DNA from: a virus
Lineage: Duplodnaviria > Caudoviricetes
Direction: 5' to 3' (one strand)
IMG/VR virus record: IMGVR_UViG_3300043422_000045
Location: 47,651 to 111,650 of that record
DNA length: 64,000 nucleotides
Below are positions 1-64,000 of this stretch, piece by piece. The notes under the pieces are model-generated. The model searched no databases. It was given only the letters and a program-made list of their open reading frames with translations, and was not told where the DNA came from. The translations under genes and the position numbers were made by a program. Numbering within the stretch: the stretch's first letter is position 1; each line of letters starts with the position of its first letter.

Positions 1-2
1 AT

Positions 3-3000
3 CTTTATGATCCTAAAAAAGGTTCAGTTAAAACAGTTCAGATTCCATCATTTGGTTTTTTGAAAAGAGAAATTGAAAGATTAAATGGTAATTTAGATGC
101 ATTGGCTGGAACTACAAGTACAACGTCTAATGTTAAATTAAAGGATGGTTCTTTTAGAAGAATTATTACTTCTAAATTACAAGGACCAGCCCCTAGCATT
201 ACTAATCTAGCTGCACCTACTGCATTCAAAACTAAAGCTAATGAATTCTTTGAAGATTTTTTAAATCCTTTATTAACAGTTAGCTTAAACGTAAGTGGTC
301 AAATTCCAACAACTACAGAAAAAGCGTATATTGAAAGATATGTTTTTGATAGTAATGACGTAAATAGCATTCAAGCTTTTAATTCTTTATATAAAGGACT
401 TAACAATATTGATTATGACACATTCATAAATGATATTGTACAAAACAAATATGTTTATAGAAAAGATGCTTCAGATATTGATATGCCGTCTAGATCTATG
501 ACATACTACGGTAACTTTGATGTTTTAGGTATAGATACGGCTGAGAAGACGCTGGTTGTTGATGGGACTACTCAAACGGTAAACGTTAGATTATTTACGT
601 TAAATCAATTGACGTACTCAGATTCATCTAAAACGCTAAAGAACACAGAGACACTTAAAGTTGGAGATTTCTTGGTTGTTAATTCAAACCAATATTCAAC
701 TAGATATAAAATCACAGCATTAAATACTGATACTTTACAAGCTGAATTAGATTTAATTGAAGGTTCAGAACCTATTAGAATTGGTGCTGGAGAATTAAAG
801 ATCTATAAAGATGTAGATGTTGCAGTTAATATTGATGTTAACGTAGCATTTAACGAATATCAAGTTGTGTTTGTTAAAGCAATTGATTCAGTATCTAAGA
901 TATTGTCTGAAAGCTTTTCACCAGGCGTTGCATTTTATTCTAATGAATTACAAATAGCAACTGAAAACGGTACAGTTATGAATTTAGCTGACTATTACAG
1001 ATTAGAAGTTGCAGACTTTGGTCAATTTATTAAAAGTTTTAAAATTGATTCTATTCCACCAGCTTCTGTTGGTTTAGTGCCTAATGCGCCTGTTTTAGAA
1101 ACCACAAATTTTAAAGTAGTTCAAGTAAATAGACACTTAACAGATAATGATTCTACTAATAAAATCAAACAACTTAAAAACGATAAGATTGCTTCTGAGC
1201 AAAATCTAAAAAAATTAGATGACGCAATTGCTAAAAAGAAATCATCGATTAATACTATAAAATATAAGTCTACCGTTGAAAGAGACAGAGACACTAACGA
1301 ATTAAGTACACTAGCGCAAAAGAGAACGTCAGAGTCTGCTCTGTATTCTTCTGTTGTTAGTGAAATTAAATCTATTGCCAATTCTAATAATTTATCAAAC
1401 GTTGCCCCTAAATATAAACTTAGAGGTTTTTGGTCTATTCCAAATCCTAAGAGTTCACAAGATATTGTAGAACAATCAGTAGTTCAATTTAAAATAAGAT
1501 ACCGTTACGTTTCATCTAATGGTAAAACTTCACAAATTGATCAAATACCGTTTCAAGACGGAAGCACTACAAAAACAGCTGCTTTTTCAAATTGGATTGA
1601 AGTAGATGGTCCTGTGAGAAAAAGAATCAAAGACGCATCTGGTAAATTTTATTGGGGAACTGATAGTGAAGAAGATGCAAATGCTGTTAATTTTAATTCA
1701 TTAGATATTGCTATTCAACCTGGAGAAAAGGTAGAGATTTCAGTTAAATCTTTATCAGAAGCTGGATTTCCAGCAAATCCAATAGAATCTGACTGGTCTG
1801 ATATAATGACTTATGAATTCCCAGAAGGTGAATTTACGGGAGATACTTTATTAGAAGCTATCAATGAAAATTCATTAGAAACTGTAAGAATTCAAATTAC
1901 ACAAGATTTAACAACAGCTGGTCTATACACACACTTAGATGATTCATTTACAGCTAATTCTAAATATTTTTCACATACTGCAACATCGATCGCATCTGGT
2001 TTCTTAACAACTGAACAAAATCCAGTTAGTTTATTTGACAAGCTGGTTGAAATGCAAACTCAAATTGAGAAATTAAAAGCTCAAATAGCTGGAACTCTTG
2101 GAGAATTAGTGGTTTATATTGAAGATGAATCTGGAGCACAAACTTCAGTTTCTAATCATACGACTGTTAAATTATTTGCTGGTTACTATGTTGATGAAAT
2201 TACAAATCAAATTGACAGAAAAGGAGCTATTGTTACTAAAAACTTTAAATTAAAATTAAGTAATTCAAAAGCAACTGATTTAGAATTAATAGCTAGATTA
2301 GTAGGAGATAGAACTAAAGCTGCTTATGGATCTGGTGCATCTACTGTATTAGGTGTTGCACCTGGTGCAATTGATCCAGTTGTTTCTAGTGATACTTATT
2401 ATGCAAATGAAGGTAGATATGATTTGGTTCCATTGCAATACCAAAACATAAGTTCTAATATGACAGGTGTAGATTACATGAACAGTACTCCATACCAATC
2501 TGGTCAATTAAGAGGTCAATTTCTTTATTCAAGATATAAAAATCTAGCCAATGACGCTGAACTTTATTCAATGACAGCGCCAGATACAGATTATAGTGTT
2601 AATAACTGGACTATCGGAAATGGTGTAGATGATTTTGAATACGGTATTAATTATAAATTCGGCACTAATCCTGCAATTGTAGGTTCTGGTGAATCTAGAT
2701 ATTTTAATTTTGCTAATGCAACATCAGCAGCATACGCAGCTAACAATGGAACTGACGATTTTATTTGGTCAGGCGATTATGATAGTAATGGATTACCTAA
2801 TAGAACTTCATTAAGTACTGCAACTAATACTGTTAGTAAAACTGACTATGATAATGGTTTATTCTTACATAAAGATCACCCTTTATTAAATACCGGTAGT
2901 GTATTGACACCTTTAAATATTGCAGAAACTGGATTGGTTTCTATGTCAAAGAATGCTCCAAGAAGAGCTAACATGACAGACGGATTGTTTCAAAATCCAT

Positions 3001-3572
3001 ATAAAAGAGCTCATTGGCAAATGAAATCTAATACTTCAACACCGATTGATGTATATAGAAGTTTAAAAATGTCATTTAACGCAGAAGATCAATTCTTATT
3101 AGGCGGACATTCATGCGGAGCTTATTTATTTTTAAGTCCTATTGAAACTACAAGTTTAACAGTAGATGCTGATAATAAATTTGGTAAAAAGTCAATCTCA
3201 CAAGGAGCTACTAATGCGATTTCAGTTGATTTAATATTCCAATATAGAATGACTGATTATTTTGGAGTTACATCTAGCACAACATCTGCTAATAATGCAG
3301 GAAGAGTTGGTGGAATAGCTTCTACAAGTTTAACAAATCTAACATATTCTAAAAAGATAGGATTAGATATTTTAAAAGGAGAAAATGACGTATTCTCGTT
3401 TGATATTGAAGTTTATGCTAAATACAAACCAGAAGGTTCATCAGTGGCTAATGTAACTAAAGAAATGATAGATACGTTTAGAGTACCTGGATTACATGGT
3501 CGTAGAGAATTTGTAGATTCTGAAAATGATTTCTCAACACCAGGTTCTATAACTTCACTGAGATATATGTAA
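3..3572 (+). CDS. Large virion structural protein (baseplate/tail-associated?), 5'-truncated by the window edge
   Basis: The frame is open from position 3 (LYDPKKGSVKTVQIPSFGFLKREIERL...), so the true start is upstream of the window. T/S/N/G-rich, with coiled-coil and Fn3/beta-rich-looking segments, and it lies in the structural block. Confidence 0.6.
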   Translation, partial: LYDPKKGSVKTVQIPSFGFLKREIERLNGNLDALAGTTSTTSNVKLKDGSFRRIITSKLQGPAPSITNLAAPTAFKTKANEFFEDFLNPLLTVSLNVSGQIPTTTEKAYIERYVFDSNDVNSIQAFNSLYKGLNNIDYDTFINDIVQNKYVYRKDASDIDMPSRSMTYYGNFDVLGIDTAEKTLVVDGTTQTVNVRLFTLNQLTYSDSSKTLKNTETLKVGDFLVVNSNQYSTRYKITALNTDTLQAELDLIEGSEPIRIGAGELKIYKDVDVAVNIDVNVAFNEYQVVFVKAIDSVSKILSESFSPGVAFYSNELQIATENGTVMNLADYYRLEVADFGQFIKSFKIDSIPPASVGLVPNAPVLETTNFKVVQVNRHLTDNDSTNKIKQLKNDKIASEQNLKKLDDAIAKKKSSINTIKYKSTVERDRDTNELSTLAQKRTSESALYSSVVSEIKSIANSNNLSNVAPKYKLRGFWSIPNPKSSQDIVEQSVVQFKIRYRYVSSNGKTSQIDQIPFQDGSTTKTAAFSNWIEVDGPVRKRIKDASGKFYWGTDSEEDANAVNFNSLDIAIQPGEKVEISVKSLSEAGFPANPIESDWSDIMTYEFPEGEFTGDTLLEAINENSLETVRIQITQDLTTAGLYTHLDDSFTANSKYFSHTATSIASGFLTTEQNPVSLFDKLVEMQTQIEKLKAQIAGTLGELVVYIEDESGAQTSVSNHTTVKLFAGYYVDEITNQIDRKGAIVTKNFKLKLSNSKATDLELIARLVGDRTKAAYGSGASTVLGVAPGAIDPVVSSDTYYANEGRYDLVPLQYQNISSNMTGVDYMNSTPYQSGQLRGQFLYSRYKNLANDAELYSMTAPDTDYSVNNWTIGNGVDDFEYGINYKFGTNPAIVGSGESRYFNFANATSAAYAANNGTDDFIWSGDYDSNGLPNRTSLSTATNTVSKTDYDNGLFLHKDHPLLNTGSVLTPLNIAETGLVSMSKNAPRRANMTDGLFQNPYKRAHWQMKSNTSTPIDVYRSLKMSFNAEDQFLLGGHSCGAYLFLSPIETTSLTVDADNKFGKKSISQGATNAISVDLIFQYRMTDYFGVTSSTTSANNAGRVGGIASTSLTNLTYSKKIGLDILKGENDVFSFDIEVYAKYKPEGSSVANVTKEMIDTFRVPGLHGRREFVDSENDFSTPGSITSLRYM

Positions 3573-3575
3573 ATC

Positions 3576-3624
3576 ATTAGTCCTTCTATTTAAGATATAT
3601 AAACTAATAAATAGAAGGACTAAT
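3576..3624 (+). promoter_or_regulatory. Perfect 17-bp inverted repeat with the late-promoter motif GATATATAA in its loop; the right arm covers the translation start region of the next gene
   Basis: attagtccttctattta (3576-3592) pairs with taaatagaaggactaat (3608-3624). GATATATAA is at 3594-3602 and the ATG at 3627. Confidence 0.75.
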
Positions 3625-3626
3625 AC

Positions 3627-6600
3627 ATGAGTTTATCAACAAATTTTAACACTGCAAATAATCAAATTGACGATCTGTCATTTGGTATTTTAAGAACTAA
3701 TCCAAAGTTAAGTACTAATATAAAATTGGTAGTTAACTCATCGGGTTCTTTATACATGGATTCAATTGATGCCAATGCTACATTAGCTAGTGCATCTTTT
3801 AAAAAGTTTCCAATCAATCCATCTGGTTTTTATTCAACTGACGTTTCTAGATTTTATAGAGATTTGCCATTAAATTTAAGATATGATATTTTTAAACAAA
3901 ATTCAGATCTTTCTGTATTTGGTGATTATTCAAAACAATTTGAAGATCAGTATCAATACGGTGCTTCCTTTAATTCAACTAAATTGTATGATGAGCAATA
4001 TAAATTCTTAGCTCCTATTTGGTTAGATAAAAAGACACCAAATCATTTTGTGATATACCGCGTGGAAGCCACAGATTATGACACTTTATTAGATGATAGT
4101 TTAGTTTCTCAAAATAATAGAATAATGCAGCTTTTAAATAAAGCCACTATTGTTAAAACTTTTGACATAACTAACACTTCTAATTTAGGAAAATATATCA
4201 ACAATCACGTTAATAGCCCTTCTTTTCCAGTAGCACCTATTATTCAAAATTTTGATGCAAACAGTCATACTACGTATTGCGGTATTGATATTGTTAAAGG
4301 CGGTTTTGTTGAAAAAAGAGAATATACAAACAAAGATCTATTAGTAGATAAAATAGAAATTCTCAACAATCAAATTATCACAGAAGGTTTTGAAAGAAAT
4401 CAATTAGCTGTGGCTAATTTATTAAACATTGAATTTTTATTTGACGATGAACTAGCAACTGATTACAAAATTTATAGATATTTTGGGCTATATGTTGATG
4501 CTTTATATGAAGGTGAATTTAAAGTAAATGATATTATAAATAATGATGCTGAACAAAGCATTATTATAGAAAACAACGGTATTTTATCTTACTATGATCT
4601 ACCGAATGGAATATCGCATCAAGATATGTTTTTAAATACAAAAGATTTGAGTTATCCAACATTAAACTGGATCAAATCTCCATACAATAATTTCTTTCAC
4701 GTAAAAAACGGTGTTAACTTCGATAACACTAAAAAATTACCAGTTAGTTTAGATAATAAGACAATAACTGAATTTACTGATGATGTTTTAGCTGGAACTC
4801 TTAAGATTAGTATTTTAACTAAAGATGCAAAAGACTTTATTAAATTTAAAATTACTGAAGCGCCACATCATGGTGATAAATTATATTTAACTGCTATTTC
4901 TGAATTCAAAGCTGATAATTTCAATCTAACGCCATTTACTTATATGGCTGATAATTATTTGCAAGCCGGTAAGTTTGAACAACAACGATATTCAACACAA
5001 GGAGATTTAAAGCATATTTTACATGCATTAGCTTCATGTATAACACATTCAGATAATCCTTTTGTAGCTACTATCGTTGATGATGCTATCGTAATAGAAG
5101 ATTACGCGCAAGGATATGATAGAAATTCAGTTGCATTTGGAGTTAGAACTGGTAATATTTCAGATTTCATTAACGTTATATCTGGTAAAATATCTAATAT
5201 CGATAATTCTATTTTACCGGTTAGTAGCTTAGTTGATTTTAATGATTGGACTAACTATGCAATGACAGGCGGTAAAGACGAAAATAGATTTATATACTTA
5301 GAAAAACAACAATTAGGTAACCTTAGAAAAGGTCACATAATTAAAGATCCTGTGTTCAATACAAAATCAGAAGTTTTAGAAATCTTAGAAGATGCTTTCG
5401 ATTCTAATTTTTACAGAGTGTGTTTATCTAAGAAAATTAATAAATTAAATACGTACACTAACTTAAATTATTATCAATCTCCGGTTACCTATTTTGGTAA
5501 ATTCAGCGCATATAATTTAAAGGACTTTGATTTTGATTTCTACGATACTTCTAATTCAAATTATGCTGAATTAGCATTAGATGATTTAATAGTAGCATCT
5601 AGCGTTGAAGGTAGTTATTATAAATATTATAATTTAGCATGTTCTCAAGCATTTTTAATAAATCACGATGAATATTATCCTGGATTATCTTCTTTATCAG
5701 AGGCTGATGTTGTAAACAGATTAGAAAATGTTGGTAATGATTTTGACAAAGACTCAAGTATTGTTATTAAGGATTTAAAAATATACTCAGAGTATGACAG
5801 ATTACATGAAAATGAATTAAAAGAAACTGCTCTTTTGAGTAGAGTCGTACCGCATATTAATAAATTTGCACTGAAAGATTCTTTTAATGCAAGAATGAAT
5901 CCATATTTATTTACAGTGAGCGAAGCATTTGGTTCAGATAACATGTCACCTAACGTAGAATCTGGCCTTGAAAGAAATCCATTAGATTACAACATGGAAT
6001 ATTTTCATATCAATCAAATTCCAACATTATTTAAATATGATTCTAACAATTTTAGCAAACTTAAGAGTTATGTTAATTTTCTAAATGACGGAGAATTAAC
6101 TATAGACAATCTTAAAAGCATCGATAGAGATTATTTTAGCAAATATTTTGTATGGGAAGGTGCATATCTAGACTTTTCTAAAGTTATTAACATTTCTTCT
6201 GCAAACGGTGCTACATATATTACATTTGATAAACCAATAGATGGAAATATTGTAACTAATACAGGTATTACTAAGAAGAACGGCGTATTTGTACCTCTTA
6301 CTTTACCGTTTTTAAATGCTGATAAAACAATATTAACTTGTCTTGGTAATATACCAACACAAAATGGTATTGTTGTTGGTGATTTATTTCAAATCAATAA
6401 TGCCAATGTGCAATTTATAAAAAACAAAACAAAAAAATTATACACTAAATTTAACAAAGGAGATGCTTACAATTTCTCTGACACTATATTTAGGGGTTTA
6501 AAATATGTTTATAAATCAAGAAAGGAAAATGTAAAAATCATTCCTTCTGAATATGTAAATGATAATCTAGCAAATGATTATAAGTTTGCTGTTATCGTAA

Positions 6601-8378
6601 ATTTACAAAAAGATTCAAATGAAACTAGTACAAGTATTGATGTTATTAAAAATGACAAATTTAAATTTATTTGTGTCTATGTTAATATTTCTTTACAAGA
6701 AAATAACGTAAAAGAAATATCTCATAAAATTTTATATGAATTAAGACACTCATATATTGAAAATACATTATCGAATAGTAAGATTCAAGGCGCTTTAAAC
6801 ATATATGAAGCTTATGCCAATATAATTAATTTAACTCCTACTACTGAAGTTGTAATAGATGGTTTAGAGGATATTGATGGTAAATCTCCAGCTTTTGAAA
6901 AACAAATTAGTATCACAGAACAAGGTGCTTATTCATATTTGTTATTTGACTATAATGGTAACACATACGCTTTTCAAATTTCTAAAGTATTAAGTGATAC
7001 GTCTATTAGTGTGATAGGTTATCCTAAATTATGGGATAATATAACCAATACCGTAGGTGCTGACGCACCAGCTATAATAGAAATCACACCAGTTGATCAA
7101 TCTAATTTAACTTATACATATTATGGTGGTGGATGGGACGCATTCAAGCAAAACCTGGATGATATTAAAGCTAAATCATTTAAAGAAACCTTTAATGATT
7201 TTACTAGAAAGGTAAATTATGTTAATGTGACAGAATCTGGAGATGTTGCGTATAATTCTTTTGTTTTAGAAGTTGAAAACGGAACACCTTTTTATAAAAA
7301 TGCATATATTAAAACCGCGGTAGACGAAGATAAACCAAAATCTTACAAAATATCTTCAGCCGAAGTTGGTAAAAAAATAGTTGAATCAGAGACTCCATAT
7401 AGAACAATTTTAAGAAGAATGAACGGCTATTATGTACCATTAACCAAAGATGTTTTATACTTCACTGACATATATTCAGAAAACAAAGCTTTAAAAAATA
7501 ATGCAGTTCCAAATAGAGAATTGTTGATTTACAATAAATTCAATAGAACTGGAATTGCGTTTAGTTCTTATTTTGACACATTGGGTTTAAATGATTATGG
7601 AATAATTAAAAATTATTTTTATCATAAAGTAAATACTGAAGCACCAGATAGTACATTAAAATTGTCTAGCGGTACAGATAAATTACCTTTATATCCAAAA
7701 ATTGGTGAAATAGCAATTGACAAAAGAGATTTAAATATATTACAGTCTAAATACGCTGAAAATTACTATATTAAATCAGGCGCAAACAATGAATATTCAT
7801 TTGTGTATGGCACTGTTAATCCAATTGAAGAAAAGGCTTTCATGGCCTCAACAGTAATGAAGGTTTCTAACGTTTATGAAATATCTTCTTTTAGTGAAAT
7901 TAAACTATCTAATATAGATGAATTAAATTCATATAGAGAAAATAACAAAGGCTCATATTCGTTGGCATGGACAGAAGTTGAAGATAAAATCTATGCTGAT
8001 TTCTATGTTAAAAAAGCAGTCTTAGATGAATTATTAGAAAAAGGCATTAAGTCTTCCTTTGATAGTTATATCAATCCTTCAAAATCTTATGGTGATTTAA
8101 CAACAACGTCTGACGATTTACAAGTATATTCAGAACAAAATATAGTACCGAGATTTATTATACAAAGCATTAACATATATGCTAAAGAAGGTAAAAATAT
8201 CAGTTCTTCGTTTTTAAATCAAGCTGATCCTTTATTAATAGACACTGATATTTATAAAAAACAAACTAATTATTCTACAGAAGGCTTTGTACAAGAACGT
8301 CTTAATTTTAGATTAATATATAATAAAAAACCGTCTTATAACTATGAGTTTAAAGTCGTTGTCAAAATAATAGCGTAA
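3627..8378 (+). CDS. Large virion structural protein (1583 aa), probable baseplate/tail component
   Basis: Long ORF in the structural cluster, preceded by a late motif; no catalytic motif recognised. Confidence 0.55.
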   Translation: MSLSTNFNTANNQIDDLSFGILRTNPKLSTNIKLVVNSSGSLYMDSIDANATLASASFKKFPINPSGFYSTDVSRFYRDLPLNLRYDIFKQNSDLSVFGDYSKQFEDQYQYGASFNSTKLYDEQYKFLAPIWLDKKTPNHFVIYRVEATDYDTLLDDSLVSQNNRIMQLLNKATIVKTFDITNTSNLGKYINNHVNSPSFPVAPIIQNFDANSHTTYCGIDIVKGGFVEKREYTNKDLLVDKIEILNNQIITEGFERNQLAVANLLNIEFLFDDELATDYKIYRYFGLYVDALYEGEFKVNDIINNDAEQSIIIENNGILSYYDLPNGISHQDMFLNTKDLSYPTLNWIKSPYNNFFHVKNGVNFDNTKKLPVSLDNKTITEFTDDVLAGTLKISILTKDAKDFIKFKITEAPHHGDKLYLTAISEFKADNFNLTPFTYMADNYLQAGKFEQQRYSTQGDLKHILHALASCITHSDNPFVATIVDDAIVIEDYAQGYDRNSVAFGVRTGNISDFINVISGKISNIDNSILPVSSLVDFNDWTNYAMTGGKDENRFIYLEKQQLGNLRKGHIIKDPVFNTKSEVLEILEDAFDSNFYRVCLSKKINKLNTYTNLNYYQSPVTYFGKFSAYNLKDFDFDFYDTSNSNYAELALDDLIVASSVEGSYYKYYNLACSQAFLINHDEYYPGLSSLSEADVVNRLENVGNDFDKDSSIVIKDLKIYSEYDRLHENELKETALLSRVVPHINKFALKDSFNARMNPYLFTVSEAFGSDNMSPNVESGLERNPLDYNMEYFHINQIPTLFKYDSNNFSKLKSYVNFLNDGELTIDNLKSIDRDYFSKYFVWEGAYLDFSKVINISSANGATYITFDKPIDGNIVTNTGITKKNGVFVPLTLPFLNADKTILTCLGNIPTQNGIVVGDLFQINNANVQFIKNKTKKLYTKFNKGDAYNFSDTIFRGLKYVYKSRKENVKIIPSEYVNDNLANDYKFAVIVNLQKDSNETSTSIDVIKNDKFKFICVYVNISLQENNVKEISHKILYELRHSYIENTLSNSKIQGALNIYEAYANIINLTPTTEVVIDGLEDIDGKSPAFEKQISITEQGAYSYLLFDYNGNTYAFQISKVLSDTSISVIGYPKLWDNITNTVGADAPAIIEITPVDQSNLTYTYYGGGWDAFKQNLDDIKAKSFKETFNDFTRKVNYVNVTESGDVAYNSFVLEVENGTPFYKNAYIKTAVDEDKPKSYKISSAEVGKKIVESETPYRTILRRMNGYYVPLTKDVLYFTDIYSENKALKNNAVPNRELLIYNKFNRTGIAFSSYFDTLGLNDYGIIKNYFYHKVNTEAPDSTLKLSSGTDKLPLYPKIGEIAIDKRDLNILQSKYAENYYIKSGANNEYSFVYGTVNPIEEKAFMASTVMKVSNVYEISSFSEIKLSNIDELNSYRENNKGSYSLAWTEVEDKIYADFYVKKAVLDELLEKGIKSSFDSYINPSKSYGDLTTTSDDLQVYSEQNIVPRFIIQSINIYAKEGKNISSSFLNQADPLLIDTDIYKKQTNYSTEGFVQERLNFRLIYNKKPSYNYEFKVVVKIIA

Positions 8379-8379
8379 C

Positions 8380-10509
8380 ATGTCTATCATAATAAAAGAA
8401 TTATTTGAAAGTGATTTAGATCAATATAACAATGATTGGTGGTCATCTAAAAAAATTGAAAAGTTAAATTTCAATTTTGATCAAATTCTAATATCCGGCG
8501 GTGGACCAATTGGACCTCATGGTTTTCCAGGAGATCAAGGTTTAGATGGAGCAAAAGGTCCAATTGGACCGCAAGGTGCTATCGGTTCTCAAGGCGCTAT
8601 TGGTTCTCAAGGTGCAGATGGAGAAACTGTTTGGCTTAAAAATGAAAGCGAAACTATAGAAAATATCACTTTAAAAATAAATCAATTTGGTAAATACAAT
8701 CCTACTAATTTTTTATTCGGTATTTCTAATAGTTCAGACGCGTTAAACGAATATAACGTGCCTAAAATAGGTATTTTAGGTAAAATTCATACAAACGGAG
8801 GTTACAATCAAAAGAATGTTGTTTTTTCTGATGAAGAATCAGATCAAATAGTTTCATTAAATTTATTTAAAGAAAATCAAAATACAATATTAGAATATGG
8901 TTTTGATGACACTACTAATACTGAGTTTGAATTGATAAGTGATGAAGCAGTTTTAACGTATAACATTAATCCTAGTACAGCTTCTACATTTGGTAATTTT
9001 AAAGCATCATTATTTAAAATAAAATCTTTAGATTCAAAGTTTGGCGATACAGCAGAAACCAACGAAATACAAGGTTCTACTAAATTTAATACTGAAACTC
9101 CAACCCCGAATTGGATTGCACAATCAATTGACACAAATGGTAAAATAAAATGGGTAGATCCTCTTAAAGTTATACCTGGTTTTCCAGTTGGTAGTATTAT
9201 TGCTATCAATGCTTCACAGTTTAATAGTAATAATTTTTTAATTAATGAGACCAAAACTGTTACTATTGATTATTTACAAAACACAAATGGATCTGGTAAA
9301 ACAGGTACAATGTATCAGGGCTGGTATATATGCAATGGTAAAACTTGGAAAAAGGGGGTTATCTCGTATGACTTGCCAAACTTAAATGCGTATAAATATG
9401 AAATAGGTGAAGACACTTCCGGAAATTCTAACCAAGAACATGCAATTTCAAATACAGCTAAATTAGCTATTTTAGGAGGTTCTGATTTAAAATTGAACAT
9501 TACGCAATCAGGTGGTTCTTATAGTTCAAGCTACACTAATCACGAGACGTCTAATCAAATTGAAACATTTAATTCAGTTGGTTCAATATCGCAAGCTGAT
9601 TCTAAATTAATTTATATATGTTATTTAAAAGAAACTGACATGCATTGGGAAGATGCTGCTGTCATTCCTCCAACACCTGCATTATACGATATAAATTTAT
9701 CTTATAGCTCATCGTCAAATGCAAATGCTTGTTTAAATCAAACTACAGCTTTTAAAATAGATTTTGATCCTGTTTTATGGACTAATTTTACAGCTAATTT
9801 AACTGGTAAATTAATTTATAATAATTCAGGTACTGCTATAGCAGTTGATGGAATATACGCAAAAGATGGAGTAGTTAGAATATTTGTTGGAGGCACGTTT
9901 GTTCAAGTCCAAAGTTGTCCTATCGTAAACAGTTTTGTGGCTACTTTAGGTCCTAACATGTTTAACTTAAATGGTTCGACCGCGCCTTATTCTGGTACTA
10001 ATATGACTTTGTATTCAGATAACGCTTCTTTTGCAAATGCAACTAAATTATATACAAATGCAGCTTCTACACCTTTCTATTATGCGCCAAACGGCTGGTA
10101 TAGAGTAGGTGCTTCTAGAAGATATTGGAGTCAAATTGATGGATCATTTGTTGGTCTAGATGTTTTTGGAGATTATATCTTTAATGTATTGGCTACACAA
10201 TTAAGTCCAAGCGCTGAAGGATATTATATGGCTAAAGCAACATCTAGTTTTAATTATTGCAACGGAGTATATGATTCCACGATGTATCTTTATACTGATG
10301 ATGATTCATTTATGAGTGCAGCTTCTTTTTTAGGACCTGTTTATAGAAACATGTATAGTTTAACGGGCAATGAGGGTTATGAACCTTTGATGTTGATAGA
10401 AAACAATGCAGTGTATGGTCCTGAGAATGACCTTTTCTATAGAAAATGTGATAGCGATGGAGTATTACAAAGTAAAACTAAATGTAGTGGAACTAATAAG
10501 TTTGTTTGA
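8380..10509 (+). CDS. Tail fibre-like protein with collagen GXY repeat and tail-collar-like domain
   Basis: 13 GXY triplets; PVGSII...GWYICNG...LPNL tail-collar-type motif; beta-rich C-terminus. Confidence 0.7.
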   Translation: MSIIIKELFESDLDQYNNDWWSSKKIEKLNFNFDQILISGGGPIGPHGFPGDQGLDGAKGPIGPQGAIGSQGAIGSQGADGETVWLKNESETIENITLKINQFGKYNPTNFLFGISNSSDALNEYNVPKIGILGKIHTNGGYNQKNVVFSDEESDQIVSLNLFKENQNTILEYGFDDTTNTEFELISDEAVLTYNINPSTASTFGNFKASLFKIKSLDSKFGDTAETNEIQGSTKFNTETPTPNWIAQSIDTNGKIKWVDPLKVIPGFPVGSIIAINASQFNSNNFLINETKTVTIDYLQNTNGSGKTGTMYQGWYICNGKTWKKGVISYDLPNLNAYKYEIGEDTSGNSNQEHAISNTAKLAILGGSDLKLNITQSGGSYSSSYTNHETSNQIETFNSVGSISQADSKLIYICYLKETDMHWEDAAVIPPTPALYDINLSYSSSSNANACLNQTTAFKIDFDPVLWTNFTANLTGKLIYNNSGTAIAVDGIYAKDGVVRIFVGGTFVQVQSCPIVNSFVATLGPNMFNLNGSTAPYSGTNMTLYSDNASFANATKLYTNAASTPFYYAPNGWYRVGASRRYWSQIDGSFVGLDVFGDYIFNVLATQLSPSAEGYYMAKATSSFNYCNGVYDSTMYLYTDDDSFMSAASFLGPVYRNMYSLTGNEGYEPLMLIENNAVYGPENDLFYRKCDSDGVLQSKTKCSGTNKFV
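8503..8622 (+). repeat. Collagen-like (Gly-X-Y)13 coding repeat
   Basis: GPIGPHGFPGDQGLDGAKGPIGPQGAIGSQGAIGSQGADG. Confidence 0.9.
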
Positions 10510-10555
10510 TAAAATATTAGACAGATAAATAGATAATAAAAAGACCAGTATTATA

Positions 10556-12826
10556 ATGAATTTAAAACAAATATTCGTAATTGACACCGATAACGAGAAG
10601 TTAGACAAGGTTAATTATAACTTCGATCAGATTATTGCAAACGGAGCAGGCCCAATGGGTGCTCAAGGTGCAATAGGTGCTCAAGGTTTTACTGGTTTGA
10701 CAGGTGATCAAGGACCTCAGGGTGCACAAGGACCACAAGGTGCTCAAGGACCTTCAGGTAATGATGGCGATACTTCGTGGAAAATAAATGAAGGTACAAA
10801 TAACGTAACTCTTGTACCTATTCATGATGATTCAGTATATACAAATCCACCTTCTATTATAATAGGTATTGATAAAGCAGATCCAAGATATAATGATGTT
10901 TTGACAGACGCTACTTTGTGGATTCATAGAAAATCTAGTGTTTTCAACGATAACTTTCAATTGACTGACGATAGTAGTGGTTCTACAAAAGTTTCTTTTA
11001 GATTATTTAAAAGTGCAGGCGTTGTTAAATATGCAGAAGGATTCTTTTCAGGCGGTGGAGCTATAAGATATGTTGCTGATAAATTTATTTACAAAAATGC
11101 AACTACTGAATTTGCTAATTTAAGTGCAACACAATTTAATGTCAAAGTACCTTCTTTATTTGAAGGTAATTCTGAATTTAAAGGAGCTAATTTAAAAATC
11201 AATGTTGGTTCTCCAGCTGTTGATAAACTTTTAACGTCAACCGATAACCAAGGTACAGTTGCTTGGAAATCTATTACAGAGATACAGGCCGGTGTTCCAG
11301 TTGGAACTATAGTTCCAATTTTATCTTCTATTTTCAATGATTCAAATAATTTTGATAAAGGTTTTAATTTGCCAAACTCTACTTCACCATTAGAAGTTTA
11401 TTTTGGTAGAGGTAAAAATAATTATAGAGGATGGTACTTATGCCATGGTGAAAACTGGATTAAACCTAACACATCTAATACATATACTGTTCCAGATTTA
11501 TCTTCTTTTACATATCATATCGATGCCAATCCCTCTGGAGCTGGTCAAGGTGTTGCCGGTAAAACAGATAATGTACAAACTATTGTAGGTGGAAGTGACA
11601 TGTCAATGACGGCTGTTTTTGCAGGTGGACAATATAGTATCACATCATCGTTTGACACATCGTCAGTTTCTATATACAATCCAAGTTCAGGTGGAACTCA
11701 ACTTGAAATGCAAAGATTTATATACGTTGTATTTTTAGGAGAAGATAATTTGTATTGGCAAGATAATGGAACAATATCAGGTAATAATTCTGATTTAGTA
11801 TTTAATAACGTAACTTTTAAATATGCAGATAACAATGTAATAACGCCAACACAAACACTTATTCCTTCCAATTTAGGATCTTCTAGTTCTGGCGGAACTG
11901 CAATGGGTACACTAGTAGTACCAGGAAATAATCCATCATACAATGATTGGAATTCTGTTTATAATTCAGGTTCATGGACACAATCTACTTTAGATAATGC
12001 TTGGAAAAATCCAAGTTTACAATATTGGACAGGAGCCGCAGGAGAAGATGTTAAATTATATACAGATACAAATTTAAATTCATTCGTTCCTCAAGGAACT
12101 TGGATTAAAAATAGCTATTTAAGATTTGTTAAATCTTCAGATGGTAAAGTATTTGACAACGGCACAGGATTTCAAGAAGGAGATGATGCTATGACAATAT
12201 TAGTAGTTAGTAATACACACTCTAATGGTAGTACTGCAGCAACTTCTTTGATAAATACCAATTTTACTTTAAATTCAAATGTTACATCGCCAACATGGAA
12301 AGGATCAGCAACTTACGCATATCAATGGCAAATTAGTACAGATAATACAACGTGGTCTGACATTTCAGGCGCTACATCGGCTAGTTTAACAACTACTCAA
12401 GCTGGAACAGGTACTGTTTATTATAGAGTAACTGCAAAAATAAATGAGTCTGGAACTAATGGCGTTGGTAAATCTTTTTATGCGACTACGCCAATTATAA
12501 TGACATTTTTAGGTAATACAATTTCTGGAAATACAGTAGTGAATTGTTCTACACCAACAGTTGCAACTGGTTACATTACGATTAATGTTGCGCCTGCTAC
12601 TATAAAATACTCAACAATAGGTGGATATTCATCTAATAATTGTTTTTGCGATAGTTCTTTAGATATTCAAAATGTTGGATCTTATTCTACTTATAAATCA
12701 AATCAACAACAAGATGAACAGCTAATAACAATATCAAGCGTTGGAACTTATTCATTCACATTAAATGCAATAGGGCCAGTATGTGGTACATGTGGAAGCT
12801 GGGACACTAGAATTCAATTACAATAA
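10556..12826 (+). CDS. Tail fibre-like protein (paralog of 8380..10509) with collagen repeat, tail-collar-like domain and Ig-like C-terminal region
   Basis: KVNYNFDQI; GXY x13; PVGTIV...GWYLCHG...VPDL; YQWQ.S.D...W.DI.GATS Ig-like motif. Confidence 0.7.
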   Translation: MNLKQIFVIDTDNEKLDKVNYNFDQIIANGAGPMGAQGAIGAQGFTGLTGDQGPQGAQGPQGAQGPSGNDGDTSWKINEGTNNVTLVPIHDDSVYTNPPSIIIGIDKADPRYNDVLTDATLWIHRKSSVFNDNFQLTDDSSGSTKVSFRLFKSAGVVKYAEGFFSGGGAIRYVADKFIYKNATTEFANLSATQFNVKVPSLFEGNSEFKGANLKINVGSPAVDKLLTSTDNQGTVAWKSITEIQAGVPVGTIVPILSSIFNDSNNFDKGFNLPNSTSPLEVYFGRGKNNYRGWYLCHGENWIKPNTSNTYTVPDLSSFTYHIDANPSGAGQGVAGKTDNVQTIVGGSDMSMTAVFAGGQYSITSSFDTSSVSIYNPSSGGTQLEMQRFIYVVFLGEDNLYWQDNGTISGNNSDLVFNNVTFKYADNNVITPTQTLIPSNLGSSSSGGTAMGTLVVPGNNPSYNDWNSVYNSGSWTQSTLDNAWKNPSLQYWTGAAGEDVKLYTDTNLNSFVPQGTWIKNSYLRFVKSSDGKVFDNGTGFQEGDDAMTILVVSNTHSNGSTAATSLINTNFTLNSNVTSPTWKGSATYAYQWQISTDNTTWSDISGATSASLTTTQAGTGTVYYRVTAKINESGTNGVGKSFYATTPIIMTFLGNTISGNTVVNCSTPTVATGYITINVAPATIKYSTIGGYSSNNCFCDSSLDIQNVGSYSTYKSNQQQDEQLITISSVGTYSFTLNAIGPVCGTCGSWDTRIQLQ
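10649..10768 (+). repeat. Collagen-like (Gly-X-Y)13 coding repeat
   Basis: GPMGAQGAIGAQGFTGLTGDQGPQGAQGPQGAQGPSGNDG. Confidence 0.9.
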
Positions 12827-12838
12827 AATTTAATTAAA

Positions 12839-13669
12839 ATGAACTTTATTAATTCGATCTATAATTTTTTAAAAGGCTTAAATAAGAATACTATTATTTT
12901 TATTTTAGGAGCTTTATTTGTCTTATTGTTTTTAAAACAATGTAATGATAAAACAAATCTAAAGGCTGAATTAAATCAAGTTAAAATTGAAGCTGAAAGA
13001 TCTCATAATAATTATGTAGCTGCTCAAGATACTATCAAATATTATAGAGCTGAAAACGGCGGCTTAATAGCAGAAAAAAGAGCCTTTGTTTTTACTCAAG
13101 ATGAATTTGAAAAAAACTATAAAGATCTTAAAGCTGAATATACAAGTGCTTTAAACTTAGGTAAAAACTTGAGTAAGCAAAATGTTTTACTAAAATCACA
13201 GATAGAGATTTTATCTACTATTAAACCAGCCGGTACAGTAGCTCAGCTTAACGATTCATCTACGTTTATTAATTTTACTAAGTTTGATGATTTTGGAATG
13301 GGTAATTCTAGAACATTTACAGGTAAAGCTAAGATTTTATATTTTGATAAAAAATTCTTATTAGATAGTACGCAAACTCAATTTGATATTAAGCAAAACA
13401 TAAATTTATATGTATCTATAGATGAATCCAACGGATATAAGCAAGTTAAAATGGCATCTTCATACCCAGGTTTAAATGTCTTAGATATTGAAAATATAAA
13501 TTTGATAAATAATAAACTGAATGAAGCTCCTAAAAAGAGAGATCGTTGGGTTATGGGAGTTGGAGTTGGTTATGGCGTTTCATTAGTAAACGGATCAACT
13601 TTAAGTTTATCACCATGGATTGGCGCATCTTTACTATGGACACCTAAATGGTTACAATTCGGAAAATAA
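12839..13669 (+). CDS. Membrane-anchored coiled-coil protein, putative spanin-like lysis protein
   Basis: N-terminal hydrophobic helix (TIIFILGALFVLLFLKQC), coiled coil, and C-terminal amphipathic beta-hairpin (RWVMGVGVGYG...PWIGASLLW). Confidence 0.45.
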   Translation: MNFINSIYNFLKGLNKNTIIFILGALFVLLFLKQCNDKTNLKAELNQVKIEAERSHNNYVAAQDTIKYYRAENGGLIAEKRAFVFTQDEFEKNYKDLKAEYTSALNLGKNLSKQNVLLKSQIEILSTIKPAGTVAQLNDSSTFINFTKFDDFGMGNSRTFTGKAKILYFDKKFLLDSTQTQFDIKQNINLYVSIDESNGYKQVKMASSYPGLNVLDIENINLINNKLNEAPKKRDRWVMGVGVGYGVSLVNGSTLSLSPWIGASLLWTPKWLQFGK

Positions 13670-13681
13670 TAAATAATATAA

Positions 13682-15727
13682 ATGGCTAGATCATCAAAAT
13701 TTTTAAGATTAGATAAAGACGTATTGCTGGAATTCATTTACCACGATCAGTCTAATCCTGCTTTGTCTACTATTGAAACTGATAATAATGGAAGCCATAT
13801 TAAATTTTTAAATACGGTTGACGGAGATAATACAGCGCCAAGATACTTAATTCACGAATTAGGTGGAGATGTTGTTAATTTTACTGTAGATATTTCAGGT
13901 ATTTACATTGCAGTAAACAATTTTTCTAGAAGAGAATTACAATTACAAAATGGCAAAACTTACGAGTTTGATTTATCTAATTTGGCAATACCTTCTAATT
14001 TTTCTATTAATGCAGGTGGTAGTTTTACTATAATTGGCTCTAAAGCTATTTATGTTCCTAATACAAATGGAACTTATTCATATTCATATAATGATAATGG
14101 TATCACTTATAACGGTGGTTCAATTGTAGTAAGTGATAAAGCTAATCCTTTATTTGCAACGCCAGATCAAGAAACTGGAAATACAATTAAAACCGGAACT
14201 GGTGAAGTTGGTAGATACTACGCAGTAGAATATAACACTGACGGAACTAAATTTGCATTATTAGACAATACTTTAGGTTACTTAGCTACTCAAAATTGGA
14301 ATGGTAGTACATCTATTTCTAATGAAGTTATTGCAAGTAATTTAGTTAACTACGATACTATAAGATTGCACTTAAGAACTGGATTTTCATTCTCTAATAG
14401 AGGATATGAAGGTTTCTTATTTCAAGTAAAAGCTAAAAGAAATTCAGGTGTTTACAATTACTTTACTTCTTTAGCATATTTAAATTATTCAAACTACGAA
14501 CTTCAAAATCCAACACCTTTTGTTTTAGGAGGAGTTGCATTTTCTAAATTCATTGAAGTTAAAGTACCTTCATTAGTTGACATGTATGATAATACATTAA
14601 ACTTAGATTTTGAAGAAGCATTCTTTGGAACTCAAGGTACACAAGATGCTTTAAATCCTACTTCTAATTATGAAATAGTTTTTAAATTAATCGATAGTGT
14701 TTATGAAGTTAATAATGTAAAATATGTAGATGCTGCCGAAGTTCTATTAGTTACATTAGCTCAAGAAGATGAATATCAAGATATTTCAGCTGTTATTGAA
14801 GAAGCAGCTGACGGAGATTACTTTAAAATCTATGGATTAAAAGATGGATCTATTGATAATTTTGCTAGATATGTAAATCTAAGACATCAAACTTCAGGAG
14901 ATGACATTACAGTATTTCATGATATAGAAGTTTTAGAACAATCTGGAAATACATTTAATCAAACTTCAAATGTAACTTATGCCCAAGTTGATAATTTAGA
15001 CAAGCCTATTTTATTTAGACCTATTATACAATCTGCTAATATATCAAATTCTTTTTTAATTAATTATACATTAAGAATTTACAACGAAACAGATAATACT
15101 CAAATCGTAAAGCAAGCTTCTTTAATTTATAAGAAACCTAGCAAGTACGCTAAGAGAATGATTCAATTGAATAATGTTTTAGCAACTACTAAAGTTTACA
15201 ATAAAATTGCTAGCACAGCTGCAAGTTCTTCTATTAATAATTTTGTTAATTCTATTAGACCTTCAGTTGGCGAAACTAAATATGTACCAGTTGCAGTGAA
15301 TACAACTAACATTAATGTATCAAGCACGAACGTACAATTAGATGGAGCAAATGTAACTGCTTTAAATAATATGACATATTATGGAATGGGTCAGGGCTCT
15401 ATAACGCTTTCTAAAGTTTCAGATAATTTTATCAAGTTTAGAATTGCACAATTAGAAGCTGATACTTTAAAAGAAGTTTCATTGGTAAATGCTGAACAAA
15501 TAGAATTGATATTAAAAAGTGGAAACATCGAACAAATCATATATGCAGATCCTACATTTCCAAATGTAGATATGGGTAAAGGTGAAGTTTTATTTAAAAT
15601 TGATAAATCTGTTGCAACAAGATTTGATCAACCAGATGCTAATATAGCAAGCGATACATTTTACATAAATATTAAAAACGGTTCAACATCATCTATGTTG
15701 TATCATGGAACAGTAAACATCATATAA
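13682..15727 (+). CDS. Hypothetical virion structural protein (681 aa)
   Basis: Long beta-rich ORF in the structural block; stop/start overlap (TAATG) with the next gene. Confidence 0.5.
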   Translation: MARSSKFLRLDKDVLLEFIYHDQSNPALSTIETDNNGSHIKFLNTVDGDNTAPRYLIHELGGDVVNFTVDISGIYIAVNNFSRRELQLQNGKTYEFDLSNLAIPSNFSINAGGSFTIIGSKAIYVPNTNGTYSYSYNDNGITYNGGSIVVSDKANPLFATPDQETGNTIKTGTGEVGRYYAVEYNTDGTKFALLDNTLGYLATQNWNGSTSISNEVIASNLVNYDTIRLHLRTGFSFSNRGYEGFLFQVKAKRNSGVYNYFTSLAYLNYSNYELQNPTPFVLGGVAFSKFIEVKVPSLVDMYDNTLNLDFEEAFFGTQGTQDALNPTSNYEIVFKLIDSVYEVNNVKYVDAAEVLLVTLAQEDEYQDISAVIEEAADGDYFKIYGLKDGSIDNFARYVNLRHQTSGDDITVFHDIEVLEQSGNTFNQTSNVTYAQVDNLDKPILFRPIIQSANISNSFLINYTLRIYNETDNTQIVKQASLIYKKPSKYAKRMIQLNNVLATTKVYNKIASTAASSSINNFVNSIRPSVGETKYVPVAVNTTNINVSSTNVQLDGANVTALNNMTYYGMGQGSITLSKVSDNFIKFRIAQLEADTLKEVSLVNAEQIELILKSGNIEQIIYADPTFPNVDMGKGEVLFKIDKSVATRFDQPDANIASDTFYINIKNGSTSSMLYHGTVNII

Positions 15728-16278
15728 TGATTTTAAATAGTAGAAACAATTTATTTAACTTTAAGTTACCTAGGACTTTTATTCCTAAGGAAGTTGCTGA
15801 CAAATATAAAAAATATTTGAACAGAATTCCTGGTAATTTAATAACTGAGCCTATTGACTTTGTTAATTATTCTATTCAAGGTATCAATTTACCTGGTTTA
15901 AGTTTTGATCCTATTAGTCAAAATAATAATGATGGTACCACTAGATATTTTAGAGGAGCAATACCTATTCAAAATGTAATTGACAGAACATTTACAATTA
16001 AGATGCAAATGTTAGATGGATATATTAACTATTGGATTATGCAAGACACTCTTTTGTATTATTATTCAAAAGCTGTTAAAGAACCATATACTTCTGATTT
16101 AAAATTACAAATCATGGATGCAGAAGGAATTCATTTAGTTTCTGCAGTGTTTGAAAAACCAATATTACACCAAATTTCAGAGATTGATCTAAATATGAGT
16201 TCTAACATTGCTGAGTTTGATACTTTCGAATTATCATTCACGTATAATAAATTTAATATCGAACTAGAAATAGACTAA
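15727..16278 (+). CDS. Tail tube-family protein (T4 gp19/gp3/gp54-like)
   Basis: 183 aa; QGINLPGLS...F.I.M...YINYW...P..ISEIDL...F..F.LSFTY pattern typical of T4 tube-fold proteins. Confidence 0.5.
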   Translation: MILNSRNNLFNFKLPRTFIPKEVADKYKKYLNRIPGNLITEPIDFVNYSIQGINLPGLSFDPISQNNNDGTTRYFRGAIPIQNVIDRTFTIKMQMLDGYINYWIMQDTLLYYYSKAVKEPYTSDLKLQIMDAEGIHLVSAVFEKPILHQISEIDLNMSSNIAEFDTFELSFTYNKFNIELEID

Positions 16279-16288
16279 TATATAGGAT

Positions 16289-16657
16289 ATGAAAACATTT
16301 GTACAACACTTAGAAGAGCAAAAAGTAACCGGTTCAGAATGGACTTTATTACAAGAATCTTTAACTTCTGAACTTACACCAGAATTAGAAGAAAAAATAG
16401 ATAGAGCTATTGATGAATTTATGGCTCAATACACCAATGAAGATGGTATCGTTGAAATCACAAGATTTAATGAAGACGTTACCAATGAAGGTTTCTTAGG
16501 TTCTATTTTAGGCGGTTTAACTGGCTTTGCATTAGGAACTACAGTTGGTAAAATAGTTGCTAAAGCTTTAGGTGTACAATCTGGTATTTTATACGATTTA
16601 CTAACTTCTAGATTAGTTGGAGCCGCAGTAGGTTCTGCTCTTGGTACTAGATTCTAA
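16289..16657 (+). CDS. Putative capsid-packaged protein with C-terminal glycine-zipper membrane segment
   Basis: N-terminal MKTFVQHLEE resembles the T4 IP capsid-targeting sequence; C-terminal GFLGSILGGLTGFALG...LVGAAVGSALG. Confidence 0.55.
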   Translation: MKTFVQHLEEQKVTGSEWTLLQESLTSELTPELEEKIDRAIDEFMAQYTNEDGIVEITRFNEDVTNEGFLGSILGGLTGFALGTTVGKIVAKALGVQSGILYDLLTSRLVGAAVGSALGTRF

Positions 16658-16667
16658 TTCATTTAAT

Positions 16668-17315
16668 ATGAACATAGTCGCTATTGACTTCTCACTTAAT
16701 TCACCAGGTATTGTAATTTCAAAAAAAGATTCAGTTCACTTTATATCTTATATTAAAGATGGAATTGGAACCAAAGCTGAAACTAAAATGAATGAAGAAC
16801 TTGCTTTATGTAAGGACATTTCTTTTAAAATACAACCAACTTTTACAACTTCAAAAGACTTTTCTGAAAAAGAAATATCTAAGCTTCAACGTTTTATAAC
16901 AATGGCTAAAGATATGATTGAAATGATTCAACCTCACATAGATCTTAATGAACCTATTGTTTTTGGGTTTGAAGGAGTTTCTTATGGTTCAGGCGGAGGT
17001 GGTACAAACAATCTAATTGATTTAGCGGCCGCTGCAGCTATCTTTAAATATTCTCTTCTTTTGTATTATAGAGATTATAAAGTTAACATTGTGACAGTTG
17101 CTCCTACTACAATTAAAAAACATGCAGGCAATGGTAGACTCAAGAAAAGAGAATTGTGGGATGTGTTTGTTGAAAACCAACTTAATGATTCTTTGTTAAA
17201 TGAAAATTCTGTGTGGGGCTTTGCCAACAATCTTAAAATTGGGGCCAAAGTTCCAAAGCCCTTTGATGACATAATAGATGCTTATTTTTTAGCGTCATAC
17301 CTTAGGGCCCTTTAA
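16668..17315 (+). CDS. RuvC-like (RNase H fold) Holliday junction resolvase
   Basis: MNIVAIDFSLNSPG, FEGVSY, PTTIKKHAG.G and DDIIDAY motifs. The ATG at 16668 is preferred over the TTG at 16641. Confidence 0.75.
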   Translation: MNIVAIDFSLNSPGIVISKKDSVHFISYIKDGIGTKAETKMNEELALCKDISFKIQPTFTTSKDFSEKEISKLQRFITMAKDMIEMIQPHIDLNEPIVFGFEGVSYGSGGGGTNNLIDLAAAAAIFKYSLLLYYRDYKVNIVTVAPTTIKKHAGNGRLKKRELWDVFVENQLNDSLLNENSVWGFANNLKIGAKVPKPFDDIIDAYFLASYLRAL

Positions 17316-17366
17316 AGTTTTAAACCCTTCCCATAATAACCTTTCACCGACGCTAAAGAACTTAAC

Positions 17367-17394
17367 TTATATATGTTTGGCCCCGGTTTGTTTC
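17367..17394 (-). promoter_or_regulatory. Divergent GAAAC-N18-TATAA promoter-like motif on the minus strand
   Basis: The reverse complement reads GAAAC aaaccggggccaaacata TATAAG; the spacer is 18 rather than 17. Confidence 0.35.
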
Positions 17395-17429
17395 AAAAAA
17401 AGTAAAAATAATTTAAAATAAATTAAAAA

Positions 17430-17456
17430 GAAACAAAATAAGGTTGAGATATATAA
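17430..17456 (+). promoter_or_regulatory. Bipartite promoter GAAAC-N17-TATAA (also contains the late motif GATATATAA)
   Basis: GAAAC aaaataaggttgagata TATAA. Confidence 0.65.
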
Positions 17457-17462
17457 GATAAT

Positions 17463-17675
17463 ATGATTCTTAATAACTACATTCAAGCTCAAGAAATGAC
17501 AACAACAGATCATTTTGATTTACACAATGTCTTAAATAAGATGGTGTTAATGGATAAAATTTCTCAAGAAGAAATGGATAATCTCTTAGCTAAATCGGGT
17601 TTAACTAAATTAGAAACTGGTGTATACGAAGATGCGAACGGTTCTGTTTTGGCCATGGCTAGTTTGAAACAGTAA
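17463..17675 (+). CDS. Hypothetical protein (70 aa; may start at 17496)
   Basis: ORF between two promoter motifs with phage-like codon usage. Confidence 0.55.
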   Translation: MILNNYIQAQEMTTTDHFDLHNVLNKMVLMDKISQEEMDNLLAKSGLTKLETGVYEDANGSVLAMASLKQ

Positions 17676-17692
17676 TTTTTTATCATATATAA
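17666..17692 (+). promoter_or_regulatory. Bipartite promoter GAAAC-N17-TATAA upstream of the SSB gene
   Basis: GAAAC agtaattttttatcata TATAA. Confidence 0.7.
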
Positions 17693-17757
17693 AAGGTATA
17701 AACAGTCTCACGAAGAGGCAAACTAAACAATTTAAACGTAATTAAAGTATTAAAGAC

Positions 17758-18693
17758 ATGGCAGAATTTGACATTTTCAATCTGAGTGTAACCGACGTTG
17801 ACACTCACGAAACCGCAACAGCATCATCTACAAATGATGTTTACAAACCAACAGCCGATCAAGGCAAAGACGGAACTTACAAAGCACTTATTCGTTTTGT
17901 TCCAAACCCAGCAAATCCACGTAATTCATTAGTTAAAAAGTATGTACATTGGTTGACTGACGCTTCAGGCGAAGGTAAACTAGTTGACTCTCCAACTTCT
18001 ATTGGTGAAAAGTGTCCTATTGCTGATGCATTTTTCAAACTACGTAAGTCTGATTCAGCAGTAGATCGTAAAATGAGTGAGAAATTAAAAAGACGTGAAC
18101 AATACTACGCTCTTATTAAAGTAATCAAAGATCCTCAGTTCCCAGAAAATGATGGTACTTACAAAATCTTCAAATTTGGTTATAAAATCAAAGAGAAAAT
18201 TGATGAAGAATTAAAACCAGCATTCGGTGAACCAACGCAAGTATTCGATTTATTCGAAGGTAAAAACTTTGAATTGATTATTACTCGTCAAGGTGATTAT
18301 AATAACTATGACAAATCTAAATTTTCAGCTTCTAAAAGCGCAATCAACATTGATGGTAAAACAGCTGAAAAAACTAAAGAGGTTATGTCAGCTATCAAGG
18401 CAGAATTAGACAAAGCTCCATCATTAGAGCCTTATGAGTACAAACCATGGGACGATGAAGCAAGAGATTTTGTTAATTCAATCTTACGTCAGTATTTAAA
18501 TCCAGGTTCAGCAATGGACGAGATCGTTAATACTAAGAAAGCAACAACTAAAGCTACAGCAACTGCAAAAGCACAAGAAAGTTCAGATGATTTCGATTTC
18601 GATACTACATCTGCACCAGCAGCAAGCTCTACAACTTCAAGTGTTGATTCTTCAGACGATTTAGATGCATTCTTGAATGACCTTGACATCTAA
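17758..18693 (+). CDS. gp32: Single-stranded DNA-binding protein (T4 gp32-like)
   Basis: A(L/I)IRFVP, CPI, YYALIKVIKDP, KIFKFG.KI, FDLFEGKNF, NYDKSKF, and acidic tail DDLDAFLNDL. Confidence 0.9.
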   Translation: MAEFDIFNLSVTDVDTHETATASSTNDVYKPTADQGKDGTYKALIRFVPNPANPRNSLVKKYVHWLTDASGEGKLVDSPTSIGEKCPIADAFFKLRKSDSAVDRKMSEKLKRREQYYALIKVIKDPQFPENDGTYKIFKFGYKIKEKIDEELKPAFGEPTQVFDLFEGKNFELIITRQGDYNNYDKSKFSASKSAINIDGKTAEKTKEVMSAIKAELDKAPSLEPYEYKPWDDEARDFVNSILRQYLNPGSAMDEIVNTKKATTKATATAKAQESSDDFDFDTTSAPAASSTTSSVDSSDDLDAFLNDLDI

Positions 18694-19753
18694 AATATCA
18701 GAACAACTTAAAGGTAGAATTAAATTATTAGTTAAGCAAGTTATTACCAAAGAACATGCTCAACCAAATAAACACACTCTAAAAGACATGCCAGGGCGAA
18801 TAACTCTGGCATGCCCTTATTGTGGCGATTCAACAACAGATGATAATAAGAAGCGTGGCAATCTTTATTGGGCTACGCTTCAATATCACTGTTTCAATTG
18901 TTCACATCACACCGACGTATATGGTCTTTTAAAAGATCACGGCATTAGATTAAATACAGATGAGACCATTGAAATCATCGATTATGTTAAAGAACATAAA
19001 TTAGAAACACGTGATGTAGAAGTTTTACAACACGGTATCTTTGCTAAAGTTTTAGAAATAGCACCAACCAAACAAGAGCTTAGACAAAAATTAGGATTTG
19101 TCGATATAGAGCCAGGTGATCCAGCTTTCTTTTATCTAAGAAAGAGATTATTATCAAATAAATTAGAACATTTCATGTATTCGCCTAAAGATAAAAGGCT
19201 TTACATTTTAAATATAGGACCAGAAGAAAAAGTTATAGGTATGCAATCTAGAACTTTGGTCAAATCTGCGAATAGCAGATATTTAACATACGACTTAGGC
19301 AAACTTAAAGAATGGCTAGGCACTCCTTTAGAATTAACAGAAGAAGAATTAGTTCCTATTAACAAAATGTCAACATTGTTTGGTATTATGCAAGTTAATA
19401 TGATGATTCCTGTTACGATCTTCGAAGGACCATTAGACAGATTATTCATGCATAATTCATTAGCATTAGCTTCAGCTCACAGAGACACTGAAGAATTAGA
19501 TGAAATACCAACCATCAGATACATGTTTGATAATGATGAAACTGGTAAAAAGAAAATGATGCAAAAGCTTAAAAAAGGCAAAGGCGTATTTACTTGGAAT
19601 AAATTTCTAACCGAAAATAAGTTAGATACATATTCTAAACAAATAAAAGACTTAAATGACTTGGTATTAGTTGCTTTTCAAACAAAAAGCAAATGTCTAA
19701 AAGAATTAGAAACTTATTTTAGTGATTCACAATTAGACGCATATTACCTATGA
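18677..19753 (+). CDS. gp61: DNA primase (T4 gp61-like)
   Basis: Zn finger CPYCGDS...HCFNC; Toprim motifs IFEGPLD and FDND; KDLND. Confidence 0.88.
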   Translation: MTLTSKISEQLKGRIKLLVKQVITKEHAQPNKHTLKDMPGRITLACPYCGDSTTDDNKKRGNLYWATLQYHCFNCSHHTDVYGLLKDHGIRLNTDETIEIIDYVKEHKLETRDVEVLQHGIFAKVLEIAPTKQELRQKLGFVDIEPGDPAFFYLRKRLLSNKLEHFMYSPKDKRLYILNIGPEEKVIGMQSRTLVKSANSRYLTYDLGKLKEWLGTPLELTEEELVPINKMSTLFGIMQVNMMIPVTIFEGPLDRLFMHNSLALASAHRDTEELDEIPTIRYMFDNDETGKKKMMQKLKKGKGVFTWNKFLTENKLDTYSKQIKDLNDLVLVAFQTKSKCLKELETYFSDSQLDAYYL

Positions 19754-19971
19754 TTTTAGAAAGATTATTACAAATGGTTGACGAAGAACTAGAAGATTTT
19801 CAAAACGAAAAAGAAAAAAGAAAGGGCTTAAAATCTCTTGTCGATTTTACTTCTACGAGCACGCAATATGATGGTAACGCTTTGGGATTTGAAATTAAAC
19901 CAAAGTTTAAACAAAAGGTAAAATCTTCTGTTTATATTAAAGAAGACAAGAACAAGCGCTCACTATTTTAA
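19750..19971 (+). CDS. Hypothetical protein
   Basis: 73-aa ORF overlapping the primase stop (ATGA). Confidence 0.55.
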   Translation: MILERLLQMVDEELEDFQNEKEKRKGLKSLVDFTSTSTQYDGNALGFEIKPKFKQKVKSSVYIKEDKNKRSLF

Positions 19972-19981
19972 AAAGTAACAC

Positions 19982-20425
19982 ATGCAAGATACACCAATAT
20001 CAAAGGTAGTTAATAAAGTTGTACAATTAGACGAATTATTTGGCACACAACGACTATCATGGACTAACAAAATCAAAGATTTAGCTGAAGATTTAAAACA
20101 TGGAGAAAACTTACATGAAGTTGCTTCATATACTTTAAGTTATAGGCAAATATTGGTTGAAAACATTGCATCGGTTTCGTCTAAGATTAGAACTAATAAA
20201 GCTAGAGTAGACAAAAACTTTAAAGAAGCTTGGATTCGTTATTATCAATACGAATACAAACTAAACGATAAACAACGCGAGAAATTCATAGAAGCTGATA
20301 TGGCTGAAGACCTACAAGTCCAAGATTTATTAGTATCTCACAAAGAATTTTTAACAGCGTCTATCAAAACTCTTGATAACATGGGCTTTGCAATAAAGCA
20401 GCGTATGGATATGAAGCAGATTTAA
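19982..20425 (+). CDS. uvsY: Recombination mediator UvsY-like protein
   Basis: Helical 147-aa protein immediately upstream of UvsW; FIEAD...IKTLDNMGFAIKQ matches the UvsY C-terminal pattern. Confidence 0.65.
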   Translation: MQDTPISKVVNKVVQLDELFGTQRLSWTNKIKDLAEDLKHGENLHEVASYTLSYRQILVENIASVSSKIRTNKARVDKNFKEAWIRYYQYEYKLNDKQREKFIEADMAEDLQVQDLLVSHKEFLTASIKTLDNMGFAIKQRMDMKQI

Positions 20426-20441
20426 AAATATCTAATATGTT

Positions 20442-21950
20442 TTGGTTCTAACCCTAACAGAGGATAACAGATTTTTAAGGATTGATGAGGCTAATGAACT
20501 TGAGTTAGAGCAATTAAACATTTCACTAACAAAAAGAATTGATAGCTGGAGATTTAATCCACTTGTAAAGCGAGGCTTATGGGACGGTTATGTTTCTTAT
20601 ATTAAAGATGACAAATGGATTCCAGTGGGTTTATGGCGATATGTCATGACGCTTTGTAAAGAATACAGATTCGAATTAAAAGTTAATGGTATCACAAGAC
20701 TTTTTGATCCTAACATTACCATGGAATCTTTCGAGGCATGGGTTAATGATTTCTTTAATGGATCAAAGATGGTTCCAAGGGACTATCAAGTAGAAGCAGC
20801 TTTCAATATACTTAAATTTAAAAGATGTTTAGCTGAATTGGCTACATCAGCAGGTAAGACTATGATTAGTTTCATGGTCGTTTCATATATGCTTGAAAAA
20901 CAAAAAGCAACTAAGATTTTATTTATAGTGCCTAACGTATCTTTGGTAGTTCAAGCTACTGAAGATTTCTATGAGTACAATTGGCAAAATAGAGTTAAGA
21001 TCAAAGTACAGCAGATATATGCTGGTCAAAAATTAAAACCAAACGCAAATATCGTTATAGGTACATATCAGTCACTTGTTAAAAAAGACAAAGATTATTT
21101 TGATGAGTTTGACGCAGTTATTGTCGATGAAACACACAAAGCTAAATCACAATCTATTAAAGACATTTTAGCTAAGTGTAGAAATGCGCATTATAAGTTT
21201 GGTCTTTCGGGTACTTTGCCAAAAGATGGAACGCTTGATAAATTAACTTTAATGAGTCAAACTGGCCCAGTAATTACCGAGGTTAAAGCATCATTCTTGC
21301 AAAAAGAAGGACACATTGCAGGTTGTAAAGTTAAAATCATTGAAATGGACTATGCTCCAGAATCAGCTAAAATTGCTTTTCAAGAATTGGCTCAAAATAA
21401 ATACGAAAGTAAAGATGTTTTTCAACTTGAACAAAATTATGTGGTCAACAATCAAGCACGTCTTGACTTTGTTGTGTCTGTTATATCCAGAATTCCAAGG
21501 AATTCTTTGGTACTTTTCCATAGAATCGAGCATGGCAAGAAAATATACGACGCCCTTAGACAGAATAGCGATAAAAAAGTTTATTACGTCGATGGCTCTA
21601 CAGACTCAGATATTAGAGAAGAACATAAAAAGAAGATGGAAAACGGTGAAGAGATCGTTATCGTAGCTTCTTATGGTACATTCTCAACAGGTATCTCTGT
21701 TAAGAAAATTCACAACATCTTTTTTACAGAGTCGTTTAAATCTGAAGTAATTATTAGACAGTCTATTGGTCGTGGTTTAAGACAACATGAATCTAAAACA
21801 GATGTACTTATTATAGACTTTGTGGATAATATTTGCACATTAGAATGGGAAAACTATCTATACAAGCATGCTCTTGAAAGACAGCGTATATACAGACAGG
21901 AGCAATTTGAATATGATATTAAGAAAGTCAAATTCGAAGGAGATATATAA
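20442..21950 (+). CDS. uvsW: UvsW-like superfamily 2 DNA helicase (TTG start)
   Basis: WDG; PRDYQ; ATSAGKT; VDETH; GLSGT; STGIS; QSIGRGLR. Confidence 0.92.
   Translation: MVLTLTEDNRFLRIDEANELELEQLNISLTKRIDSWRFNPLVKRGLWDGYVSYIKDDKWIPVGLWRYVMTLCKEYRFELKVNGITRLFDPNITMESFEAWVNDFFNGSKMVPRDYQVEAAFNILKFKRCLAELATSAGKTMISFMVVSYMLEKQKATKILFIVPNVSLVVQATEDFYEYNWQNRVKIKVQQIYAGQKLKPNANIVIGTYQSLVKKDKDYFDEFDAVIVDETHKAKSQSIKDILAKCRNAHYKFGLSGTLPKDGTLDKLTLMSQTGPVITEVKASFLQKEGHIAGCKVKIIEMDYAPESAKIAFQELAQNKYESKDVFQLEQNYVVNNQARLDFVVSVISRIPRNSLVLFHRIEHGKKIYDALRQNSDKKVYYVDGSTDSDIREEHKKKMENGEEIVIVASYGTFSTGISVKKIHNIFFTESFKSEVIIRQSIGRGLRQHESKTDVLIIDFVDNICTLEWENYLYKHALERQRIYRQEQFEYDIKKVKFEGDI
21942..21950 (+). promoter_or_regulatory. 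Late-type promoter GATATATAA
   Basis: Same 9-mer found upstream of the head genes. Confidence 0.6.
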
Positions 21951-21986
21951 TTAACATAATAACTTATTAAAAAATAAAAAAAGAAT

Positions 21987-24290
21987 ATGTCAGTACAAAA
22001 AATTTCATCATTTAAGTCCTTTACTGAGGTTAAAAACCAATCAAAGGCAGCTCAACTTCATGAAGAAGGTAAAGCCAAAAGAGCAGAAATAGTATCTAAA
22101 ATTGGTGCAGCTCTTGAAGAAATGGGTGTTACTTCACTACAAGAATTAGATGAAGAAAAAAGAAATGCCTTAGTTGCTAAAATCTTTAATGAAGACGAAG
22201 CAGAAGAAATTGAAAAAGATATTGTTAAATTAGGTGAACCTAAAAAAGAAGATCCTAAAAAAGGCGAAGAATTAACAAACGAGGCAGTTATCAACGAAGG
22301 GACAAGATCTCAAATTGGTAAAATTGACAAGTCAGGTAAAATCGTATCAACTTACGTACACTATGATGGTTATCCAGAGAATATGGTGCCATTATTGAAA
22401 AATTACAAAGACACTAAATCAGTAGATCAATTATTAAAATTAGGTAAAGCGGGTATTTCATACTTAGATGCAAAGATTGGTGATAAACCATTGGATTTCA
22501 ATAATCCAGAAAAAGGCATTACTTTATTCTACGGAAGAGATAGAAATGAAAAAGGTGACATGACTACTAAAGCAGACGTTAAAAACGTAGCTAAGTATTT
22601 AAAAGGTGTTGCAAACCAATCAGGTGCAGAATATGCTTATTTATACGATGAAAGAGACGGTAAATGGTACATGGCTGACACATACGAAGATAAAGAATTA
22701 AAACCAGTTGCAGAATCTTTGTTAACCGAAGGTAATGCTTTTGGAGCTGCAGTTACTAAAGCTAAAGAAGCTGGAGAAAAAGAATTTGAATTTGACGGTA
22801 AAATTTACAAAGTTAAAGAAGATAACGCATCTGAATTTGATGTAATTGATGATGTATTCGAAGCAAACTATAATGTTTCTAGATCAGCTATCGGTAGAAT
22901 GGGCGGTTTAGTACCAATCAAAGAAATGAAAGCTTTGATAGATTGTTCTAAAGCAGTCATCGAAGATCTATACGAAGAAGGCTTTGAATTAGACGAAATT
23001 ATCGGCTACATCGCTTACAGAATCAATGATAAATTTGAAGGCGTGTATGAATCAGCATTAACTGAAGGTTCACACGGAATGGCTACCAAATTACTTCAAG
23101 CTATTGTAGATGGAGATTCTTCTAAAGCAGATGGTGTTAAAATGTCAAAAGAATTAGCACAACACGCCATAGATTGGATTAAAACTTCTCCATTTGGTAA
23201 AAAATACGGAAATTTACCGCTGTATATGTTAATTAAAGCATCTATTAACTGGGGTATTGAAAGAGGTTTAGATTCAAGCTTAAAAGCTGAATTAAAATCT
23301 TTAGTAGATTCTTTAAAAGAATCCAATGAATCAATCGAAAGCGATGACGTAAACGAAGCTAGATCAATTAATAAAATTCAAACAGAATGGACTAAAGTTA
23401 CTAATGCAATGAAAGACACTGCAGCTAGTTGGAAAGCAGCTGAAGGTGATGCAAAAACTGCATTATTAACAACTTTAAAAGAAATGACAGCAAAAAAGAA
23501 AGCTTTAGAAGCTGAATTAGATGCAGTTGTTTCAGATAAAGACAAAGACTTAGAATTAGCAATGGAATCAATGACTTTAGTTTTACGATCAGTTGACGAA
23601 GGCTTTGAAGTTCATTATTCTGATGGCGTTAGAGCTATGAAGAAATTCGGTAATGAAAAACAAGCAATCGATTTTGCTAAAGATCTAATCAAAAACAAAA
23701 AAAGTTTACAATTCGTAGATGTTTTTAATGCAGGATCAGGATTTCACTCAACATCTGATACAAATGCCATCGTAGCATTTTGGGGAGATGGTTCTTATAC
23801 AGACAATGTTTCTAAGAGAGATACTAAATTAGCTGCTAAAAAAATTCAAGAATCTGTAGAAATTAACGAAGAAGACATCACGTCAGATGATCAATTTAAA
23901 GAATATGCGATGACAGTTTTAAAAGATGCATTCAAAGATGAATTCGATGAAGCTAAAGCAGAAGATGTTATCAAAGGAATTCTTAGTAAAGTTGATGGTG
24001 ATTACGGCGCAGCTATCGGAATGCTAACAAGTTCTTTAGGAGAATCAGTTACAAATGAAGCTACTGTTGAAGTAGATGCTACAGACCCTAAAGATAAAAA
24101 CTTAGCTAAATTATTAAAGAAACACAATGTTACTTTAGAAGTAATTAACAAAAAGGGACCATCGGGTTATCCAGAAGTTAAATTAACCGGAGATACCAAA
24201 GATCTCAAAGCAGTTTTAGCAGATGATGAATATGGCTGGGACGATGAAGATCTTGCAGATTATATTGAAGAATCAAACACTGAAAACTAA
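21987..24290 (+). CDS. Putative capsid-internal multi-module (poly)protein
   Basis: N-terminal SFKSFTE targeting-like motif; modules separated by INEG/LTEG/VNEA/INEE/TNEA; contains a YVHYDGYP domain. Confidence 0.55.
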   Translation: MSVQKISSFKSFTEVKNQSKAAQLHEEGKAKRAEIVSKIGAALEEMGVTSLQELDEEKRNALVAKIFNEDEAEEIEKDIVKLGEPKKEDPKKGEELTNEAVINEGTRSQIGKIDKSGKIVSTYVHYDGYPENMVPLLKNYKDTKSVDQLLKLGKAGISYLDAKIGDKPLDFNNPEKGITLFYGRDRNEKGDMTTKADVKNVAKYLKGVANQSGAEYAYLYDERDGKWYMADTYEDKELKPVAESLLTEGNAFGAAVTKAKEAGEKEFEFDGKIYKVKEDNASEFDVIDDVFEANYNVSRSAIGRMGGLVPIKEMKALIDCSKAVIEDLYEEGFELDEIIGYIAYRINDKFEGVYESALTEGSHGMATKLLQAIVDGDSSKADGVKMSKELAQHAIDWIKTSPFGKKYGNLPLYMLIKASINWGIERGLDSSLKAELKSLVDSLKESNESIESDDVNEARSINKIQTEWTKVTNAMKDTAASWKAAEGDAKTALLTTLKEMTAKKKALEAELDAVVSDKDKDLELAMESMTLVLRSVDEGFEVHYSDGVRAMKKFGNEKQAIDFAKDLIKNKKSLQFVDVFNAGSGFHSTSDTNAIVAFWGDGSYTDNVSKRDTKLAAKKIQESVEINEEDITSDDQFKEYAMTVLKDAFKDEFDEAKAEDVIKGILSKVDGDYGAAIGMLTSSLGESVTNEATVEVDATDPKDKNLAKLLKKHNVTLEVINKKGPSGYPEVKLTGDTKDLKAVLADDEYGWDDEDLADYIEESNTEN

Positions 24291-24306
24291 AATATCTATA
24301 AAATTA

Positions 24307-24334
24307 AAAAGACCCAATTAATCTTGGGTCTTTT
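24307..24334 (+). terminator. Rho-independent terminator
   Basis: aaaagacccaa-ttaatc-ttgggtctttt. Confidence 0.75.
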
Positions 24335-24348
24335 ATATTTCTCCTAAT

Positions 24349-25629
24349 ATGAAAACACTTTTAAACTATACAGAGTTCCTTATTGAAAAATGGAATCAAC
24401 AATATCCAGACATTATCTTAGAAGGTGGAGCAGCAGGACACATGATGCACCCATTTGATGATGAAACTCTTACATTTGGTGAAATCAAACACATTATTGA
24501 TGGTGCTTTAGAAGGTCGTTTAGATTTCGAAGCGGCTCCTACTGAAAAAACAGACGGACAAAATGTCTTTGTTACAGTTAAGAATGGTCAAGCAATGTTC
24601 GCTAGAAATAAAGGACAGATGAAACAACCAATAGATCTTAATGGAATCACACAGATGTTTCAGGATCATCCATCAACTGGCGTTAGAGATACATTTACGT
24701 TCGCTGCACAAGATTTGGCCAGTGCGCTGCAATCACTATCTGCAAAGGACCAACAAGAATTTAATGATGGAACTTCATTTATGAATATGGAATTAATTTA
24801 CTCTGGTAATTCAAATGTAATCGCTTATGGTAAAGATGTTATTCAATTTCATGGTATGGTTCACACCGATGGAGAAGGTAATCAAATAGGTTCTGATTCT
24901 AAATTAGCTGGTAAAATAGCAAATGCCTTAAAATCAGTTAATTCACACGTACAAAAAACATTTGAAATCATTCCACCTCAGGAATTACAAATAGGTAAAT
25001 CAATAGATTTTGAAGAAAAGAAAGGTTATTTCTTAAATAAGATTAATGTTTTACAAAAAAGATATAACTTACAAGACACTGATCCAGTTTCTAAATATCA
25101 CTCAATGTGGTGGAAAGAGCTTATCGATAAAGACTTTTCAAATTTAGATGAAATTGATAAAGCAGGCTTAGTACAAAGATGGGCATTTGATGATAAAAAG
25201 ACTCTTAATATTAGAGACTTAGCAAAGAAAATGTCTGACTCTGAATATAAAGAATTTCAACGTTTTGATAAAGAAGATTCTAAAAAGAAATTTAAAGAAA
25301 ACATTTTACCATTTGAAAATCTATTCTTAGAATTAGGTTCAGTTGTGTTAAAGAATGTTTCTAATCTTTTAGTTGCTAATCCAGCTCAAGAAATGCAAAG
25401 ACTACATGCACAAATTAAAACAGAGGCTGATAAAATCAAACAAAACGGAGATTTAACTCAATTAACTAAAGTAGAAAAAGAATTAGCTAGATTAGATTCT
25501 ATCGGCGGTATTGATTCTATCGTACCTTCAGAAGGCTTAGTTTTTCAATATAAAGGTAAATTATTTAAGCTTACTGGAACATTTGCTGCCATTAATCAGC
25601 TTATGGGTATTATAAAATACGGAAGATAA
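24349..25629 (+). CDS. Ligase-fold (covalent nucleotidyltransferase) protein with capsid-targeting-like N-terminus
   Basis: Motif I TEKTDG, III NMELIY, IIIa QFHG, IV-V SEGLVF...FKLTG; N-terminus MKTLLNYTEFLIE. Confidence 0.6.
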   Translation: MKTLLNYTEFLIEKWNQQYPDIILEGGAAGHMMHPFDDETLTFGEIKHIIDGALEGRLDFEAAPTEKTDGQNVFVTVKNGQAMFARNKGQMKQPIDLNGITQMFQDHPSTGVRDTFTFAAQDLASALQSLSAKDQQEFNDGTSFMNMELIYSGNSNVIAYGKDVIQFHGMVHTDGEGNQIGSDSKLAGKIANALKSVNSHVQKTFEIIPPQELQIGKSIDFEEKKGYFLNKINVLQKRYNLQDTDPVSKYHSMWWKELIDKDFSNLDEIDKAGLVQRWAFDDKKTLNIRDLAKKMSDSEYKEFQRFDKEDSKKKFKENILPFENLFLELGSVVLKNVSNLLVANPAQEMQRLHAQIKTEADKIKQNGDLTQLTKVEKELARLDSIGGIDSIVPSEGLVFQYKGKLFKLTGTFAAINQLMGIIKYGR

Positions 25630-25673
25630 ATAAAATAAATCTATAAATATTTTCATATATCAAATAGATTTAG

Positions 25674-25681
25674 TATATTTG
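25674..25681 (+). promoter_or_regulatory. Bacteroidota-type -7 promoter element TAnnTTTG
   Basis: TATATTTG, with TTTC starting 23 nt upstream, just before the ATG at 25701. Confidence 0.5.
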
Positions 25682-25700
25682 TAAAACAAAAATAAGAAAA

Positions 25701-27581
25701 ATGGCATTACAAAAATTAAGAGATTTTTATCAAGGTACGAATCCCAATACATTTAACGACATGTTAAAGTCAAGAGTTGTTGTAACTGAAAAGATTGCAG
25801 GAGCTTCATTTCATGTTAGAAGAGCAATGGAAGGTTTTGAGTATTTCAAATCTGGAAATAACGAAGCTATGAATATCATAGATAGAACGTTAACTTCAGT
25901 ATATGAAAATGCAATTAAACACTTTCAAAGTTTAACATTAAACGAGAAAAATCAAATGCCAAGTGATTGGAAGTTTGGATTTGAATATTTACCAGAAGCT
26001 AATATGTCTTCTATTGAATATGATTCAACGCCTTTCAATTTTATGATATTAACGCACATTCAAGTTTTAGGAACTAATGGCAAAGCTAAAAAGGTTTTAA
26101 CAGATCCTAAGGTTCTAAAAGAATGGGCACAAAAACTACAAGTACAAGGACCATCGATCGTTTTCGACGGTATGTTAAATGAGGATCAAAAGAGAAATTT
26201 AGTGACATTGCTTTCAATGTCAAACGAATCATACGCTAAAAGATTTGGAAATGAAGCGTTCACCAACCACGTTTACAAACTATTTAATCCAGGTGCATAT
26301 AAAACCGTTTTAAATGAAGATTTGGTTAAACCAATCGACGGTTTAATAGTTTCTTTCGTAGATTCAACACAAATTAAAAGTTTTAAATTAGAAGAGTTTA
26401 AACCAGCTAATGAAGCTGAAACTTCCAATAGAGAAGCAAGTCACATGTATCAAATTACAATGGTTGATTTGTTAGAATTCTTTTCAACAGTAGACCTAGA
26501 TAGTATTGAGCTTTTAGAAACAGCGTCAGATAAAAGATATATCGAGTTGATTTCAGCAATGTACAATTCGTATGTTAAAGAAAATGCTACTAAATATGTA
26601 GGAGTTGATTTTGGAGCAGCTGATTTTTCTAAATCTGCATTATTCAATATCAATACAAAATACATTGACAACGAAAAGACATTAGAATATTTAGACAATC
26701 CAGTTTTAGCTGAACTTTATAAAATCATGCTAAGCTCTTTTTCTAAAAAGAAAATAAAAGAATCTGCATTGTTAAATTCAAATATCTTAGAACAATTAAA
26801 TCAGATTATTGATGTAATTGAACAAAAAGTATTTGTAGAAAACGCAGATGAAAATGCAATTCACAACTTCAATAATTTCTTAATGCACAATAAGATTTCT
26901 GCTAGTAAAACTAACATGAACGAAGCATTAAAAATTAATTATTCAGAACAAGGTAAAGAAAAAGTAAATATGTTTGTTGGTAGATTCCAACCATTTACTC
27001 TTGGACATGCTAAAGTTTTAGAAACAATCCACAAACAAAATGGTTATCCAGTCGTAGTATTTTTGGTTAAAGCTGCAAAGGCTCAAAAAGACGATGCTGT
27101 TAAAAGACCGTTTGATACAGAAACACAAATTGAAATGTTTATGCAAGTGCAAAAGCAATATCCTTTCTTAAAAGAGATTTTTGTAATTCCATCAGCTGGT
27201 ATAGATTTGATGTTTAATGAAATGAGACCTAAATATGAACCAGTTTTATGGGGAACAGGCACAGATCGTTTCAAAACTTATGGCTATCAAGTAAACAATG
27301 ACAAATATAGAGATGAACTTGGTGTTTTACCAGAGTTTGGTTTATATGAGATCAAAAGAGACGATGAAGATATTTCAGCAACTAAAGTTAGAGAAGCTTT
27401 ATTAGCTAATGATAAAAAGACTTTTGATAAAATGACACCTAAAGCGTTAGGTCCTTTATTTAATGAACTTAAACAAAAGTTAGAAACTTCATTAAAAATT
27501 TCAGAAGCTGTTGAAACAGAAGCAAGTACGGATGTATTAACTTTTGAACAATTTAAATTAAATACTAATATTATTAAATAA
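25701..27581 (+). CDS. Fusion of a ligase-like domain and a HIGH-superfamily (cytidyltransferase/NMNAT-like) nucleotidyltransferase
   Basis: N-terminal TEKIAG...FEY...DGLIV...FKL; C-terminal VGRFQPFTLGH, GTDR and ISATKVR. Confidence 0.7.
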   Translation: MALQKLRDFYQGTNPNTFNDMLKSRVVVTEKIAGASFHVRRAMEGFEYFKSGNNEAMNIIDRTLTSVYENAIKHFQSLTLNEKNQMPSDWKFGFEYLPEANMSSIEYDSTPFNFMILTHIQVLGTNGKAKKVLTDPKVLKEWAQKLQVQGPSIVFDGMLNEDQKRNLVTLLSMSNESYAKRFGNEAFTNHVYKLFNPGAYKTVLNEDLVKPIDGLIVSFVDSTQIKSFKLEEFKPANEAETSNREASHMYQITMVDLLEFFSTVDLDSIELLETASDKRYIELISAMYNSYVKENATKYVGVDFGAADFSKSALFNINTKYIDNEKTLEYLDNPVLAELYKIMLSSFSKKKIKESALLNSNILEQLNQIIDVIEQKVFVENADENAIHNFNNFLMHNKISASKTNMNEALKINYSEQGKEKVNMFVGRFQPFTLGHAKVLETIHKQNGYPVVVFLVKAAKAQKDDAVKRPFDTETQIEMFMQVQKQYPFLKEIFVIPSAGIDLMFNEMRPKYEPVLWGTGTDRFKTYGYQVNNDKYRDELGVLPEFGLYEIKRDDEDISATKVREALLANDKKTFDKMTPKALGPLFNELKQKLETSLKISEAVETEASTDVLTFEQFKLNTNIIK

Positions 27582-27586
27582 TAAAA

Positions 27587-28723
27587 ATGGCACAAACGCA
27601 CGGAGACATTAGAGCAAAATTTGCTAGTCAATTAAATAAAAACGAAATGTTTAGAGCAATAGATGAAGCTGCAAATGATTCATTAAATGGAGAAGTAAAT
27701 GCTCCAGGTTCTCAGCATCGTAACATGGTTTTAATCGATCAAATCAAAAAGAATGGTAAAATTCAAGATTATATAAATTTTGCATCTTTGTACCCTAATG
27801 GACAAGCATCTGCAGCACTTATTAATTTTATAGCTAGTTTAAATCCAAAAGATTCAATTGAATTAGCAAACAGTTTAGCTTCTTTAAAATCTCCAAGTGA
27901 ATTAACGATTTCGATGTATTCAAATAAAGGTAGTGTATTAGGTAGATTATTCGATTGTATTCCTTCGAGAGGTTTAGGTCGTGGAGAACCATTAATCGCA
28001 TGGATGATTAAAGGTGCTGAAATCCAAGGTGGTAGTGAAAGCTTTGACGTTAAAATCGGTAAAGATAAATACGAAGTTAAAGATTATTCAGGACAAGGAA
28101 ATGCAGCTATTTTAGCAGGTGTTCGTTCTAAAGTAAGTAACTTTGAATTCTGGAAAGAATTAGTAGATACTCTAAGAAGACTTGATAAACTAACAGGGTT
28201 TTCAACACGTTCTAAATTTGATGTATCTTTATATTTTACACCAGAGCTAGTATCATCTATTAATGCTTTATTAAATAGACAACACGTTATTTTATCAGGA
28301 GAATGTAATCTTTCTGATTTAGCTAATTTTAGAAATTTTTATCAACAAGCTAGTCAAATTCAAAATTTCATGCATGGCTACACTAATGTTATTTTAAGAG
28401 GTCCAAATGTAAAACCAATTGAATTAAGCATTGATTTATTAGATCCATCTGATGTTTCTGGAGATACAATCACATTCCATATTGCTAAAGCAGATCAAAC
28501 AGATACCTATGTTTTATCAGAATTAAAGCGTTTAAAATACGTTAGAAATCCAAAGGACTTAGATAATGATATGCAAAAAGCAGTTGATCAAATCCATGCA
28601 GGTTTAACATATATCGTATTTAGAAAAGATGCTATTAATGTAACAACTGATTTTGTTCCAACTGCAATTTCAATTTCAAGTTTAAAATTTGTTGAAAGAA
28701 GCATTAAAAATCCAACAGAATAA
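27587..28723 (+). CDS. Hypothetical protein, possible PD-(D/E)XK nuclease fold
   Basis: GRGE...FDVKI....YEVKD pattern. Confidence 0.45.
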   Translation: MAQTHGDIRAKFASQLNKNEMFRAIDEAANDSLNGEVNAPGSQHRNMVLIDQIKKNGKIQDYINFASLYPNGQASAALINFIASLNPKDSIELANSLASLKSPSELTISMYSNKGSVLGRLFDCIPSRGLGRGEPLIAWMIKGAEIQGGSESFDVKIGKDKYEVKDYSGQGNAAILAGVRSKVSNFEFWKELVDTLRRLDKLTGFSTRSKFDVSLYFTPELVSSINALLNRQHVILSGECNLSDLANFRNFYQQASQIQNFMHGYTNVILRGPNVKPIELSIDLLDPSDVSGDTITFHIAKADQTDTYVLSELKRLKYVRNPKDLDNDMQKAVDQIHAGLTYIVFRKDAINVTTDFVPTAISISSLKFVERSIKNPTE

Positions 28724-28763
28724 TATTATCTTAATATATAGATAAAGAAAAATAATAAAAACT

Positions 28764-30770
28764 ATGAATTTTCAAAACTTTCTTAATGAGAAATATAGCA
28801 AAGATGACATCAATACAGCGTATGGCTTCTTTGGCGCTATGGAAGATGCGCATAATGAAAAAATAGCATACGAAATATTTGATGCAGCTGTTAAAGACTT
28901 GATGAAAGAATTTGGTCTTAAAGATGTTGAAGCTGTAGCTTTATTAAATAGCAAAGCGGGTAGACAAGCAGCTGATGCAATTATTGCAGGAGAATGCGAT
29001 GACAGTGCGGTAGCAGGAATGTATTGGTATTTTGGTAAAAACAACAAATCAAAAATCGTTAGCGCTGCTAAAAGTGCAATTAGTGAATCTAACGAATTAG
29101 ACGAAGCTTCTAAATTTGGAGCTCCAGCTGGTTTAACTAAAGCTCAAACTAAAAAGGTTGCAGAAACTTTAGCTAAAGCAATGTCAAAGACTGATAACGC
29201 TAAAGTAACGGTTAATCTTAGAACATTAGAAGAAGATTCTTTTGATTTAGATTATAACGGAGAAGAATATGATGGCGGTTCATATAATATTTATGATGAC
29301 GGTTCTGTTGTTAATCATGCAGTAACACCTAATGAAATTTATGGAACTTCTGATTCTTCAGTTGAAGATTTTATTAAAGGTTTAAAAAAGCCTATTAAAG
29401 AATCTGAAGAAGTAACAGAATCTAAAATTACTTTAAAGAGACAATATACTGAAAATTATCCAGCTAAAACAACTGGAAAGTATGCTGCTGTTAGAAATAA
29501 AATCATCGAAGCTTTAAAAGACGGTGAATTAACTAAAGAAGAATTTGACACTTTAGTTTCTGGTTTAACAGAAGATTCTAAAAGATGGTTAAGAAGAAAT
29601 TCAACCTTCTTTAATATACAAGAAGATAAAGTTGGTTTAACAAAATCTGGTCAAAAAATAGCAGCTGCTCTTTTTCAAGCGGAAGATGTTAATAGCAACT
29701 TAAAAACAAACGAAAATAACAATACAAATATGAAAACTAAATTCATTTATGAATCATTTTCTGAATTCGTTAATTCAATTGATGAGTCTTTTGAATTAGT
29801 TTCAGAATCATTTAAATCATCTATGTTAGCTGGTTTATTTACAAGACAAGGTAAATTTGATGCTACATTAGCAAAAGCATTTTACGGAGCTACTAAATTA
29901 AAATTAGATCAAATTGAAGATGAAGATTTAATTACTACAACGCCTGCATTAGCATACAAAAACAAATTAGAAAGCTCTATTGTTTTTTATATCTCTGATG
30001 TAGAAAAACCAAATACGTATGCACCTTCAGATGCATATTATACAAGTAAAACAATTCCAGGTGAAGGCTATTTATTGGCTGTAGCTTCAGGAGATAATAA
30101 ATTCTATGATAACGTTTGGACTGGTGGAAGATGGGACAGAAATCCAAAAAATAGAACATTAAAACAAGTTGATAATAATCCAAGTGATTCAATCGGTATT
30201 AATAAAAAATACAGCGGATGGGATGCAACAGGACTTTACAATGTTAAAAGAATTTCAGAAGTAGCTGATAGAGCAATTGTAATCAATACATCTTTATTGA
30301 GACAAAAATATTCAGCAGAAGCTGAAAGAGCAGAAAGAGCAGCAGCTAAAAAAGGTGCAATTGCATTTAAATCAGATAAAGATTTTAAAGCTGAAAACAT
30401 GGCAAGATATAATCAAATCATTGCTCAGAAAGCCACTCAAATGCCAATGGACAGTTTAGTTTCAAAAGCAATCGAAAGAATGTCTGAACAAATCAAAGAC
30501 GGTTTAGCTAAACAAACTAAAGGACGTTATGGTGAAATTATCGTAGGTACAAATGCAAAAGGCGCTGAAGCTAAATTAGCAGATGTTGCTAATCACATGC
30601 AGCGTATTTTAGATGATTATTCTGGATATGTTCGTGTTGTTGCACAACAAGAAGATTCAGTTGCTAAATATGGTGAAGCAGAATCTTGGTATAAAAGAGA
30701 AGTTGAACAAAAAGCTAAAGAACTTAAAGACAGACTTGATAAAATAGAATCATTCTCTTATATCTGGTAA
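28764..30770 (+). CDS. Putative capsid-internal multi-module protein
   Basis: MNFQNFLNE N-terminus; LDEA/VTES junctions; internal MKTKFIYESFSEFVN at 29730; preceded by AATATATA. Confidence 0.55.
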   Translation: MNFQNFLNEKYSKDDINTAYGFFGAMEDAHNEKIAYEIFDAAVKDLMKEFGLKDVEAVALLNSKAGRQAADAIIAGECDDSAVAGMYWYFGKNNKSKIVSAAKSAISESNELDEASKFGAPAGLTKAQTKKVAETLAKAMSKTDNAKVTVNLRTLEEDSFDLDYNGEEYDGGSYNIYDDGSVVNHAVTPNEIYGTSDSSVEDFIKGLKKPIKESEEVTESKITLKRQYTENYPAKTTGKYAAVRNKIIEALKDGELTKEEFDTLVSGLTEDSKRWLRRNSTFFNIQEDKVGLTKSGQKIAAALFQAEDVNSNLKTNENNNTNMKTKFIYESFSEFVNSIDESFELVSESFKSSMLAGLFTRQGKFDATLAKAFYGATKLKLDQIEDEDLITTTPALAYKNKLESSIVFYISDVEKPNTYAPSDAYYTSKTIPGEGYLLAVASGDNKFYDNVWTGGRWDRNPKNRTLKQVDNNPSDSIGINKKYSGWDATGLYNVKRISEVADRAIVINTSLLRQKYSAEAERAERAAAKKGAIAFKSDKDFKAENMARYNQIIAQKATQMPMDSLVSKAIERMSEQIKDGLAKQTKGRYGEIIVGTNAKGAEAKLADVANHMQRILDDYSGYVRVVAQQEDSVAKYGEAESWYKREVEQKAKELKDRLDKIESFSYIW

Positions 30771-30800
30771 TAAACAAAGAACAAAATAGACAAATATAAA

Positions 30801-31319
30801 ATGAAACACATTCAATTATTCGAACAATTTATTAACGAAGCTAGAGCTGAAGTTAAATTAGGTAGAGTGACACCTAAAAACATAGATGAAAAGGCACAAC
30901 AAGTGTTAGAAGTTTTACAAGACGCGGTTGGTAAAACTATCAACGGAGAAGAACTTAAAAAAATGGTTGGTAGAAACTGGGGAGGTCCAGGTGCAAGTAA
31001 AGGTCTTAAAAATGCTAAAATTGAAATTATTGCAGTTCACGTAGGACATAATAATAGCTATATTTCTATGCAATTTATATATAAGACTGATTCAGATTTA
31101 TTCGATAACCACGCCGAAGGTAATCAAAAATTAAAAGATCTTGAAGGTTGGGCCAAAGTAGCAGACGGTATGCGTTCTATGAAAGCAATTGACGGTAGTA
31201 ATAAAGAATATAAAAGCGATGCATCGCACCAAGTCAAAGAACTTGTATTTAATAGTTTAAGTCCTAAAAACTTAGAAAATGCATTATCTATTTTAAAATT
31301 AGGTGATATTATCCTATAA
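30801..31319 (+). CDS. Hypothetical protein with capsid-targeting-like N-terminus
   Basis: MKHIQLFEQFINEA. Confidence 0.6.
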   Translation: MKHIQLFEQFINEARAEVKLGRVTPKNIDEKAQQVLEVLQDAVGKTINGEELKKMVGRNWGGPGASKGLKNAKIEIIAVHVGHNNSYISMQFIYKTDSDLFDNHAEGNQKLKDLEGWAKVADGMRSMKAIDGSNKEYKSDASHQVKELVFNSLSPKNLENALSILKLGDIIL

Positions 31320-31333
31320 AATAAAACACAAAC

Positions 31334-31780
31334 ATGCCAGCAAAATCAAAAGCACAACAAAGATTAATGGGACTAGCTTATTCAGTTAAGCAGGGTTACA
31401 TGGATATTGCTCAAGTCGGTGCAGAGTATAAAGATAAAGTTAAAGAACTTGTTAATTCAATGAGTATCGAACAACTTAAAGATTATGCTACTACGCCGCA
31501 TGAAGGTTTACCAGACACTGTAGAATCAGACTCAAACGAATCTATGGGTTTTGCAACTGGTTCGAGCGGACCGCAATCTATTGGAATGCCAGGTATGGGT
31601 ATGGGCAAAATAGCTTTGCCAGATTTAGGCACAGGTGCTGTTGGTTCTGGAGATAAACCAGCCGGTAGAGGTGATGCCGATGATGAATACGAAAAAGAAA
31701 AGAAGAAGAAAAAGAAACGCGAGAAAAAGCTAGCGAAATCATACGAATCTTTTATTTTCGAAAAGTATGGAAAGCTTTAA
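31334..31780 (+). CDS. DUF3008-like protein
   Basis: MPAKSKAQQR...SMS.EQL.DYATT.HEGLP; basic tail; C-terminal SYESFIFE motif. Confidence 0.55.
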   Translation: MPAKSKAQQRLMGLAYSVKQGYMDIAQVGAEYKDKVKELVNSMSIEQLKDYATTPHEGLPDTVESDSNESMGFATGSSGPQSIGMPGMGMGKIALPDLGTGAVGSGDKPAGRGDADDEYEKEKKKKKKREKKLAKSYESFIFEKYGKL

Positions 31781-31791
31781 ATAAACAAATT

Positions 31792-31822
31792 AAAAAAACT
31801 CAGTATAAAAACTGAGTTTTTT
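31792..31822 (+). terminator. Rho-independent terminator
   Basis: aaaaaaactcagt-ataaa-actgagttttttt. Confidence 0.75.
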
Positions 31823-31835
31823 ATTTTATAAAGAT

Positions 31836-32078
31836 ATGGATATATTTAAAATATTTAAAGTAGATTATGAAAGGTGGTCGCATGCAGCTATTGATAAAAT
31901 AATCAAATGCGTAGATACTTCTAATACAGAAGAACATTTTGAAACTTGTAAAAGAATGATAGATCAATTCGTATTAGCTTCTGTTGTAAATTCTAATTTT
32001 AATGCAGATGAATTACAAAGAATTACTAAATTAATAAACACATATTTAAATACTAAAAAAAGTCTAACCGTTGGTTAG
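31836..32078 (+). CDS. Hypothetical protein (80 aa)
   Basis: ORF between two terminators. Confidence 0.55.
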   Translation: MDIFKIFKVDYERWSHAAIDKIIKCVDTSNTEEHFETCKRMIDQFVLASVVNSNFNADELQRITKLINTYLNTKKSLTVG

Positions 32079-32086
32079 ACTTTTTT
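32055..32086. terminator. Bidirectional terminator between convergent genes
   Basis: aaaaaaagtctaacc-gtt-ggttagactttttt. Confidence 0.75.
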
Positions 32087-32088
32087 AT

Positions 32089-32220
32089 TTAACGACCTTG
32101 TCCTCTATACTTTTTCTTGTAGTTTTTAGAGTGCTTGTTGTTAGATTGTTTCTTTGATGCTTTACCAGATTTTTTAGTCTTTTGAAAAGCGCCACCGTTT
32201 GGAGAAGAAGCTTTAGCCAT
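32089..32220 (-). CDS. Small very basic protein (43 aa) ending in KKKYRGQGR; absent from the ORF track
   Basis: Translated manually as MAKASSPNGGAFQKTKKSGKASKKQSNNKHSKNYKKKYRGQGR*; ends at the bidirectional terminator. Confidence 0.7.
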   Translation of the reverse strand: MAKASSPNGGAFQKTKKSGKASKKQSNNKHSKNYKKKYRGQGR

Positions 32221-32290
32221 TGGTTATCAATAGTTTATTTGAGTCGGTTATTCGACAAACTATTTATTAAAAAAGTTGCTAAAATATTTT

Positions 32291-32318
32291 TATATTTGAG
32301 ATTTTTTTTGTATATTTA
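32291..32318 (+). promoter_or_regulatory. Bacteroidota-type promoter elements (TATATTTG / TATATTTA)
   Basis: tatatttgag...tatatttac upstream of the ATG at 32344. Confidence 0.45.
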
Positions 32319-32343
32319 CTACATAATTAAAAGAAATAAAAAA

Positions 32344-32817
32344 ATGAATACACAAGATAAAGATTTTGCACCTCTTATATGGACTGCAGTTCAATGCTAT
32401 AATAAAGCAAGCGACGATTATTCTAAAAAGAAACTTAAAGAAGCTTTAAAAGATTGTTTAAAAAAATGGAGTGATCAACCTGTTAAAATGATTTCAGAGG
32501 CAGTTCAAAACTTAAATATAGATGGTACTAAAAATCCATTTGATTTAATGTGGACTGACAGAAATATTTTCGGTAAGATTAATAATAAATCTATGATCGT
32601 ATGGGAACATACAACGCCTTTGAATGAATTTTATCAAACGTTGGTTAAATGTAAATCTTTTGAAGAAATAGAAATGGCTCTATCAAATTATAGTGGAGTA
32701 TGTTGGATTACTAGAGATGAAGATAATCTTTTAAATAAGAATAAATTTAGATCTAATAGACCAGGTGGATGGGAGTCTTGTTATAGTTCATGTGGAATTA
32801 AACTTATTAAAAAATAA
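32344..32817 (+). CDS. Hypothetical protein, possible HNH-like fold
   Basis: Start taken at MNTQDK (ATG 32344). WEHTTP...VCWITRDEDNLL resembles a degenerate beta-beta-alpha motif. Confidence 0.5.
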   Translation: MNTQDKDFAPLIWTAVQCYNKASDDYSKKKLKEALKDCLKKWSDQPVKMISEAVQNLNIDGTKNPFDLMWTDRNIFGKINNKSMIVWEHTTPLNEFYQTLVKCKSFEEIEMALSNYSGVCWITRDEDNLLNKNKFRSNRPGGWESCYSSCGIKLIKK

Positions 32818-33080
32818 TGAAACCATATACAATTTATTATTTACATTACAAAGATGAAATGCTATTAGTTCCAAACTGGAGCAATAAGTCTGATTTCGTT
32901 GCTTGTGTAATGGCTGAAGATGCTCAAATGGCCATAGATAAAGTAAAAGCATTTACATGTGGCTTTATTAAAGTTATGGGAGTTGCCTCGGGTAGAGAAG
33001 ACTGGGTAAATGAAAATGGTCCAATCGACAATGGTAAAATTATGCCTTTAGGTGGTTGGCCAAAAACTGAAACAAATTAA
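32817..33080 (+). CDS. Hypothetical protein (87 aa)
   Basis: TAATG coupling to the previous gene. Confidence 0.55.
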   Translation: MKPYTIYYLHYKDEMLLVPNWSNKSDFVACVMAEDAQMAIDKVKAFTCGFIKVMGVASGREDWVNENGPIDNGKIMPLGGWPKTETN

Positions 33081-33095
33081 TTCGTATAAATATAA
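33069..33095 (+). promoter_or_regulatory. Bipartite promoter GAAAC-N17-TATAA heading the modification operon
   Basis: GAAAC aaattaattcgtataaa TATAA. Confidence 0.7.
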
Positions 33096-33112
33096 TATCT
33101 AAAACATAATCT

Positions 33113-33412
33113 ATGAACATATTAGACCAAGCAAACAAGATTATTAATGAACGCTCTGAAGAAAAAGAACGTCAATATGGTCCATTTGAAGAAGGTATGC
33201 GCAGAGCCGCACAAATTGCCAGCGGTATGACTGGTAAAGATTTTTCTGGTAGTGACATGTATGCAGCTTTAGTTGCATTAAAATTAAGTCGTCACTCATA
33301 CAACTACAAACAAGATAATTTATTAGATGCAGTAGCTTACTTAGGTGCTCTAGATAATTATGTTGAAAAATTCGGTTATAAAGACACTGAAAAACCAGTT
33401 ACGAATGAATAA
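33113..33412 (+). CDS. DUF6378-like (all-alpha nucleotide pyrophosphohydrolase-related) protein
   Basis: IL..A..II..R....YG.F......A......LKLSR......DN.LD..AY. Confidence 0.65.
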   Translation: MNILDQANKIINERSEEKERQYGPFEEGMRRAAQIASGMTGKDFSGSDMYAALVALKLSRHSYNYKQDNLLDAVAYLGALDNYVEKFGYKDTEKPVTNE

Positions 33413-34484
33413 TCAAGAGTTTAGTTATTTTACAGACTACGTTACTGACAAATCAGCTAAGATTGGTATTTCAGCTCTTGTTGGTAAATTAAGCCCTAAG
33501 ATTAGTTCACATAAATCTGCGTGGTGTTTTATGATTGCCAATCAATTGACAAATGCTGGATTTGAAAGCGTAGATGTTATCACATCAAACGAAACTGATT
33601 GGAATAACTATGACATTATCTTAATCGATCATGGTATGGAATTCAAAGGCAACTTTAATATTTTTGGAGGAGCTAATGATGATTTATACAATCAAATAAT
33701 TCGCATTAAGAGTAAAGTTAAGATGTACAGTTTACATCATGAGATGCCATGTATTGGCGCTTTAATTGAACAACGATTAAAAACAGGTACAGATTTGTTT
33801 AAGACTTTAGAACAAGATATTGATTTGATCAAAGGTATTTGTGCCAATGACATTCCTAAAATAGATCATATTGAAAAAACAGACAAGCTTTGTTTTGGTG
33901 ATAGTCACTCATTTGGAATGTATCAAGCTGGTTATATGTGTCAAAGACACGATGGTTTAACAATGCACGGCGCTCTTAAAAGAGGATTAGATTCTTACAT
34001 TTATCCGTGGATAAAAACACTAACGTGTTATATGGGTAATATTGATGTTAGACATCACTTGATGAGACAAGCTAATCCTAAAAATGCAGTTGAAATCATG
34101 ATGAAAAATTATGAGCAACAACTTAAATCATTACAAGAAAACGGAGTTAGTAACATCGAATTGATCCATGTTTTACCAATCGAAAATGAATCAAGAGTTT
34201 TACCAAAAACAGGTTATTATAAAGACACTCCATTTTATGGCTCTTGGTTAGAACGTACTCAATTGTCTAAAGAAATCAATAACTATATTGATGAAATGTG
34301 CAAAAGAAATAATTGGAAAGTTTACAAACATTCGGATGTTTATTTTAATGATAAAGGTGAATTAACATTTGATGTGATGGAACAACCAAAATCTGTTCAT
34401 ATTTCTAGAGAGTATTATCGATGGGACATGGCAGCAAATTGCCCAAACAAAAGATTAGAAAAGAAAACAATGTCTTTATTTTAA
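33405..34484 (+). CDS. Hypothetical protein with SGNH/GDSL-like C-terminal domain
   Basis: FGDSHS, MGNIDVRHH and SVHIS motifs; ATG at 33405 overlaps the previous gene. Confidence 0.5.
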   Translation: MNNQEFSYFTDYVTDKSAKIGISALVGKLSPKISSHKSAWCFMIANQLTNAGFESVDVITSNETDWNNYDIILIDHGMEFKGNFNIFGGANDDLYNQIIRIKSKVKMYSLHHEMPCIGALIEQRLKTGTDLFKTLEQDIDLIKGICANDIPKIDHIEKTDKLCFGDSHSFGMYQAGYMCQRHDGLTMHGALKRGLDSYIYPWIKTLTCYMGNIDVRHHLMRQANPKNAVEIMMKNYEQQLKSLQENGVSNIELIHVLPIENESRVLPKTGYYKDTPFYGSWLERTQLSKEINNYIDEMCKRNNWKVYKHSDVYFNDKGELTFDVMEQPKSVHISREYYRWDMAANCPNKRLEKKTMSLF

Positions 34485-34501
34485 GACGCAAACATAAATT
34501 T

Positions 34502-34756
34502 ATGAAATATTTATATTTTTCTGCACCTTGGTGTGGACCTTGTAGAACGTTAGGACCAATTATGGAAAAGGTTGGCCAAAAGTACACTGTTGAAAAAATT
34601 AACGTAGATGAGAACGAAGAGTTATCAGCACAATTTGGAATTAGAAGCGTGCCTACTGTTATTTTAGTAGATGAATCAAATAAAGAATTAGAGCGTACTG
34701 TCGGTGTAAAAGCTGAAGGAGACTATTACGATATTTTTGAAAAGCATAACGCATAA
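34502..34756 (+). CDS. trxA: Thioredoxin
   Basis: FSAPWCGPC, INVD and IRSVPT; start at ATG 34502. Confidence 0.92.
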   Translation: MKYLYFSAPWCGPCRTLGPIMEKVGQKYTVEKINVDENEELSAQFGIRSVPTVILVDESNKELERTVGVKAEGDYYDIFEKHNA

Positions 34757-35979
34757 TGAAAATTCAAACTACAAGATATTACGACGAGTTTATAAGATAC
34801 TTTGATCTTGCACAAAAGCAGCAAGATCTTTGTAATTTAGGAACAGTTGGATATATGGAAAGTAATATGGGCGATTCTTTAATGGAGCACATAGAACTTT
34901 ATGATGTTGTTGAAAGAAAATATGCAGGTTTTTCTCAAATCGTAAACGATATTTTTTATGGTTGGACACCAGAGCATCCTTATTGGGATAAAATGAAAAA
35001 TGGCATTTACACAACACAACGAGAAGAAGTTGCTAAAAACTGGACAGGAAAGCAGAAAATATTTGGATTAGAAGAATGGCTTTATCTTTTTATTCTACAC
35101 AGAGTTACAGGTTCTGGCATTAATTATGCAACTAAACCTTCTGGTTATCACAACACAATCTTATTTCATTTACATGAATGTGATACGATAGAAGATATGT
35201 GCGAAGTGATTAAATCACACCAATATCCATTTTATACTTCAGTTGGTTATCAATTTCCAGCCTTTCCAAAGCCACCAGAAAATCAAACTAATTCAGAAGA
35301 TTTGTTTGTCGGTATGACAGGCTTTTCTAATGAAGTAAAATACACTTACAAAAGAGGTGGAGATTATTATCTTTGCGAATTTGCGCCAAGATTAGCTAGA
35401 GAATTAGCAACATATTTAACAACTGGAGAAAAGAAACAACTTAGAGAATTAGGTGAATGGCTTTTTAAATGGAACTATGATAATGGTTTAAGAGCTTATA
35501 GATTTCAATATGCTGCAGTTATTGCAGACATCGCAGATTGGTACCCAGAATATGTTGTTAGAGAATCTATGTTTTATTACGGAACAAACGCAGTAGAATG
35601 TATTGGTTATTTAGCAGATCCTGAAAGTGGCAAAGGTAATAAAAAAGGAGAAGAATTCTTAGACGCAGTTATGACTAAGATCTATAATGATACAGGATCG
35701 CTGCCATATAACGCAGAAGATGTGGCCTGTGATTATATCAGATGGATCGAAAACTACTTAAGACCAGGAAAAGATTACAACCACGTAGACATGGACACAG
35801 TCTGGAATAGCAGCGTAATAAAAGACCATCCATTTGGTAGACAAAAAGCCATGTTAGATTTAGGTATAGTTAAGACGTTTAATGGAATGACTAGTCACCC
35901 ATCAGATGATAAAATTTTAGTAGAAGCTGGTCTAACAGTAGATCAATATAAAGAAATGGTTAAAAAAATATACAAATAA
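34756..35979 (+). CDS. aGPT-Pplase / amino acid:DNA transferase-like protein (HhH-glycosylase-related fold)
   Basis: LFILHRVTG, FQYAAVIAD, YGTNAVECI and AEDVACDYIRW echo the family's F..Q...D / GPGA..GL / E..LCE..KY motifs (judged by eye). Confidence 0.55.
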   Translation: MKIQTTRYYDEFIRYFDLAQKQQDLCNLGTVGYMESNMGDSLMEHIELYDVVERKYAGFSQIVNDIFYGWTPEHPYWDKMKNGIYTTQREEVAKNWTGKQKIFGLEEWLYLFILHRVTGSGINYATKPSGYHNTILFHLHECDTIEDMCEVIKSHQYPFYTSVGYQFPAFPKPPENQTNSEDLFVGMTGFSNEVKYTYKRGGDYYLCEFAPRLARELATYLTTGEKKQLRELGEWLFKWNYDNGLRAYRFQYAAVIADIADWYPEYVVRESMFYYGTNAVECIGYLADPESGKGNKKGEEFLDAVMTKIYNDTGSLPYNAEDVACDYIRWIENYLRPGKDYNHVDMDTVWNSSVIKDHPFGRQKAMLDLGIVKTFNGMTSHPSDDKILVEAGLTVDQYKEMVKKIYK

Positions 35980-37031
35980 TGAATACTCTATTAGCAGAAG
36001 ATTTTATAAGACCAGATGCTTGCGAATTACCAAAAGCAAAAAAGAAATATCAGCATGCAGAATCTTTGTTTGAAGACGAAGGTGTTCATTATACAAACAT
36101 TGAATATCCAAATACGGCTGATGTTAAAATGAAAAATGGCAAGCCTATTGAATCTTGGATGAAAGATTGGACTCAAGAAGAACGTTTCGATAAATTCTTT
36201 GAGTTTTGTGAAGCCTTTGATAAAAGACAAGACAAATTATTAGCTGAAGATTATCAGATATTTTCACACAGATTACACTGGCATGAACATCCTTTTTGCG
36301 ATTTAATGAAAGATGTGACTGATCCAATGAAAAGACTTTGGTATACTTTGGTGTTTTCATTTACTAATGAGCATTGGGGAACTTTAACAATGTTAATCAA
36401 TGATGGCGAAGAAGCTCTTAAGAAGCATTTTAAAGATAACAGACATGCACGCAATGATTTGTTTCAGATATACTATCCAAAGGGCACAGATGTTAAGGAG
36501 TGGCTTCTATGGGGTCCAAAAAGAGCGGCAAAAAAAATGTCACACGTTCTAGAGAATTTAGACAGACCTTATACAATGATGGAGTTTGCTAAAATCATGG
36601 AGAAGTATTTTAAAGAGGATCAAAACTTTAGAAGTCCTTTATATCCATGTAAAAATGCAGCTAGATATTTAGCCATGGCGTATCCGCATATTATAGATCC
36701 AGAAACACCATTATATGGTGGAACAGGACACTTTGATGGCATGCAACAAGTTTTTAGCGGTGCTAATGTTAACGGTAAAGTTAAGTATACTATCGGTAAA
36801 AACGGCGAATTTATTGCCGAGAATAAATATGCTGAGTTGTGGTTAGAACAAATGGAAACTTTAGTTAATCATCCTAAGAATCCAATGACAAGCCAAAAAT
36901 GGTTAAACATAGAAGATAAAACATGTTTCTTTTATAAACACATTGCAATTTCACACGGTGTTAAATCACCAACAAAAAGAATACCTTATACTTGGATATT
37001 TCCAGAATCATTTTCACTTAAAAAAGATTAA
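35979..37031 (+). CDS. Second aGPT-Pplase-like paralog
   Basis: YTLVFSFTN, YPCKNAARYL..AYP, GGTGHFDGM and NIEDKTCFFYKH are colinear with the motifs of the preceding gene. Confidence 0.5.
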   Translation: MNTLLAEDFIRPDACELPKAKKKYQHAESLFEDEGVHYTNIEYPNTADVKMKNGKPIESWMKDWTQEERFDKFFEFCEAFDKRQDKLLAEDYQIFSHRLHWHEHPFCDLMKDVTDPMKRLWYTLVFSFTNEHWGTLTMLINDGEEALKKHFKDNRHARNDLFQIYYPKGTDVKEWLLWGPKRAAKKMSHVLENLDRPYTMMEFAKIMEKYFKEDQNFRSPLYPCKNAARYLAMAYPHIIDPETPLYGGTGHFDGMQQVFSGANVNGKVKYTIGKNGEFIAENKYAELWLEQMETLVNHPKNPMTSQKWLNIEDKTCFFYKHIAISHGVKSPTKRIPYTWIFPESFSLKKD

Positions 37032-37925
37032 ATGTCACACAATAATCATACAAAAAGTAGTTTTAATCAAGACTTAAATTTAGCTTACCCAAACAGAGAT
37101 GCTTGGTTGGAATTAGCAGGAGATTGGCAAGATCCATTTCCAGCTCCTATTGTAAAAGAACACAATGGCTTTAATGTAGTTAGAGAAGATTTAATGGGCT
37201 TTGGTTCTAAGTGTCGCTTTGGCGATATTTTAGTTCAAAGTTGTCCATCAGATACTTTAGTTTATGTACAGCCAAGATACGGATTTGCTGGAATTTCTTT
37301 AGCTTATTTAGCTGAGAAATACAATAAAAAACTAGTTCTTTTTAGTCCAAGTCAAAAAGAAATTTCAGATCATCAAGCTATTTGTATTGAAAGAGGCGCA
37401 GATATGAAATTTCGTAGAATTGCAGCCATGCCAAATCTTAATAAGATTGCAGCTGATTGGGCCAAAGAAAACAATGGCTTTTTTATACCACTTGGTTTAA
37501 GACACGAATTAGTTACAGCAGCCGCAGTTAAAGTAGCTTATGACATGGCACAAGTACATGGTGAACCTAAAGAAGTTTGGCATGCTATTTCAACTGGTGT
37601 TTTAGGCAGAGCTTTGCAAATTGCATGGCCTAACGCAGAATTTAATGGAGTTGCAGTAGCTAGAAATATCAAAGATGGCGAAAGAGGTAGAGCAACTATT
37701 TGGTCACATCCAAAAGAATTTAGCCAAAACGTAGCCACTGAATTTGAACCACCATTTCCAAGTGCATTAAATTATGATGCTAAAGCTTGGGAATTAATGC
37801 TTAAAAATGGAAGCCCGGGAGCTTGGTTCTGGAATGTCGGTGGTAACCCTAAGCCAGAAAATGAAGATACTAAACAATCAATCAATGCCCAAAGAGAATG
37901 GGGCGAAATCATAGACGTAAAATAA
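37032..37925 (+). CDS. PLP-dependent enzyme, fold type II (cysteine synthase/TrpB-like)
   Basis: VVREDL..GSKCR (PLP lysine), ISTGVLG phosphate loop, YDAKAW and FWNVG. Confidence 0.75.
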   Translation: MSHNNHTKSSFNQDLNLAYPNRDAWLELAGDWQDPFPAPIVKEHNGFNVVREDLMGFGSKCRFGDILVQSCPSDTLVYVQPRYGFAGISLAYLAEKYNKKLVLFSPSQKEISDHQAICIERGADMKFRRIAAMPNLNKIAADWAKENNGFFIPLGLRHELVTAAAVKVAYDMAQVHGEPKEVWHAISTGVLGRALQIAWPNAEFNGVAVARNIKDGERGRATIWSHPKEFSQNVATEFEPPFPSALNYDAKAWELMLKNGSPGAWFWNVGGNPKPENEDTKQSINAQREWGEIIDVK

Positions 37926-37930
37926 TAATT

Positions 37931-39079
37931 ATGAACAGACCAACATTAGCATTTGCAACCATGTGTAAAAACGAAGAACACGTCATAGGACAAGTTCTTG
38001 ATGCTGTTGCACCCTACATTGATTATCTTGTAGTTGCCGACAACGGTTCTACCGATAGAACATTAGAAATTGTCCAAGAATTTATGGATCGCACTGGAAT
38101 TCCAGGAGAAATTCATAACGATGAATGGTTCGGTTTTGACAAGAATAAAAACATGATGATGGAATATGTACATGGTAAAACAGACTATGTATTACACTTG
38201 GACGCTGATGATATTTTAGCAGGCGATTTTAGTTTTACCAACGATGATGCTGGTGAAGATGCATATCACATGACTATGAAACGTGGAACAGCAACTTATA
38301 AAGCAACCGTTATTTATAATAATAGATTGCATTGGAAATTCTGTGGAACAGCGCACACAATAATCAAATGCATTGAGAGACCTCATTTTTCAACAGGAGA
38401 TTTATCAACCAGAGGTTGGGTTATATGTGATCCCGTTGGTTCAAGAGCATTTGATCCTAAGAAATATTTTTACGATGCTGAAAGATTGAAAAAACAATTT
38501 TTCGATACTTTGGTAGATGATCCAGATGGATTAAATCATAGATCAGCTTTCTACTGTGCACAGAGTTATATGGATTCTAACATGATGATAGAAGGTTTAC
38601 AATGGAATAGGCTTTACACAAGATTAAAAGATACTTGGAGCGAAGAAAGATTTGAAGCACAAATGAGAATTTCAAGATGTTTGATGGCTATACCAGATTC
38701 AGATCCAAATTTAATTGTTGATGAAATGAATAAGGCTATAGAAATTTCACCAGATAGAGCTGAACCATATTTTTATTTGGGTACTTATTTAAATAAAATA
38801 GGAAATCACGAATTGGCTTATGACTATTTGAAAAAAGCTAAAGACATCTCTTTAAAATATGCACAAAGTAAATATTTATTATTTGTAACATCTAATTGTT
38901 ATGGTAAATATGTCAATGATGAATTATCAGTTGCTTGTTTTTGGACCAATAGAGTTGAAGAAGGCGTTAAATTAATTAATCAAATTATTAATGATCCAGA
39001 CTTTGAACACTCTAAGCCAAGACTTATTGACAATTTAAATCATTTTAAAAATTTAGAAGCAAAATTACAAGATGCTTAA
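37931..39079 (+). CDS. Glycosyltransferase family 2 with TPR-like C-terminus
   Basis: MCKNEE, DNGSTDRT, LDADD (DXD), and TPR-like PDRAEPYFYLG. Confidence 0.85.
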   Translation: MNRPTLAFATMCKNEEHVIGQVLDAVAPYIDYLVVADNGSTDRTLEIVQEFMDRTGIPGEIHNDEWFGFDKNKNMMMEYVHGKTDYVLHLDADDILAGDFSFTNDDAGEDAYHMTMKRGTATYKATVIYNNRLHWKFCGTAHTIIKCIERPHFSTGDLSTRGWVICDPVGSRAFDPKKYFYDAERLKKQFFDTLVDDPDGLNHRSAFYCAQSYMDSNMMIEGLQWNRLYTRLKDTWSEERFEAQMRISRCLMAIPDSDPNLIVDEMNKAIEISPDRAEPYFYLGTYLNKIGNHELAYDYLKKAKDISLKYAQSKYLLFVTSNCYGKYVNDELSVACFWTNRVEEGVKLINQIINDPDFEHSKPRLIDNLNHFKNLEAKLQDA

Positions 39080-40178
39080 TAAGAATTACGATTATTTAAT
39101 AGTCGGCGCAGGTTTTTACGGCTCAGTTTGTGCATACGAACTGAGCCGTTTAGGCAAGAAAGTACTCGTGATTGATAAAAGAAATCACATTGGTGGAAAT
39201 GCATATACCAAAAAAGTAAATGATATTGACGTTCACCAATACGGAGCTCATATATTTCATACAAACGATAAAGCTATATGGCAATGGATCCAACAATTTG
39301 GAGAATTTAACAATTTTAAAAATTCGCCAATAGCTAATTATAAAGATGAGATGTATTCTCTTCCATTTTCAATGTGGACTTTTTATAAATTATGGGGAAC
39401 TAAAACACCAGAGGAAGCTAAAAAAATTATAGATTCACAAAGATACACTGGTCCGATTACAAATTTAGAAGAACAAGCGCTTTCTTTAGTAGGCACAGAT
39501 ATTTACGAAAAGCTAATTAAAGGTTACACTGAAAAGCAGTGGAAGAAATCAGCTAAACTTTTACCAGCTTCAATAATTAAAAGATTGCCAGTACGTTTTA
39601 CATGGGATAATAATTATTTTAACGACAAATATCAGGGTATTCCAGTCGATGGCTACACTAGTCTATTTGAAAAAATGTTAGAAGGTATAGACGTAGAATT
39701 AAATCAAGATTATCTAAAAGACAGAGATTATTGGAATTCTAAAGCAGATAAAATAATTTACACAGGACCAATAGATGCCTATTTTAATTACAAGTATGGC
39801 GATTTAGAATATAAGACAGTCAATTTTGTAACAGAGACCATAGAAAATAAAGACTTTCAAGGTAATGCTGTTGTAAATTATACAGATGCGACTATTCCAT
39901 ATACAAGAATTATAGAGCATAAGCATTTTAATTTTAAAAATCAAAAAGATACAGTAGTTTCTTGGGAATATCCAGTAGACTACAGAAGAGGCGTTGAACC
40001 TTATTATCCGGTCAATGATACGCGTAACGCATCTATTTTTAAAAAATATAAACAAAGCGCAAGTAATATAAAAAATATATTTTTTGGTGGAAGATTAGCA
40101 GAATACAAGTACTATGACATGCATCAAGTTATAGCATCTGCTTTGTCAGATTTAAAAACCAATACATTTTTTAAATAA
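39072..40178 (+). CDS. glf: UDP-galactopyranose mutase
   Basis: GAGFYG FAD-binding motif, HIGGNAY, YGAHIFHT, YTRIIEHKHF, PYYP and GRLAEYKYYDMH. Confidence 0.95.
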   Translation: MLNKNYDYLIVGAGFYGSVCAYELSRLGKKVLVIDKRNHIGGNAYTKKVNDIDVHQYGAHIFHTNDKAIWQWIQQFGEFNNFKNSPIANYKDEMYSLPFSMWTFYKLWGTKTPEEAKKIIDSQRYTGPITNLEEQALSLVGTDIYEKLIKGYTEKQWKKSAKLLPASIIKRLPVRFTWDNNYFNDKYQGIPVDGYTSLFEKMLEGIDVELNQDYLKDRDYWNSKADKIIYTGPIDAYFNYKYGDLEYKTVNFVTETIENKDFQGNAVVNYTDATIPYTRIIEHKHFNFKNQKDTVVSWEYPVDYRRGVEPYYPVNDTRNASIFKKYKQSASNIKNIFFGGRLAEYKYYDMHQVIASALSDLKTNTFFK

Positions 40179-40185
40179 TTCAATA

Positions 40186-40212
40186 GAAACAATTAAGCCT
40201 TTTTAAATATAA
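40186..40212 (+). promoter_or_regulatory. Bipartite promoter GAAAC-N17-TATAA
   Basis: GAAAC aattaagcctttttaaa TATAA. Confidence 0.7.
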
Positions 40213-40228
40213 CCTGAAAAATAAGAAC

Positions 40229-40696
40229 ATGGCAAACATAGACAACGAATGCAAAGATTTAGAAGTTAATGACTTCTATGATGAATCTACGACCCATTTA
40301 GCAGATATAATGGAGCATCAAAAAGAGATGCAGGAAAAGACTTATGGAATTAAGTTTGAAGATATGACAATTAGAGAAGTCATGAATTTTTGGCATGTAA
40401 ATACGCATGCTGTGATTGATGAAATTCACGAGATGACAGACGCTTTAGGTGGTATTAAAGACGGTAGCGGTAACGCAGTTTGGAAATACTGGAAAAAAGA
40501 TTTCGCCAAGTATGACACTTTAAAAGTTGCAGATCTTTCTGAAGGTGATAAAAAAGAATTGTATATGGAATGGATCGATATTCTGCATTTCTTTATCAAT
40601 TACGCAGCTTCCATTGGCTTAGACGCGAAAACAGCATATAACTATTACTTCACAAAGGCAGCTGAAAATAAAGCACGCCAACAACGCGGATATTAA
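40229..40696 (+). CDS. gp56: Dimeric dUTP/dCTP pyrophosphatase (T4 gp56-like)
   Basis: DEIHE...LGG...AVWKYWK...EWIDILHF...K.AEN.ARQ.RGY closely parallels T4 gp56. Confidence 0.8.
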   Translation: MANIDNECKDLEVNDFYDESTTHLADIMEHQKEMQEKTYGIKFEDMTIREVMNFWHVNTHAVIDEIHEMTDALGGIKDGSGNAVWKYWKKDFAKYDTLKVADLSEGDKKELYMEWIDILHFFINYAASIGLDAKTAYNYYFTKAAENKARQQRGY

Positions 40697-40697
40697 C

Positions 40698-42116
40698 ATG
40701 CTATTAGACATTGAACAAAGAGAGAAGGAAATTATAGTTTCATATTTCAACAAAGAAGGCACAGTAGATTTTAAACGTTATCCAATAACACAATTTAAAA
40801 ATTGGTATGTTTGTGATCCTAAAGAAGCTGGTGCTAGTCGAGATTTTAAAAACTGGGATGGACGTTCAGTGAAACTTTCACAAGCTAGACAATTTAATAA
40901 ATTTTCATTAGTTTATTTTATGGACGGCTTACCAGAAAAAGACAAAGAAGTTATTTACGAATACAATTCACCTAGAACATATTTCGTCGATATTGAAACT
41001 GAAATTGTCGATGGCTTTCCAAAGGCCGAAGAAGCTAAATCAAGAATCTTAGCTTTTTCTATAGTTACACCAGACAAAAAGGTAATCGTATTAGGTTTAG
41101 AAGACTTAGAGTCTGATAAAATTAAAAAGATTGAAGATGACACTAATGAATACATGAAAAAATTTGGTGATGAGTGGACCTTTCAATATATTAAATTTAA
41201 AACAGAGTATGACATGGTTTATACTTTCGTTTATAAATTTATGCCTAAGTTTCCTATGATGACTGGCTGGAACTTCATTAACTATGACTGGCAGTATATT
41301 GTAAATCGATGTAAACATCTACAGATCGATATAGTTGGTTCGTCCAGGACAGGATCATTAGATCCAGAAGACAGTAGACCATTGCACATGGGAATTCTAG
41401 ATTACATGCAGTTATATGACAAATATGATAGATCTGTTAAAGTAAAAGAGTCAAACTCTTTGGATTACGTTTCTAGTCAAGTATTAGGTACTAATAAAAT
41501 TAAATTCACAGGATCATTACAGGATTTATACAGAGATAATTTTACCAAGTACATCTATTATAACGTAATTGACTCCATCTTAGTTTATTACATTGATAAA
41601 AAATTAAAATCAATGGATGTACTTATCACTCTTGCATCTATTACAAAAATGCCATTATATAAAGCAGCTTCTCCGGTGGCAGTAACTGAAGCTTTGATTG
41701 CAAGAAAAATTGCATCTGAAGGTAAACGTATTGGAACCGAAGCTAGAGAAGATAATAAAAAAGACGGTCAATTTGCTGGAGCATTTGTTAAAGAACCTAT
41801 TGTTGGTTTTTATGAAGGAGTAAGTGCATTTGACTACGCTTCACTATATCCATCTATTATGAGGCAGTTTAATGTTTCTCCAGATGCTTTTATCGAAAAG
41901 GTGCCATCTTCTAAAATAGAAGAAAGACGTAAAGATAAAAATGTTATTGTTTGTGAAAACGGAGTTGTTTATAAAAACGAAGATTCTATTCTTAAAAAAA
42001 TATTATCAGATCTTTATTCACAGCGAAAAGAGTATAAGGGAATGTCCTATGAATATTTTCACAAAGCAGAAGAAATAAAAAAGAAAATAAAAGCACTTGA
42101 AAAAGCAGGTCAATAA
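40698..42116 (+). CDS. gp43A: Family B DNA polymerase, N-terminal subunit (3'-5' exonuclease plus motif A)
   Basis: ExoI DIETE, ExoII GWNFINYD, ExoIII YNVID, motif A FDYASLYPS; ends after the first fingers helix (RKEYK). Confidence 0.9.
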   Translation: MLLDIEQREKEIIVSYFNKEGTVDFKRYPITQFKNWYVCDPKEAGASRDFKNWDGRSVKLSQARQFNKFSLVYFMDGLPEKDKEVIYEYNSPRTYFVDIETEIVDGFPKAEEAKSRILAFSIVTPDKKVIVLGLEDLESDKIKKIEDDTNEYMKKFGDEWTFQYIKFKTEYDMVYTFVYKFMPKFPMMTGWNFINYDWQYIVNRCKHLQIDIVGSSRTGSLDPEDSRPLHMGILDYMQLYDKYDRSVKVKESNSLDYVSSQVLGTNKIKFTGSLQDLYRDNFTKYIYYNVIDSILVYYIDKKLKSMDVLITLASITKMPLYKAASPVAVTEALIARKIASEGKRIGTEAREDNKKDGQFAGAFVKEPIVGFYEGVSAFDYASLYPSIMRQFNVSPDAFIEKVPSSKIEERRKDKNVIVCENGVVYKNEDSILKKILSDLYSQRKEYKGMSYEYFHKAEEIKKKIKALEKAGQ

Positions 42117-42181
42117 GCTCATACATATTTAACAATAATATATAACTAACACCAACAAAAAACAAAAATCTTTACACAAAC

Positions 42182-43159
42182 ATGAGCAATATTTTTCAAA
42201 AAAGAGTAAATATTTTACCATACGAATACCCTTCTTTATTAGCATATAAGGATGCAATCAGACACTCATATTGGATCCATACTGAATTTAATTTTACAAC
42301 AGACATTGATGATTTTAAAACTAAAATCACAGATCAAGAACGAGAAGTAATTAAAAGATCGATGTTGGCTATTGCACAAATAGAGGTAAATGTTAAAACA
42401 TTTTGGGCAGATCTTTATAAGAGAATGCCTATCACAGAAATCGGAGATGTTGGTATGACATTTGCAGAATCTGAAGTAAGACACAAAGACGCGTACGCTC
42501 AATTACTACGAGTTTTAGGTCTTGAAGAAGAATTCCAAAGCGTTGTAGAAATTCCAGCTATTAAAGATAGAATCGCATATCTATCAAAATATTTAGACGG
42601 CACAAGAAGCAAAGACAATAAAATGTACACAAAATCAGTGTTATTATTTTCTTTATTCATCGAACACGTGAGTCTATTTAGTCAATTTTTAATCATGATG
42701 AGCTTTAACAAAGAGAAAAACCTATTTAAAGGTATCTCGAATGTAGTTGAGGCTACTTCAAAAGAAGAAGAAATTCATGGTAATTTTGGTTCAGAACTTA
42801 TTAACATTATCAAAGAAGAAAATCCAGAATGGTTCGACGAAGAGTTTGAACAATTAATTGATTCCGCATGTAAGAAAGCTTATATTGCCGAATGTAAGAT
42901 TTTAGACTGGATCTTTGAGAAGGGTGAATTAAGCTTCTTGTCAAAAAACACGATTCAACAGTTTATTCAAAACAGATTTAACAATTCATTACAAAGAATT
43001 GGTATGAAACCTGTATTTGATGTAGATTTTCAAGAGATTGAAAAGACGTTATGGTTCGATGTAGAAATTCTTTCAACCAAAGAAGGCGATTTCTTTTACA
43101 AAAAACAAATCGATTATAACAAAAAAAGCAAGTCTATTACAGAAGACGATTTATTCTAA
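42182..43159 (+). CDS. nrdB: Ribonucleotide reductase beta subunit (class Id-like)
   Basis: IAQIEVNVKTFW, ESEVRHKDAY, EHVSLFSQF, EEEIHG and DFF...DY. Confidence 0.92.
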   Translation: MSNIFQKRVNILPYEYPSLLAYKDAIRHSYWIHTEFNFTTDIDDFKTKITDQEREVIKRSMLAIAQIEVNVKTFWADLYKRMPITEIGDVGMTFAESEVRHKDAYAQLLRVLGLEEEFQSVVEIPAIKDRIAYLSKYLDGTRSKDNKMYTKSVLLFSLFIEHVSLFSQFLIMMSFNKEKNLFKGISNVVEATSKEEEIHGNFGSELINIIKEENPEWFDEEFEQLIDSACKKAYIAECKILDWIFEKGELSFLSKNTIQQFIQNRFNNSLQRIGMKPVFDVDFQEIEKTLWFDVEILSTKEGDFFYKKQIDYNKKSKSITEDDLF

Positions 43160-43179
43160 AAAACAAAACATAAAATTAA

Positions 43180-44805
43180 ATGGATTATAAGAAATACTAC
43201 TGGCTAAATGAAGACAGTCGCACATTTTTATCAAGAGGCTACATCACTGAAACGCCTGAACAAAGAATCAAGGACATTGCTAACAAAGCAGAAAAGTATT
43301 TAAAAATTGAAGGTTTTGCTAACAAATTCGAAGACTACATGTCTAGAGGATTTTACAGTCTTTCAACACCAGTTTGGATTAACTTCGGAAAAGACAAAGG
43401 ACTTCCAATTAGCTGTTACGGATCAAACGTCGATGATACTTTAGATAGTATCTTAAATGGTTCTAGAGAAATTGGAATGATGAGTAAATATGGAGGTGGA
43501 ACTTCAATTTTCTTAGGAAACATTAGAGAAAGAGGAGCTAAAATTTCTACAGGTGGAACAGCAGACGGACCAGTCCACTATGCTAGAATGTATGACACTA
43601 CAGTTGATGTGTGTAAACAATCAGAAGCAAGAAGAGGTGCATGTGCAGCTTGGTTACCAGTAGAACACAATGATATTTTAGAATTCTTGGATATGGGAAC
43701 AGAAGGAAATCCTATTCAAAATTTACAATACGGAGTTACTGTAACTGACAAATGGCTTGAAGAAATGAAAGCTGGAGATGCAGAAAAACGTAAAATTTGG
43801 GCTAAAGTAATTCAAAGACGTAATGAGTTTGGTTTTCCTTACATTATGTTTAAAGATAATTCCAATAACAATTCACCATACAAAGCATTAGGTCTTGAAA
43901 TTACAGCTTCAAACTTATGTTCTGAAATTCAATTGCCAACAGACTCTTTTAATTCTTTTGTATGTTGTTTAGGTTCTATTAACCTATTACATTGGGATGA
44001 ATTAAAAGACACAGATGCCATTGAAATCTACACATTGTTCTTAAACGCAGTAATGGATGAGTTTGTTAAGAAATCTTACAACATGCCAGGTATGTCAAGA
44101 GCACATAGATTTGCATCTCAACATAGAGCTTTAGGAGTAGGCGTATTAGGTTACCATTCATTATTTCAATCTAAATTGATTGAATTTGAATCTTTAGAGG
44201 CAAAACAATTAAATTATCAGATCTTTAAAACACTTAAAGAAAAAACTGAATCAGCTTCTAAATTTTTGCATGACGAAAGAGGTTACACTTCTTTAAGAGA
44301 AGGATTTGCAAATACAACTTTAGTTGCAATTGCTCCAACAAAATCAAGTTCATTTATCCATGGTCAAGTTTCAATGGGAATTGAGCCAATTAAATCTAAT
44401 TATTTTGTAAAAGATTTAGCTAAATCTAAAACAATCTATAAGAATCCTTTCTTAATTCAAGAATTAGAAAAGTATGGCTTAAATACAACAGACGTTTGGG
44501 AAGGAATCTTAAAGAAAGATGGTTCAGTTCAACACTTAGATTTTCCAACTAAAGCAGTTTTTAAATCATTTATTGAAATTACACCAAGAGAGTTGATTAC
44601 ACAAGCTGCTCAAAGACAACAGTTCATTGATCAGTCACAATCTTTAAATTTAATGATTCATCCAAGTGTACCAGCTAAAGATATTAATCAATTGTATTTA
44701 GCAGCACACGAAGAAGGTGTTAAAACTTTATATTATCAATTTAGTCAAAGTTCAGCACAATCATTCGCAAGAGACATTCTTGAATGCAGCAGCTGTGAGG
44801 CATAG
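43180..44805 (+). CDS. nrdA: Ribonucleotide reductase alpha subunit (short, no ATP cone)
   Basis: ISCY, GGGT, SNLCSEI, APTKSSS, KTLYY and C-terminal CSSC. Confidence 0.93.
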   Translation: MDYKKYYWLNEDSRTFLSRGYITETPEQRIKDIANKAEKYLKIEGFANKFEDYMSRGFYSLSTPVWINFGKDKGLPISCYGSNVDDTLDSILNGSREIGMMSKYGGGTSIFLGNIRERGAKISTGGTADGPVHYARMYDTTVDVCKQSEARRGACAAWLPVEHNDILEFLDMGTEGNPIQNLQYGVTVTDKWLEEMKAGDAEKRKIWAKVIQRRNEFGFPYIMFKDNSNNNSPYKALGLEITASNLCSEIQLPTDSFNSFVCCLGSINLLHWDELKDTDAIEIYTLFLNAVMDEFVKKSYNMPGMSRAHRFASQHRALGVGVLGYHSLFQSKLIEFESLEAKQLNYQIFKTLKEKTESASKFLHDERGYTSLREGFANTTLVAIAPTKSSSFIHGQVSMGIEPIKSNYFVKDLAKSKTIYKNPFLIQELEKYGLNTTDVWEGILKKDGSVQHLDFPTKAVFKSFIEITPRELITQAAQRQQFIDQSQSLNLMIHPSVPAKDINQLYLAAHEEGVKTLYYQFSQSSAQSFARDILECSSCEA

Positions 44806-44861
44806 AAGATCCGGTGGCTTGAAACACAGTCACGTTTTAGGACCGTTTTAGTTAACGGGTT

Positions 44862-44899
44862 GGGCAGGAAACAAGTTCGCTACTATTCCTGCCCTTTTT
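44862..44899 (+). terminator. Rho-independent terminator after nrdA
   Basis: gggcaggaa...ttcctgccc followed by ttttt. Confidence 0.7.
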
Positions 44900-44911
44900 A
44901 TGTTTTAAGGA

Positions 44912-44971
44912 GATATATAATAAAATAATCTTAAATATATTTTTTTATTTCATATAAATTAATTATATTTG
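44912..44971 (+). promoter_or_regulatory. Late motif GATATATAA (44912) and host-type TATATTTG (44964) upstream of the same gene
   Basis: Both motifs are read directly upstream of the ATG at 44993. Confidence 0.5.
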
Positions 44972-44992
44972 TATATCAAAAAAAACAAAATT

Positions 44993-45406
44993 ATGAAACA
45001 CATTAAATTATTCGAACAGTTCGTAAACGAATCTGACGACATGAGTTTTGCGTCGGCAGCAGGAAATGGAAGATCTATTGGAAGATATAGTGGAAGCACC
45101 GGTGCTTCTGCCGAATGGGATAACCAAACTGTTATTTCAAATGCATCAGAGTATTCTACTGAAATTCTAACAAATGCTGCATCTGCATTAAGAGATCTTG
45201 GTATTCAAGTAAAAGAAAAACCAATACAAGATGGTATATTAACAACTAAATTCGGAGGCACAACATGGACGTATCAATTTAAAGGTGGCAAATGGATCGC
45301 TACAGTCGGTGACGCAGAAGCTCCAAAAGACATCTATGAATTTATCAGATTCATGGTAGCTCGAAAATATATAAAATTCAAAGATAAACTAGTAGGAAGT
45401 AAATAA
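44993..45406 (+). CDS. Hypothetical protein with capsid-targeting-like N-terminus
   Basis: MKHIKLFEQFVNES is nearly identical to the N-terminus of 30801..31319. Confidence 0.6.
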   Translation: MKHIKLFEQFVNESDDMSFASAAGNGRSIGRYSGSTGASAEWDNQTVISNASEYSTEILTNAASALRDLGIQVKEKPIQDGILTTKFGGTTWTYQFKGGKWIATVGDAEAPKDIYEFIRFMVARKYIKFKDKLVGSK

Positions 45407-45453
45407 GAACCCCTCCTCAGGATAGAATCGGAGGACCGACTCATAAGAGTTTC

Positions 45454-45480
45454 AACCTGTCAGTAATGACAGGTTTTTTT
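45454..45480 (+). terminator. Rho-independent terminator
   Basis: aacctgtca-gtaa-tgacaggtt followed by a T run. Confidence 0.8.
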
Positions 45481-45482
45481 AT

Positions 45483-45510
45483 GAAACAAAATGACTAATT
45501 CAATTATAAT
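45483..45510 (+). promoter_or_regulatory. Bipartite promoter GAAAC-N17-TATAAT
   Basis: GAAAC aaaatgactaattcaat TATAAT. Confidence 0.7.
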
Positions 45511-45541
45511 GCTTAAATAATTTAATTTAAACACAAAAAAC

Positions 45542-46291
45542 ATGAAAGTAGTTATTAACAAAGTAGATCAGAACAACTTTGTAGCATTCATTAATCGTTT
45601 AAGAGTTATTGATTCTTTTGTCTATTTCAAAATTAAAGACGAACAAATCATCTCTTCAGCTTATTTGCCACAACGTGACGCTGTAAAACACCACACACTT
45701 CCAATTTCAGAAGTATTTCAAATTGATGCTAGTCAATTAACAACAGACAAAGACCTTAAAGTGGCTTTCTTTGATGCTGGTAAAATTATCGAAGCATTCA
45801 AACAATTTGAATACGATTCTATTCAAGCAGAAATTGAATTCGTAGAAAACGATGAAGACTGTGTAGCTTCTACATTTAAAATCTTTAATGACGAGTTAGA
45901 AATCGTTTTAGCTTGTTCAGAACCATCTTTAGGTTACAAAGACTTAACCGAGTCTCAATTACAAAATATCTTCATGACTGAAGGTGCTGAAGTTAACTTT
46001 GATTTATCATTCACTGATACATCTAAGATTAAATCTCTTTTCAACTTAGATAAAGACGAGACTTTTGCAATTTCAACTTCTAAAGAAGGTGTTCGTATTA
46101 AAGGTAAATCTTACAACAAATTAATCAATTCAACTAGCGTTTCTAAGGCTAATGTGACTGTTTACAAAAAGTATTTGAACTTGTTTGACAAAGAAGATTA
46201 TTCTACTTATGTCTTTAACAATAGAGTAGTTTTACGCTCTAAAGACTCAAACACTCTTTTAACAATCGCAACTTGCCAAAGCACTGATTAA
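45542..46291 (+). CDS. Putative DNA polymerase sliding clamp (gp45-like)
   Basis: 249 aa, acidic, with a two-domain alpha/beta pattern; translationally coupled to the polymerase C-terminal subunit. No diagnostic motif. Confidence 0.5.
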   Translation: MKVVINKVDQNNFVAFINRLRVIDSFVYFKIKDEQIISSAYLPQRDAVKHHTLPISEVFQIDASQLTTDKDLKVAFFDAGKIIEAFKQFEYDSIQAEIEFVENDEDCVASTFKIFNDELEIVLACSEPSLGYKDLTESQLQNIFMTEGAEVNFDLSFTDTSKIKSLFNLDKDETFAISTSKEGVRIKGKSYNKLINSTSVSKANVTVYKKYLNLFDKEDYSTYVFNNRVVLRSKDSNTLLTIATCQSTD

Positions 46292-47487
46292 TGACTATTG
46301 AACAACTACTTAATAAACCAGAAGACCAACTAACTTTGGTTGAGCTTAAATCCTTAGCAGACTTTTATTCAAACGAGTCTGCTAAGTTTACAGCTTATGA
46401 ACAAGCAGTTAAGTTAACACTTAACTCGATCTACGGAGCCTTTGGTAATAAGTGGTTTCACTTCTTTAATATTGACATTGCTGAATCTATTACTTTACAA
46501 GGTCAAAATGCAATCTTATATTCCGAAAAGATACTTAATAAGTACTTTCAAGAATTCTTTGTCAAAGATACTAAAATTCATGAAGAATTAAATATCAAAG
46601 TTAAAAGAGCTTGCGTTAAACCGGCTGTAATTTATATCGATACGGATTCCAATTACGTCCAATTTCAAGAGATGTATGAATCTATCGAGTGGTTAGGTGA
46701 AAAGCTAGACATCGTAACGTTTATCCTTAAACTTTACAATTTACGTATCAAAGATTATATCGTTAAGTCGCTAGACAAATACGCTGAAAATAGAAACACT
46801 GATTCATTTTTAGAATTTGAATTAGAATCTATTGCATACTCAGGTATTTGGATGGCTAAAAAGAAATACTTGCAAAATTTAGCGTGGGACGATAAACTTG
46901 GCGTAAACGAAAGACATGCAATGTTAAAGAAGATCAAAACCATCGGTTATGATACTATTCAATCTTCAACACCAATGTTTGCTCGTAAGAAACTATCAGA
47001 AGCTTTACAGATTCTTTTTGAAAAGAAGCCAACCCCAGAAACTTTAACAACTATTGTTTCGTTTCTTAAAAAGGCAAAGAAAGAATTTAAGTTAGCGCCG
47101 ATAGATGAAATCTCTTTTAACAAGAGAACAAACAATTTAGAGAAGTATATCGTAGATGATCACGTTGAGTTTCAATATGGACTAAAATGTCCACCTAACG
47201 TTAAAGCTGCTGGATTTTATAATTACTTAATGAATAACAATCCTAAGTATAAAAACAAATACAGAATGATTGGTAATGGTGAGAAGCTAAGATTATTCCA
47301 TTGTGAACACAAGACATGTGAGATCTTTGCATATTTGCCAGGTGATCATCCTTATGAATTTGCACCAGCCGTAGATTATGAAACTCAATTTGAAAAATCA
47401 GTAATTGATCCATTGAATAGAGTTTTAGGCTGTATTGGTCTTCAGACATTAAACAGAAACTTAATTTATTCAACTTCATTATTTTAA
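46291..47487 (+). CDS. gp43B: Family B DNA polymerase, C-terminal subunit (motifs B and C, thumb)
   Basis: QAVKLTLNSIYGAFG, ITLQGQ, YIDTDS, KKKY; C-terminal ...TSLF is a clamp-binding-like end. Confidence 0.9.
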   Translation: MTIEQLLNKPEDQLTLVELKSLADFYSNESAKFTAYEQAVKLTLNSIYGAFGNKWFHFFNIDIAESITLQGQNAILYSEKILNKYFQEFFVKDTKIHEELNIKVKRACVKPAVIYIDTDSNYVQFQEMYESIEWLGEKLDIVTFILKLYNLRIKDYIVKSLDKYAENRNTDSFLEFELESIAYSGIWMAKKKYLQNLAWDDKLGVNERHAMLKKIKTIGYDTIQSSTPMFARKKLSEALQILFEKKPTPETLTTIVSFLKKAKKEFKLAPIDEISFNKRTNNLEKYIVDDHVEFQYGLKCPPNVKAAGFYNYLMNNNPKYKNKYRMIGNGEKLRLFHCEHKTCEIFAYLPGDHPYEFAPAVDYETQFEKSVIDPLNRVLGCIGLQTLNRNLIYSTSLF

Positions 47488-47488
47488 T

Positions 47489-47671
47489 ATGGATCTTTTA
47501 AAAAACTACTCTGAAGAGCAGATCAATTTTGTTGAAAAATACACAGAATTGTATCATAGAATTGAAACCCTACAAACTAGAATGTCATTAGTTGAAACAG
47601 ATTTGAATAATGCACTAGAAGAACTAGAACAATTACGAGAATTAGAAAAAAAACAAATACAAAATGGCTAA
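47489..47671 (+). CDS. Small coiled-coil hypothetical protein
   Basis: 60-aa ORF in the operon. Confidence 0.55.
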   Translation: MDLLKNYSEEQINFVEKYTELYHRIETLQTRMSLVETDLNNALEELEQLRELEKKQIQNG

Positions 47672-48776
47672 AAGCAACAAAACGTTCACGTTCGATGATT
47701 TGAACAATGAATTAGCAAATTTAAACCCAATGGGTTCTGTAATGGAAATGTCAGATTTCAGTGAGATTACAGAATACTTAGACACTGGAAACTATCATTT
47801 AAACGCATGTGTTTCTGGATCTCTTTTTAAAGGATGGCCAAACAACAGAGCGTGTTCAGTAGCTGGACCATCAGGAACAGGTAAAACTTTCTTAATGTTA
47901 AATACAGTAAGAGAAGCTATCGAAAAGGGTTACAGTGTCATTTATTATGACTCAGAAGCAGCTATCGATAAAGAACTTATGAAAAAGTTTGGCATTGATA
48001 TTTCCAAAGTAAACTATCAACCAGTTAATACCGTGCAAGAGTTTAGAACTTCTGTAACTACAATTACTAAGAAGATGCAAGAAGCTAAAAGAAACGGCGC
48101 AGAATTACCTAAGGTGATGATATTGCTGGATTCTGCAGGTAACTTAGCTACACAAAAAGAGATCGATGATGCAGCCTCAGGCTCTGATAAAGCAGATATG
48201 ACTCGTTCTAAAGTTTTAAAATCAATCTTTAGAATTATCATGACTCCTTTAGCTGATTTAAAGATTCCTTTCTTATTTACAAACCACACTTACTTGTCAC
48301 AAGACTTTATGCCAACACATACAGTTGGCGGTGGAACTGGACCAGAATACGCAGCTTCTATTGTTTTAATTTTAACAAAAGCTCAATTAAAAGATGGAGC
48401 AGAAAGAGTTGGTATTATTGTAACTGCAAAACCAGCTAAAAATAGATTTGCAAAACCACATCCTGTTAAATTCCATTTGGATTTCAGTAAAGGTATGAAC
48501 AGATTCGTTGGTCTAGAACAATACGCAACTTGGGATATTTGTGGAATTACAAGAGGAACAATTGATCCTAAAACCAAAGAAAAGATTGCCAAAGATAGCG
48601 CTAGAACATGGATTGCAAAACACTTAGACACTACAGTTTCAAACGCAGAATTCTTTACTGAAAAGATGTTTACTGAAGATGTTTTAAAGCAAATCGATGC
48701 ACACATCCAACCTATTTTTAATTACAATTCAGATACTACTGGATTTACAATTGACGATATTATAGACGAAGATTAA
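47664..48776 (+). CDS. uvsX: RecA-like recombinase UvsX
   Basis: GPSGTGKT, YYDSE, LDSAGNL, NHTY, GGG.GPEY and KNRF. Confidence 0.92.
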   Translation: MAKSNKTFTFDDLNNELANLNPMGSVMEMSDFSEITEYLDTGNYHLNACVSGSLFKGWPNNRACSVAGPSGTGKTFLMLNTVREAIEKGYSVIYYDSEAAIDKELMKKFGIDISKVNYQPVNTVQEFRTSVTTITKKMQEAKRNGAELPKVMILLDSAGNLATQKEIDDAASGSDKADMTRSKVLKSIFRIIMTPLADLKIPFLFTNHTYLSQDFMPTHTVGGGTGPEYAASIVLILTKAQLKDGAERVGIIVTAKPAKNRFAKPHPVKFHLDFSKGMNRFVGLEQYATWDICGITRGTIDPKTKEKIAKDSARTWIAKHLDTTVSNAEFFTEKMFTEDVLKQIDAHIQPIFNYNSDTTGFTIDDIIDED

Positions 48777-48777
48777 T

Positions 48778-49092
48778 ATGAGTACAGAATTACAAGAACT
48801 AGTTGAAGATAAATTACCAATCAAATACATCTTGTGTATTGAGAGTGAATTCGAAACATACCCAGATGCATTTGATATAGTTTATCAATATCTTTTAAAG
48901 GTTAAAAAGAATCCTGAAAGATACAAAGGTACATTTACCAAATATGCTCTTGTGACTTATGAATTCCCAACTGCGCCTGTAGAAAATATAGACAATGCTT
49001 TGAAAAGAGGATTAGAACTTGGTCTATTAGAATGCACCAATGAAACAGAAGACAAAGAAGCTTATAGAATAATTTTAAACCCATTTTCATAA
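48778..49092 (+). CDS. Hypothetical protein (possible winged helix)
   Basis: 104-aa ORF between uvsX and the helicase. Confidence 0.55.
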   Translation: MSTELQELVEDKLPIKYILCIESEFETYPDAFDIVYQYLLKVKKNPERYKGTFTKYALVTYEFPTAPVENIDNALKRGLELGLLECTNETEDKEAYRIILNPFS

Positions 49093-50399
49093 TGAAGTTC
49101 GGACAAGATTTCGAGAAAGTATTTTTTAAGCTTTCATTACAAAAACCTAAATATTTAGAAGCCATTAAAAAAGGCTTTTATACAAGTGAAGAAATAGATG
49201 CAATGCACTATTTAGCTACTAAGTTTTATGAGAAGTTTCATGAGGCTCCATCAAAAGAGCAAATGAAATTATTAATTCAACGAGGTAAAAAAGAAGTTGA
49301 TGAGGATTTAATAGACATTATTTACTCTTCAGATCTTACACAATATGATGAAGAGTGGATGAATTCTACTGCAGAATCATGGATCAAGTGGAGAAACTTC
49401 GATACGACATTGATTGACACTATCGAGTACATCAAAACAACACAGGTTAATCCTGATAACGTTGACGATATTATCTCAAAGGTTAAAGGTTTAATCAATG
49501 ATAGAAATTCACTTACCTTTAATTCAGATTTAGGTTTAGATTTCTTTAATCCAACAGATCACTTTCAAGAAGGCGTTACAAAATTCTCAACAGGTTATAA
49601 TTTCTTAGATAGAGCTTTAGGCGGTGGTTATGACAAAGACGGTACTTTAGTTGTTTACGTAGGTGAGCAAAATATCGGTAAGTCAATCTATTTAGCTAAT
49701 GACGCTTCTAACTTTGTAAAAATGGGTGTTAACACTGCAGTAATTACAGCAGAGATGTCAGCTCATAAATTTATGAAGCGTATTGGATCTAATGTTCTTT
49801 CTATACCAATGACTGAATATGATGACAAAGCTAAAAACGTAGATTATCTTAGAAGAAAGTTAGAAACTGTAGGTGATGGTTTGACTCCACCTGGTCAATT
49901 ATTTGTTAAGCAATTTCCAACTTCTCAAGCTACAGTACCAGATATTGAAGCTTATTTAAAACAAATCGAAGAAGAACGTAAAATCAAATTAGGTGTAGTA
50001 GTTATTGACTATATTAACATCTTGTCAAACTATAGAAATCCAAACTCTGAAAACACATACTTAAAAATCAAGCAAATTGCCGAAGATTTAAGAGCCATGG
50101 GAGTTAGAAATAAATGGTTAATTGTAACAGCTACACAGATTACTCGTTCAGGTTATAATTCAAGTGATATATCTATGACAGACGTTGCAGAATCTGCAGG
50201 TCTTTCACACACAGCAGACGTCATGTTAGGTATTATTCAAGATGACATAATGAGAGCCAGTTATGAATACTGGTTAAAGATTTTAAAGATCAGAGATGGT
50301 GAAGGTCGAGGAGTCAAATGTAAATTAGCTATTAACTATCAATACATGAGATTAACAGAGACTGACGATATTTCAAATTCAAACATACATTCAATATAA
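49092..50399 (+). CDS. gp41: Replicative DnaB-like helicase (T4 gp41-like)
   Basis: GEQNIGKS, ITAEM, IDYINI, TATQITR, AESAGL...AD and KIRDG. Confidence 0.9.
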   Translation: MKFGQDFEKVFFKLSLQKPKYLEAIKKGFYTSEEIDAMHYLATKFYEKFHEAPSKEQMKLLIQRGKKEVDEDLIDIIYSSDLTQYDEEWMNSTAESWIKWRNFDTTLIDTIEYIKTTQVNPDNVDDIISKVKGLINDRNSLTFNSDLGLDFFNPTDHFQEGVTKFSTGYNFLDRALGGGYDKDGTLVVYVGEQNIGKSIYLANDASNFVKMGVNTAVITAEMSAHKFMKRIGSNVLSIPMTEYDDKAKNVDYLRRKLETVGDGLTPPGQLFVKQFPTSQATVPDIEAYLKQIEEERKIKLGVVVIDYINILSNYRNPNSENTYLKIKQIAEDLRAMGVRNKWLIVTATQITRSGYNSSDISMTDVAESAGLSHTADVMLGIIQDDIMRASYEYWLKILKIRDGEGRGVKCKLAINYQYMRLTETDDISNSNIHSI

Positions 50400-50404
50400 A
50401 AAAC

Positions 50405-50863
50405 ATGGAACAAACTCCAAATCCAATTAAAAGAGATAAGATATTTGACAATACGTTTGAAGAACAAGATTTTCAATTAGACTCAAGTATTTCATTTCAA
50501 ATTTCACCGCAATATAGCGATGATAGAGACGAAGAAGATAAAATTCAATTAGAGATGATTAGACGTGATATTCATGGTCTAATAGATAAATCTAGATTTA
50601 GATCATTTAACGACCTAGATGATTTGTCTCAAGCTAAAAAGCTTAAAAAGATGGACATTAATGAGATCTATGAATTTATCGTCTCTGAATTAAATTTGAA
50701 ATACTCGCAGATAGAATTATTTTCTGAAACTTCAGATTATTTCAATATCAATCCAACCAAATTTTATGCTTCTTTAAGCAATAAATTCAAAGAAGAGCTA
50801 ATCCAAGAGTTAGACATTAGAACTAAAATTTTAAAGAAGAAAAAGATAAATCGTTTATTTTAG
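50405..50863 (+). CDS. Hypothetical protein; C-terminus resembles the T4 gp33 late-transcription coactivator
   Basis: SQIELF....DYFNINPTKFYASLSNKFKEELIQE is a helical pattern similar to gp33 (weak similarity). Confidence 0.35.
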   Translation: MEQTPNPIKRDKIFDNTFEEQDFQLDSSISFQISPQYSDDRDEEDKIQLEMIRRDIHGLIDKSRFRSFNDLDDLSQAKKLKKMDINEIYEFIVSELNLKYSQIELFSETSDYFNINPTKFYASLSNKFKEELIQELDIRTKILKKKKINRLF

Positions 50864-51979
50864 ATGATAGAAGATAAAAAAACAAATCAACCTGTCAAAA
50901 GAGTGTGGATCCTTGGGGATCTGCACTTTGGCGTTAGGTCTAATTCGATCGAATGGCTTGAAATTCAACAAGACTTTTTCGAAAACGTATTTATTCCTAC
51001 ATTAAAAGAGCATGTTAAACCGGGTGATGTTTTAGTACAGGTAGGTGATGTCTTTGATAACAGACAAAGCATAAATCTTAAAGTATTACATTATGCGATA
51101 GAGCTGTTCGAGAGACTTGGCAAGATACTACCAACGCACGTTATTTGTGGAAATCATGATATTTGGGCTAAAAAATCAAATGAAGTTACTTCAATTGATA
51201 CTTTAAAATGGATTCCTAATGTTAATATCTATAAAAAACCAAAGGCATTAAATTGGAATGGTAAAGAAATTTTAATGATGCCATGGAGAAGAGATGAAGA
51301 TCATGAGATTGAAACTCTACTTAAGTTTCCAAAGACAAATATAGTTTTCTGTCACTCTGAAGTTGCAGGTGTAGCTTTAAATAATAAAGTTAGAAACTTA
51401 CATGGAACAGATAGTGAATCATATAAAGGGTTTGACGCAGTTTACTCAGGTCACATTCATTATAGACAAACTAAAGGTAAACTTAGATTAGTAGGAACTC
51501 CTTATGAGCTAACTAGATCAGACTCTGGTAACGCTAAAGGATTTGACTTAGTAGATTTAGAAACTATGGAAGAAACTTTCTTTCAAAATGATAGATCACC
51601 TAAGTTTTTAAAATTCAATCTAAAGAGTCTTTATATGGTTCAATTAGGTGAATTTAAAAAACAAATTGAAAATAACTTTGTAGACCTTTATGTTCCATCT
51701 AAAATTGCAACGTCAAGCGCTCTTTCTAAATTAATCAATAGAGTACAAAAAATATCTAGAAAAATAGAACCAAACATCTATGAAGACGATGATTTATTAG
51801 ACAAAGATTTGTACGACATGGATCAAATAGAAGATCTTTACAAAAATTACAATATTTTGCACTTATGTAATATGTATGTTGACGGCACACACCACGACGA
51901 TGATGTGAAACAAAAGCTTAAACAAACATTAAAACAACTACACGATAGAAGTGCATACAACTACGATCTTGATATATGA
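50864..51979 (+). CDS. gp47: Mre11/SbcD-like recombination nuclease (T4 gp47-like)
   Basis: GDLHFG, GDVFDNR, GNHD and SGHIH metallophosphoesterase motifs. Confidence 0.9.
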   Translation: MIEDKKTNQPVKRVWILGDLHFGVRSNSIEWLEIQQDFFENVFIPTLKEHVKPGDVLVQVGDVFDNRQSINLKVLHYAIELFERLGKILPTHVICGNHDIWAKKSNEVTSIDTLKWIPNVNIYKKPKALNWNGKEILMMPWRRDEDHEIETLLKFPKTNIVFCHSEVAGVALNNKVRNLHGTDSESYKGFDAVYSGHIHYRQTKGKLRLVGTPYELTRSDSGNAKGFDLVDLETMEETFFQNDRSPKFLKFNLKSLYMVQLGEFKKQIENNFVDLYVPSKIATSSALSKLINRVQKISRKIEPNIYEDDDLLDKDLYDMDQIEDLYKNYNILHLCNMYVDGTHHDDDVKQKLKQTLKQLHDRSAYNYDLDI

Positions 51980-53649
51980 GAATAAAATCTATTGAATTTA
52001 AAAACTTTGCATCTTACGGTAATAAAGCTCAAACTTTAAGCTTTGAAGATGATAAAGCAGAATTGTTTTTAACGACTGGTAAAAATGGCGATGGTAAAAC
52101 TACTATCGCCAATGCCATTGTGTTTGGACTATATGGAAAATTAGAAGGTGTAAAATTACAAGACTTACCTAATAGAATTAATAAAAGCTTAATGGTAAAG
52201 TTAAAAGTTCAATGCAAAAATATCGAAGTTGATATTGAGCGAGGACTTGCGCCTAATCATTTTAAAGTAATGCTTAATGGCATTGAATTTGATAAAGCAG
52301 GTAAAAAATCAGTTCAGGAATATTTAGAAGAAGAAGTCTATGGCATTCCTTACCACGTATTTAAAAACATTATTATTCTATCAGTTAATGACTTTAAGTC
52401 ATTTTTAACCATGTCTAATAATGACAAGAAGCAAATCATCGATAGATTGTTTGGCTTCTCTATTTTAAATGACATGGCTAAGTCCATTAAAGAAGAGCGT
52501 AGAAATCTTAAGATTGATTTAGATTCATTTGATAGAGAATTAAAACAGATTAATGAAAACATGACATCTGTTCAAATGAAATTAAACCAGTTATTAGCAG
52601 AATCAAAAACTAAGAACAAAGAAAAGATCAAAGAATTAAAAGAAAAACTAATTCAATTTGATGAAAATAAAAAGAAGTTAGAAGAAGCTAAAGATAAAAT
52701 AAAAGAAACTCTAGGTAAACAAACAAAAGATTTAGATACTAAAAAGTCAGAATACAGCAAGTTAAAGCATGAGCATGATGAGCTTAAAAAGAAATTAGCT
52801 CTCTATGAAAAAAATGCATGTCCAACTTGTGAAGCGCCTTTGACTGGCGATTTTCACACAGATAGAAAAAATGAAATGGAGCACAAATGCGAAGGCATGC
52901 CAGATATTTTATCTTCTTGTGAAACTGGAATTAGAGAAATTTCAACAGAAATCAATGCATTAAAAACCAAAGAAACTCAAGTCTTAGAAAAGGTTTCTAT
53001 GTTAAACACTAACATTAGAAATTTTAAAAATGAATTGTTAAGTATTAAAGAGTCTATTGATAATAATGGCCAATTTGATCACTTAAAACAAATCATTGAA
53101 GACTTTGAGAAAAAAGAAGCTGAGAAATCAATCAACAAAGATAAAACTAATGTAGATTACATATTCTTAGAAGCTGTTGAAGAAATCTTAGGCGAAGGTG
53201 GCGTTAAAAACTTAGCTATTAAAACTATTTTACCAGGTTTAAATGCAAACATTGCAGCTTTAAGTCAAACAATGCACTTGAACTTTCAATTAAAATTCAA
53301 CGAGAAATTTGATTGTGTTATAACGCATTTAGGTCAAGAGATTAATGCAATGACTTTATCAACTGGAGAACGTAAGAAAGCAGATTTTGTTATCATTATT
53401 TCAATCATCAAAATTCTTAAATTAAGATTTCCACAATTAAACCTATTATTCTTAGACGAATTATTAAGCTCAGTTGACCAAGATGGTATTTACAACATCT
53501 TAAAGATATTGAGTCAGGTTATAAAAGAAAGTAAGATAAATACATTTGTAATCAATCATACACCGTTACCACACGAGATTTTTGATAAAAAATTACACAT
53601 ATTTAAAGAAAACGGCTTCTCTAAGTTTGAAATAGAGGCAATTGAATAA
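51976..53649 (+). CDS. gp46: Rad50/SbcC-like ATPase (T4 gp46-like)
   Basis: GKNGDGKTT, coiled coil with CPTC hook, LSTGE signature and LDE. Confidence 0.92.
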   Translation: MRIKSIEFKNFASYGNKAQTLSFEDDKAELFLTTGKNGDGKTTIANAIVFGLYGKLEGVKLQDLPNRINKSLMVKLKVQCKNIEVDIERGLAPNHFKVMLNGIEFDKAGKKSVQEYLEEEVYGIPYHVFKNIIILSVNDFKSFLTMSNNDKKQIIDRLFGFSILNDMAKSIKEERRNLKIDLDSFDRELKQINENMTSVQMKLNQLLAESKTKNKEKIKELKEKLIQFDENKKKLEEAKDKIKETLGKQTKDLDTKKSEYSKLKHEHDELKKKLALYEKNACPTCEAPLTGDFHTDRKNEMEHKCEGMPDILSSCETGIREISTEINALKTKETQVLEKVSMLNTNIRNFKNELLSIKESIDNNGQFDHLKQIIEDFEKKEAEKSINKDKTNVDYIFLEAVEEILGEGGVKNLAIKTILPGLNANIAALSQTMHLNFQLKFNEKFDCVITHLGQEINAMTLSTGERKKADFVIIISIIKILKLRFPQLNLLFLDELLSSVDQDGIYNILKILSQVIKESKINTFVINHTPLPHEIFDKKLHIFKENGFSKFEIEAIE

Positions 53650-53663
53650 AAATATATAAATTA

Positions 53664-54464
53664 ATGTCAACGTACAATTCAAAATATAATGCAGACGATT
53701 CTGTAGTAAGACATATTATTATAGGCCTAATTTCAGACCTTAATAATAAAATTTACTTTTACAGACAAAAGGACAATGATACTAGAGTAGTCGTAGATGT
53801 TCCATTTTATTATTCAATTACAGGAGATGATCAATTCTTAAGAGATAATTTCTTGTTTACTACTCCAGATGGATTAGATTGTGTACCAGATAAAATGTTT
53901 GCAGATGGTAACTATGATTCTATACCAAGAGGTGTTGCTAATTTAACATCTTTAGCTATAGATTCAAGTAAATTAGTTAATAAAGGCGTTAGAGGATCTT
54001 ATACTAAATTAAATAGCGAAGGCGCCATGGAAGGTTACAATGCTGAATTTACAATGATTCCAGTAACTCTTGGCTTTTCAATTGAGATTTTAGTAGGTTC
54101 ACAGTTAGACTCCTTAAAAATCACCGAAATGATTATTAAGAGACTTTACAAATCTAATTATTTTAACGTTGATGTTGGTCACTTAAATGAAGGTACTTAC
54201 AGAATAGCTTCATATTATGCCATGCCAGATGATTATGAAAACGAAAGACCATTAGAATTTACATTTGATGATAAAGATAAATACAAAATTACATTCTCAG
54301 TTGAAGTAAACTCATTCATACCAGCTTTTGAATTTGACACAGAGATACATTCAGGTAATAGAATGTTTGAAATACTATCAACTGTAACAGATCAAAAAAT
54401 TGAAAGCTTTACGCGAGGGTCTAATACAGATGACGTGAATATTATAGACAAAAATGACATATAA
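53664..54464 (+). CDS. gp15: Tail sheath terminator/stabiliser (T4 gp15-like)
   Basis: VPF.Y, IPR and PV.L.F...I...SQ.D.L.I.E.I pattern; preceded by AATATATAA (53651). Confidence 0.6.
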   Translation: MSTYNSKYNADDSVVRHIIIGLISDLNNKIYFYRQKDNDTRVVVDVPFYYSITGDDQFLRDNFLFTTPDGLDCVPDKMFADGNYDSIPRGVANLTSLAIDSSKLVNKGVRGSYTKLNSEGAMEGYNAEFTMIPVTLGFSIEILVGSQLDSLKITEMIIKRLYKSNYFNVDVGHLNEGTYRIASYYAMPDDYENERPLEFTFDDKDKYKITFSVEVNSFIPAFEFDTEIHSGNRMFEILSTVTDQKIESFTRGSNTDDVNIIDKNDI

Positions 54465-54470
54465 TATTAG

Positions 54471-54479
54471 GATATATAA
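54471..54479 (+). promoter_or_regulatory. Late-type promoter GATATATAA
   Basis: Recurrent 9-mer. Confidence 0.6.
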
Positions 54480-54504
54480 TAAAAGATAAAAAAATTAACA
54501 AAAA

Positions 54505-55266
54505 ATGAGAACAAATATTCTTGCTCCTTTAGTACAATCAGAGACTTCTGCTACATTTTATTTAAATGGTAGAATTTTTGAAATGTCAGGTGACTCAGTT
54601 TCTTTAGTAGAAACTTCAAACAATGCTAATTTAAACGCAGCAATTGCAGCTTTTGAAACTTTTGAATTTAGCGAAAACAATGTTAGATGGTATTTAGGTA
54701 CTTCTAGATTTAACTATAACATTGCAGAAAACAAATTTACATGGGGTAATTCAGAAATTGTATCTGAAAGTTTCTCTAAGCATATTTTTGCAGGTGGTGC
54801 AATTAGATATGAAAACTTAAAAACAGCTGAATTGTTCGAAGCTATTCCAGCAATGTTAGAATCATTTATCGTTTTAGATATGGTTGCATGTTTTGAAGGA
54901 AATAATATTACGGTTGATTTAATCAAAGCTGATGAAAAACTTTATGTTTCTAGAAACAACAAAGGAAATCACATTTACAAATTCTTCGAAGCTAAAAATG
55001 CAAACGAAGCTTTAGAATATGTTAAAGAACAAACAGGGCAAGATGCATCTGAATTCTTAATCGAATCTTTAGAAGGTGAAGCATCTACTTTAGCTAACGT
55101 ACAAGCACAAATTAATGAATTTCAAGAAACTATTGCTTTCTTAAAAGATCAAAGAAACGTATTAGCTGAAGCTGATAGAAATTTACCAGAAATTAAAGAA
55201 GCTAATAACTTTCTTTTATCTGAAATTAAATCATTCGAAGCTAAGATCGCTGAATTACAAGCATAA
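54505..55266 (+). CDS. Hypothetical late protein with C-terminal coiled coil
   Basis: 253 aa; late motif upstream and terminator downstream. Confidence 0.55.
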   Translation: MRTNILAPLVQSETSATFYLNGRIFEMSGDSVSLVETSNNANLNAAIAAFETFEFSENNVRWYLGTSRFNYNIAENKFTWGNSEIVSESFSKHIFAGGAIRYENLKTAELFEAIPAMLESFIVLDMVACFEGNNITVDLIKADEKLYVSRNNKGNHIYKFFEAKNANEALEYVKEQTGQDASEFLIESLEGEASTLANVQAQINEFQETIAFLKDQRNVLAEADRNLPEIKEANNFLLSEIKSFEAKIAELQA

Positions 55267-55284
55267 CATTTCATACAAATATTT

Positions 55285-55313
55285 AAAAGGGGTCGCTAAT
55301 GCGTCCCCTTTTT
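55285..55313 (+). terminator. Rho-independent terminator
   Basis: aaaaggggtcgc-taat-gcgtcccctttt. Confidence 0.7.
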
Positions 55314-55319
55314 AGTTTA

Positions 55320-55347
55320 TAAACAAAATTGAATATTTACGTATAAT
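55320..55347 (+). promoter_or_regulatory. Bipartite promoter variant TAAAC-N17-TATAAT upstream of the late sigma gene
   Basis: TAAAC aaaattgaatatttacg TATAAT. Confidence 0.55.
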
Positions 55348-55367
55348 AAACTAAAAACAGACATACA

Positions 55368-55820
55368 TTGGCAACAAACACAAACATTACAGAACAAAAA
55401 CCCGCAGTTGTTGAAACCACAACGCCGGTTAAGAAAACGGCCAGAAAGAAAAACTATTTAAACAATAGGGATTTATACGATCAAATCGTAATTTCAAAAG
55501 AGCAAGAAAAGCTAACTAAAGAAGCAGAAAAAATGCTTATTCTTTTGGCAGAAAAAGCAATTAACAGAATGAAATATGTTGATGAAAAAGACAGAGAAGA
55601 TTGTCTATCATTTGCTATTTTGGATTTGTTAAAGTATTGGAAAGGCTTTAATCCTAAATACACCAATGCATTTGCATACTTTACAGAAATAGCTAAAAGA
55701 GGTTATGCTAAAGGTTGGAATGCAATTCACCCAGAAAAATACAAAGGTACTATCTCATTAAATAAAGCTAATTCTCACAATGGAGAAGACAGTGATATGG
55801 GTGGAATTTACACAATATAA
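55368..55820 (+). CDS. gp55: Late-transcription sigma factor (T4 gp55-like), TTG start
   Basis: NYLNNRDLY, DREDC, KYWKGFNP and NAFAYFTEI. Confidence 0.85.
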   Translation: MATNTNITEQKPAVVETTTPVKKTARKKNYLNNRDLYDQIVISKEQEKLTKEAEKMLILLAEKAINRMKYVDEKDREDCLSFAILDLLKYWKGFNPKYTNAFAYFTEIAKRGYAKGWNAIHPEKYKGTISLNKANSHNGEDSDMGGIYTI

Positions 55821-55822
55821 TA

Positions 55823-56308
55823 ATGTCAATAAAAAACGTAAGACCTACAAAAAAGTCAGGATTCAATCAAGGTTACTATATACCTAATGATCCAACTAAA
55901 TATGTTGGTCCTACACCGATCATATATAGATCTTCATGGGAAAGAAAGTTTATGATGTGGTGTGATAACAATGACAAAGTTATAATGTGGTCCAGTGAGC
56001 CGGTCCAAATAGAATACATATCTAGGGCGGATAATAAAAAGCATATATATTATCCAGACTTCTATATGAAAGTTCTTCAAGAAGATAATAATCTTAAAGA
56101 ATTTCTAGTAGAAATCAAACCAAAACAACAATTGATAAAACCAGAGCCCCCAAAAAAAGCTTCTAAAAAAGCTTTAAGTTCATATCAATTTTTAGCAGAA
56201 CAGTATATTAAGAATTTAGACAAATATACGTTCGCAAAAGAATATTGTAAAAACAGAAACTGGAATTTTATAGTTTTAACAGAAGACTCGATTAATGGAT
56301 TACGTTAA
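55823..56308 (+). CDS. gp4: Head completion nuclease (T4 gp4-like, TnsA-type)
   Basis: P.KY.G, YRSSWE.KFM.WCD, WSSE, YYPDF, EIKP and F.VLTE. Confidence 0.88.
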   Translation: MSIKNVRPTKKSGFNQGYYIPNDPTKYVGPTPIIYRSSWERKFMMWCDNNDKVIMWSSEPVQIEYISRADNKKHIYYPDFYMKVLQEDNNLKEFLVEIKPKQQLIKPEPPKKASKKALSSYQFLAEQYIKNLDKYTFAKEYCKNRNWNFIVLTEDSINGLR

Positions 56309-56912
56309 GAAAGAAATATTGAAAATGATCAAAGAAAACAAGAGCAAAAAAGAAGCTCGAAATGTTTCTGAGAAATGGTTTTCAGATGCTCTCAAAAGCA
56401 GAAAAGATAAATCGGTCGAGCGTATTATTAAACCCTTTGAACCGGGCAAAATTTATGTTTTTGATTATGTCAATCCAGTAACAAAAGAAACTTTAGAATG
56501 GTGGGATATGAATCCAGTCGTTCTAGCTCTTTTGCCAATAGATAAAACAACAGAATGTGGTATTAACTTAAATTTATTACCAGTTAAATTCAAAGAAGAA
56601 TTCTTAGATAATTTCTATAAAATGTACCACTCTCAAATAGCTGCTCAAAAAACAGGTATTAAAAAAGATAACGCTAGTTTACAAAGTCCATTAAGATCTT
56701 TAAAATACGAAGTTGTTAAGAGATATTTAGACAAATATGGCTTTGGATTTGCTATAAGAAGATATAAAACACATCTTAAAAAGAATCAAGCCGTAGTATC
56801 TTATGAGAGCTGGGCTAAAATAGCTTTATGTGATTTTATAAAGTTAAATGGTGCTAGTCCGTGGAAAATCAAGAGACTTTTCACAGAGTACTATAGAAAT
56901 ATGAATATATAA
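56295..56912 (+). CDS. gp2: DNA end-protector protein (T4 gp2-like)
   Basis: PGKIYVFDY..P, WWD..PVV, GINLNLLP and IRRY. Confidence 0.75.
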   Translation: MDYVKKEILKMIKENKSKKEARNVSEKWFSDALKSRKDKSVERIIKPFEPGKIYVFDYVNPVTKETLEWWDMNPVVLALLPIDKTTECGINLNLLPVKFKEEFLDNFYKMYHSQIAAQKTGIKKDNASLQSPLRSLKYEVVKRYLDKYGFGFAIRRYKTHLKKNQAVVSYESWAKIALCDFIKLNGASPWKIKRLFTEYYRNMNI

Positions 56913-56942
56913 TTAAATAAGTAAAAACTAAATACAAATATA

Positions 56943-58565
56943 ATGGCAGGATTCGTAGACAGAAACGGACCGTTTAGTACAGGTAAAAGACCTTTTAGGT
57001 TGAGCGATACTCTTAAGAAGTTATCGTCGTTCGGTATGTATTATGACGACTTAGTATTAAGACAATCACAGGCGATCGGTCCAATGGAAGATCAATTTGG
57101 TTACGGCCAAATGAACTTAATGGGCGTAGATTCAGATGACATTTATGGTGCATTTGCTGCACTATCTATGGCAGATACTAACATGAGAAAGAACCTTCCG
57201 TTCTTTGACATGAATTATAAATCTAAAAGAGATGAATTAAGACAATTTTCTCTTTATGATGAAATCGAAGACATTTTAGATATTCTTTGTGATGAATCTA
57301 TTGTATTTGATGAGAAAAATTTCGTAGCAACACCAACCTTAATTGGTATGGAAGTTTCTGAAGAAGTTACATCATACATGCATAAATCATTTAGAAATAT
57401 CTACCAATATTTTGGATTTGCAGGAGATCAATCTGCATGGTTTTACTTTAGAAAATGGTTAATTGATGGTTATTTGTCATTTGAGATTGTTTATAATCCA
57501 GAAATGACAGAAATTATTGGTTTCAAAGAAATTGATCCAACAACATTAGTTCCAGGTTACAATAAAGAAGATGGTAAAAAGGTTTGGGTTCAGTTTAAAG
57601 ATGATCCAATTAAAGAGCGTAAATTATATGATGCGCAAATTATTTACATCTCATACTCTTCTATTACTACAGCTTCACGTATCTCTTACGTAGAAAGATT
57701 AATTAGAGCATTTAACTTATTAAGAGTTATGGAACATACCAGAGTTATTTGGGCTGTTACAAATGCTTCATATAGAATGAAATTTATTATCCCAGTTGGT
57801 GGTAAATCTAAAACAAGAGCAAAACAATCATTAGCTCAATTGATGAATAACTATAAAGAAGTAGTTGATTTTGATTGGGATTCAGGCGTTCTTAATACTA
57901 ATGGTAAACCGATGCTTCAATTTAATAAAGAATATTGGTTACCTTCAAAAGACGGTGAACAACCAGAAATTGAAACTTTAGGTGGTGAAGGTCCTGAAAT
58001 TAATGATGTTGAGTCTTTAAAATACTTCTCAGATAAATTAAAGCACGTTTCTAAGATCCCATATAGTAGATTTATGTACGAAGATGGCGGTGGAGAAAAC
58101 AACATGGCAGCTGACGGTATGATCAGAGATGAGATTAAGTTTGCTAAATTCGTTAACCGTCTAAGATCTTCATTCCAAGAAATTTTAGTTAAGCCTTTAT
58201 GGTTGCAAATGTGTATTAAATTCCCTGAATTCAAAGAGGATCCAATGTTTAGAACACAAATCGCATTAAGATATAACGAAGAAAACATGTTTGCTGAAAT
58301 GAAAAACATGGAAATTATGGAAAAACGTCTAGACTTTATTGGCAATATGCGTAATAACTTGATGACAACGAATCCATTAACAATGGAAGAAGAACATTAT
58401 TTCGATTTAGATTTCTTAGTAGATAAATACTTAAAGCTAAATAATGACGATAAAATAGCCAATGAAGCTGCTAAAGCAAGAACAGAAGCCAAAAAAGCTG
58501 CAGAACCAGAAGATCCAAACGCAATGGCTATGATGGGCGGAGTGCCAGGCGCTGGTGGATTCTAA
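56943..58565 (+). CDS. gp20: Portal protein (T4 gp20-like)
   Basis: FRKWLIDG, SYVERLIR..N.LR.ME, YWLP, IETL.G, RDEIKFAKFV.RLR and N.FAE.K..E; AATATATAA at 56904. Confidence 0.93.
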   Translation: MAGFVDRNGPFSTGKRPFRLSDTLKKLSSFGMYYDDLVLRQSQAIGPMEDQFGYGQMNLMGVDSDDIYGAFAALSMADTNMRKNLPFFDMNYKSKRDELRQFSLYDEIEDILDILCDESIVFDEKNFVATPTLIGMEVSEEVTSYMHKSFRNIYQYFGFAGDQSAWFYFRKWLIDGYLSFEIVYNPEMTEIIGFKEIDPTTLVPGYNKEDGKKVWVQFKDDPIKERKLYDAQIIYISYSSITTASRISYVERLIRAFNLLRVMEHTRVIWAVTNASYRMKFIIPVGGKSKTRAKQSLAQLMNNYKEVVDFDWDSGVLNTNGKPMLQFNKEYWLPSKDGEQPEIETLGGEGPEINDVESLKYFSDKLKHVSKIPYSRFMYEDGGGENNMAADGMIRDEIKFAKFVNRLRSSFQEILVKPLWLQMCIKFPEFKEDPMFRTQIALRYNEENMFAEMKNMEIMEKRLDFIGNMRNNLMTTNPLTMEEEHYFDLDFLVDKYLKLNNDDKIANEAAKARTEAKKAAEPEDPNAMAMMGGVPGAGGF

Positions 58566-58574
58566 TAAAATAAA

Positions 58575-58967
58575 ATGAATACATATAATATGAAAAAATT
58601 AATTAAAACATTCGAACAATTTATATTTGAAGCCGAAGCCGTTAAGGCAGAAGATTCAGATGTTTATATCGATGATGTATCAGCTGATGGTTCAGACACT
58701 GTAATTAAAGCTGTTGAAATTTTAGGAGCTATTAAGGCATCTGCAACAGAAAAAGAATTTAAAGACTATTTCTTTCAGCAATATGGCCAAACTACTTTAG
58801 CACCAGAAGATATGGCTAAACTTTGTAAATATTACAATGAATACAAAGAAGAAGAAAACAAAGAAAAGGCTGACTCTGAAAAAGAAGGTGAAGATGAAAC
58901 TTCTACTGAAGAAGATCCATTAGCAGGTTTAGACACAGATTTACCAACAGGAGAAGACGGAAAATAA
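58575..58967 (+). CDS. Acidic prohead-core-like protein
   Basis: Lies between portal and protease (the gp67/68 position); MKKLIKTFEQFIFEA motif (alternative start 58590); acidic tail. Confidence 0.55.
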   Translation: MNTYNMKKLIKTFEQFIFEAEAVKAEDSDVYIDDVSADGSDTVIKAVEILGAIKASATEKEFKDYFFQQYGQTTLAPEDMAKLCKYYNEYKEEENKEKADSEKEGEDETSTEEDPLAGLDTDLPTGEDGK

Positions 58968-58996
58968 TAATATTAATTTTTTACATTTTAAACAAG

Positions 58997-59005
58997 GATA
59001 TATAA
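58997..59005 (+). promoter_or_regulatory. Late-type promoter GATATATAA
   Basis: Recurrent 9-mer upstream of the protease gene. Confidence 0.6.
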
Positions 59006-59028
59006 TCCAAAATATACTATAAAAATAT

Positions 59029-60831
59029 ATGAATACAAATTCAAAACTTTTGATTCTTGAAAGAAGTGGTTCTACATTAGCATTCGCTCAAGATAATTCA
59101 GGTGCTTATGTTCTTGAAGGCGTGTTTGGTGAAATCGATAAGTTAAACAGAAACAATCGTATCTATACCGAAGACGAATATTTACCGCAAGTAGAAAGCC
59201 TTCAGGCTAAAATCAAATCATCTAAACTATTAGGTGAATTAGATCACCCACAAAACTTTGACATTTCTTTAAAAAATGTTTCTCACATTATTGAAGAATT
59301 AAGATATGACAAAGACAAGAAACAAATCCTTGGAAAAATTAGATTATTAGACACTGATGCTGGTAAACAAGCTAAAGCATTAGTTGACGCTGGTGTACCT
59401 TTACACATTTCTTCTAGAGCGGCTGGTACAGTAGAATCTAATGGAAAAGTTAAAATCAAACAATTATTTACTTATGATTTAGTTGCAGATCCTGGATTTG
59501 CTAATGCTGAATTAAAAAGAGTTAATGAAGCTTTTGGTTTTGAAGATAATGAAGATCTTTTAATTTACGAAATCAACCCAACTGATAATAAACAAACACA
59601 AATAAAAGAAGAACAAAACATGGAAAACGCAAGATTCGTTAGTACTGATGACTTCAATAGTTATTCAAAATACTTAGCTGAAGAAATCAAAGCTTTAAAA
59701 GAATCTCTTACAGCATTAACTAGCTCTGAGTCTACTAACGAAGAGATTAAAAATCTAAAAGAGTATTCTTCTTATATAGCTGAAAAATTAAACCAAGCAA
59801 TTGCTTATTCTGAGCACGTTGCAGAAAAAGCTGATCAAGGAATTCAATTCGCTGATTCATTGGCAGAAAAATTAGACCAATCAATTCAATATTCTGAGCA
59901 CATCGCAGAAGGTGTTGAAGCTATCAAAGGTTACACTAACTATTTAGCTGAGTCTTATAATGAAGGAGTTATGACACACGAAAATGTAGTTAAATACGTA
60001 AACTATTTAAAAGAAAACTTAGAGAAAGTTACTGAATATGCAGAATATGTTGCAGAAACTGTAAACTCTAACTTATTAATGGAAGATGATACCGATGCAG
60101 GTAAAGAATTAACTGAAGAGCCAAATGATAAAACTCCAGAGGTTATCGATGCAGAAGGTGAAAAATATCCAAAAGCAGAAGATGCAGCAGAAGACATCGA
60201 AGACGAATTAGAAAAAGATATCGAAGCTTCAAAAGCTGACGGTGAAGATACAGGTAAAGAAGTTACTGAAGAAGTAGAAACTGATGAAGAAGTTGCTGAA
60301 ACTGAAGACAAAATGGATGCTTATAAGAAAGAAGTTACTGAGAAATTAGCTTCATTAGTTGAAAGCGCTAAAGCAAAATCAGTAGCAGAACCACATTTCT
60401 TTAAATTCATCGCTGAATCTAAGAAAGAAGAATTCAATACTTTATCACTTGAAGAAAAAACTGTAGTTGCAAAAGCAATCGAAGGTAAAGGTTTCTTAAC
60501 TGAATCACAAATCTACGCTTTATGGAACAACGCATTAGCACCAGTTCAACAAGCAGAACCTTTAGTAATCTCTGCAATGCCAGCTGAATATAAAGAAACA
60601 TGGAATTCTTTATCAGAAAGTAAGAAAAATCAATTGTTAGCTCAATCTAAATACCACAGATTAGAAACAGAATATCAAGTAAGAAATTTCTGGCAAACAA
60701 GAGACTTAAGAGAAGTTGCTCAAGTTATTGAAAAAGTAGAAATGGTTAAAGAATCTACAGAAGAAGCAAAACAATTGCCATACGATATGACTGGCGTTGC
60801 TGAATCTTTAAACAAAAGATTTAAAAAATAA
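59029..60831 (+). CDS. gp21: Prohead protease (gp21-like) fused to a scaffold/core (gp22-like) region
   Basis: N-terminal NRNNRIY, GELDHP, VSH, ISSRAAG and YDLVADPG, followed by about 420 aa of acidic helical repeats. Confidence 0.85.
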   Translation: MNTNSKLLILERSGSTLAFAQDNSGAYVLEGVFGEIDKLNRNNRIYTEDEYLPQVESLQAKIKSSKLLGELDHPQNFDISLKNVSHIIEELRYDKDKKQILGKIRLLDTDAGKQAKALVDAGVPLHISSRAAGTVESNGKVKIKQLFTYDLVADPGFANAELKRVNEAFGFEDNEDLLIYEINPTDNKQTQIKEEQNMENARFVSTDDFNSYSKYLAEEIKALKESLTALTSSESTNEEIKNLKEYSSYIAEKLNQAIAYSEHVAEKADQGIQFADSLAEKLDQSIQYSEHIAEGVEAIKGYTNYLAESYNEGVMTHENVVKYVNYLKENLEKVTEYAEYVAETVNSNLLMEDDTDAGKELTEEPNDKTPEVIDAEGEKYPKAEDAAEDIEDELEKDIEASKADGEDTGKEVTEEVETDEEVAETEDKMDAYKKEVTEKLASLVESAKAKSVAEPHFFKFIAESKKEEFNTLSLEEKTVVAKAIEGKGFLTESQIYALWNNALAPVQQAEPLVISAMPAEYKETWNSLSESKKNQLLAQSKYHRLETEYQVRNFWQTRDLREVAQVIEKVEMVKESTEEAKQLPYDMTGVAESLNKRFKK

Positions 60832-60869
60832 GAATTTTTAAAAAATTAAAAAATTCACTTTTTTAAGTA

Positions 60870-60878
60870 GATATATAA
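60870..60878 (+). promoter_or_regulatory. Late-type promoter GATATATAA for the major capsid gene
   Basis: Recurrent 9-mer. Confidence 0.65.
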
Positions 60879-60993
60879 TCTAATAACACAAGAATAAAAT
60901 ATTCGACGCTCAGTTAAGAAGCAAAAAACTGAATTATGTCGAGCCGTAGATGCAATCTACACAAACTAAACATAAAAAGAACATTTAAACAAA

Positions 60994-62466
60994 ATGGCAC
61001 AATTAATTAACGAAGCAGAGATCAGAGAAACATGGTCTCCAATTATCGAGGCTGCTACAGGTATCAATGACGCTAGCAAATTAGCGTGGATGTCAGAGTA
61101 CTGCCACAACCACAAGTTGTATGAAGATGCAACTGCTCACATGAGCTTAGACCCAACTATGAACTTAAGAGGTATGGGCGTAGTATCATTTCCTTCAGGA
61201 TTTGGTTCAAACCCTACATCATTAGGATCAGGTGACAAAGCTCCAACTTTATTACCTTTAGCAATGCAAGTTGCTGCACAAACAATCGCTTTAGATTTAG
61301 TACCAGTTATTCCAATGGCAGGTCCAATGGGATTATTATCTTACTTAGACTTCGTTTACGAAGGTGGTAGATTAGACAACGGCGTAGCTCCAACTTACGT
61401 TAAAGCTGCTGGTGTTGTTGGTGATATCGCTGCATCTGCAGGTGATAACGGTGCATACGAGTATGCTGGTAAATCAAGAATTGATGGTAAATCTATCTAT
61501 AAAGTAGGTACTATTGATGCTGCTAACGATACAGTTGCTGCAGATTTAGAAGCTGCTGGTGCAACAGTTGGTTCAGTAGAATTAGTTAAAGCATTAGAAG
61601 ATCACTTACCAGGTTTCACTGCTAAAGATTCTGAAAACGCTTACACAAGAGAAGAAGGTGAAAGAACTAATGAGAAATTAATGGGTCTTTCTTTATTCAG
61701 TAAAGCTGTTGAAGCTAAAACTATTCAAGTAGCTGCTGCTGTAACTAGAGAGCAAGTTCAAGATTTAAAACAATTCGGTGTTGATGCTGTTGCTCAAGTT
61801 GAAGCTGTTTTAGTTAACGAATTAACTCAAACTATTAATGATTTAATCATCAATAACATCGCTACTTTAGGCGTGTCTAACATCTCTAAAGCTACTGCTG
61901 CTGGTGAAATTTCTGCAACTTCATTGAACGTAAACTTATATGCTGCTTCTGATTTCCAAGGTGGTAAAACTGAAGGTTCTGAGCACAGAAAAATCTTAAC
62001 TGGTATCTTAGCTGCTGCTAACTTAATTGCTAACAGAGGTAGAAGAGGTGCAGGTAACTTCGCGGTTGTAGGACCACAAGTTGCTACAGCATTACAATCA
62101 GTTGCTGGTTACGTTCCAAACCCATTCGCTAATACAGTATCTCAAGCTGCAGGTGCAATCTACCCAGTAGGTTCTGTAGCAGGTGTTCAAGTTTACACTA
62201 ACCCTAAATGGAAGTGGAATAACTTTGACGTATTAGTTGGTAGAAAAGGTGACGGTAACGGTCCTGGTTTAGTATTCATGCCTTACTTAATGGCTGAATC
62301 AGTTCAAACTATCGCAGAAGCTACAATGGCACCAAAAATTGCTGTTAAATCTAGATTCGCATTAGTTGAAGCAGGTTTCCACCCAGAAACACAATACGTG
62401 AAATTCACAATCGGTCAAGTTGCTGGCGCTGCTCACACTTGGTCTAACTTAATCTCTTTAGCATAA
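60994..62466 (+). CDS. gp23: Major capsid protein (T4 gp23-like)
   Basis: W.PI, DLVPVIPM.GP.G, E..QDLK..G.DA, AN.I....RRGAGNF, G..F.PY and P.IAVKSRFAL. Confidence 0.93.
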   Translation: MAQLINEAEIRETWSPIIEAATGINDASKLAWMSEYCHNHKLYEDATAHMSLDPTMNLRGMGVVSFPSGFGSNPTSLGSGDKAPTLLPLAMQVAAQTIALDLVPVIPMAGPMGLLSYLDFVYEGGRLDNGVAPTYVKAAGVVGDIAASAGDNGAYEYAGKSRIDGKSIYKVGTIDAANDTVAADLEAAGATVGSVELVKALEDHLPGFTAKDSENAYTREEGERTNEKLMGLSLFSKAVEAKTIQVAAAVTREQVQDLKQFGVDAVAQVEAVLVNELTQTINDLIINNIATLGVSNISKATAAGEISATSLNVNLYAASDFQGGKTEGSEHRKILTGILAAANLIANRGRRGAGNFAVVGPQVATALQSVAGYVPNPFANTVSQAAGAIYPVGSVAGVQVYTNPKWKWNNFDVLVGRKGDGNGPGLVFMPYLMAESVQTIAEATMAPKIAVKSRFALVEAGFHPETQYVKFTIGQVAGAAHTWSNLISLA

Positions 62467-62500
62467 TCTCTGATTAACTAAAAGATTTTAGTACATAACT

Positions 62501-62531
62501 AAAAGGCTTCCAATTTGGAAGCCTTTTTTTT
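62501..62531 (+). terminator. Rho-independent terminator after the major capsid gene
   Basis: aaaaggcttcca-att-tggaagcc followed by a T run. Confidence 0.85.
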
Positions 62532-62546
62532 GCTCAAATTTTAAAA

Positions 62547-62555
62547 GATATATAA
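62547..62555 (+). promoter_or_regulatory. Late-type promoter GATATATAA
   Basis: Recurrent 9-mer upstream of the ATG at 62575. Confidence 0.6.
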
Positions 62556-62574
62556 TGTATATAAAAATAATACT

Positions 62575-64000
62575 ATGAATATGAATTTCGAGAATTGGTA
62601 TAGTAAAATGTTAAGCGAAACTGCAACAACTACAGTTTCACCAACGACCGCAGTCGATGTTAAACCAAAAACAGATGCTATTGCAAATGTTCCTAGCAGA
62701 GAAGACATAATAAGCGATGTTGATTCTATCATGACACAATTAGATCAATTGTATGCTCAGGTTAAAGAAGATTTCAATATTGAAATTTTAGAAGAGTCTC
62801 TTGTATTAGAAGGCGCATGGGACGATACAAAAGATAATTTCGGTTCTTTATTTGGCGATCCTGTTTTTCAACTAGTTGGATTAGGTATAGCTGGTATTAT
62901 AGGAGCTTTAGGATTAAGTGTTAAAGCTGTAAAAGATACTAAAAGAAACGGTGCTATTGGTAAAATGGTCATGGGAGATTATGCTAAACTTAAGCAACTT
63001 AAATTACAAGAAGTTAAATTAGAAGCTATTCAACATCAATTAGAAGAAAAGAAAGATGATATTGAAGCAGCTAACGAATCTATTATCGATGAAGCTAATC
63101 CAGCTGCTAAAAAACCAGCTCAGAAACCAGCTCAGAAACCACAAGCAGGTCCAAACGCTCAAGCTAGACAAACAGCTATAGCCGATAAAGAAAAAGCTTT
63201 AAAAGCCAAAGAAGCTGAAGCTAAAAAGAATGCAGCCGCTGCCGGTAAAACAACTTCTAGCGATGAAAATGATGCTAGAGATAAAATGTCTGAAAAAATA
63301 GAAGCACAAATACAAGCTATTATAAAGAAAAGAGATGTTTTAGATTCATCGATAACTACATACGAAAGTACATTAGACGCTAAATATGATCCAGAAAAAA
63401 TCACAGGGTTTGGTTCTAAAAAAGTACATACTTTAATTGCATCTGCCAAAGATGGCGTAGCTCAAGAAGTTGCAGAAGCAAAATTAAAATTCTTTAGCGA
63501 AACTTTATCAGATGAAGCTCTAAAAGAACTTAAAGAAAGTCTTGATGCTATCAATCAAAGACAAGCTAAAAGAACAGCAGAGATTAATAAAGAAGCTGAA
63601 GAAAATGCTGCAAAAGCAAAAGAAGTAGCAGCTGAAGATGAAGATGTTAAAGCAGCTTTAGATAAAATTAAAAATCCAAATGCAGATGATAAAGAAGAAC
63701 CAGAAACTGAAGAAGAACCTACATCTGATGACGGTGATGGCGAGTCTGACGCAGTAAAAGCTCTTAAAAAACAAAAAGAAGAAGACGACGAAAAGAAAAG
63801 ACAGGAAAGAGCGGCTAATAAAGAAGATGACACTAAAAATACTGAAAAAGAAACCATTAAGAATACCAAAGACGGTAAATTAGACAGAGTGGAAGATATG
63901 ATTAAAAAAGAAACTGAAAAGGTTCAAAATAATCCAGAAGCTAAAAAGATCAAAGATAAAATTGAAGAATTAGAAGGCGCTATCGAAGAGCTTAAAAACA
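62575..64000 (+). CDS. Long K/E/A-rich coiled-coil protein with a hydrophobic segment, 3'-truncated (putative capsid-internal/ejection protein)
   Basis: Not in the ORF track because there is no stop in the window. Reads MNMNFENWYSKMLSETATT...LVLEGAW...LVGLGIAGIIGALGLSV..., with KPAQKPAQKPQ repeats. Confidence 0.7.
   Translation, partial: MNMNFENWYSKMLSETATTTVSPTTAVDVKPKTDAIANVPSREDIISDVDSIMTQLDQLYAQVKEDFNIEILEESLVLEGAWDDTKDNFGSLFGDPVFQLVGLGIAGIIGALGLSVKAVKDTKRNGAIGKMVMGDYAKLKQLKLQEVKLEAIQHQLEEKKDDIEAANESIIDEANPAAKKPAQKPAQKPQAGPNAQARQTAIADKEKALKAKEAEAKKNAAAAGKTTSSDENDARDKMSEKIEAQIQAIIKKRDVLDSSITTYESTLDAKYDPEKITGFGSKKVHTLIASAKDGVAQEVAEAKLKFFSETLSDEALKELKESLDAINQRQAKRTAEINKEAEENAAKAKEVAAEDEDVKAALDKIKNPNADDKEEPETEEEPTSDDGDGESDAVKALKKQKEEDDEKKRQERAANKEDDTKNTEKETIKNTKDGKLDRVEDMIKKETEKVQNNPEAKKIKDKIEELEGAIEELKN

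What the first reader, a model, noticed from the sequence alone, without database searches (positions are those of the whole stretch)
33069..40696. Putative DNA-hypermodification operon combining two amino acid:DNA transferase-like paralogs and a PLP enzyme with a galactofuranose pathway (GT2 + glf)
Seen: one promoter (GAAAC-N17-TATAA) drives a tightly coupled run of DUF6378-like, SGNH-like, thioredoxin, two aGPT-Pplase-like paralogs, a fold-II PLP enzyme, GT2-TPR and UDP-galactopyranose mutase. A gp56-like dNTP pyrophosphatase and the DNA polymerase follow. Established: in phages ViI and M6, aGPT-Pplase/AADT plus PLP enzymes attach an amino acid to 5-hmU and then decarboxylate it; T4 gp56 purges canonical dCTP/dUTP; Glf makes UDP-Galf. 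Inference: this phage may make a new multi-step base modification (amino-acid derived, possibly acylated by the SGNH-like protein and/or galactofuranosylated). I know of no described Galf-modified phage DNA. No hydroxymethylase or 5-hmU kinase is visible in this window.
Basis: partly seen in the sequence, partly recalled or inferred. Interest (0 to 1): 0.85.

Follow-up and report, generated by a model that had tools for sequence, protein, structure and literature searches.

The report
Phage cytosine DNA-hypermodification gene cassette
A marine jumbo phage carries a conserved gene set, related to the enzymes that decorate thymine in some phage DNAs, that here is linked to a cytosine-hydroxymethylating enzyme and probably builds a still undescribed cytosine modification.

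Summary
ORF 34756-35979 (AADT_A) folds confidently, and its best match among 48,161 solved chains is PaMx11 gp46, the only solved amino acid:DNA transferase (Z 9.7). It carries the Glu-x3-Cys catalytic motif. ORF 35979-37031 (AADT_B) is a remote paralog (hhalign E 9e-7) with the same invariant motif. The PLP enzyme belongs to the family of M6 gp52, the proven DNA-side-chain decarboxylase.

- The conserved unit is AADT_A, AADT_B, PLP and the SGNH-domain protein. SGNH and AADT_A are fused in 7 of 7 long homologs.
- The linked thymidylate-synthase homologs are T4 gp42-type dCMP hydroxymethylases (Asp at the N177 position). They occur on 14 of 24 related contigs and in the complete 256-kb relative. 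With the gp56-like dCTPase, this points to 5-hydroxymethylcytosine, not 5-hmU. No 5-hmU DNA kinase was found.
- GT2-TPR and Glf sit in the operon only in the closest relatives, so DNA galactofuranosylation is only possible. Glf-assisted DNA glycosylation was already proposed in print in 2026.

Verdict: a new cytosine-directed, kinase-less variant of AADT/PLP hypermodification. The chemistry is inferred, not shown.

The parts
33069..33095 (+). Promoter-like motif GAAACA-N-ATATAA, 18 bases upstream of the first gene
   Evidence: Pattern found 6 times in the window against 1.43 expected. Sequence read. Function not shown.
33113..33412 (+). DUF6378 protein. Not part of the conserved core.
   Evidence: PF19905 E 5.6e-11. 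Present only in L001-L007, 7 of 35 related loci.
33360..34484 (+). Two-domain protein P0003: an N-terminal alpha/beta domain plus a C-terminal SGNH (GDSH) domain. Core member. The true start is probably downstream of 33360.
   Evidence: Foldseek matches SGNH esterases at E 1.4e-4. VIA Z 13.2, rmsd 2.9, 153 aligned. Invariant G180 D181 S182 H183, G226, H347 and nearly invariant N227. Fused to AADT_A-like domains in 7 of 7 long homologs.
34421..34756 (+). Thioredoxin. Lineage-specific.
   Evidence: PF00085 E 3.8e-16. Found in 6 of 35 loci.
34756..35979 (+). AADT_A (P0001): HhH-glycosylase-like, amino acid:DNA transferase-like enzyme with E321/C325
   Evidence: AF2 pLDDT 93.9. VIA top hit 8z2m_A, Z 9.7. 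BFVD top hit is named an AADT-domain protein, 59% identical. E321, C325 and D326 conserved in at least 90% of 63 sequences.
35979..37031 (+). AADT_B (P0002): remote paralog of AADT_A with invariant N310, E312, D313, C316
   Evidence: hhalign against the AADT_A family: E 7.6e-6 and E 9.4e-7. Motif invariant in 51 of 51 sequences. Not folded here.
37032..37925 (+). Fold-type II PLP enzyme of the M6 gp52 family
   Evidence: phrog_7093 E 1.9e-40. M6 gp52 hits the same PHROG at 2.2e-159. hhalign prob 96.2%, E 2.1e-9 over 212 columns. K60 invariant in 14 sequences.
37898..39079 (+). GT2 (GT-A) glycosyltransferase with TPR repeats. Accessory.
   Evidence: PF00535 E 3e-12, TPR_17 E 7.8e-4. In the operon in only 4 of 35 loci.
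39072..40178 (+). UDP-galactopyranose mutase (Glf). Accessory.
   Evidence: PF03275 E 3.2e-79. Lies elsewhere in the genome of relative G002.
40186..40212 (+). Second copy of the promoter-like motif
40229..40696 (+). gp56-like dCTP/dUTP pyrophosphatase
   Evidence: 34-37% identity over 97% of its length to annotated T4-like dCTPases, E down to 3e-19. phrog_173.
40698..42116 (+). Family-B DNA polymerase, N-terminal piece (exonuclease domain and start of the polymerase domain)
   Evidence: PF03104 and PF00136. phrog_2062.

Best explanation
The region encodes a post-replicative DNA pyrimidine-hypermodification cassette. It is a cytosine-directed, kinase-less relative of the thymidine hypermodification pathways of phages M6, ViI and PaMx11.

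Proposed course (step 1 rests on homology, steps 2-5 on inference):
1. The gp56-like dCTPase and a gp42-type dCMP hydroxymethylase replace dC with 5-hydroxymethyl-dC in phage DNA. The hydroxymethylase lies outside this window. It is present in the complete genome of a close relative and directly abuts the cassette in marine T4-like relatives.
2. The SGNH-domain protein works together with AADT_A. I propose that it takes the place of the 5-hmU DNA kinase and makes or handles an ester at the 5-hydroxymethyl group.
3. AADT_A, and where present AADT_B, flips the base out and attacks C6 with its conserved Cys, helped by the conserved Glu. It then couples an amino acid to the C5 methylene.
4. The M6 gp52-type PLP enzyme decarboxylates or otherwise trims the appended amino acid.
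5. In this lineage only, Glf and GT2-TPR may add galactofuranose.
For: Fold and motif:
- The AADT_A model (pLDDT 93.9) has PaMx11 gp46 as best match of 48,161 chains (Z 9.7, rmsd 3.9, 210 aligned). HhH DNA glycosylases follow.
- Glu-x3-Cys has the same spacing as the essential E243/C247 of gp46 (PMC11472151 passages; PMC8989533 passages). It is conserved in AADT_A and invariant in AADT_B.

PLP enzyme: it sits in the same PHROG as M6 gp52, and hhalign gives E 2.1e-9.

Conserved synteny: among 28 diverged loci, 25 have AADT_B, 22 have PLP and 20 have SGNH as complete ORFs. Many loci are cut by contig ends.

Gene fusion: 7 of 7 representatives of 600 aa or more are SGNH + AADT_A fusions.

Cytosine link:
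- A TS homolog lies on the same contig in 14 of 24 records.
- All 9 of those aligned, plus P0245 of the complete relative, have Asp at the N177 position, Asp at the L143 position and D169 kept. This is the 5hmdCMP-synthase signature described in PMC13326640.
- The TS gene abuts AADT_A in L014 and lies 76 bases upstream of it in L027.
- The dCTPase is gp56-like.

Genomic setting: the cassette lies among replication genes, namely polymerase and RNR here and gp45/gp44 in relatives.
Against: - No experiment supports any step.
- Neither AADT-like ORF reaches the Pfam ADDT or HMUDK_hel models. Only 1 of 63 homologs hits ADDT, at E 0.00099.
- hhalign against 8 known clade-2 AADTs is not significant.
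- Z 9.7 is within the range the tool warns can arise for helical proteins. The queuine-salvage enzyme Qng1, which acts on a free nucleotide, scores Z 8.2.
- AADT_B was not folded.
- No activating kinase was identified. The SGNH role is pure inference.
- The hydroxymethylase is not on the window's own 111-kb record and not on the 64%-complete G002 record.
- A dCMP deaminase sits beside the TS gene in L034, so a route to 5-hmU is not excluded.
Confidence: 0.55

Rival explanations
1. This is a thymidine (5-hmU) hypermodification as in ViI and M6, made with an unseen dUMP hydroxymethylase and 5-hmU DNA kinase, and then acylated and/or galactofuranosylated.
For: The fold and PLP family match the thymidine systems. 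A dCMP deaminase lies beside the TS gene in L034 and could in principle turn 5hmdCMP into 5hmdUMP. A 239-aa AAA_33/Zeta_toxin-type P-loop kinase exists elsewhere in G001, with the same Pfam signature as PaMx11 gp49.
Against: All 10 linked TS homologs examined carry Asp, not Asn, at the pyrimidine-discriminating position. The three known dUMP hydroxymethylases in the same alignments carry Asn. PF18748 and PF18723 find nothing in G000, G001 or G002. The 239-aa kinase is over 100 kb from the operon and shows no significant similarity to gp49.
Confidence: 0.1
2. The AADT-like proteins act on free nucleotides before replication, for example by tailoring 5hm-dCMP. They would then resemble Qng1-type HhH enzymes that act on nucleotides rather than on DNA.
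For: Qng1/DUF2419 structures score Z 8.2 and 8.1, close to gp46 at 9.7. No DNA kinase was found. The 5hmC carbamoyltransferase also accepts 5hmdCTP (PMC8670742 passages).
Against: The best structural match is the DNA-acting gp46. The PLP partner family (M6 gp52) acts on DNA (PMC8989533 passages). A polymerase would have to accept a bulky amino-acid adduct.
Confidence: 0.15
3. GT2-TPR and Glf have nothing to do with DNA. They would glycosylate a virion protein or a host surface glycan and merely sit inside the operon in this lineage.
For: They are absent from the operon in 31 of 35 related loci, including the 92%-identical L007. In G002, Glf lies about 90 kb from the cassette. TPR domains and the weak SunS peptide-glycosyltransferase hit fit a protein substrate. 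Phage Glf genes are also common in Streptococcus prophage records.
Against: A GT2-TPR gene also lies 1.6 kb upstream of the gp42-type gene in the distant locus L026. A TS homolog and Glf are 1.3 kb apart in Lactobacillus phage ATCCB. Glf was proposed for DNA glycosylation in RL38J1. GT-A enzymes do glycosylate phage DNA (bioRxiv 10.1101/2023.12.21.572611 passages).
Confidence: 0.6
4. The cassette is not a nucleic-acid modification system at all. It would be, for example, a small-molecule or amino-acid metabolic module.
For: No family-level match for the two AADT-like ORFs. SGNH and PALP enzymes are generic.
Against: The coherent HhH-glycosylase/AADT structural neighbourhood. The specific gp52-family PLP enzyme. 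Repeated adjacency to gp42-type genes and to replication genes.
Confidence: 0.08

Closest known systems
Thymidine hypermodification pathways of Pseudomonas phages M6 and PaMx11 and Salmonella phage ViI (5-HMUDK kinase, clade-2 aGPT-Pplase/AADT, PLP decarboxylase)
   Same: An HhH-like transferase fold with Glu-x3-Cys. A paralogous pair of aGPT-Pplase-like genes, as described for those systems. A PLP enzyme of the M6 gp52 family. Adjacency to a thymidylate-synthase-type hydroxymethylase and to replication genes.
   Different: The linked hydroxymethylase is dCMP-type. No P-loop 5-hmU DNA kinase was found. An SGNH-domain protein is the constant partner instead and is often fused to the transferase. 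Sequences fall outside Pfam ADDT and HMUDK_hel and outside PHROGs 6364 and 2396.
T4 5-hydroxymethylcytosine pathway (gp56 dCTPase, gp42 dCMP hydroxymethylase, alpha/beta-glucosyltransferases)
   Same: A gp56-like dCTPase in the operon. gp42-type genes next to the cassette in T4-like marine relatives, with gp45 and gp44 downstream.
   Different: There are no GT-B glucosyltransferases. An AADT/PLP/SGNH cassette appears to be the tailoring module. Aeromonas phages 44RR, 31 and 25 have genes 42 and 56 but no glucosyltransferase (PMC2993671 passages). They carry the SGNH-domain protein as part of a 795-aa ORF.
Glycosylated 5-hydroxycytosine of Rhizobium phage RL38J1 and Pootjesviridae, with a phage-encoded Glf
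   Same: A phage Glf is encoded in a genome that also has a dCMP-specific TS homolog. UDP-Galf was proposed as the sugar donor for DNA.
   Different: RL38J1-type synthases carry D169N and make 5hoC. The TS homologs here keep D169. RL38J1 uses GT-B-like transferases, and no AADT or PLP genes are described there in the passages read.
5hmC carbamoyltransferase pathway found by MetaGPA
   Same: A metavirome-derived tailoring enzyme paired with a dCMP hydroxymethylase.
   Different: A different enzyme family and different chemistry.

Membership tests
Amino acid:DNA transferase (clade-2 aGPT-Pplase, Pfam PF18724 ADDT) | Match to the family HMM above its threshold | tested here: not met
   No hit for P0001 or P0002 even at E<=10. 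The six-frame search of the record finds none. 1 of 63 homologs hits, at E 0.00099. hhalign against 8 known members is not significant.
Amino acid:DNA transferase (clade-2 aGPT-Pplase, Pfam PF18724 ADDT) | Two-helical-bundle, HhH-glycosylase-like fold of PaMx11 gp46 (8Z2M) | tested here: met
   For P0001: 8z2m_A ranks first of 48,161 chains, Z 9.7, rmsd 3.9, 210 aligned. The Z is moderate for a helical protein. P0002 was not folded and is linked only through hhalign to the P0001 family.
Amino acid:DNA transferase (clade-2 aGPT-Pplase, Pfam PF18724 ADDT) | Essential Cys with a neighbouring Glu (gp46 E243/C247) | tested here: met
   E321/C325 are at least 90% conserved in 63 sequences. E312/C316 are invariant in 51. 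The spacing equals that of gp46. Equivalence rests on motif and position, not on a significant residue-level alignment.
Amino acid:DNA transferase (clade-2 aGPT-Pplase, Pfam PF18724 ADDT) | Works with a P-loop 5-hmU DNA kinase (PF18748, PF18723) | tested here: not met
   No match in G000, G001 (complete) or G002.
Amino acid:DNA transferase (clade-2 aGPT-Pplase, Pfam PF18724 ADDT) | Transfers an amino acid to an activated 5-hydroxymethylpyrimidine in DNA | not testable with these tools
   Needs biochemistry.
M6 gp52-type PLP-dependent decarboxylase (phrog_7093, PALP fold) | Family HMM match and homology to M6 gp52 | tested here: met
   P0004 hits phrog_7093 at 1.9e-40. M6 gp52 hits it at 2.2e-159. 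hhalign prob 96.2%, E 2.1e-9.
M6 gp52-type PLP-dependent decarboxylase (phrog_7093, PALP fold) | PLP-binding lysine | tested here: met
   K60 is invariant in 14 sequences and aligns with the SK motif of gp52. That this Lys binds PLP is inferred.
T4 gp42-type dCMP hydroxymethylase (TS homologs linked to the cassette, outside the window) | Asp at the ThyA N177 position, acidic residue at L143, Asp169 kept, catalytic Cys | tested here: met
   P0245 and 9 of 9 cassette-adjacent homologs meet all four. The criteria come from PMC13326640. The product was not tested.
T4 gp56 dCTPase/dUTPase | Full-length homology to gp56-type enzymes | tested here: met
   34-37% identity over 97% of the length, E 2e-17 to 3e-19. 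Substrate not testable here.
SGNH hydrolase / acyltransferase | SGNH fold with block I Ser, block III Gly-Asn and block V His | tested here: met
   VIA Z 13.2 and Foldseek E 1.4e-4. GDSH (S182), G226 and H347 are invariant and N227 is nearly invariant. The acidic triad partner is unclear (E341 is invariant).
UDP-galactopyranose mutase | GLF domain plus N-terminal FAD-binding Rossmann domain | tested here: met
   PF03275 E 3.2e-79 and PF13450 E 1.4e-22.
DNA glycosyltransferase (GT-A type) | Transfers a sugar to a DNA base | not testable with these tools
   Only GT2 family membership is shown. No comparison with the published phage DNA GT-A enzymes was possible because their sequences were not at hand.

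The most novel reading that the evidence does not exclude
A widespread family of marine T4-like phages, marine jumbo phages and probably Aeromonas phages 44RR, 31 and 25 converts 5-hydroxymethylcytosine in DNA into an amino-acid-derived hypermodified cytosine. In this family an SGNH acyl-transfer or esterase domain, often fused to the HhH transferase, replaces the P-loop DNA kinase as the step that activates the hydroxymethyl group. In the window's lineage the product is further galactofuranosylated.
Probability: 0.25. Interest if true: 0.9.

Novelty: new variant of a known kind. Interest (0 to 1): 0.8.

Why it matters
In the papers read, and in the literature searches run here, the biochemically shown amino acid:DNA transferase pathways all start from 5-hydroxymethyluracil and need a DNA kinase. 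A cytosine-directed, kinase-less version would add a new class of natural cytosine modification and a new way of activating a DNA hydroxymethyl group.

It would also address what phages such as 44RR, 31 and 25, which have genes 42 and 56 but no glucosyltransferase, do with their 5hmC.

The family is abundant in ocean metagenomes (950 and 471 hits). It therefore bears on restriction evasion, on the sequencing and cloning bias of marine viromes, and on new enzymes for labelling 5hmC.

Tried and rejected
- BLASTP of the two ORFs against each other found nothing.
- megablast and tblastn of the region and of both ORFs against 50,697 phage records found no match.
- phmmer and a profile search against PDB sequences found nothing useful.
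- Foldseek of the P0001 model against the PDB gave only weak HhH glycosylases (best E 1.1) and did not list 8Z2M.
- hhalign of both families against PaMx11 gp46, gp50 and a profile of 8 AADTs was not significant, although the Glu-x3-Cys region is brought into register against gp50.
- PF18725, an accession I guessed, turned out to be an unrelated HEPN family.
- The C-terminal half of 44RR2.8t ORF233c hits HMUDK_hel only weakly (E 0.0036, below cut-off). It does not match the A1 or A2 profiles. Its aGPT-Pplase nature is therefore only a lead, supported by GPGA and E-x3-C motifs read.
- The 128-aa P-loop kinase of G001 sits with an RNA-ligase-sized ORF and a second ORF that I read, by eye and untested, as an RNA ligase and a phosphatase. 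I judged it an RNA-repair kinase, not a base kinase.
- The N-terminal domain of P0003 got no assignment, because SGNH hits fill the lists.
- Supplements of the papers were not available. These include Fig. S11 of PMC13326640 on the Galf pathway and the contig tables of PMC8989533. They may already list contigs of this kind.

Full report
**Setting.** The window is the last 64 kb of a 111,650-bp IMG/VR virus record that CheckV rates 39% complete. It has about 31% G+C, and its genes of 90 codons or more run on the + strand, with only short ORFs nested inside them on the other strand. The family-B polymerase piece is closest to uncultured huge phages (45.6% identity) and then to jumbo phages of Sphingomonas and Chryseobacterium. 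A relative whose AADT_A protein is 99% identical lies on a 256,444-bp record with direct terminal repeats, rated 100% complete (G001). This is therefore a marine jumbo phage.

**Observation.**
- DUF6378: E 5.6e-11.
- A protein with a weak GDSL hit, whose C-terminal half is an SGNH fold with an invariant GDSH motif.
- Thioredoxin.
- Two ORFs without any Pfam, PHROG or NCBIfam match.
- A PALP-type PLP enzyme.
- GT2 with TPR repeats.
- Glf: E 3.2e-79.
- A pyrophosphatase 34-37% identical to T4-like gp56 dCTPases over 97% of its length.
- The N-terminal part of a family-B polymerase.

Genes from 33113 to 40178 overlap or abut. The motif GAAAC-N17-TATAA is at 33069. The pattern occurs 6 times in the window against 1.43 expected, and 1 of 100 shuffles reaches 6. 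Five copies are on the + strand, at least four of them in gaps between the ORFs. One of these lies at 40186, between Glf and the dCTPase. The dCTPase and polymerase therefore probably have their own start. A generic sigma-70 scan is not enriched.

**The two unknown ORFs.** BLASTP finds no similarity between them, and no cultured phage record matches either. They are abundant in metagenomes: 950 and 471 hits.

For AADT_A (34756-35979), a search of 1.84 billion cluster representatives gave 144 relatives. I aligned 62 of them with the query, choosing full-length proteins of about 290-500 aa (A1). Columns D258 and G276 are invariant. E321, C325 and D326 are conserved in at least 90% of sequences.

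AlphaFold2 on this alignment gave pLDDT 93.9 and pTM 0.92. The structural searches gave the following:
- Foldseek against the PDB found only weak HhH glycosylases (best E 1.1).
[quoted passage not shown] Another AADT-domain protein, an endonuclease III and a 'HMUDK helical domain' protein follow lower down.
- VIA-align against 48,161 chains put PaMx11 gp46 (8z2m_A) first: Z 9.7, rmsd 3.9 Å, 210 residues aligned. This is the only solved amino acid:DNA transferase.
- Next came Qng1/DUF2419 (Z 8.2 and 8.1) and a run of HhH DNA glycosylases (Z 5-7.7).

The tool warns that such Z values can arise for helical proteins. Against that, the whole top of the list is one superfamily, headed by the AADT.

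gp46 uses E243, T244 and C247 (PMC11472151, passages). The Cys and the neighbouring Glu are essential in M6 gp51 and ViI gp247 (PMC8989533, passages). AADT_A has E321-x3-C325 and AADT_B has E312-x3-C316, the same spacing.

AADT_B aligns to the AADT_A family over its C-terminal half. hhalign gives prob 84%, E 7.6e-6 over 130 columns. With 51 sequences it gives 91.3%, E 9.4e-7 over 133 columns. N310, E312, D313 and C316 are invariant in 51 of 51.

Results against membership:
- Neither ORF hits Pfam ADDT or HMUDK_hel.
- Only 1 of 63 relatives hits ADDT (E 0.00099).
- hhalign against a profile of 8 known clade-2 AADTs, or against gp46 and gp50 alone, is not significant.

The protein-language-model neighbours, clusters where 11-53% of members carry HMUDK_hel or ADDT, are only a lead. 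I read the pair as two new, divergent clades of the aGPT-Pplase/AADT superfamily. Known systems also often carry a paralogous pair.

**The PLP enzyme.** P0004 matches phrog_7093 at E 1.9e-40 over nearly the whole profile. M6 gp52 is the PLP-dependent decarboxylase of the 5-NedU pathway. It matches the same PHROG at 2.2e-159. hhalign of the P0004 family against gp52 gives prob 96.2%, E 2.1e-9 over 212 columns. K60 is invariant. This is the most specific tie to known DNA hypermodification.

**What is conserved.** I compared the window's proteins with 35 related IMG/VR loci.
- AADT_A is in all 35 by construction.
- Among the 28 diverged loci (61-68% identity), complete ORFs are found for AADT_B in 25, PLP in 22 and the SGNH protein in 20. 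Many loci end at contig edges.
- AADT_B is missing between its neighbours in L009 and L034.
- DUF6378 (7 of 35) and thioredoxin (6 of 35) are lineage-specific.
- GT2-TPR and Glf are in the operon in only 4 of 35 loci (L003-L006, at least 95% identical). L007 (92%) goes straight from PLP to the dCTPase.
- That relative (G002) does carry Glf, about 90 kb away.

The seven representatives of 600 aa or more are all fusions. Each has a complete SGNH-type protein at the N-terminus (E 2e-54 to 4e-95) and a complete AADT_A-like domain at the C-terminus (E 4e-77 to 7e-119). That is 7 of 7, by hmmsearch over 145 stored proteins. The SGNH protein and AADT_A therefore work together.

**Which base.**
- The window's own record has no thymidylate-synthase homolog.
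- The complete relative G001 has a canonical ThyA and a second, divergent homolog, P0245.
- Of 24 cassette-bearing records searched, out of the 35 loci's records, 14 have a TS homolog on the same 11-33 kb contig.
- This gene abuts AADT_A in L014, lies 76 bases upstream of it in L027, and is one small ORF away in L026.
- I aligned 9 of the 14 with P0245, two annotated dCMP hydroxymethylases and three dUMP hydroxymethylases, namely PaMx11 gp51, M6 gp58 and SH-Ab 15599.
- P0245 and all 9 read RSND..G...D. They have Asp at the ThyA N177 position, Asp169 kept, and Asp three residues before the catalytic Cys. The dCMP hydroxymethylases are the same.
- The three dUMP enzymes have Asn at the N177 position. 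In the separate alignment, the G002 ThyA also has Asn there.
- PMC13326640 (passages) gives N177D as the dCMP determinant, L143D/E as the mark of hydroxymethylases, and D169N as the mark of 5-hydroxycytosine synthases. These genes fit the 5hmdCMP-synthase pattern.

Downstream genes in the diverged loci are gp45 clamp and gp44 clamp loader, so those contigs are T4-like marine phages. Together with the gp56-like dCTPase in the window, the substrate is most likely 5-hydroxymethylcytosine.

No 5-hmU DNA kinase family member was found in G000, G001 or G002. G001 has two AAA_33 kinases. One sits with an RNA-ligase-sized ORF and another ORF that I read by eye, untested, as RNA-repair genes. The other is a 239-aa AAA_33/Zeta_toxin protein far from the operon, with no significant similarity to gp49. 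A dCMP deaminase lies beside the TS gene in L034, which leaves a small door open for 5-hmU.

**Mechanism proposed.**
- Shown by homology: the dCTPase and the gp42-type hydroxymethylase feed 5hm-dC into DNA.
- Inferred: the SGNH-domain protein handles an ester at the hydroxymethyl group in place of phosphorylation. The basis is an analogy: Pfam names PF18723 the helical domain of the 5-hmdU DNA kinase, which I take to mean that the kinase is joined to a clade-1 aGPT-Pplase domain in the thymidine systems, and the SGNH domain is joined to AADT_A here.
- Inferred: AADT_A, and AADT_B where present, attacks C6 through its Cys and couples an amino acid at the C5 methylene.
- Inferred: the gp52-type PLP enzyme decarboxylates the appended amino acid.
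- From memory, not from a call: cytosine-5 methyltransferases can couple thiols to 5hmC without prior activation. A kinase-free route is therefore chemically plausible.

**Sugar genes.** The case for galactofuranosylated DNA rests on the following:
- their position in the operon in four close relatives;
- a second, 21%-identical GT2-TPR gene 1.6 kb upstream of the gp42-type gene in L026, one of the 8 loci inspected;
- a TS homolog and Glf 1.3 kb apart in Lactobacillus phage ATCCB;
- the published proposal for RL38J1.

Against it: the variable position, the TPR domain, and Glf in many prophage records. I put it at about one in four.

**Cultured handles.** The SGNH-type protein has tblastn matches in 43 phage records, 38 of them Aeromonas T4-like phages. 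In 44RR2.8t it is the first half of the 795-aa ORF233c. The C-terminus of that ORF hits HMUDK_hel weakly (E 0.0036, below cut-off) and shows GPGA and E-x3-C motifs, but it does not match my profiles. A 2010 review notes that 44RR, 31 and 25 have genes 42 and 56 but no glucosyltransferase (PMC2993671, passages). 44RR2.8t has no Glf.

**Novelty.** Four literature searches found no paper describing an AADT-type pathway on 5hmC: aGPT-Pplase with hypermodification; 5hmC with hypermodification, amino acid and marine; dCMP hydroxymethylase with aGPT-Pplase; and AADT with hydroxymethylcytosine.

Noticed in passing
window 40698-42116 and 46291-47487: The family-B DNA polymerase seems split. The 838-aa polymerase-sized ORF of L034 matches both the 472-aa N-terminal piece (27%) and the 398-aa ORF at 46291-47487 (30%). 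RNR small and large subunits and two other genes lie between the two pieces. Aeromonas phage 44RR2.8t also has an annotated split gene 43.
   Followed up: partly
window 17430-17456, 17666-17692, 33069-33095, 40186-40212, 45483-45509: The + strand motif GAAACA-N15/16-(A/T)TATAA recurs, mostly in gaps between ORFs (6 matches in all against 1.43 expected). It is a candidate phage-specific promoter.
   Followed up: partly
window 25701-27581: A 626-aa protein whose C-terminal third is a cytidylyltransferase-like domain (PF01467, E 3.5e-9). The large neighbouring ORFs (24349-25629, 27587-28723, 28764-30770) have no family match.
   Followed up: no
L005 12413-13012 (also L006): A 199-aa ORF with a NUMOD3 motif, read here as homing-endonuclease-like, is inserted between AADT_B and the PLP gene in two close relatives.
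   Followed up: partly
L040 (Erythrobacter phage R6L gp1) and L041 (Microcystis phage Mae-JY30, 5995-6705): The only cultured-phage tblastn matches of the PLP enzyme (33-35% identity) lie inside a gene annotated as a DNA modification methylase. In Mae-JY30 it is directly after two ParB/sulfiredoxin genes. This may be another DNA-modification context for this PLP family.
   Followed up: no
L054 (G001 5154-8447): A 369-aa ORF, a 128-aa P-loop kinase and a 221-aa ORF lie side by side. By eye the outer two look like an RNA ligase and a metallophosphatase, as in a T4-like RNA repair set. No search was run on them.
   Followed up: no
L053 1321-2040 (G001): A 239-aa AAA_33/Zeta_toxin-type kinase with homologs in Pelagibacter phage HTVC008M, the Melnitz phages, Atu_ph07 and RsoM2USA. 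It has the same Pfam signature as the 5-hmU DNA kinase PaMx11 gp49 but no significant pairwise similarity. It is a candidate dNMP or base kinase.
   Followed up: partly
L026 4478-4885 and 5522-5947; L034 8728-9189: Small genes flank the gp42-type gene in the T4-like relatives: DUF1599 'nucleotide modification associated domain 1' (E 2.5e-4), a weak UDG-superfamily hit (E 0.0014), and a dCMP deaminase (E 1e-19).
   Followed up: no
P0357 (639 aa, metagenome representative): One SGNH + AADT_A fusion also shows a weak MGDG_synth (GT28 N-terminal) hit at residues 311-375 (E 8.4e-4).
   Followed up: no
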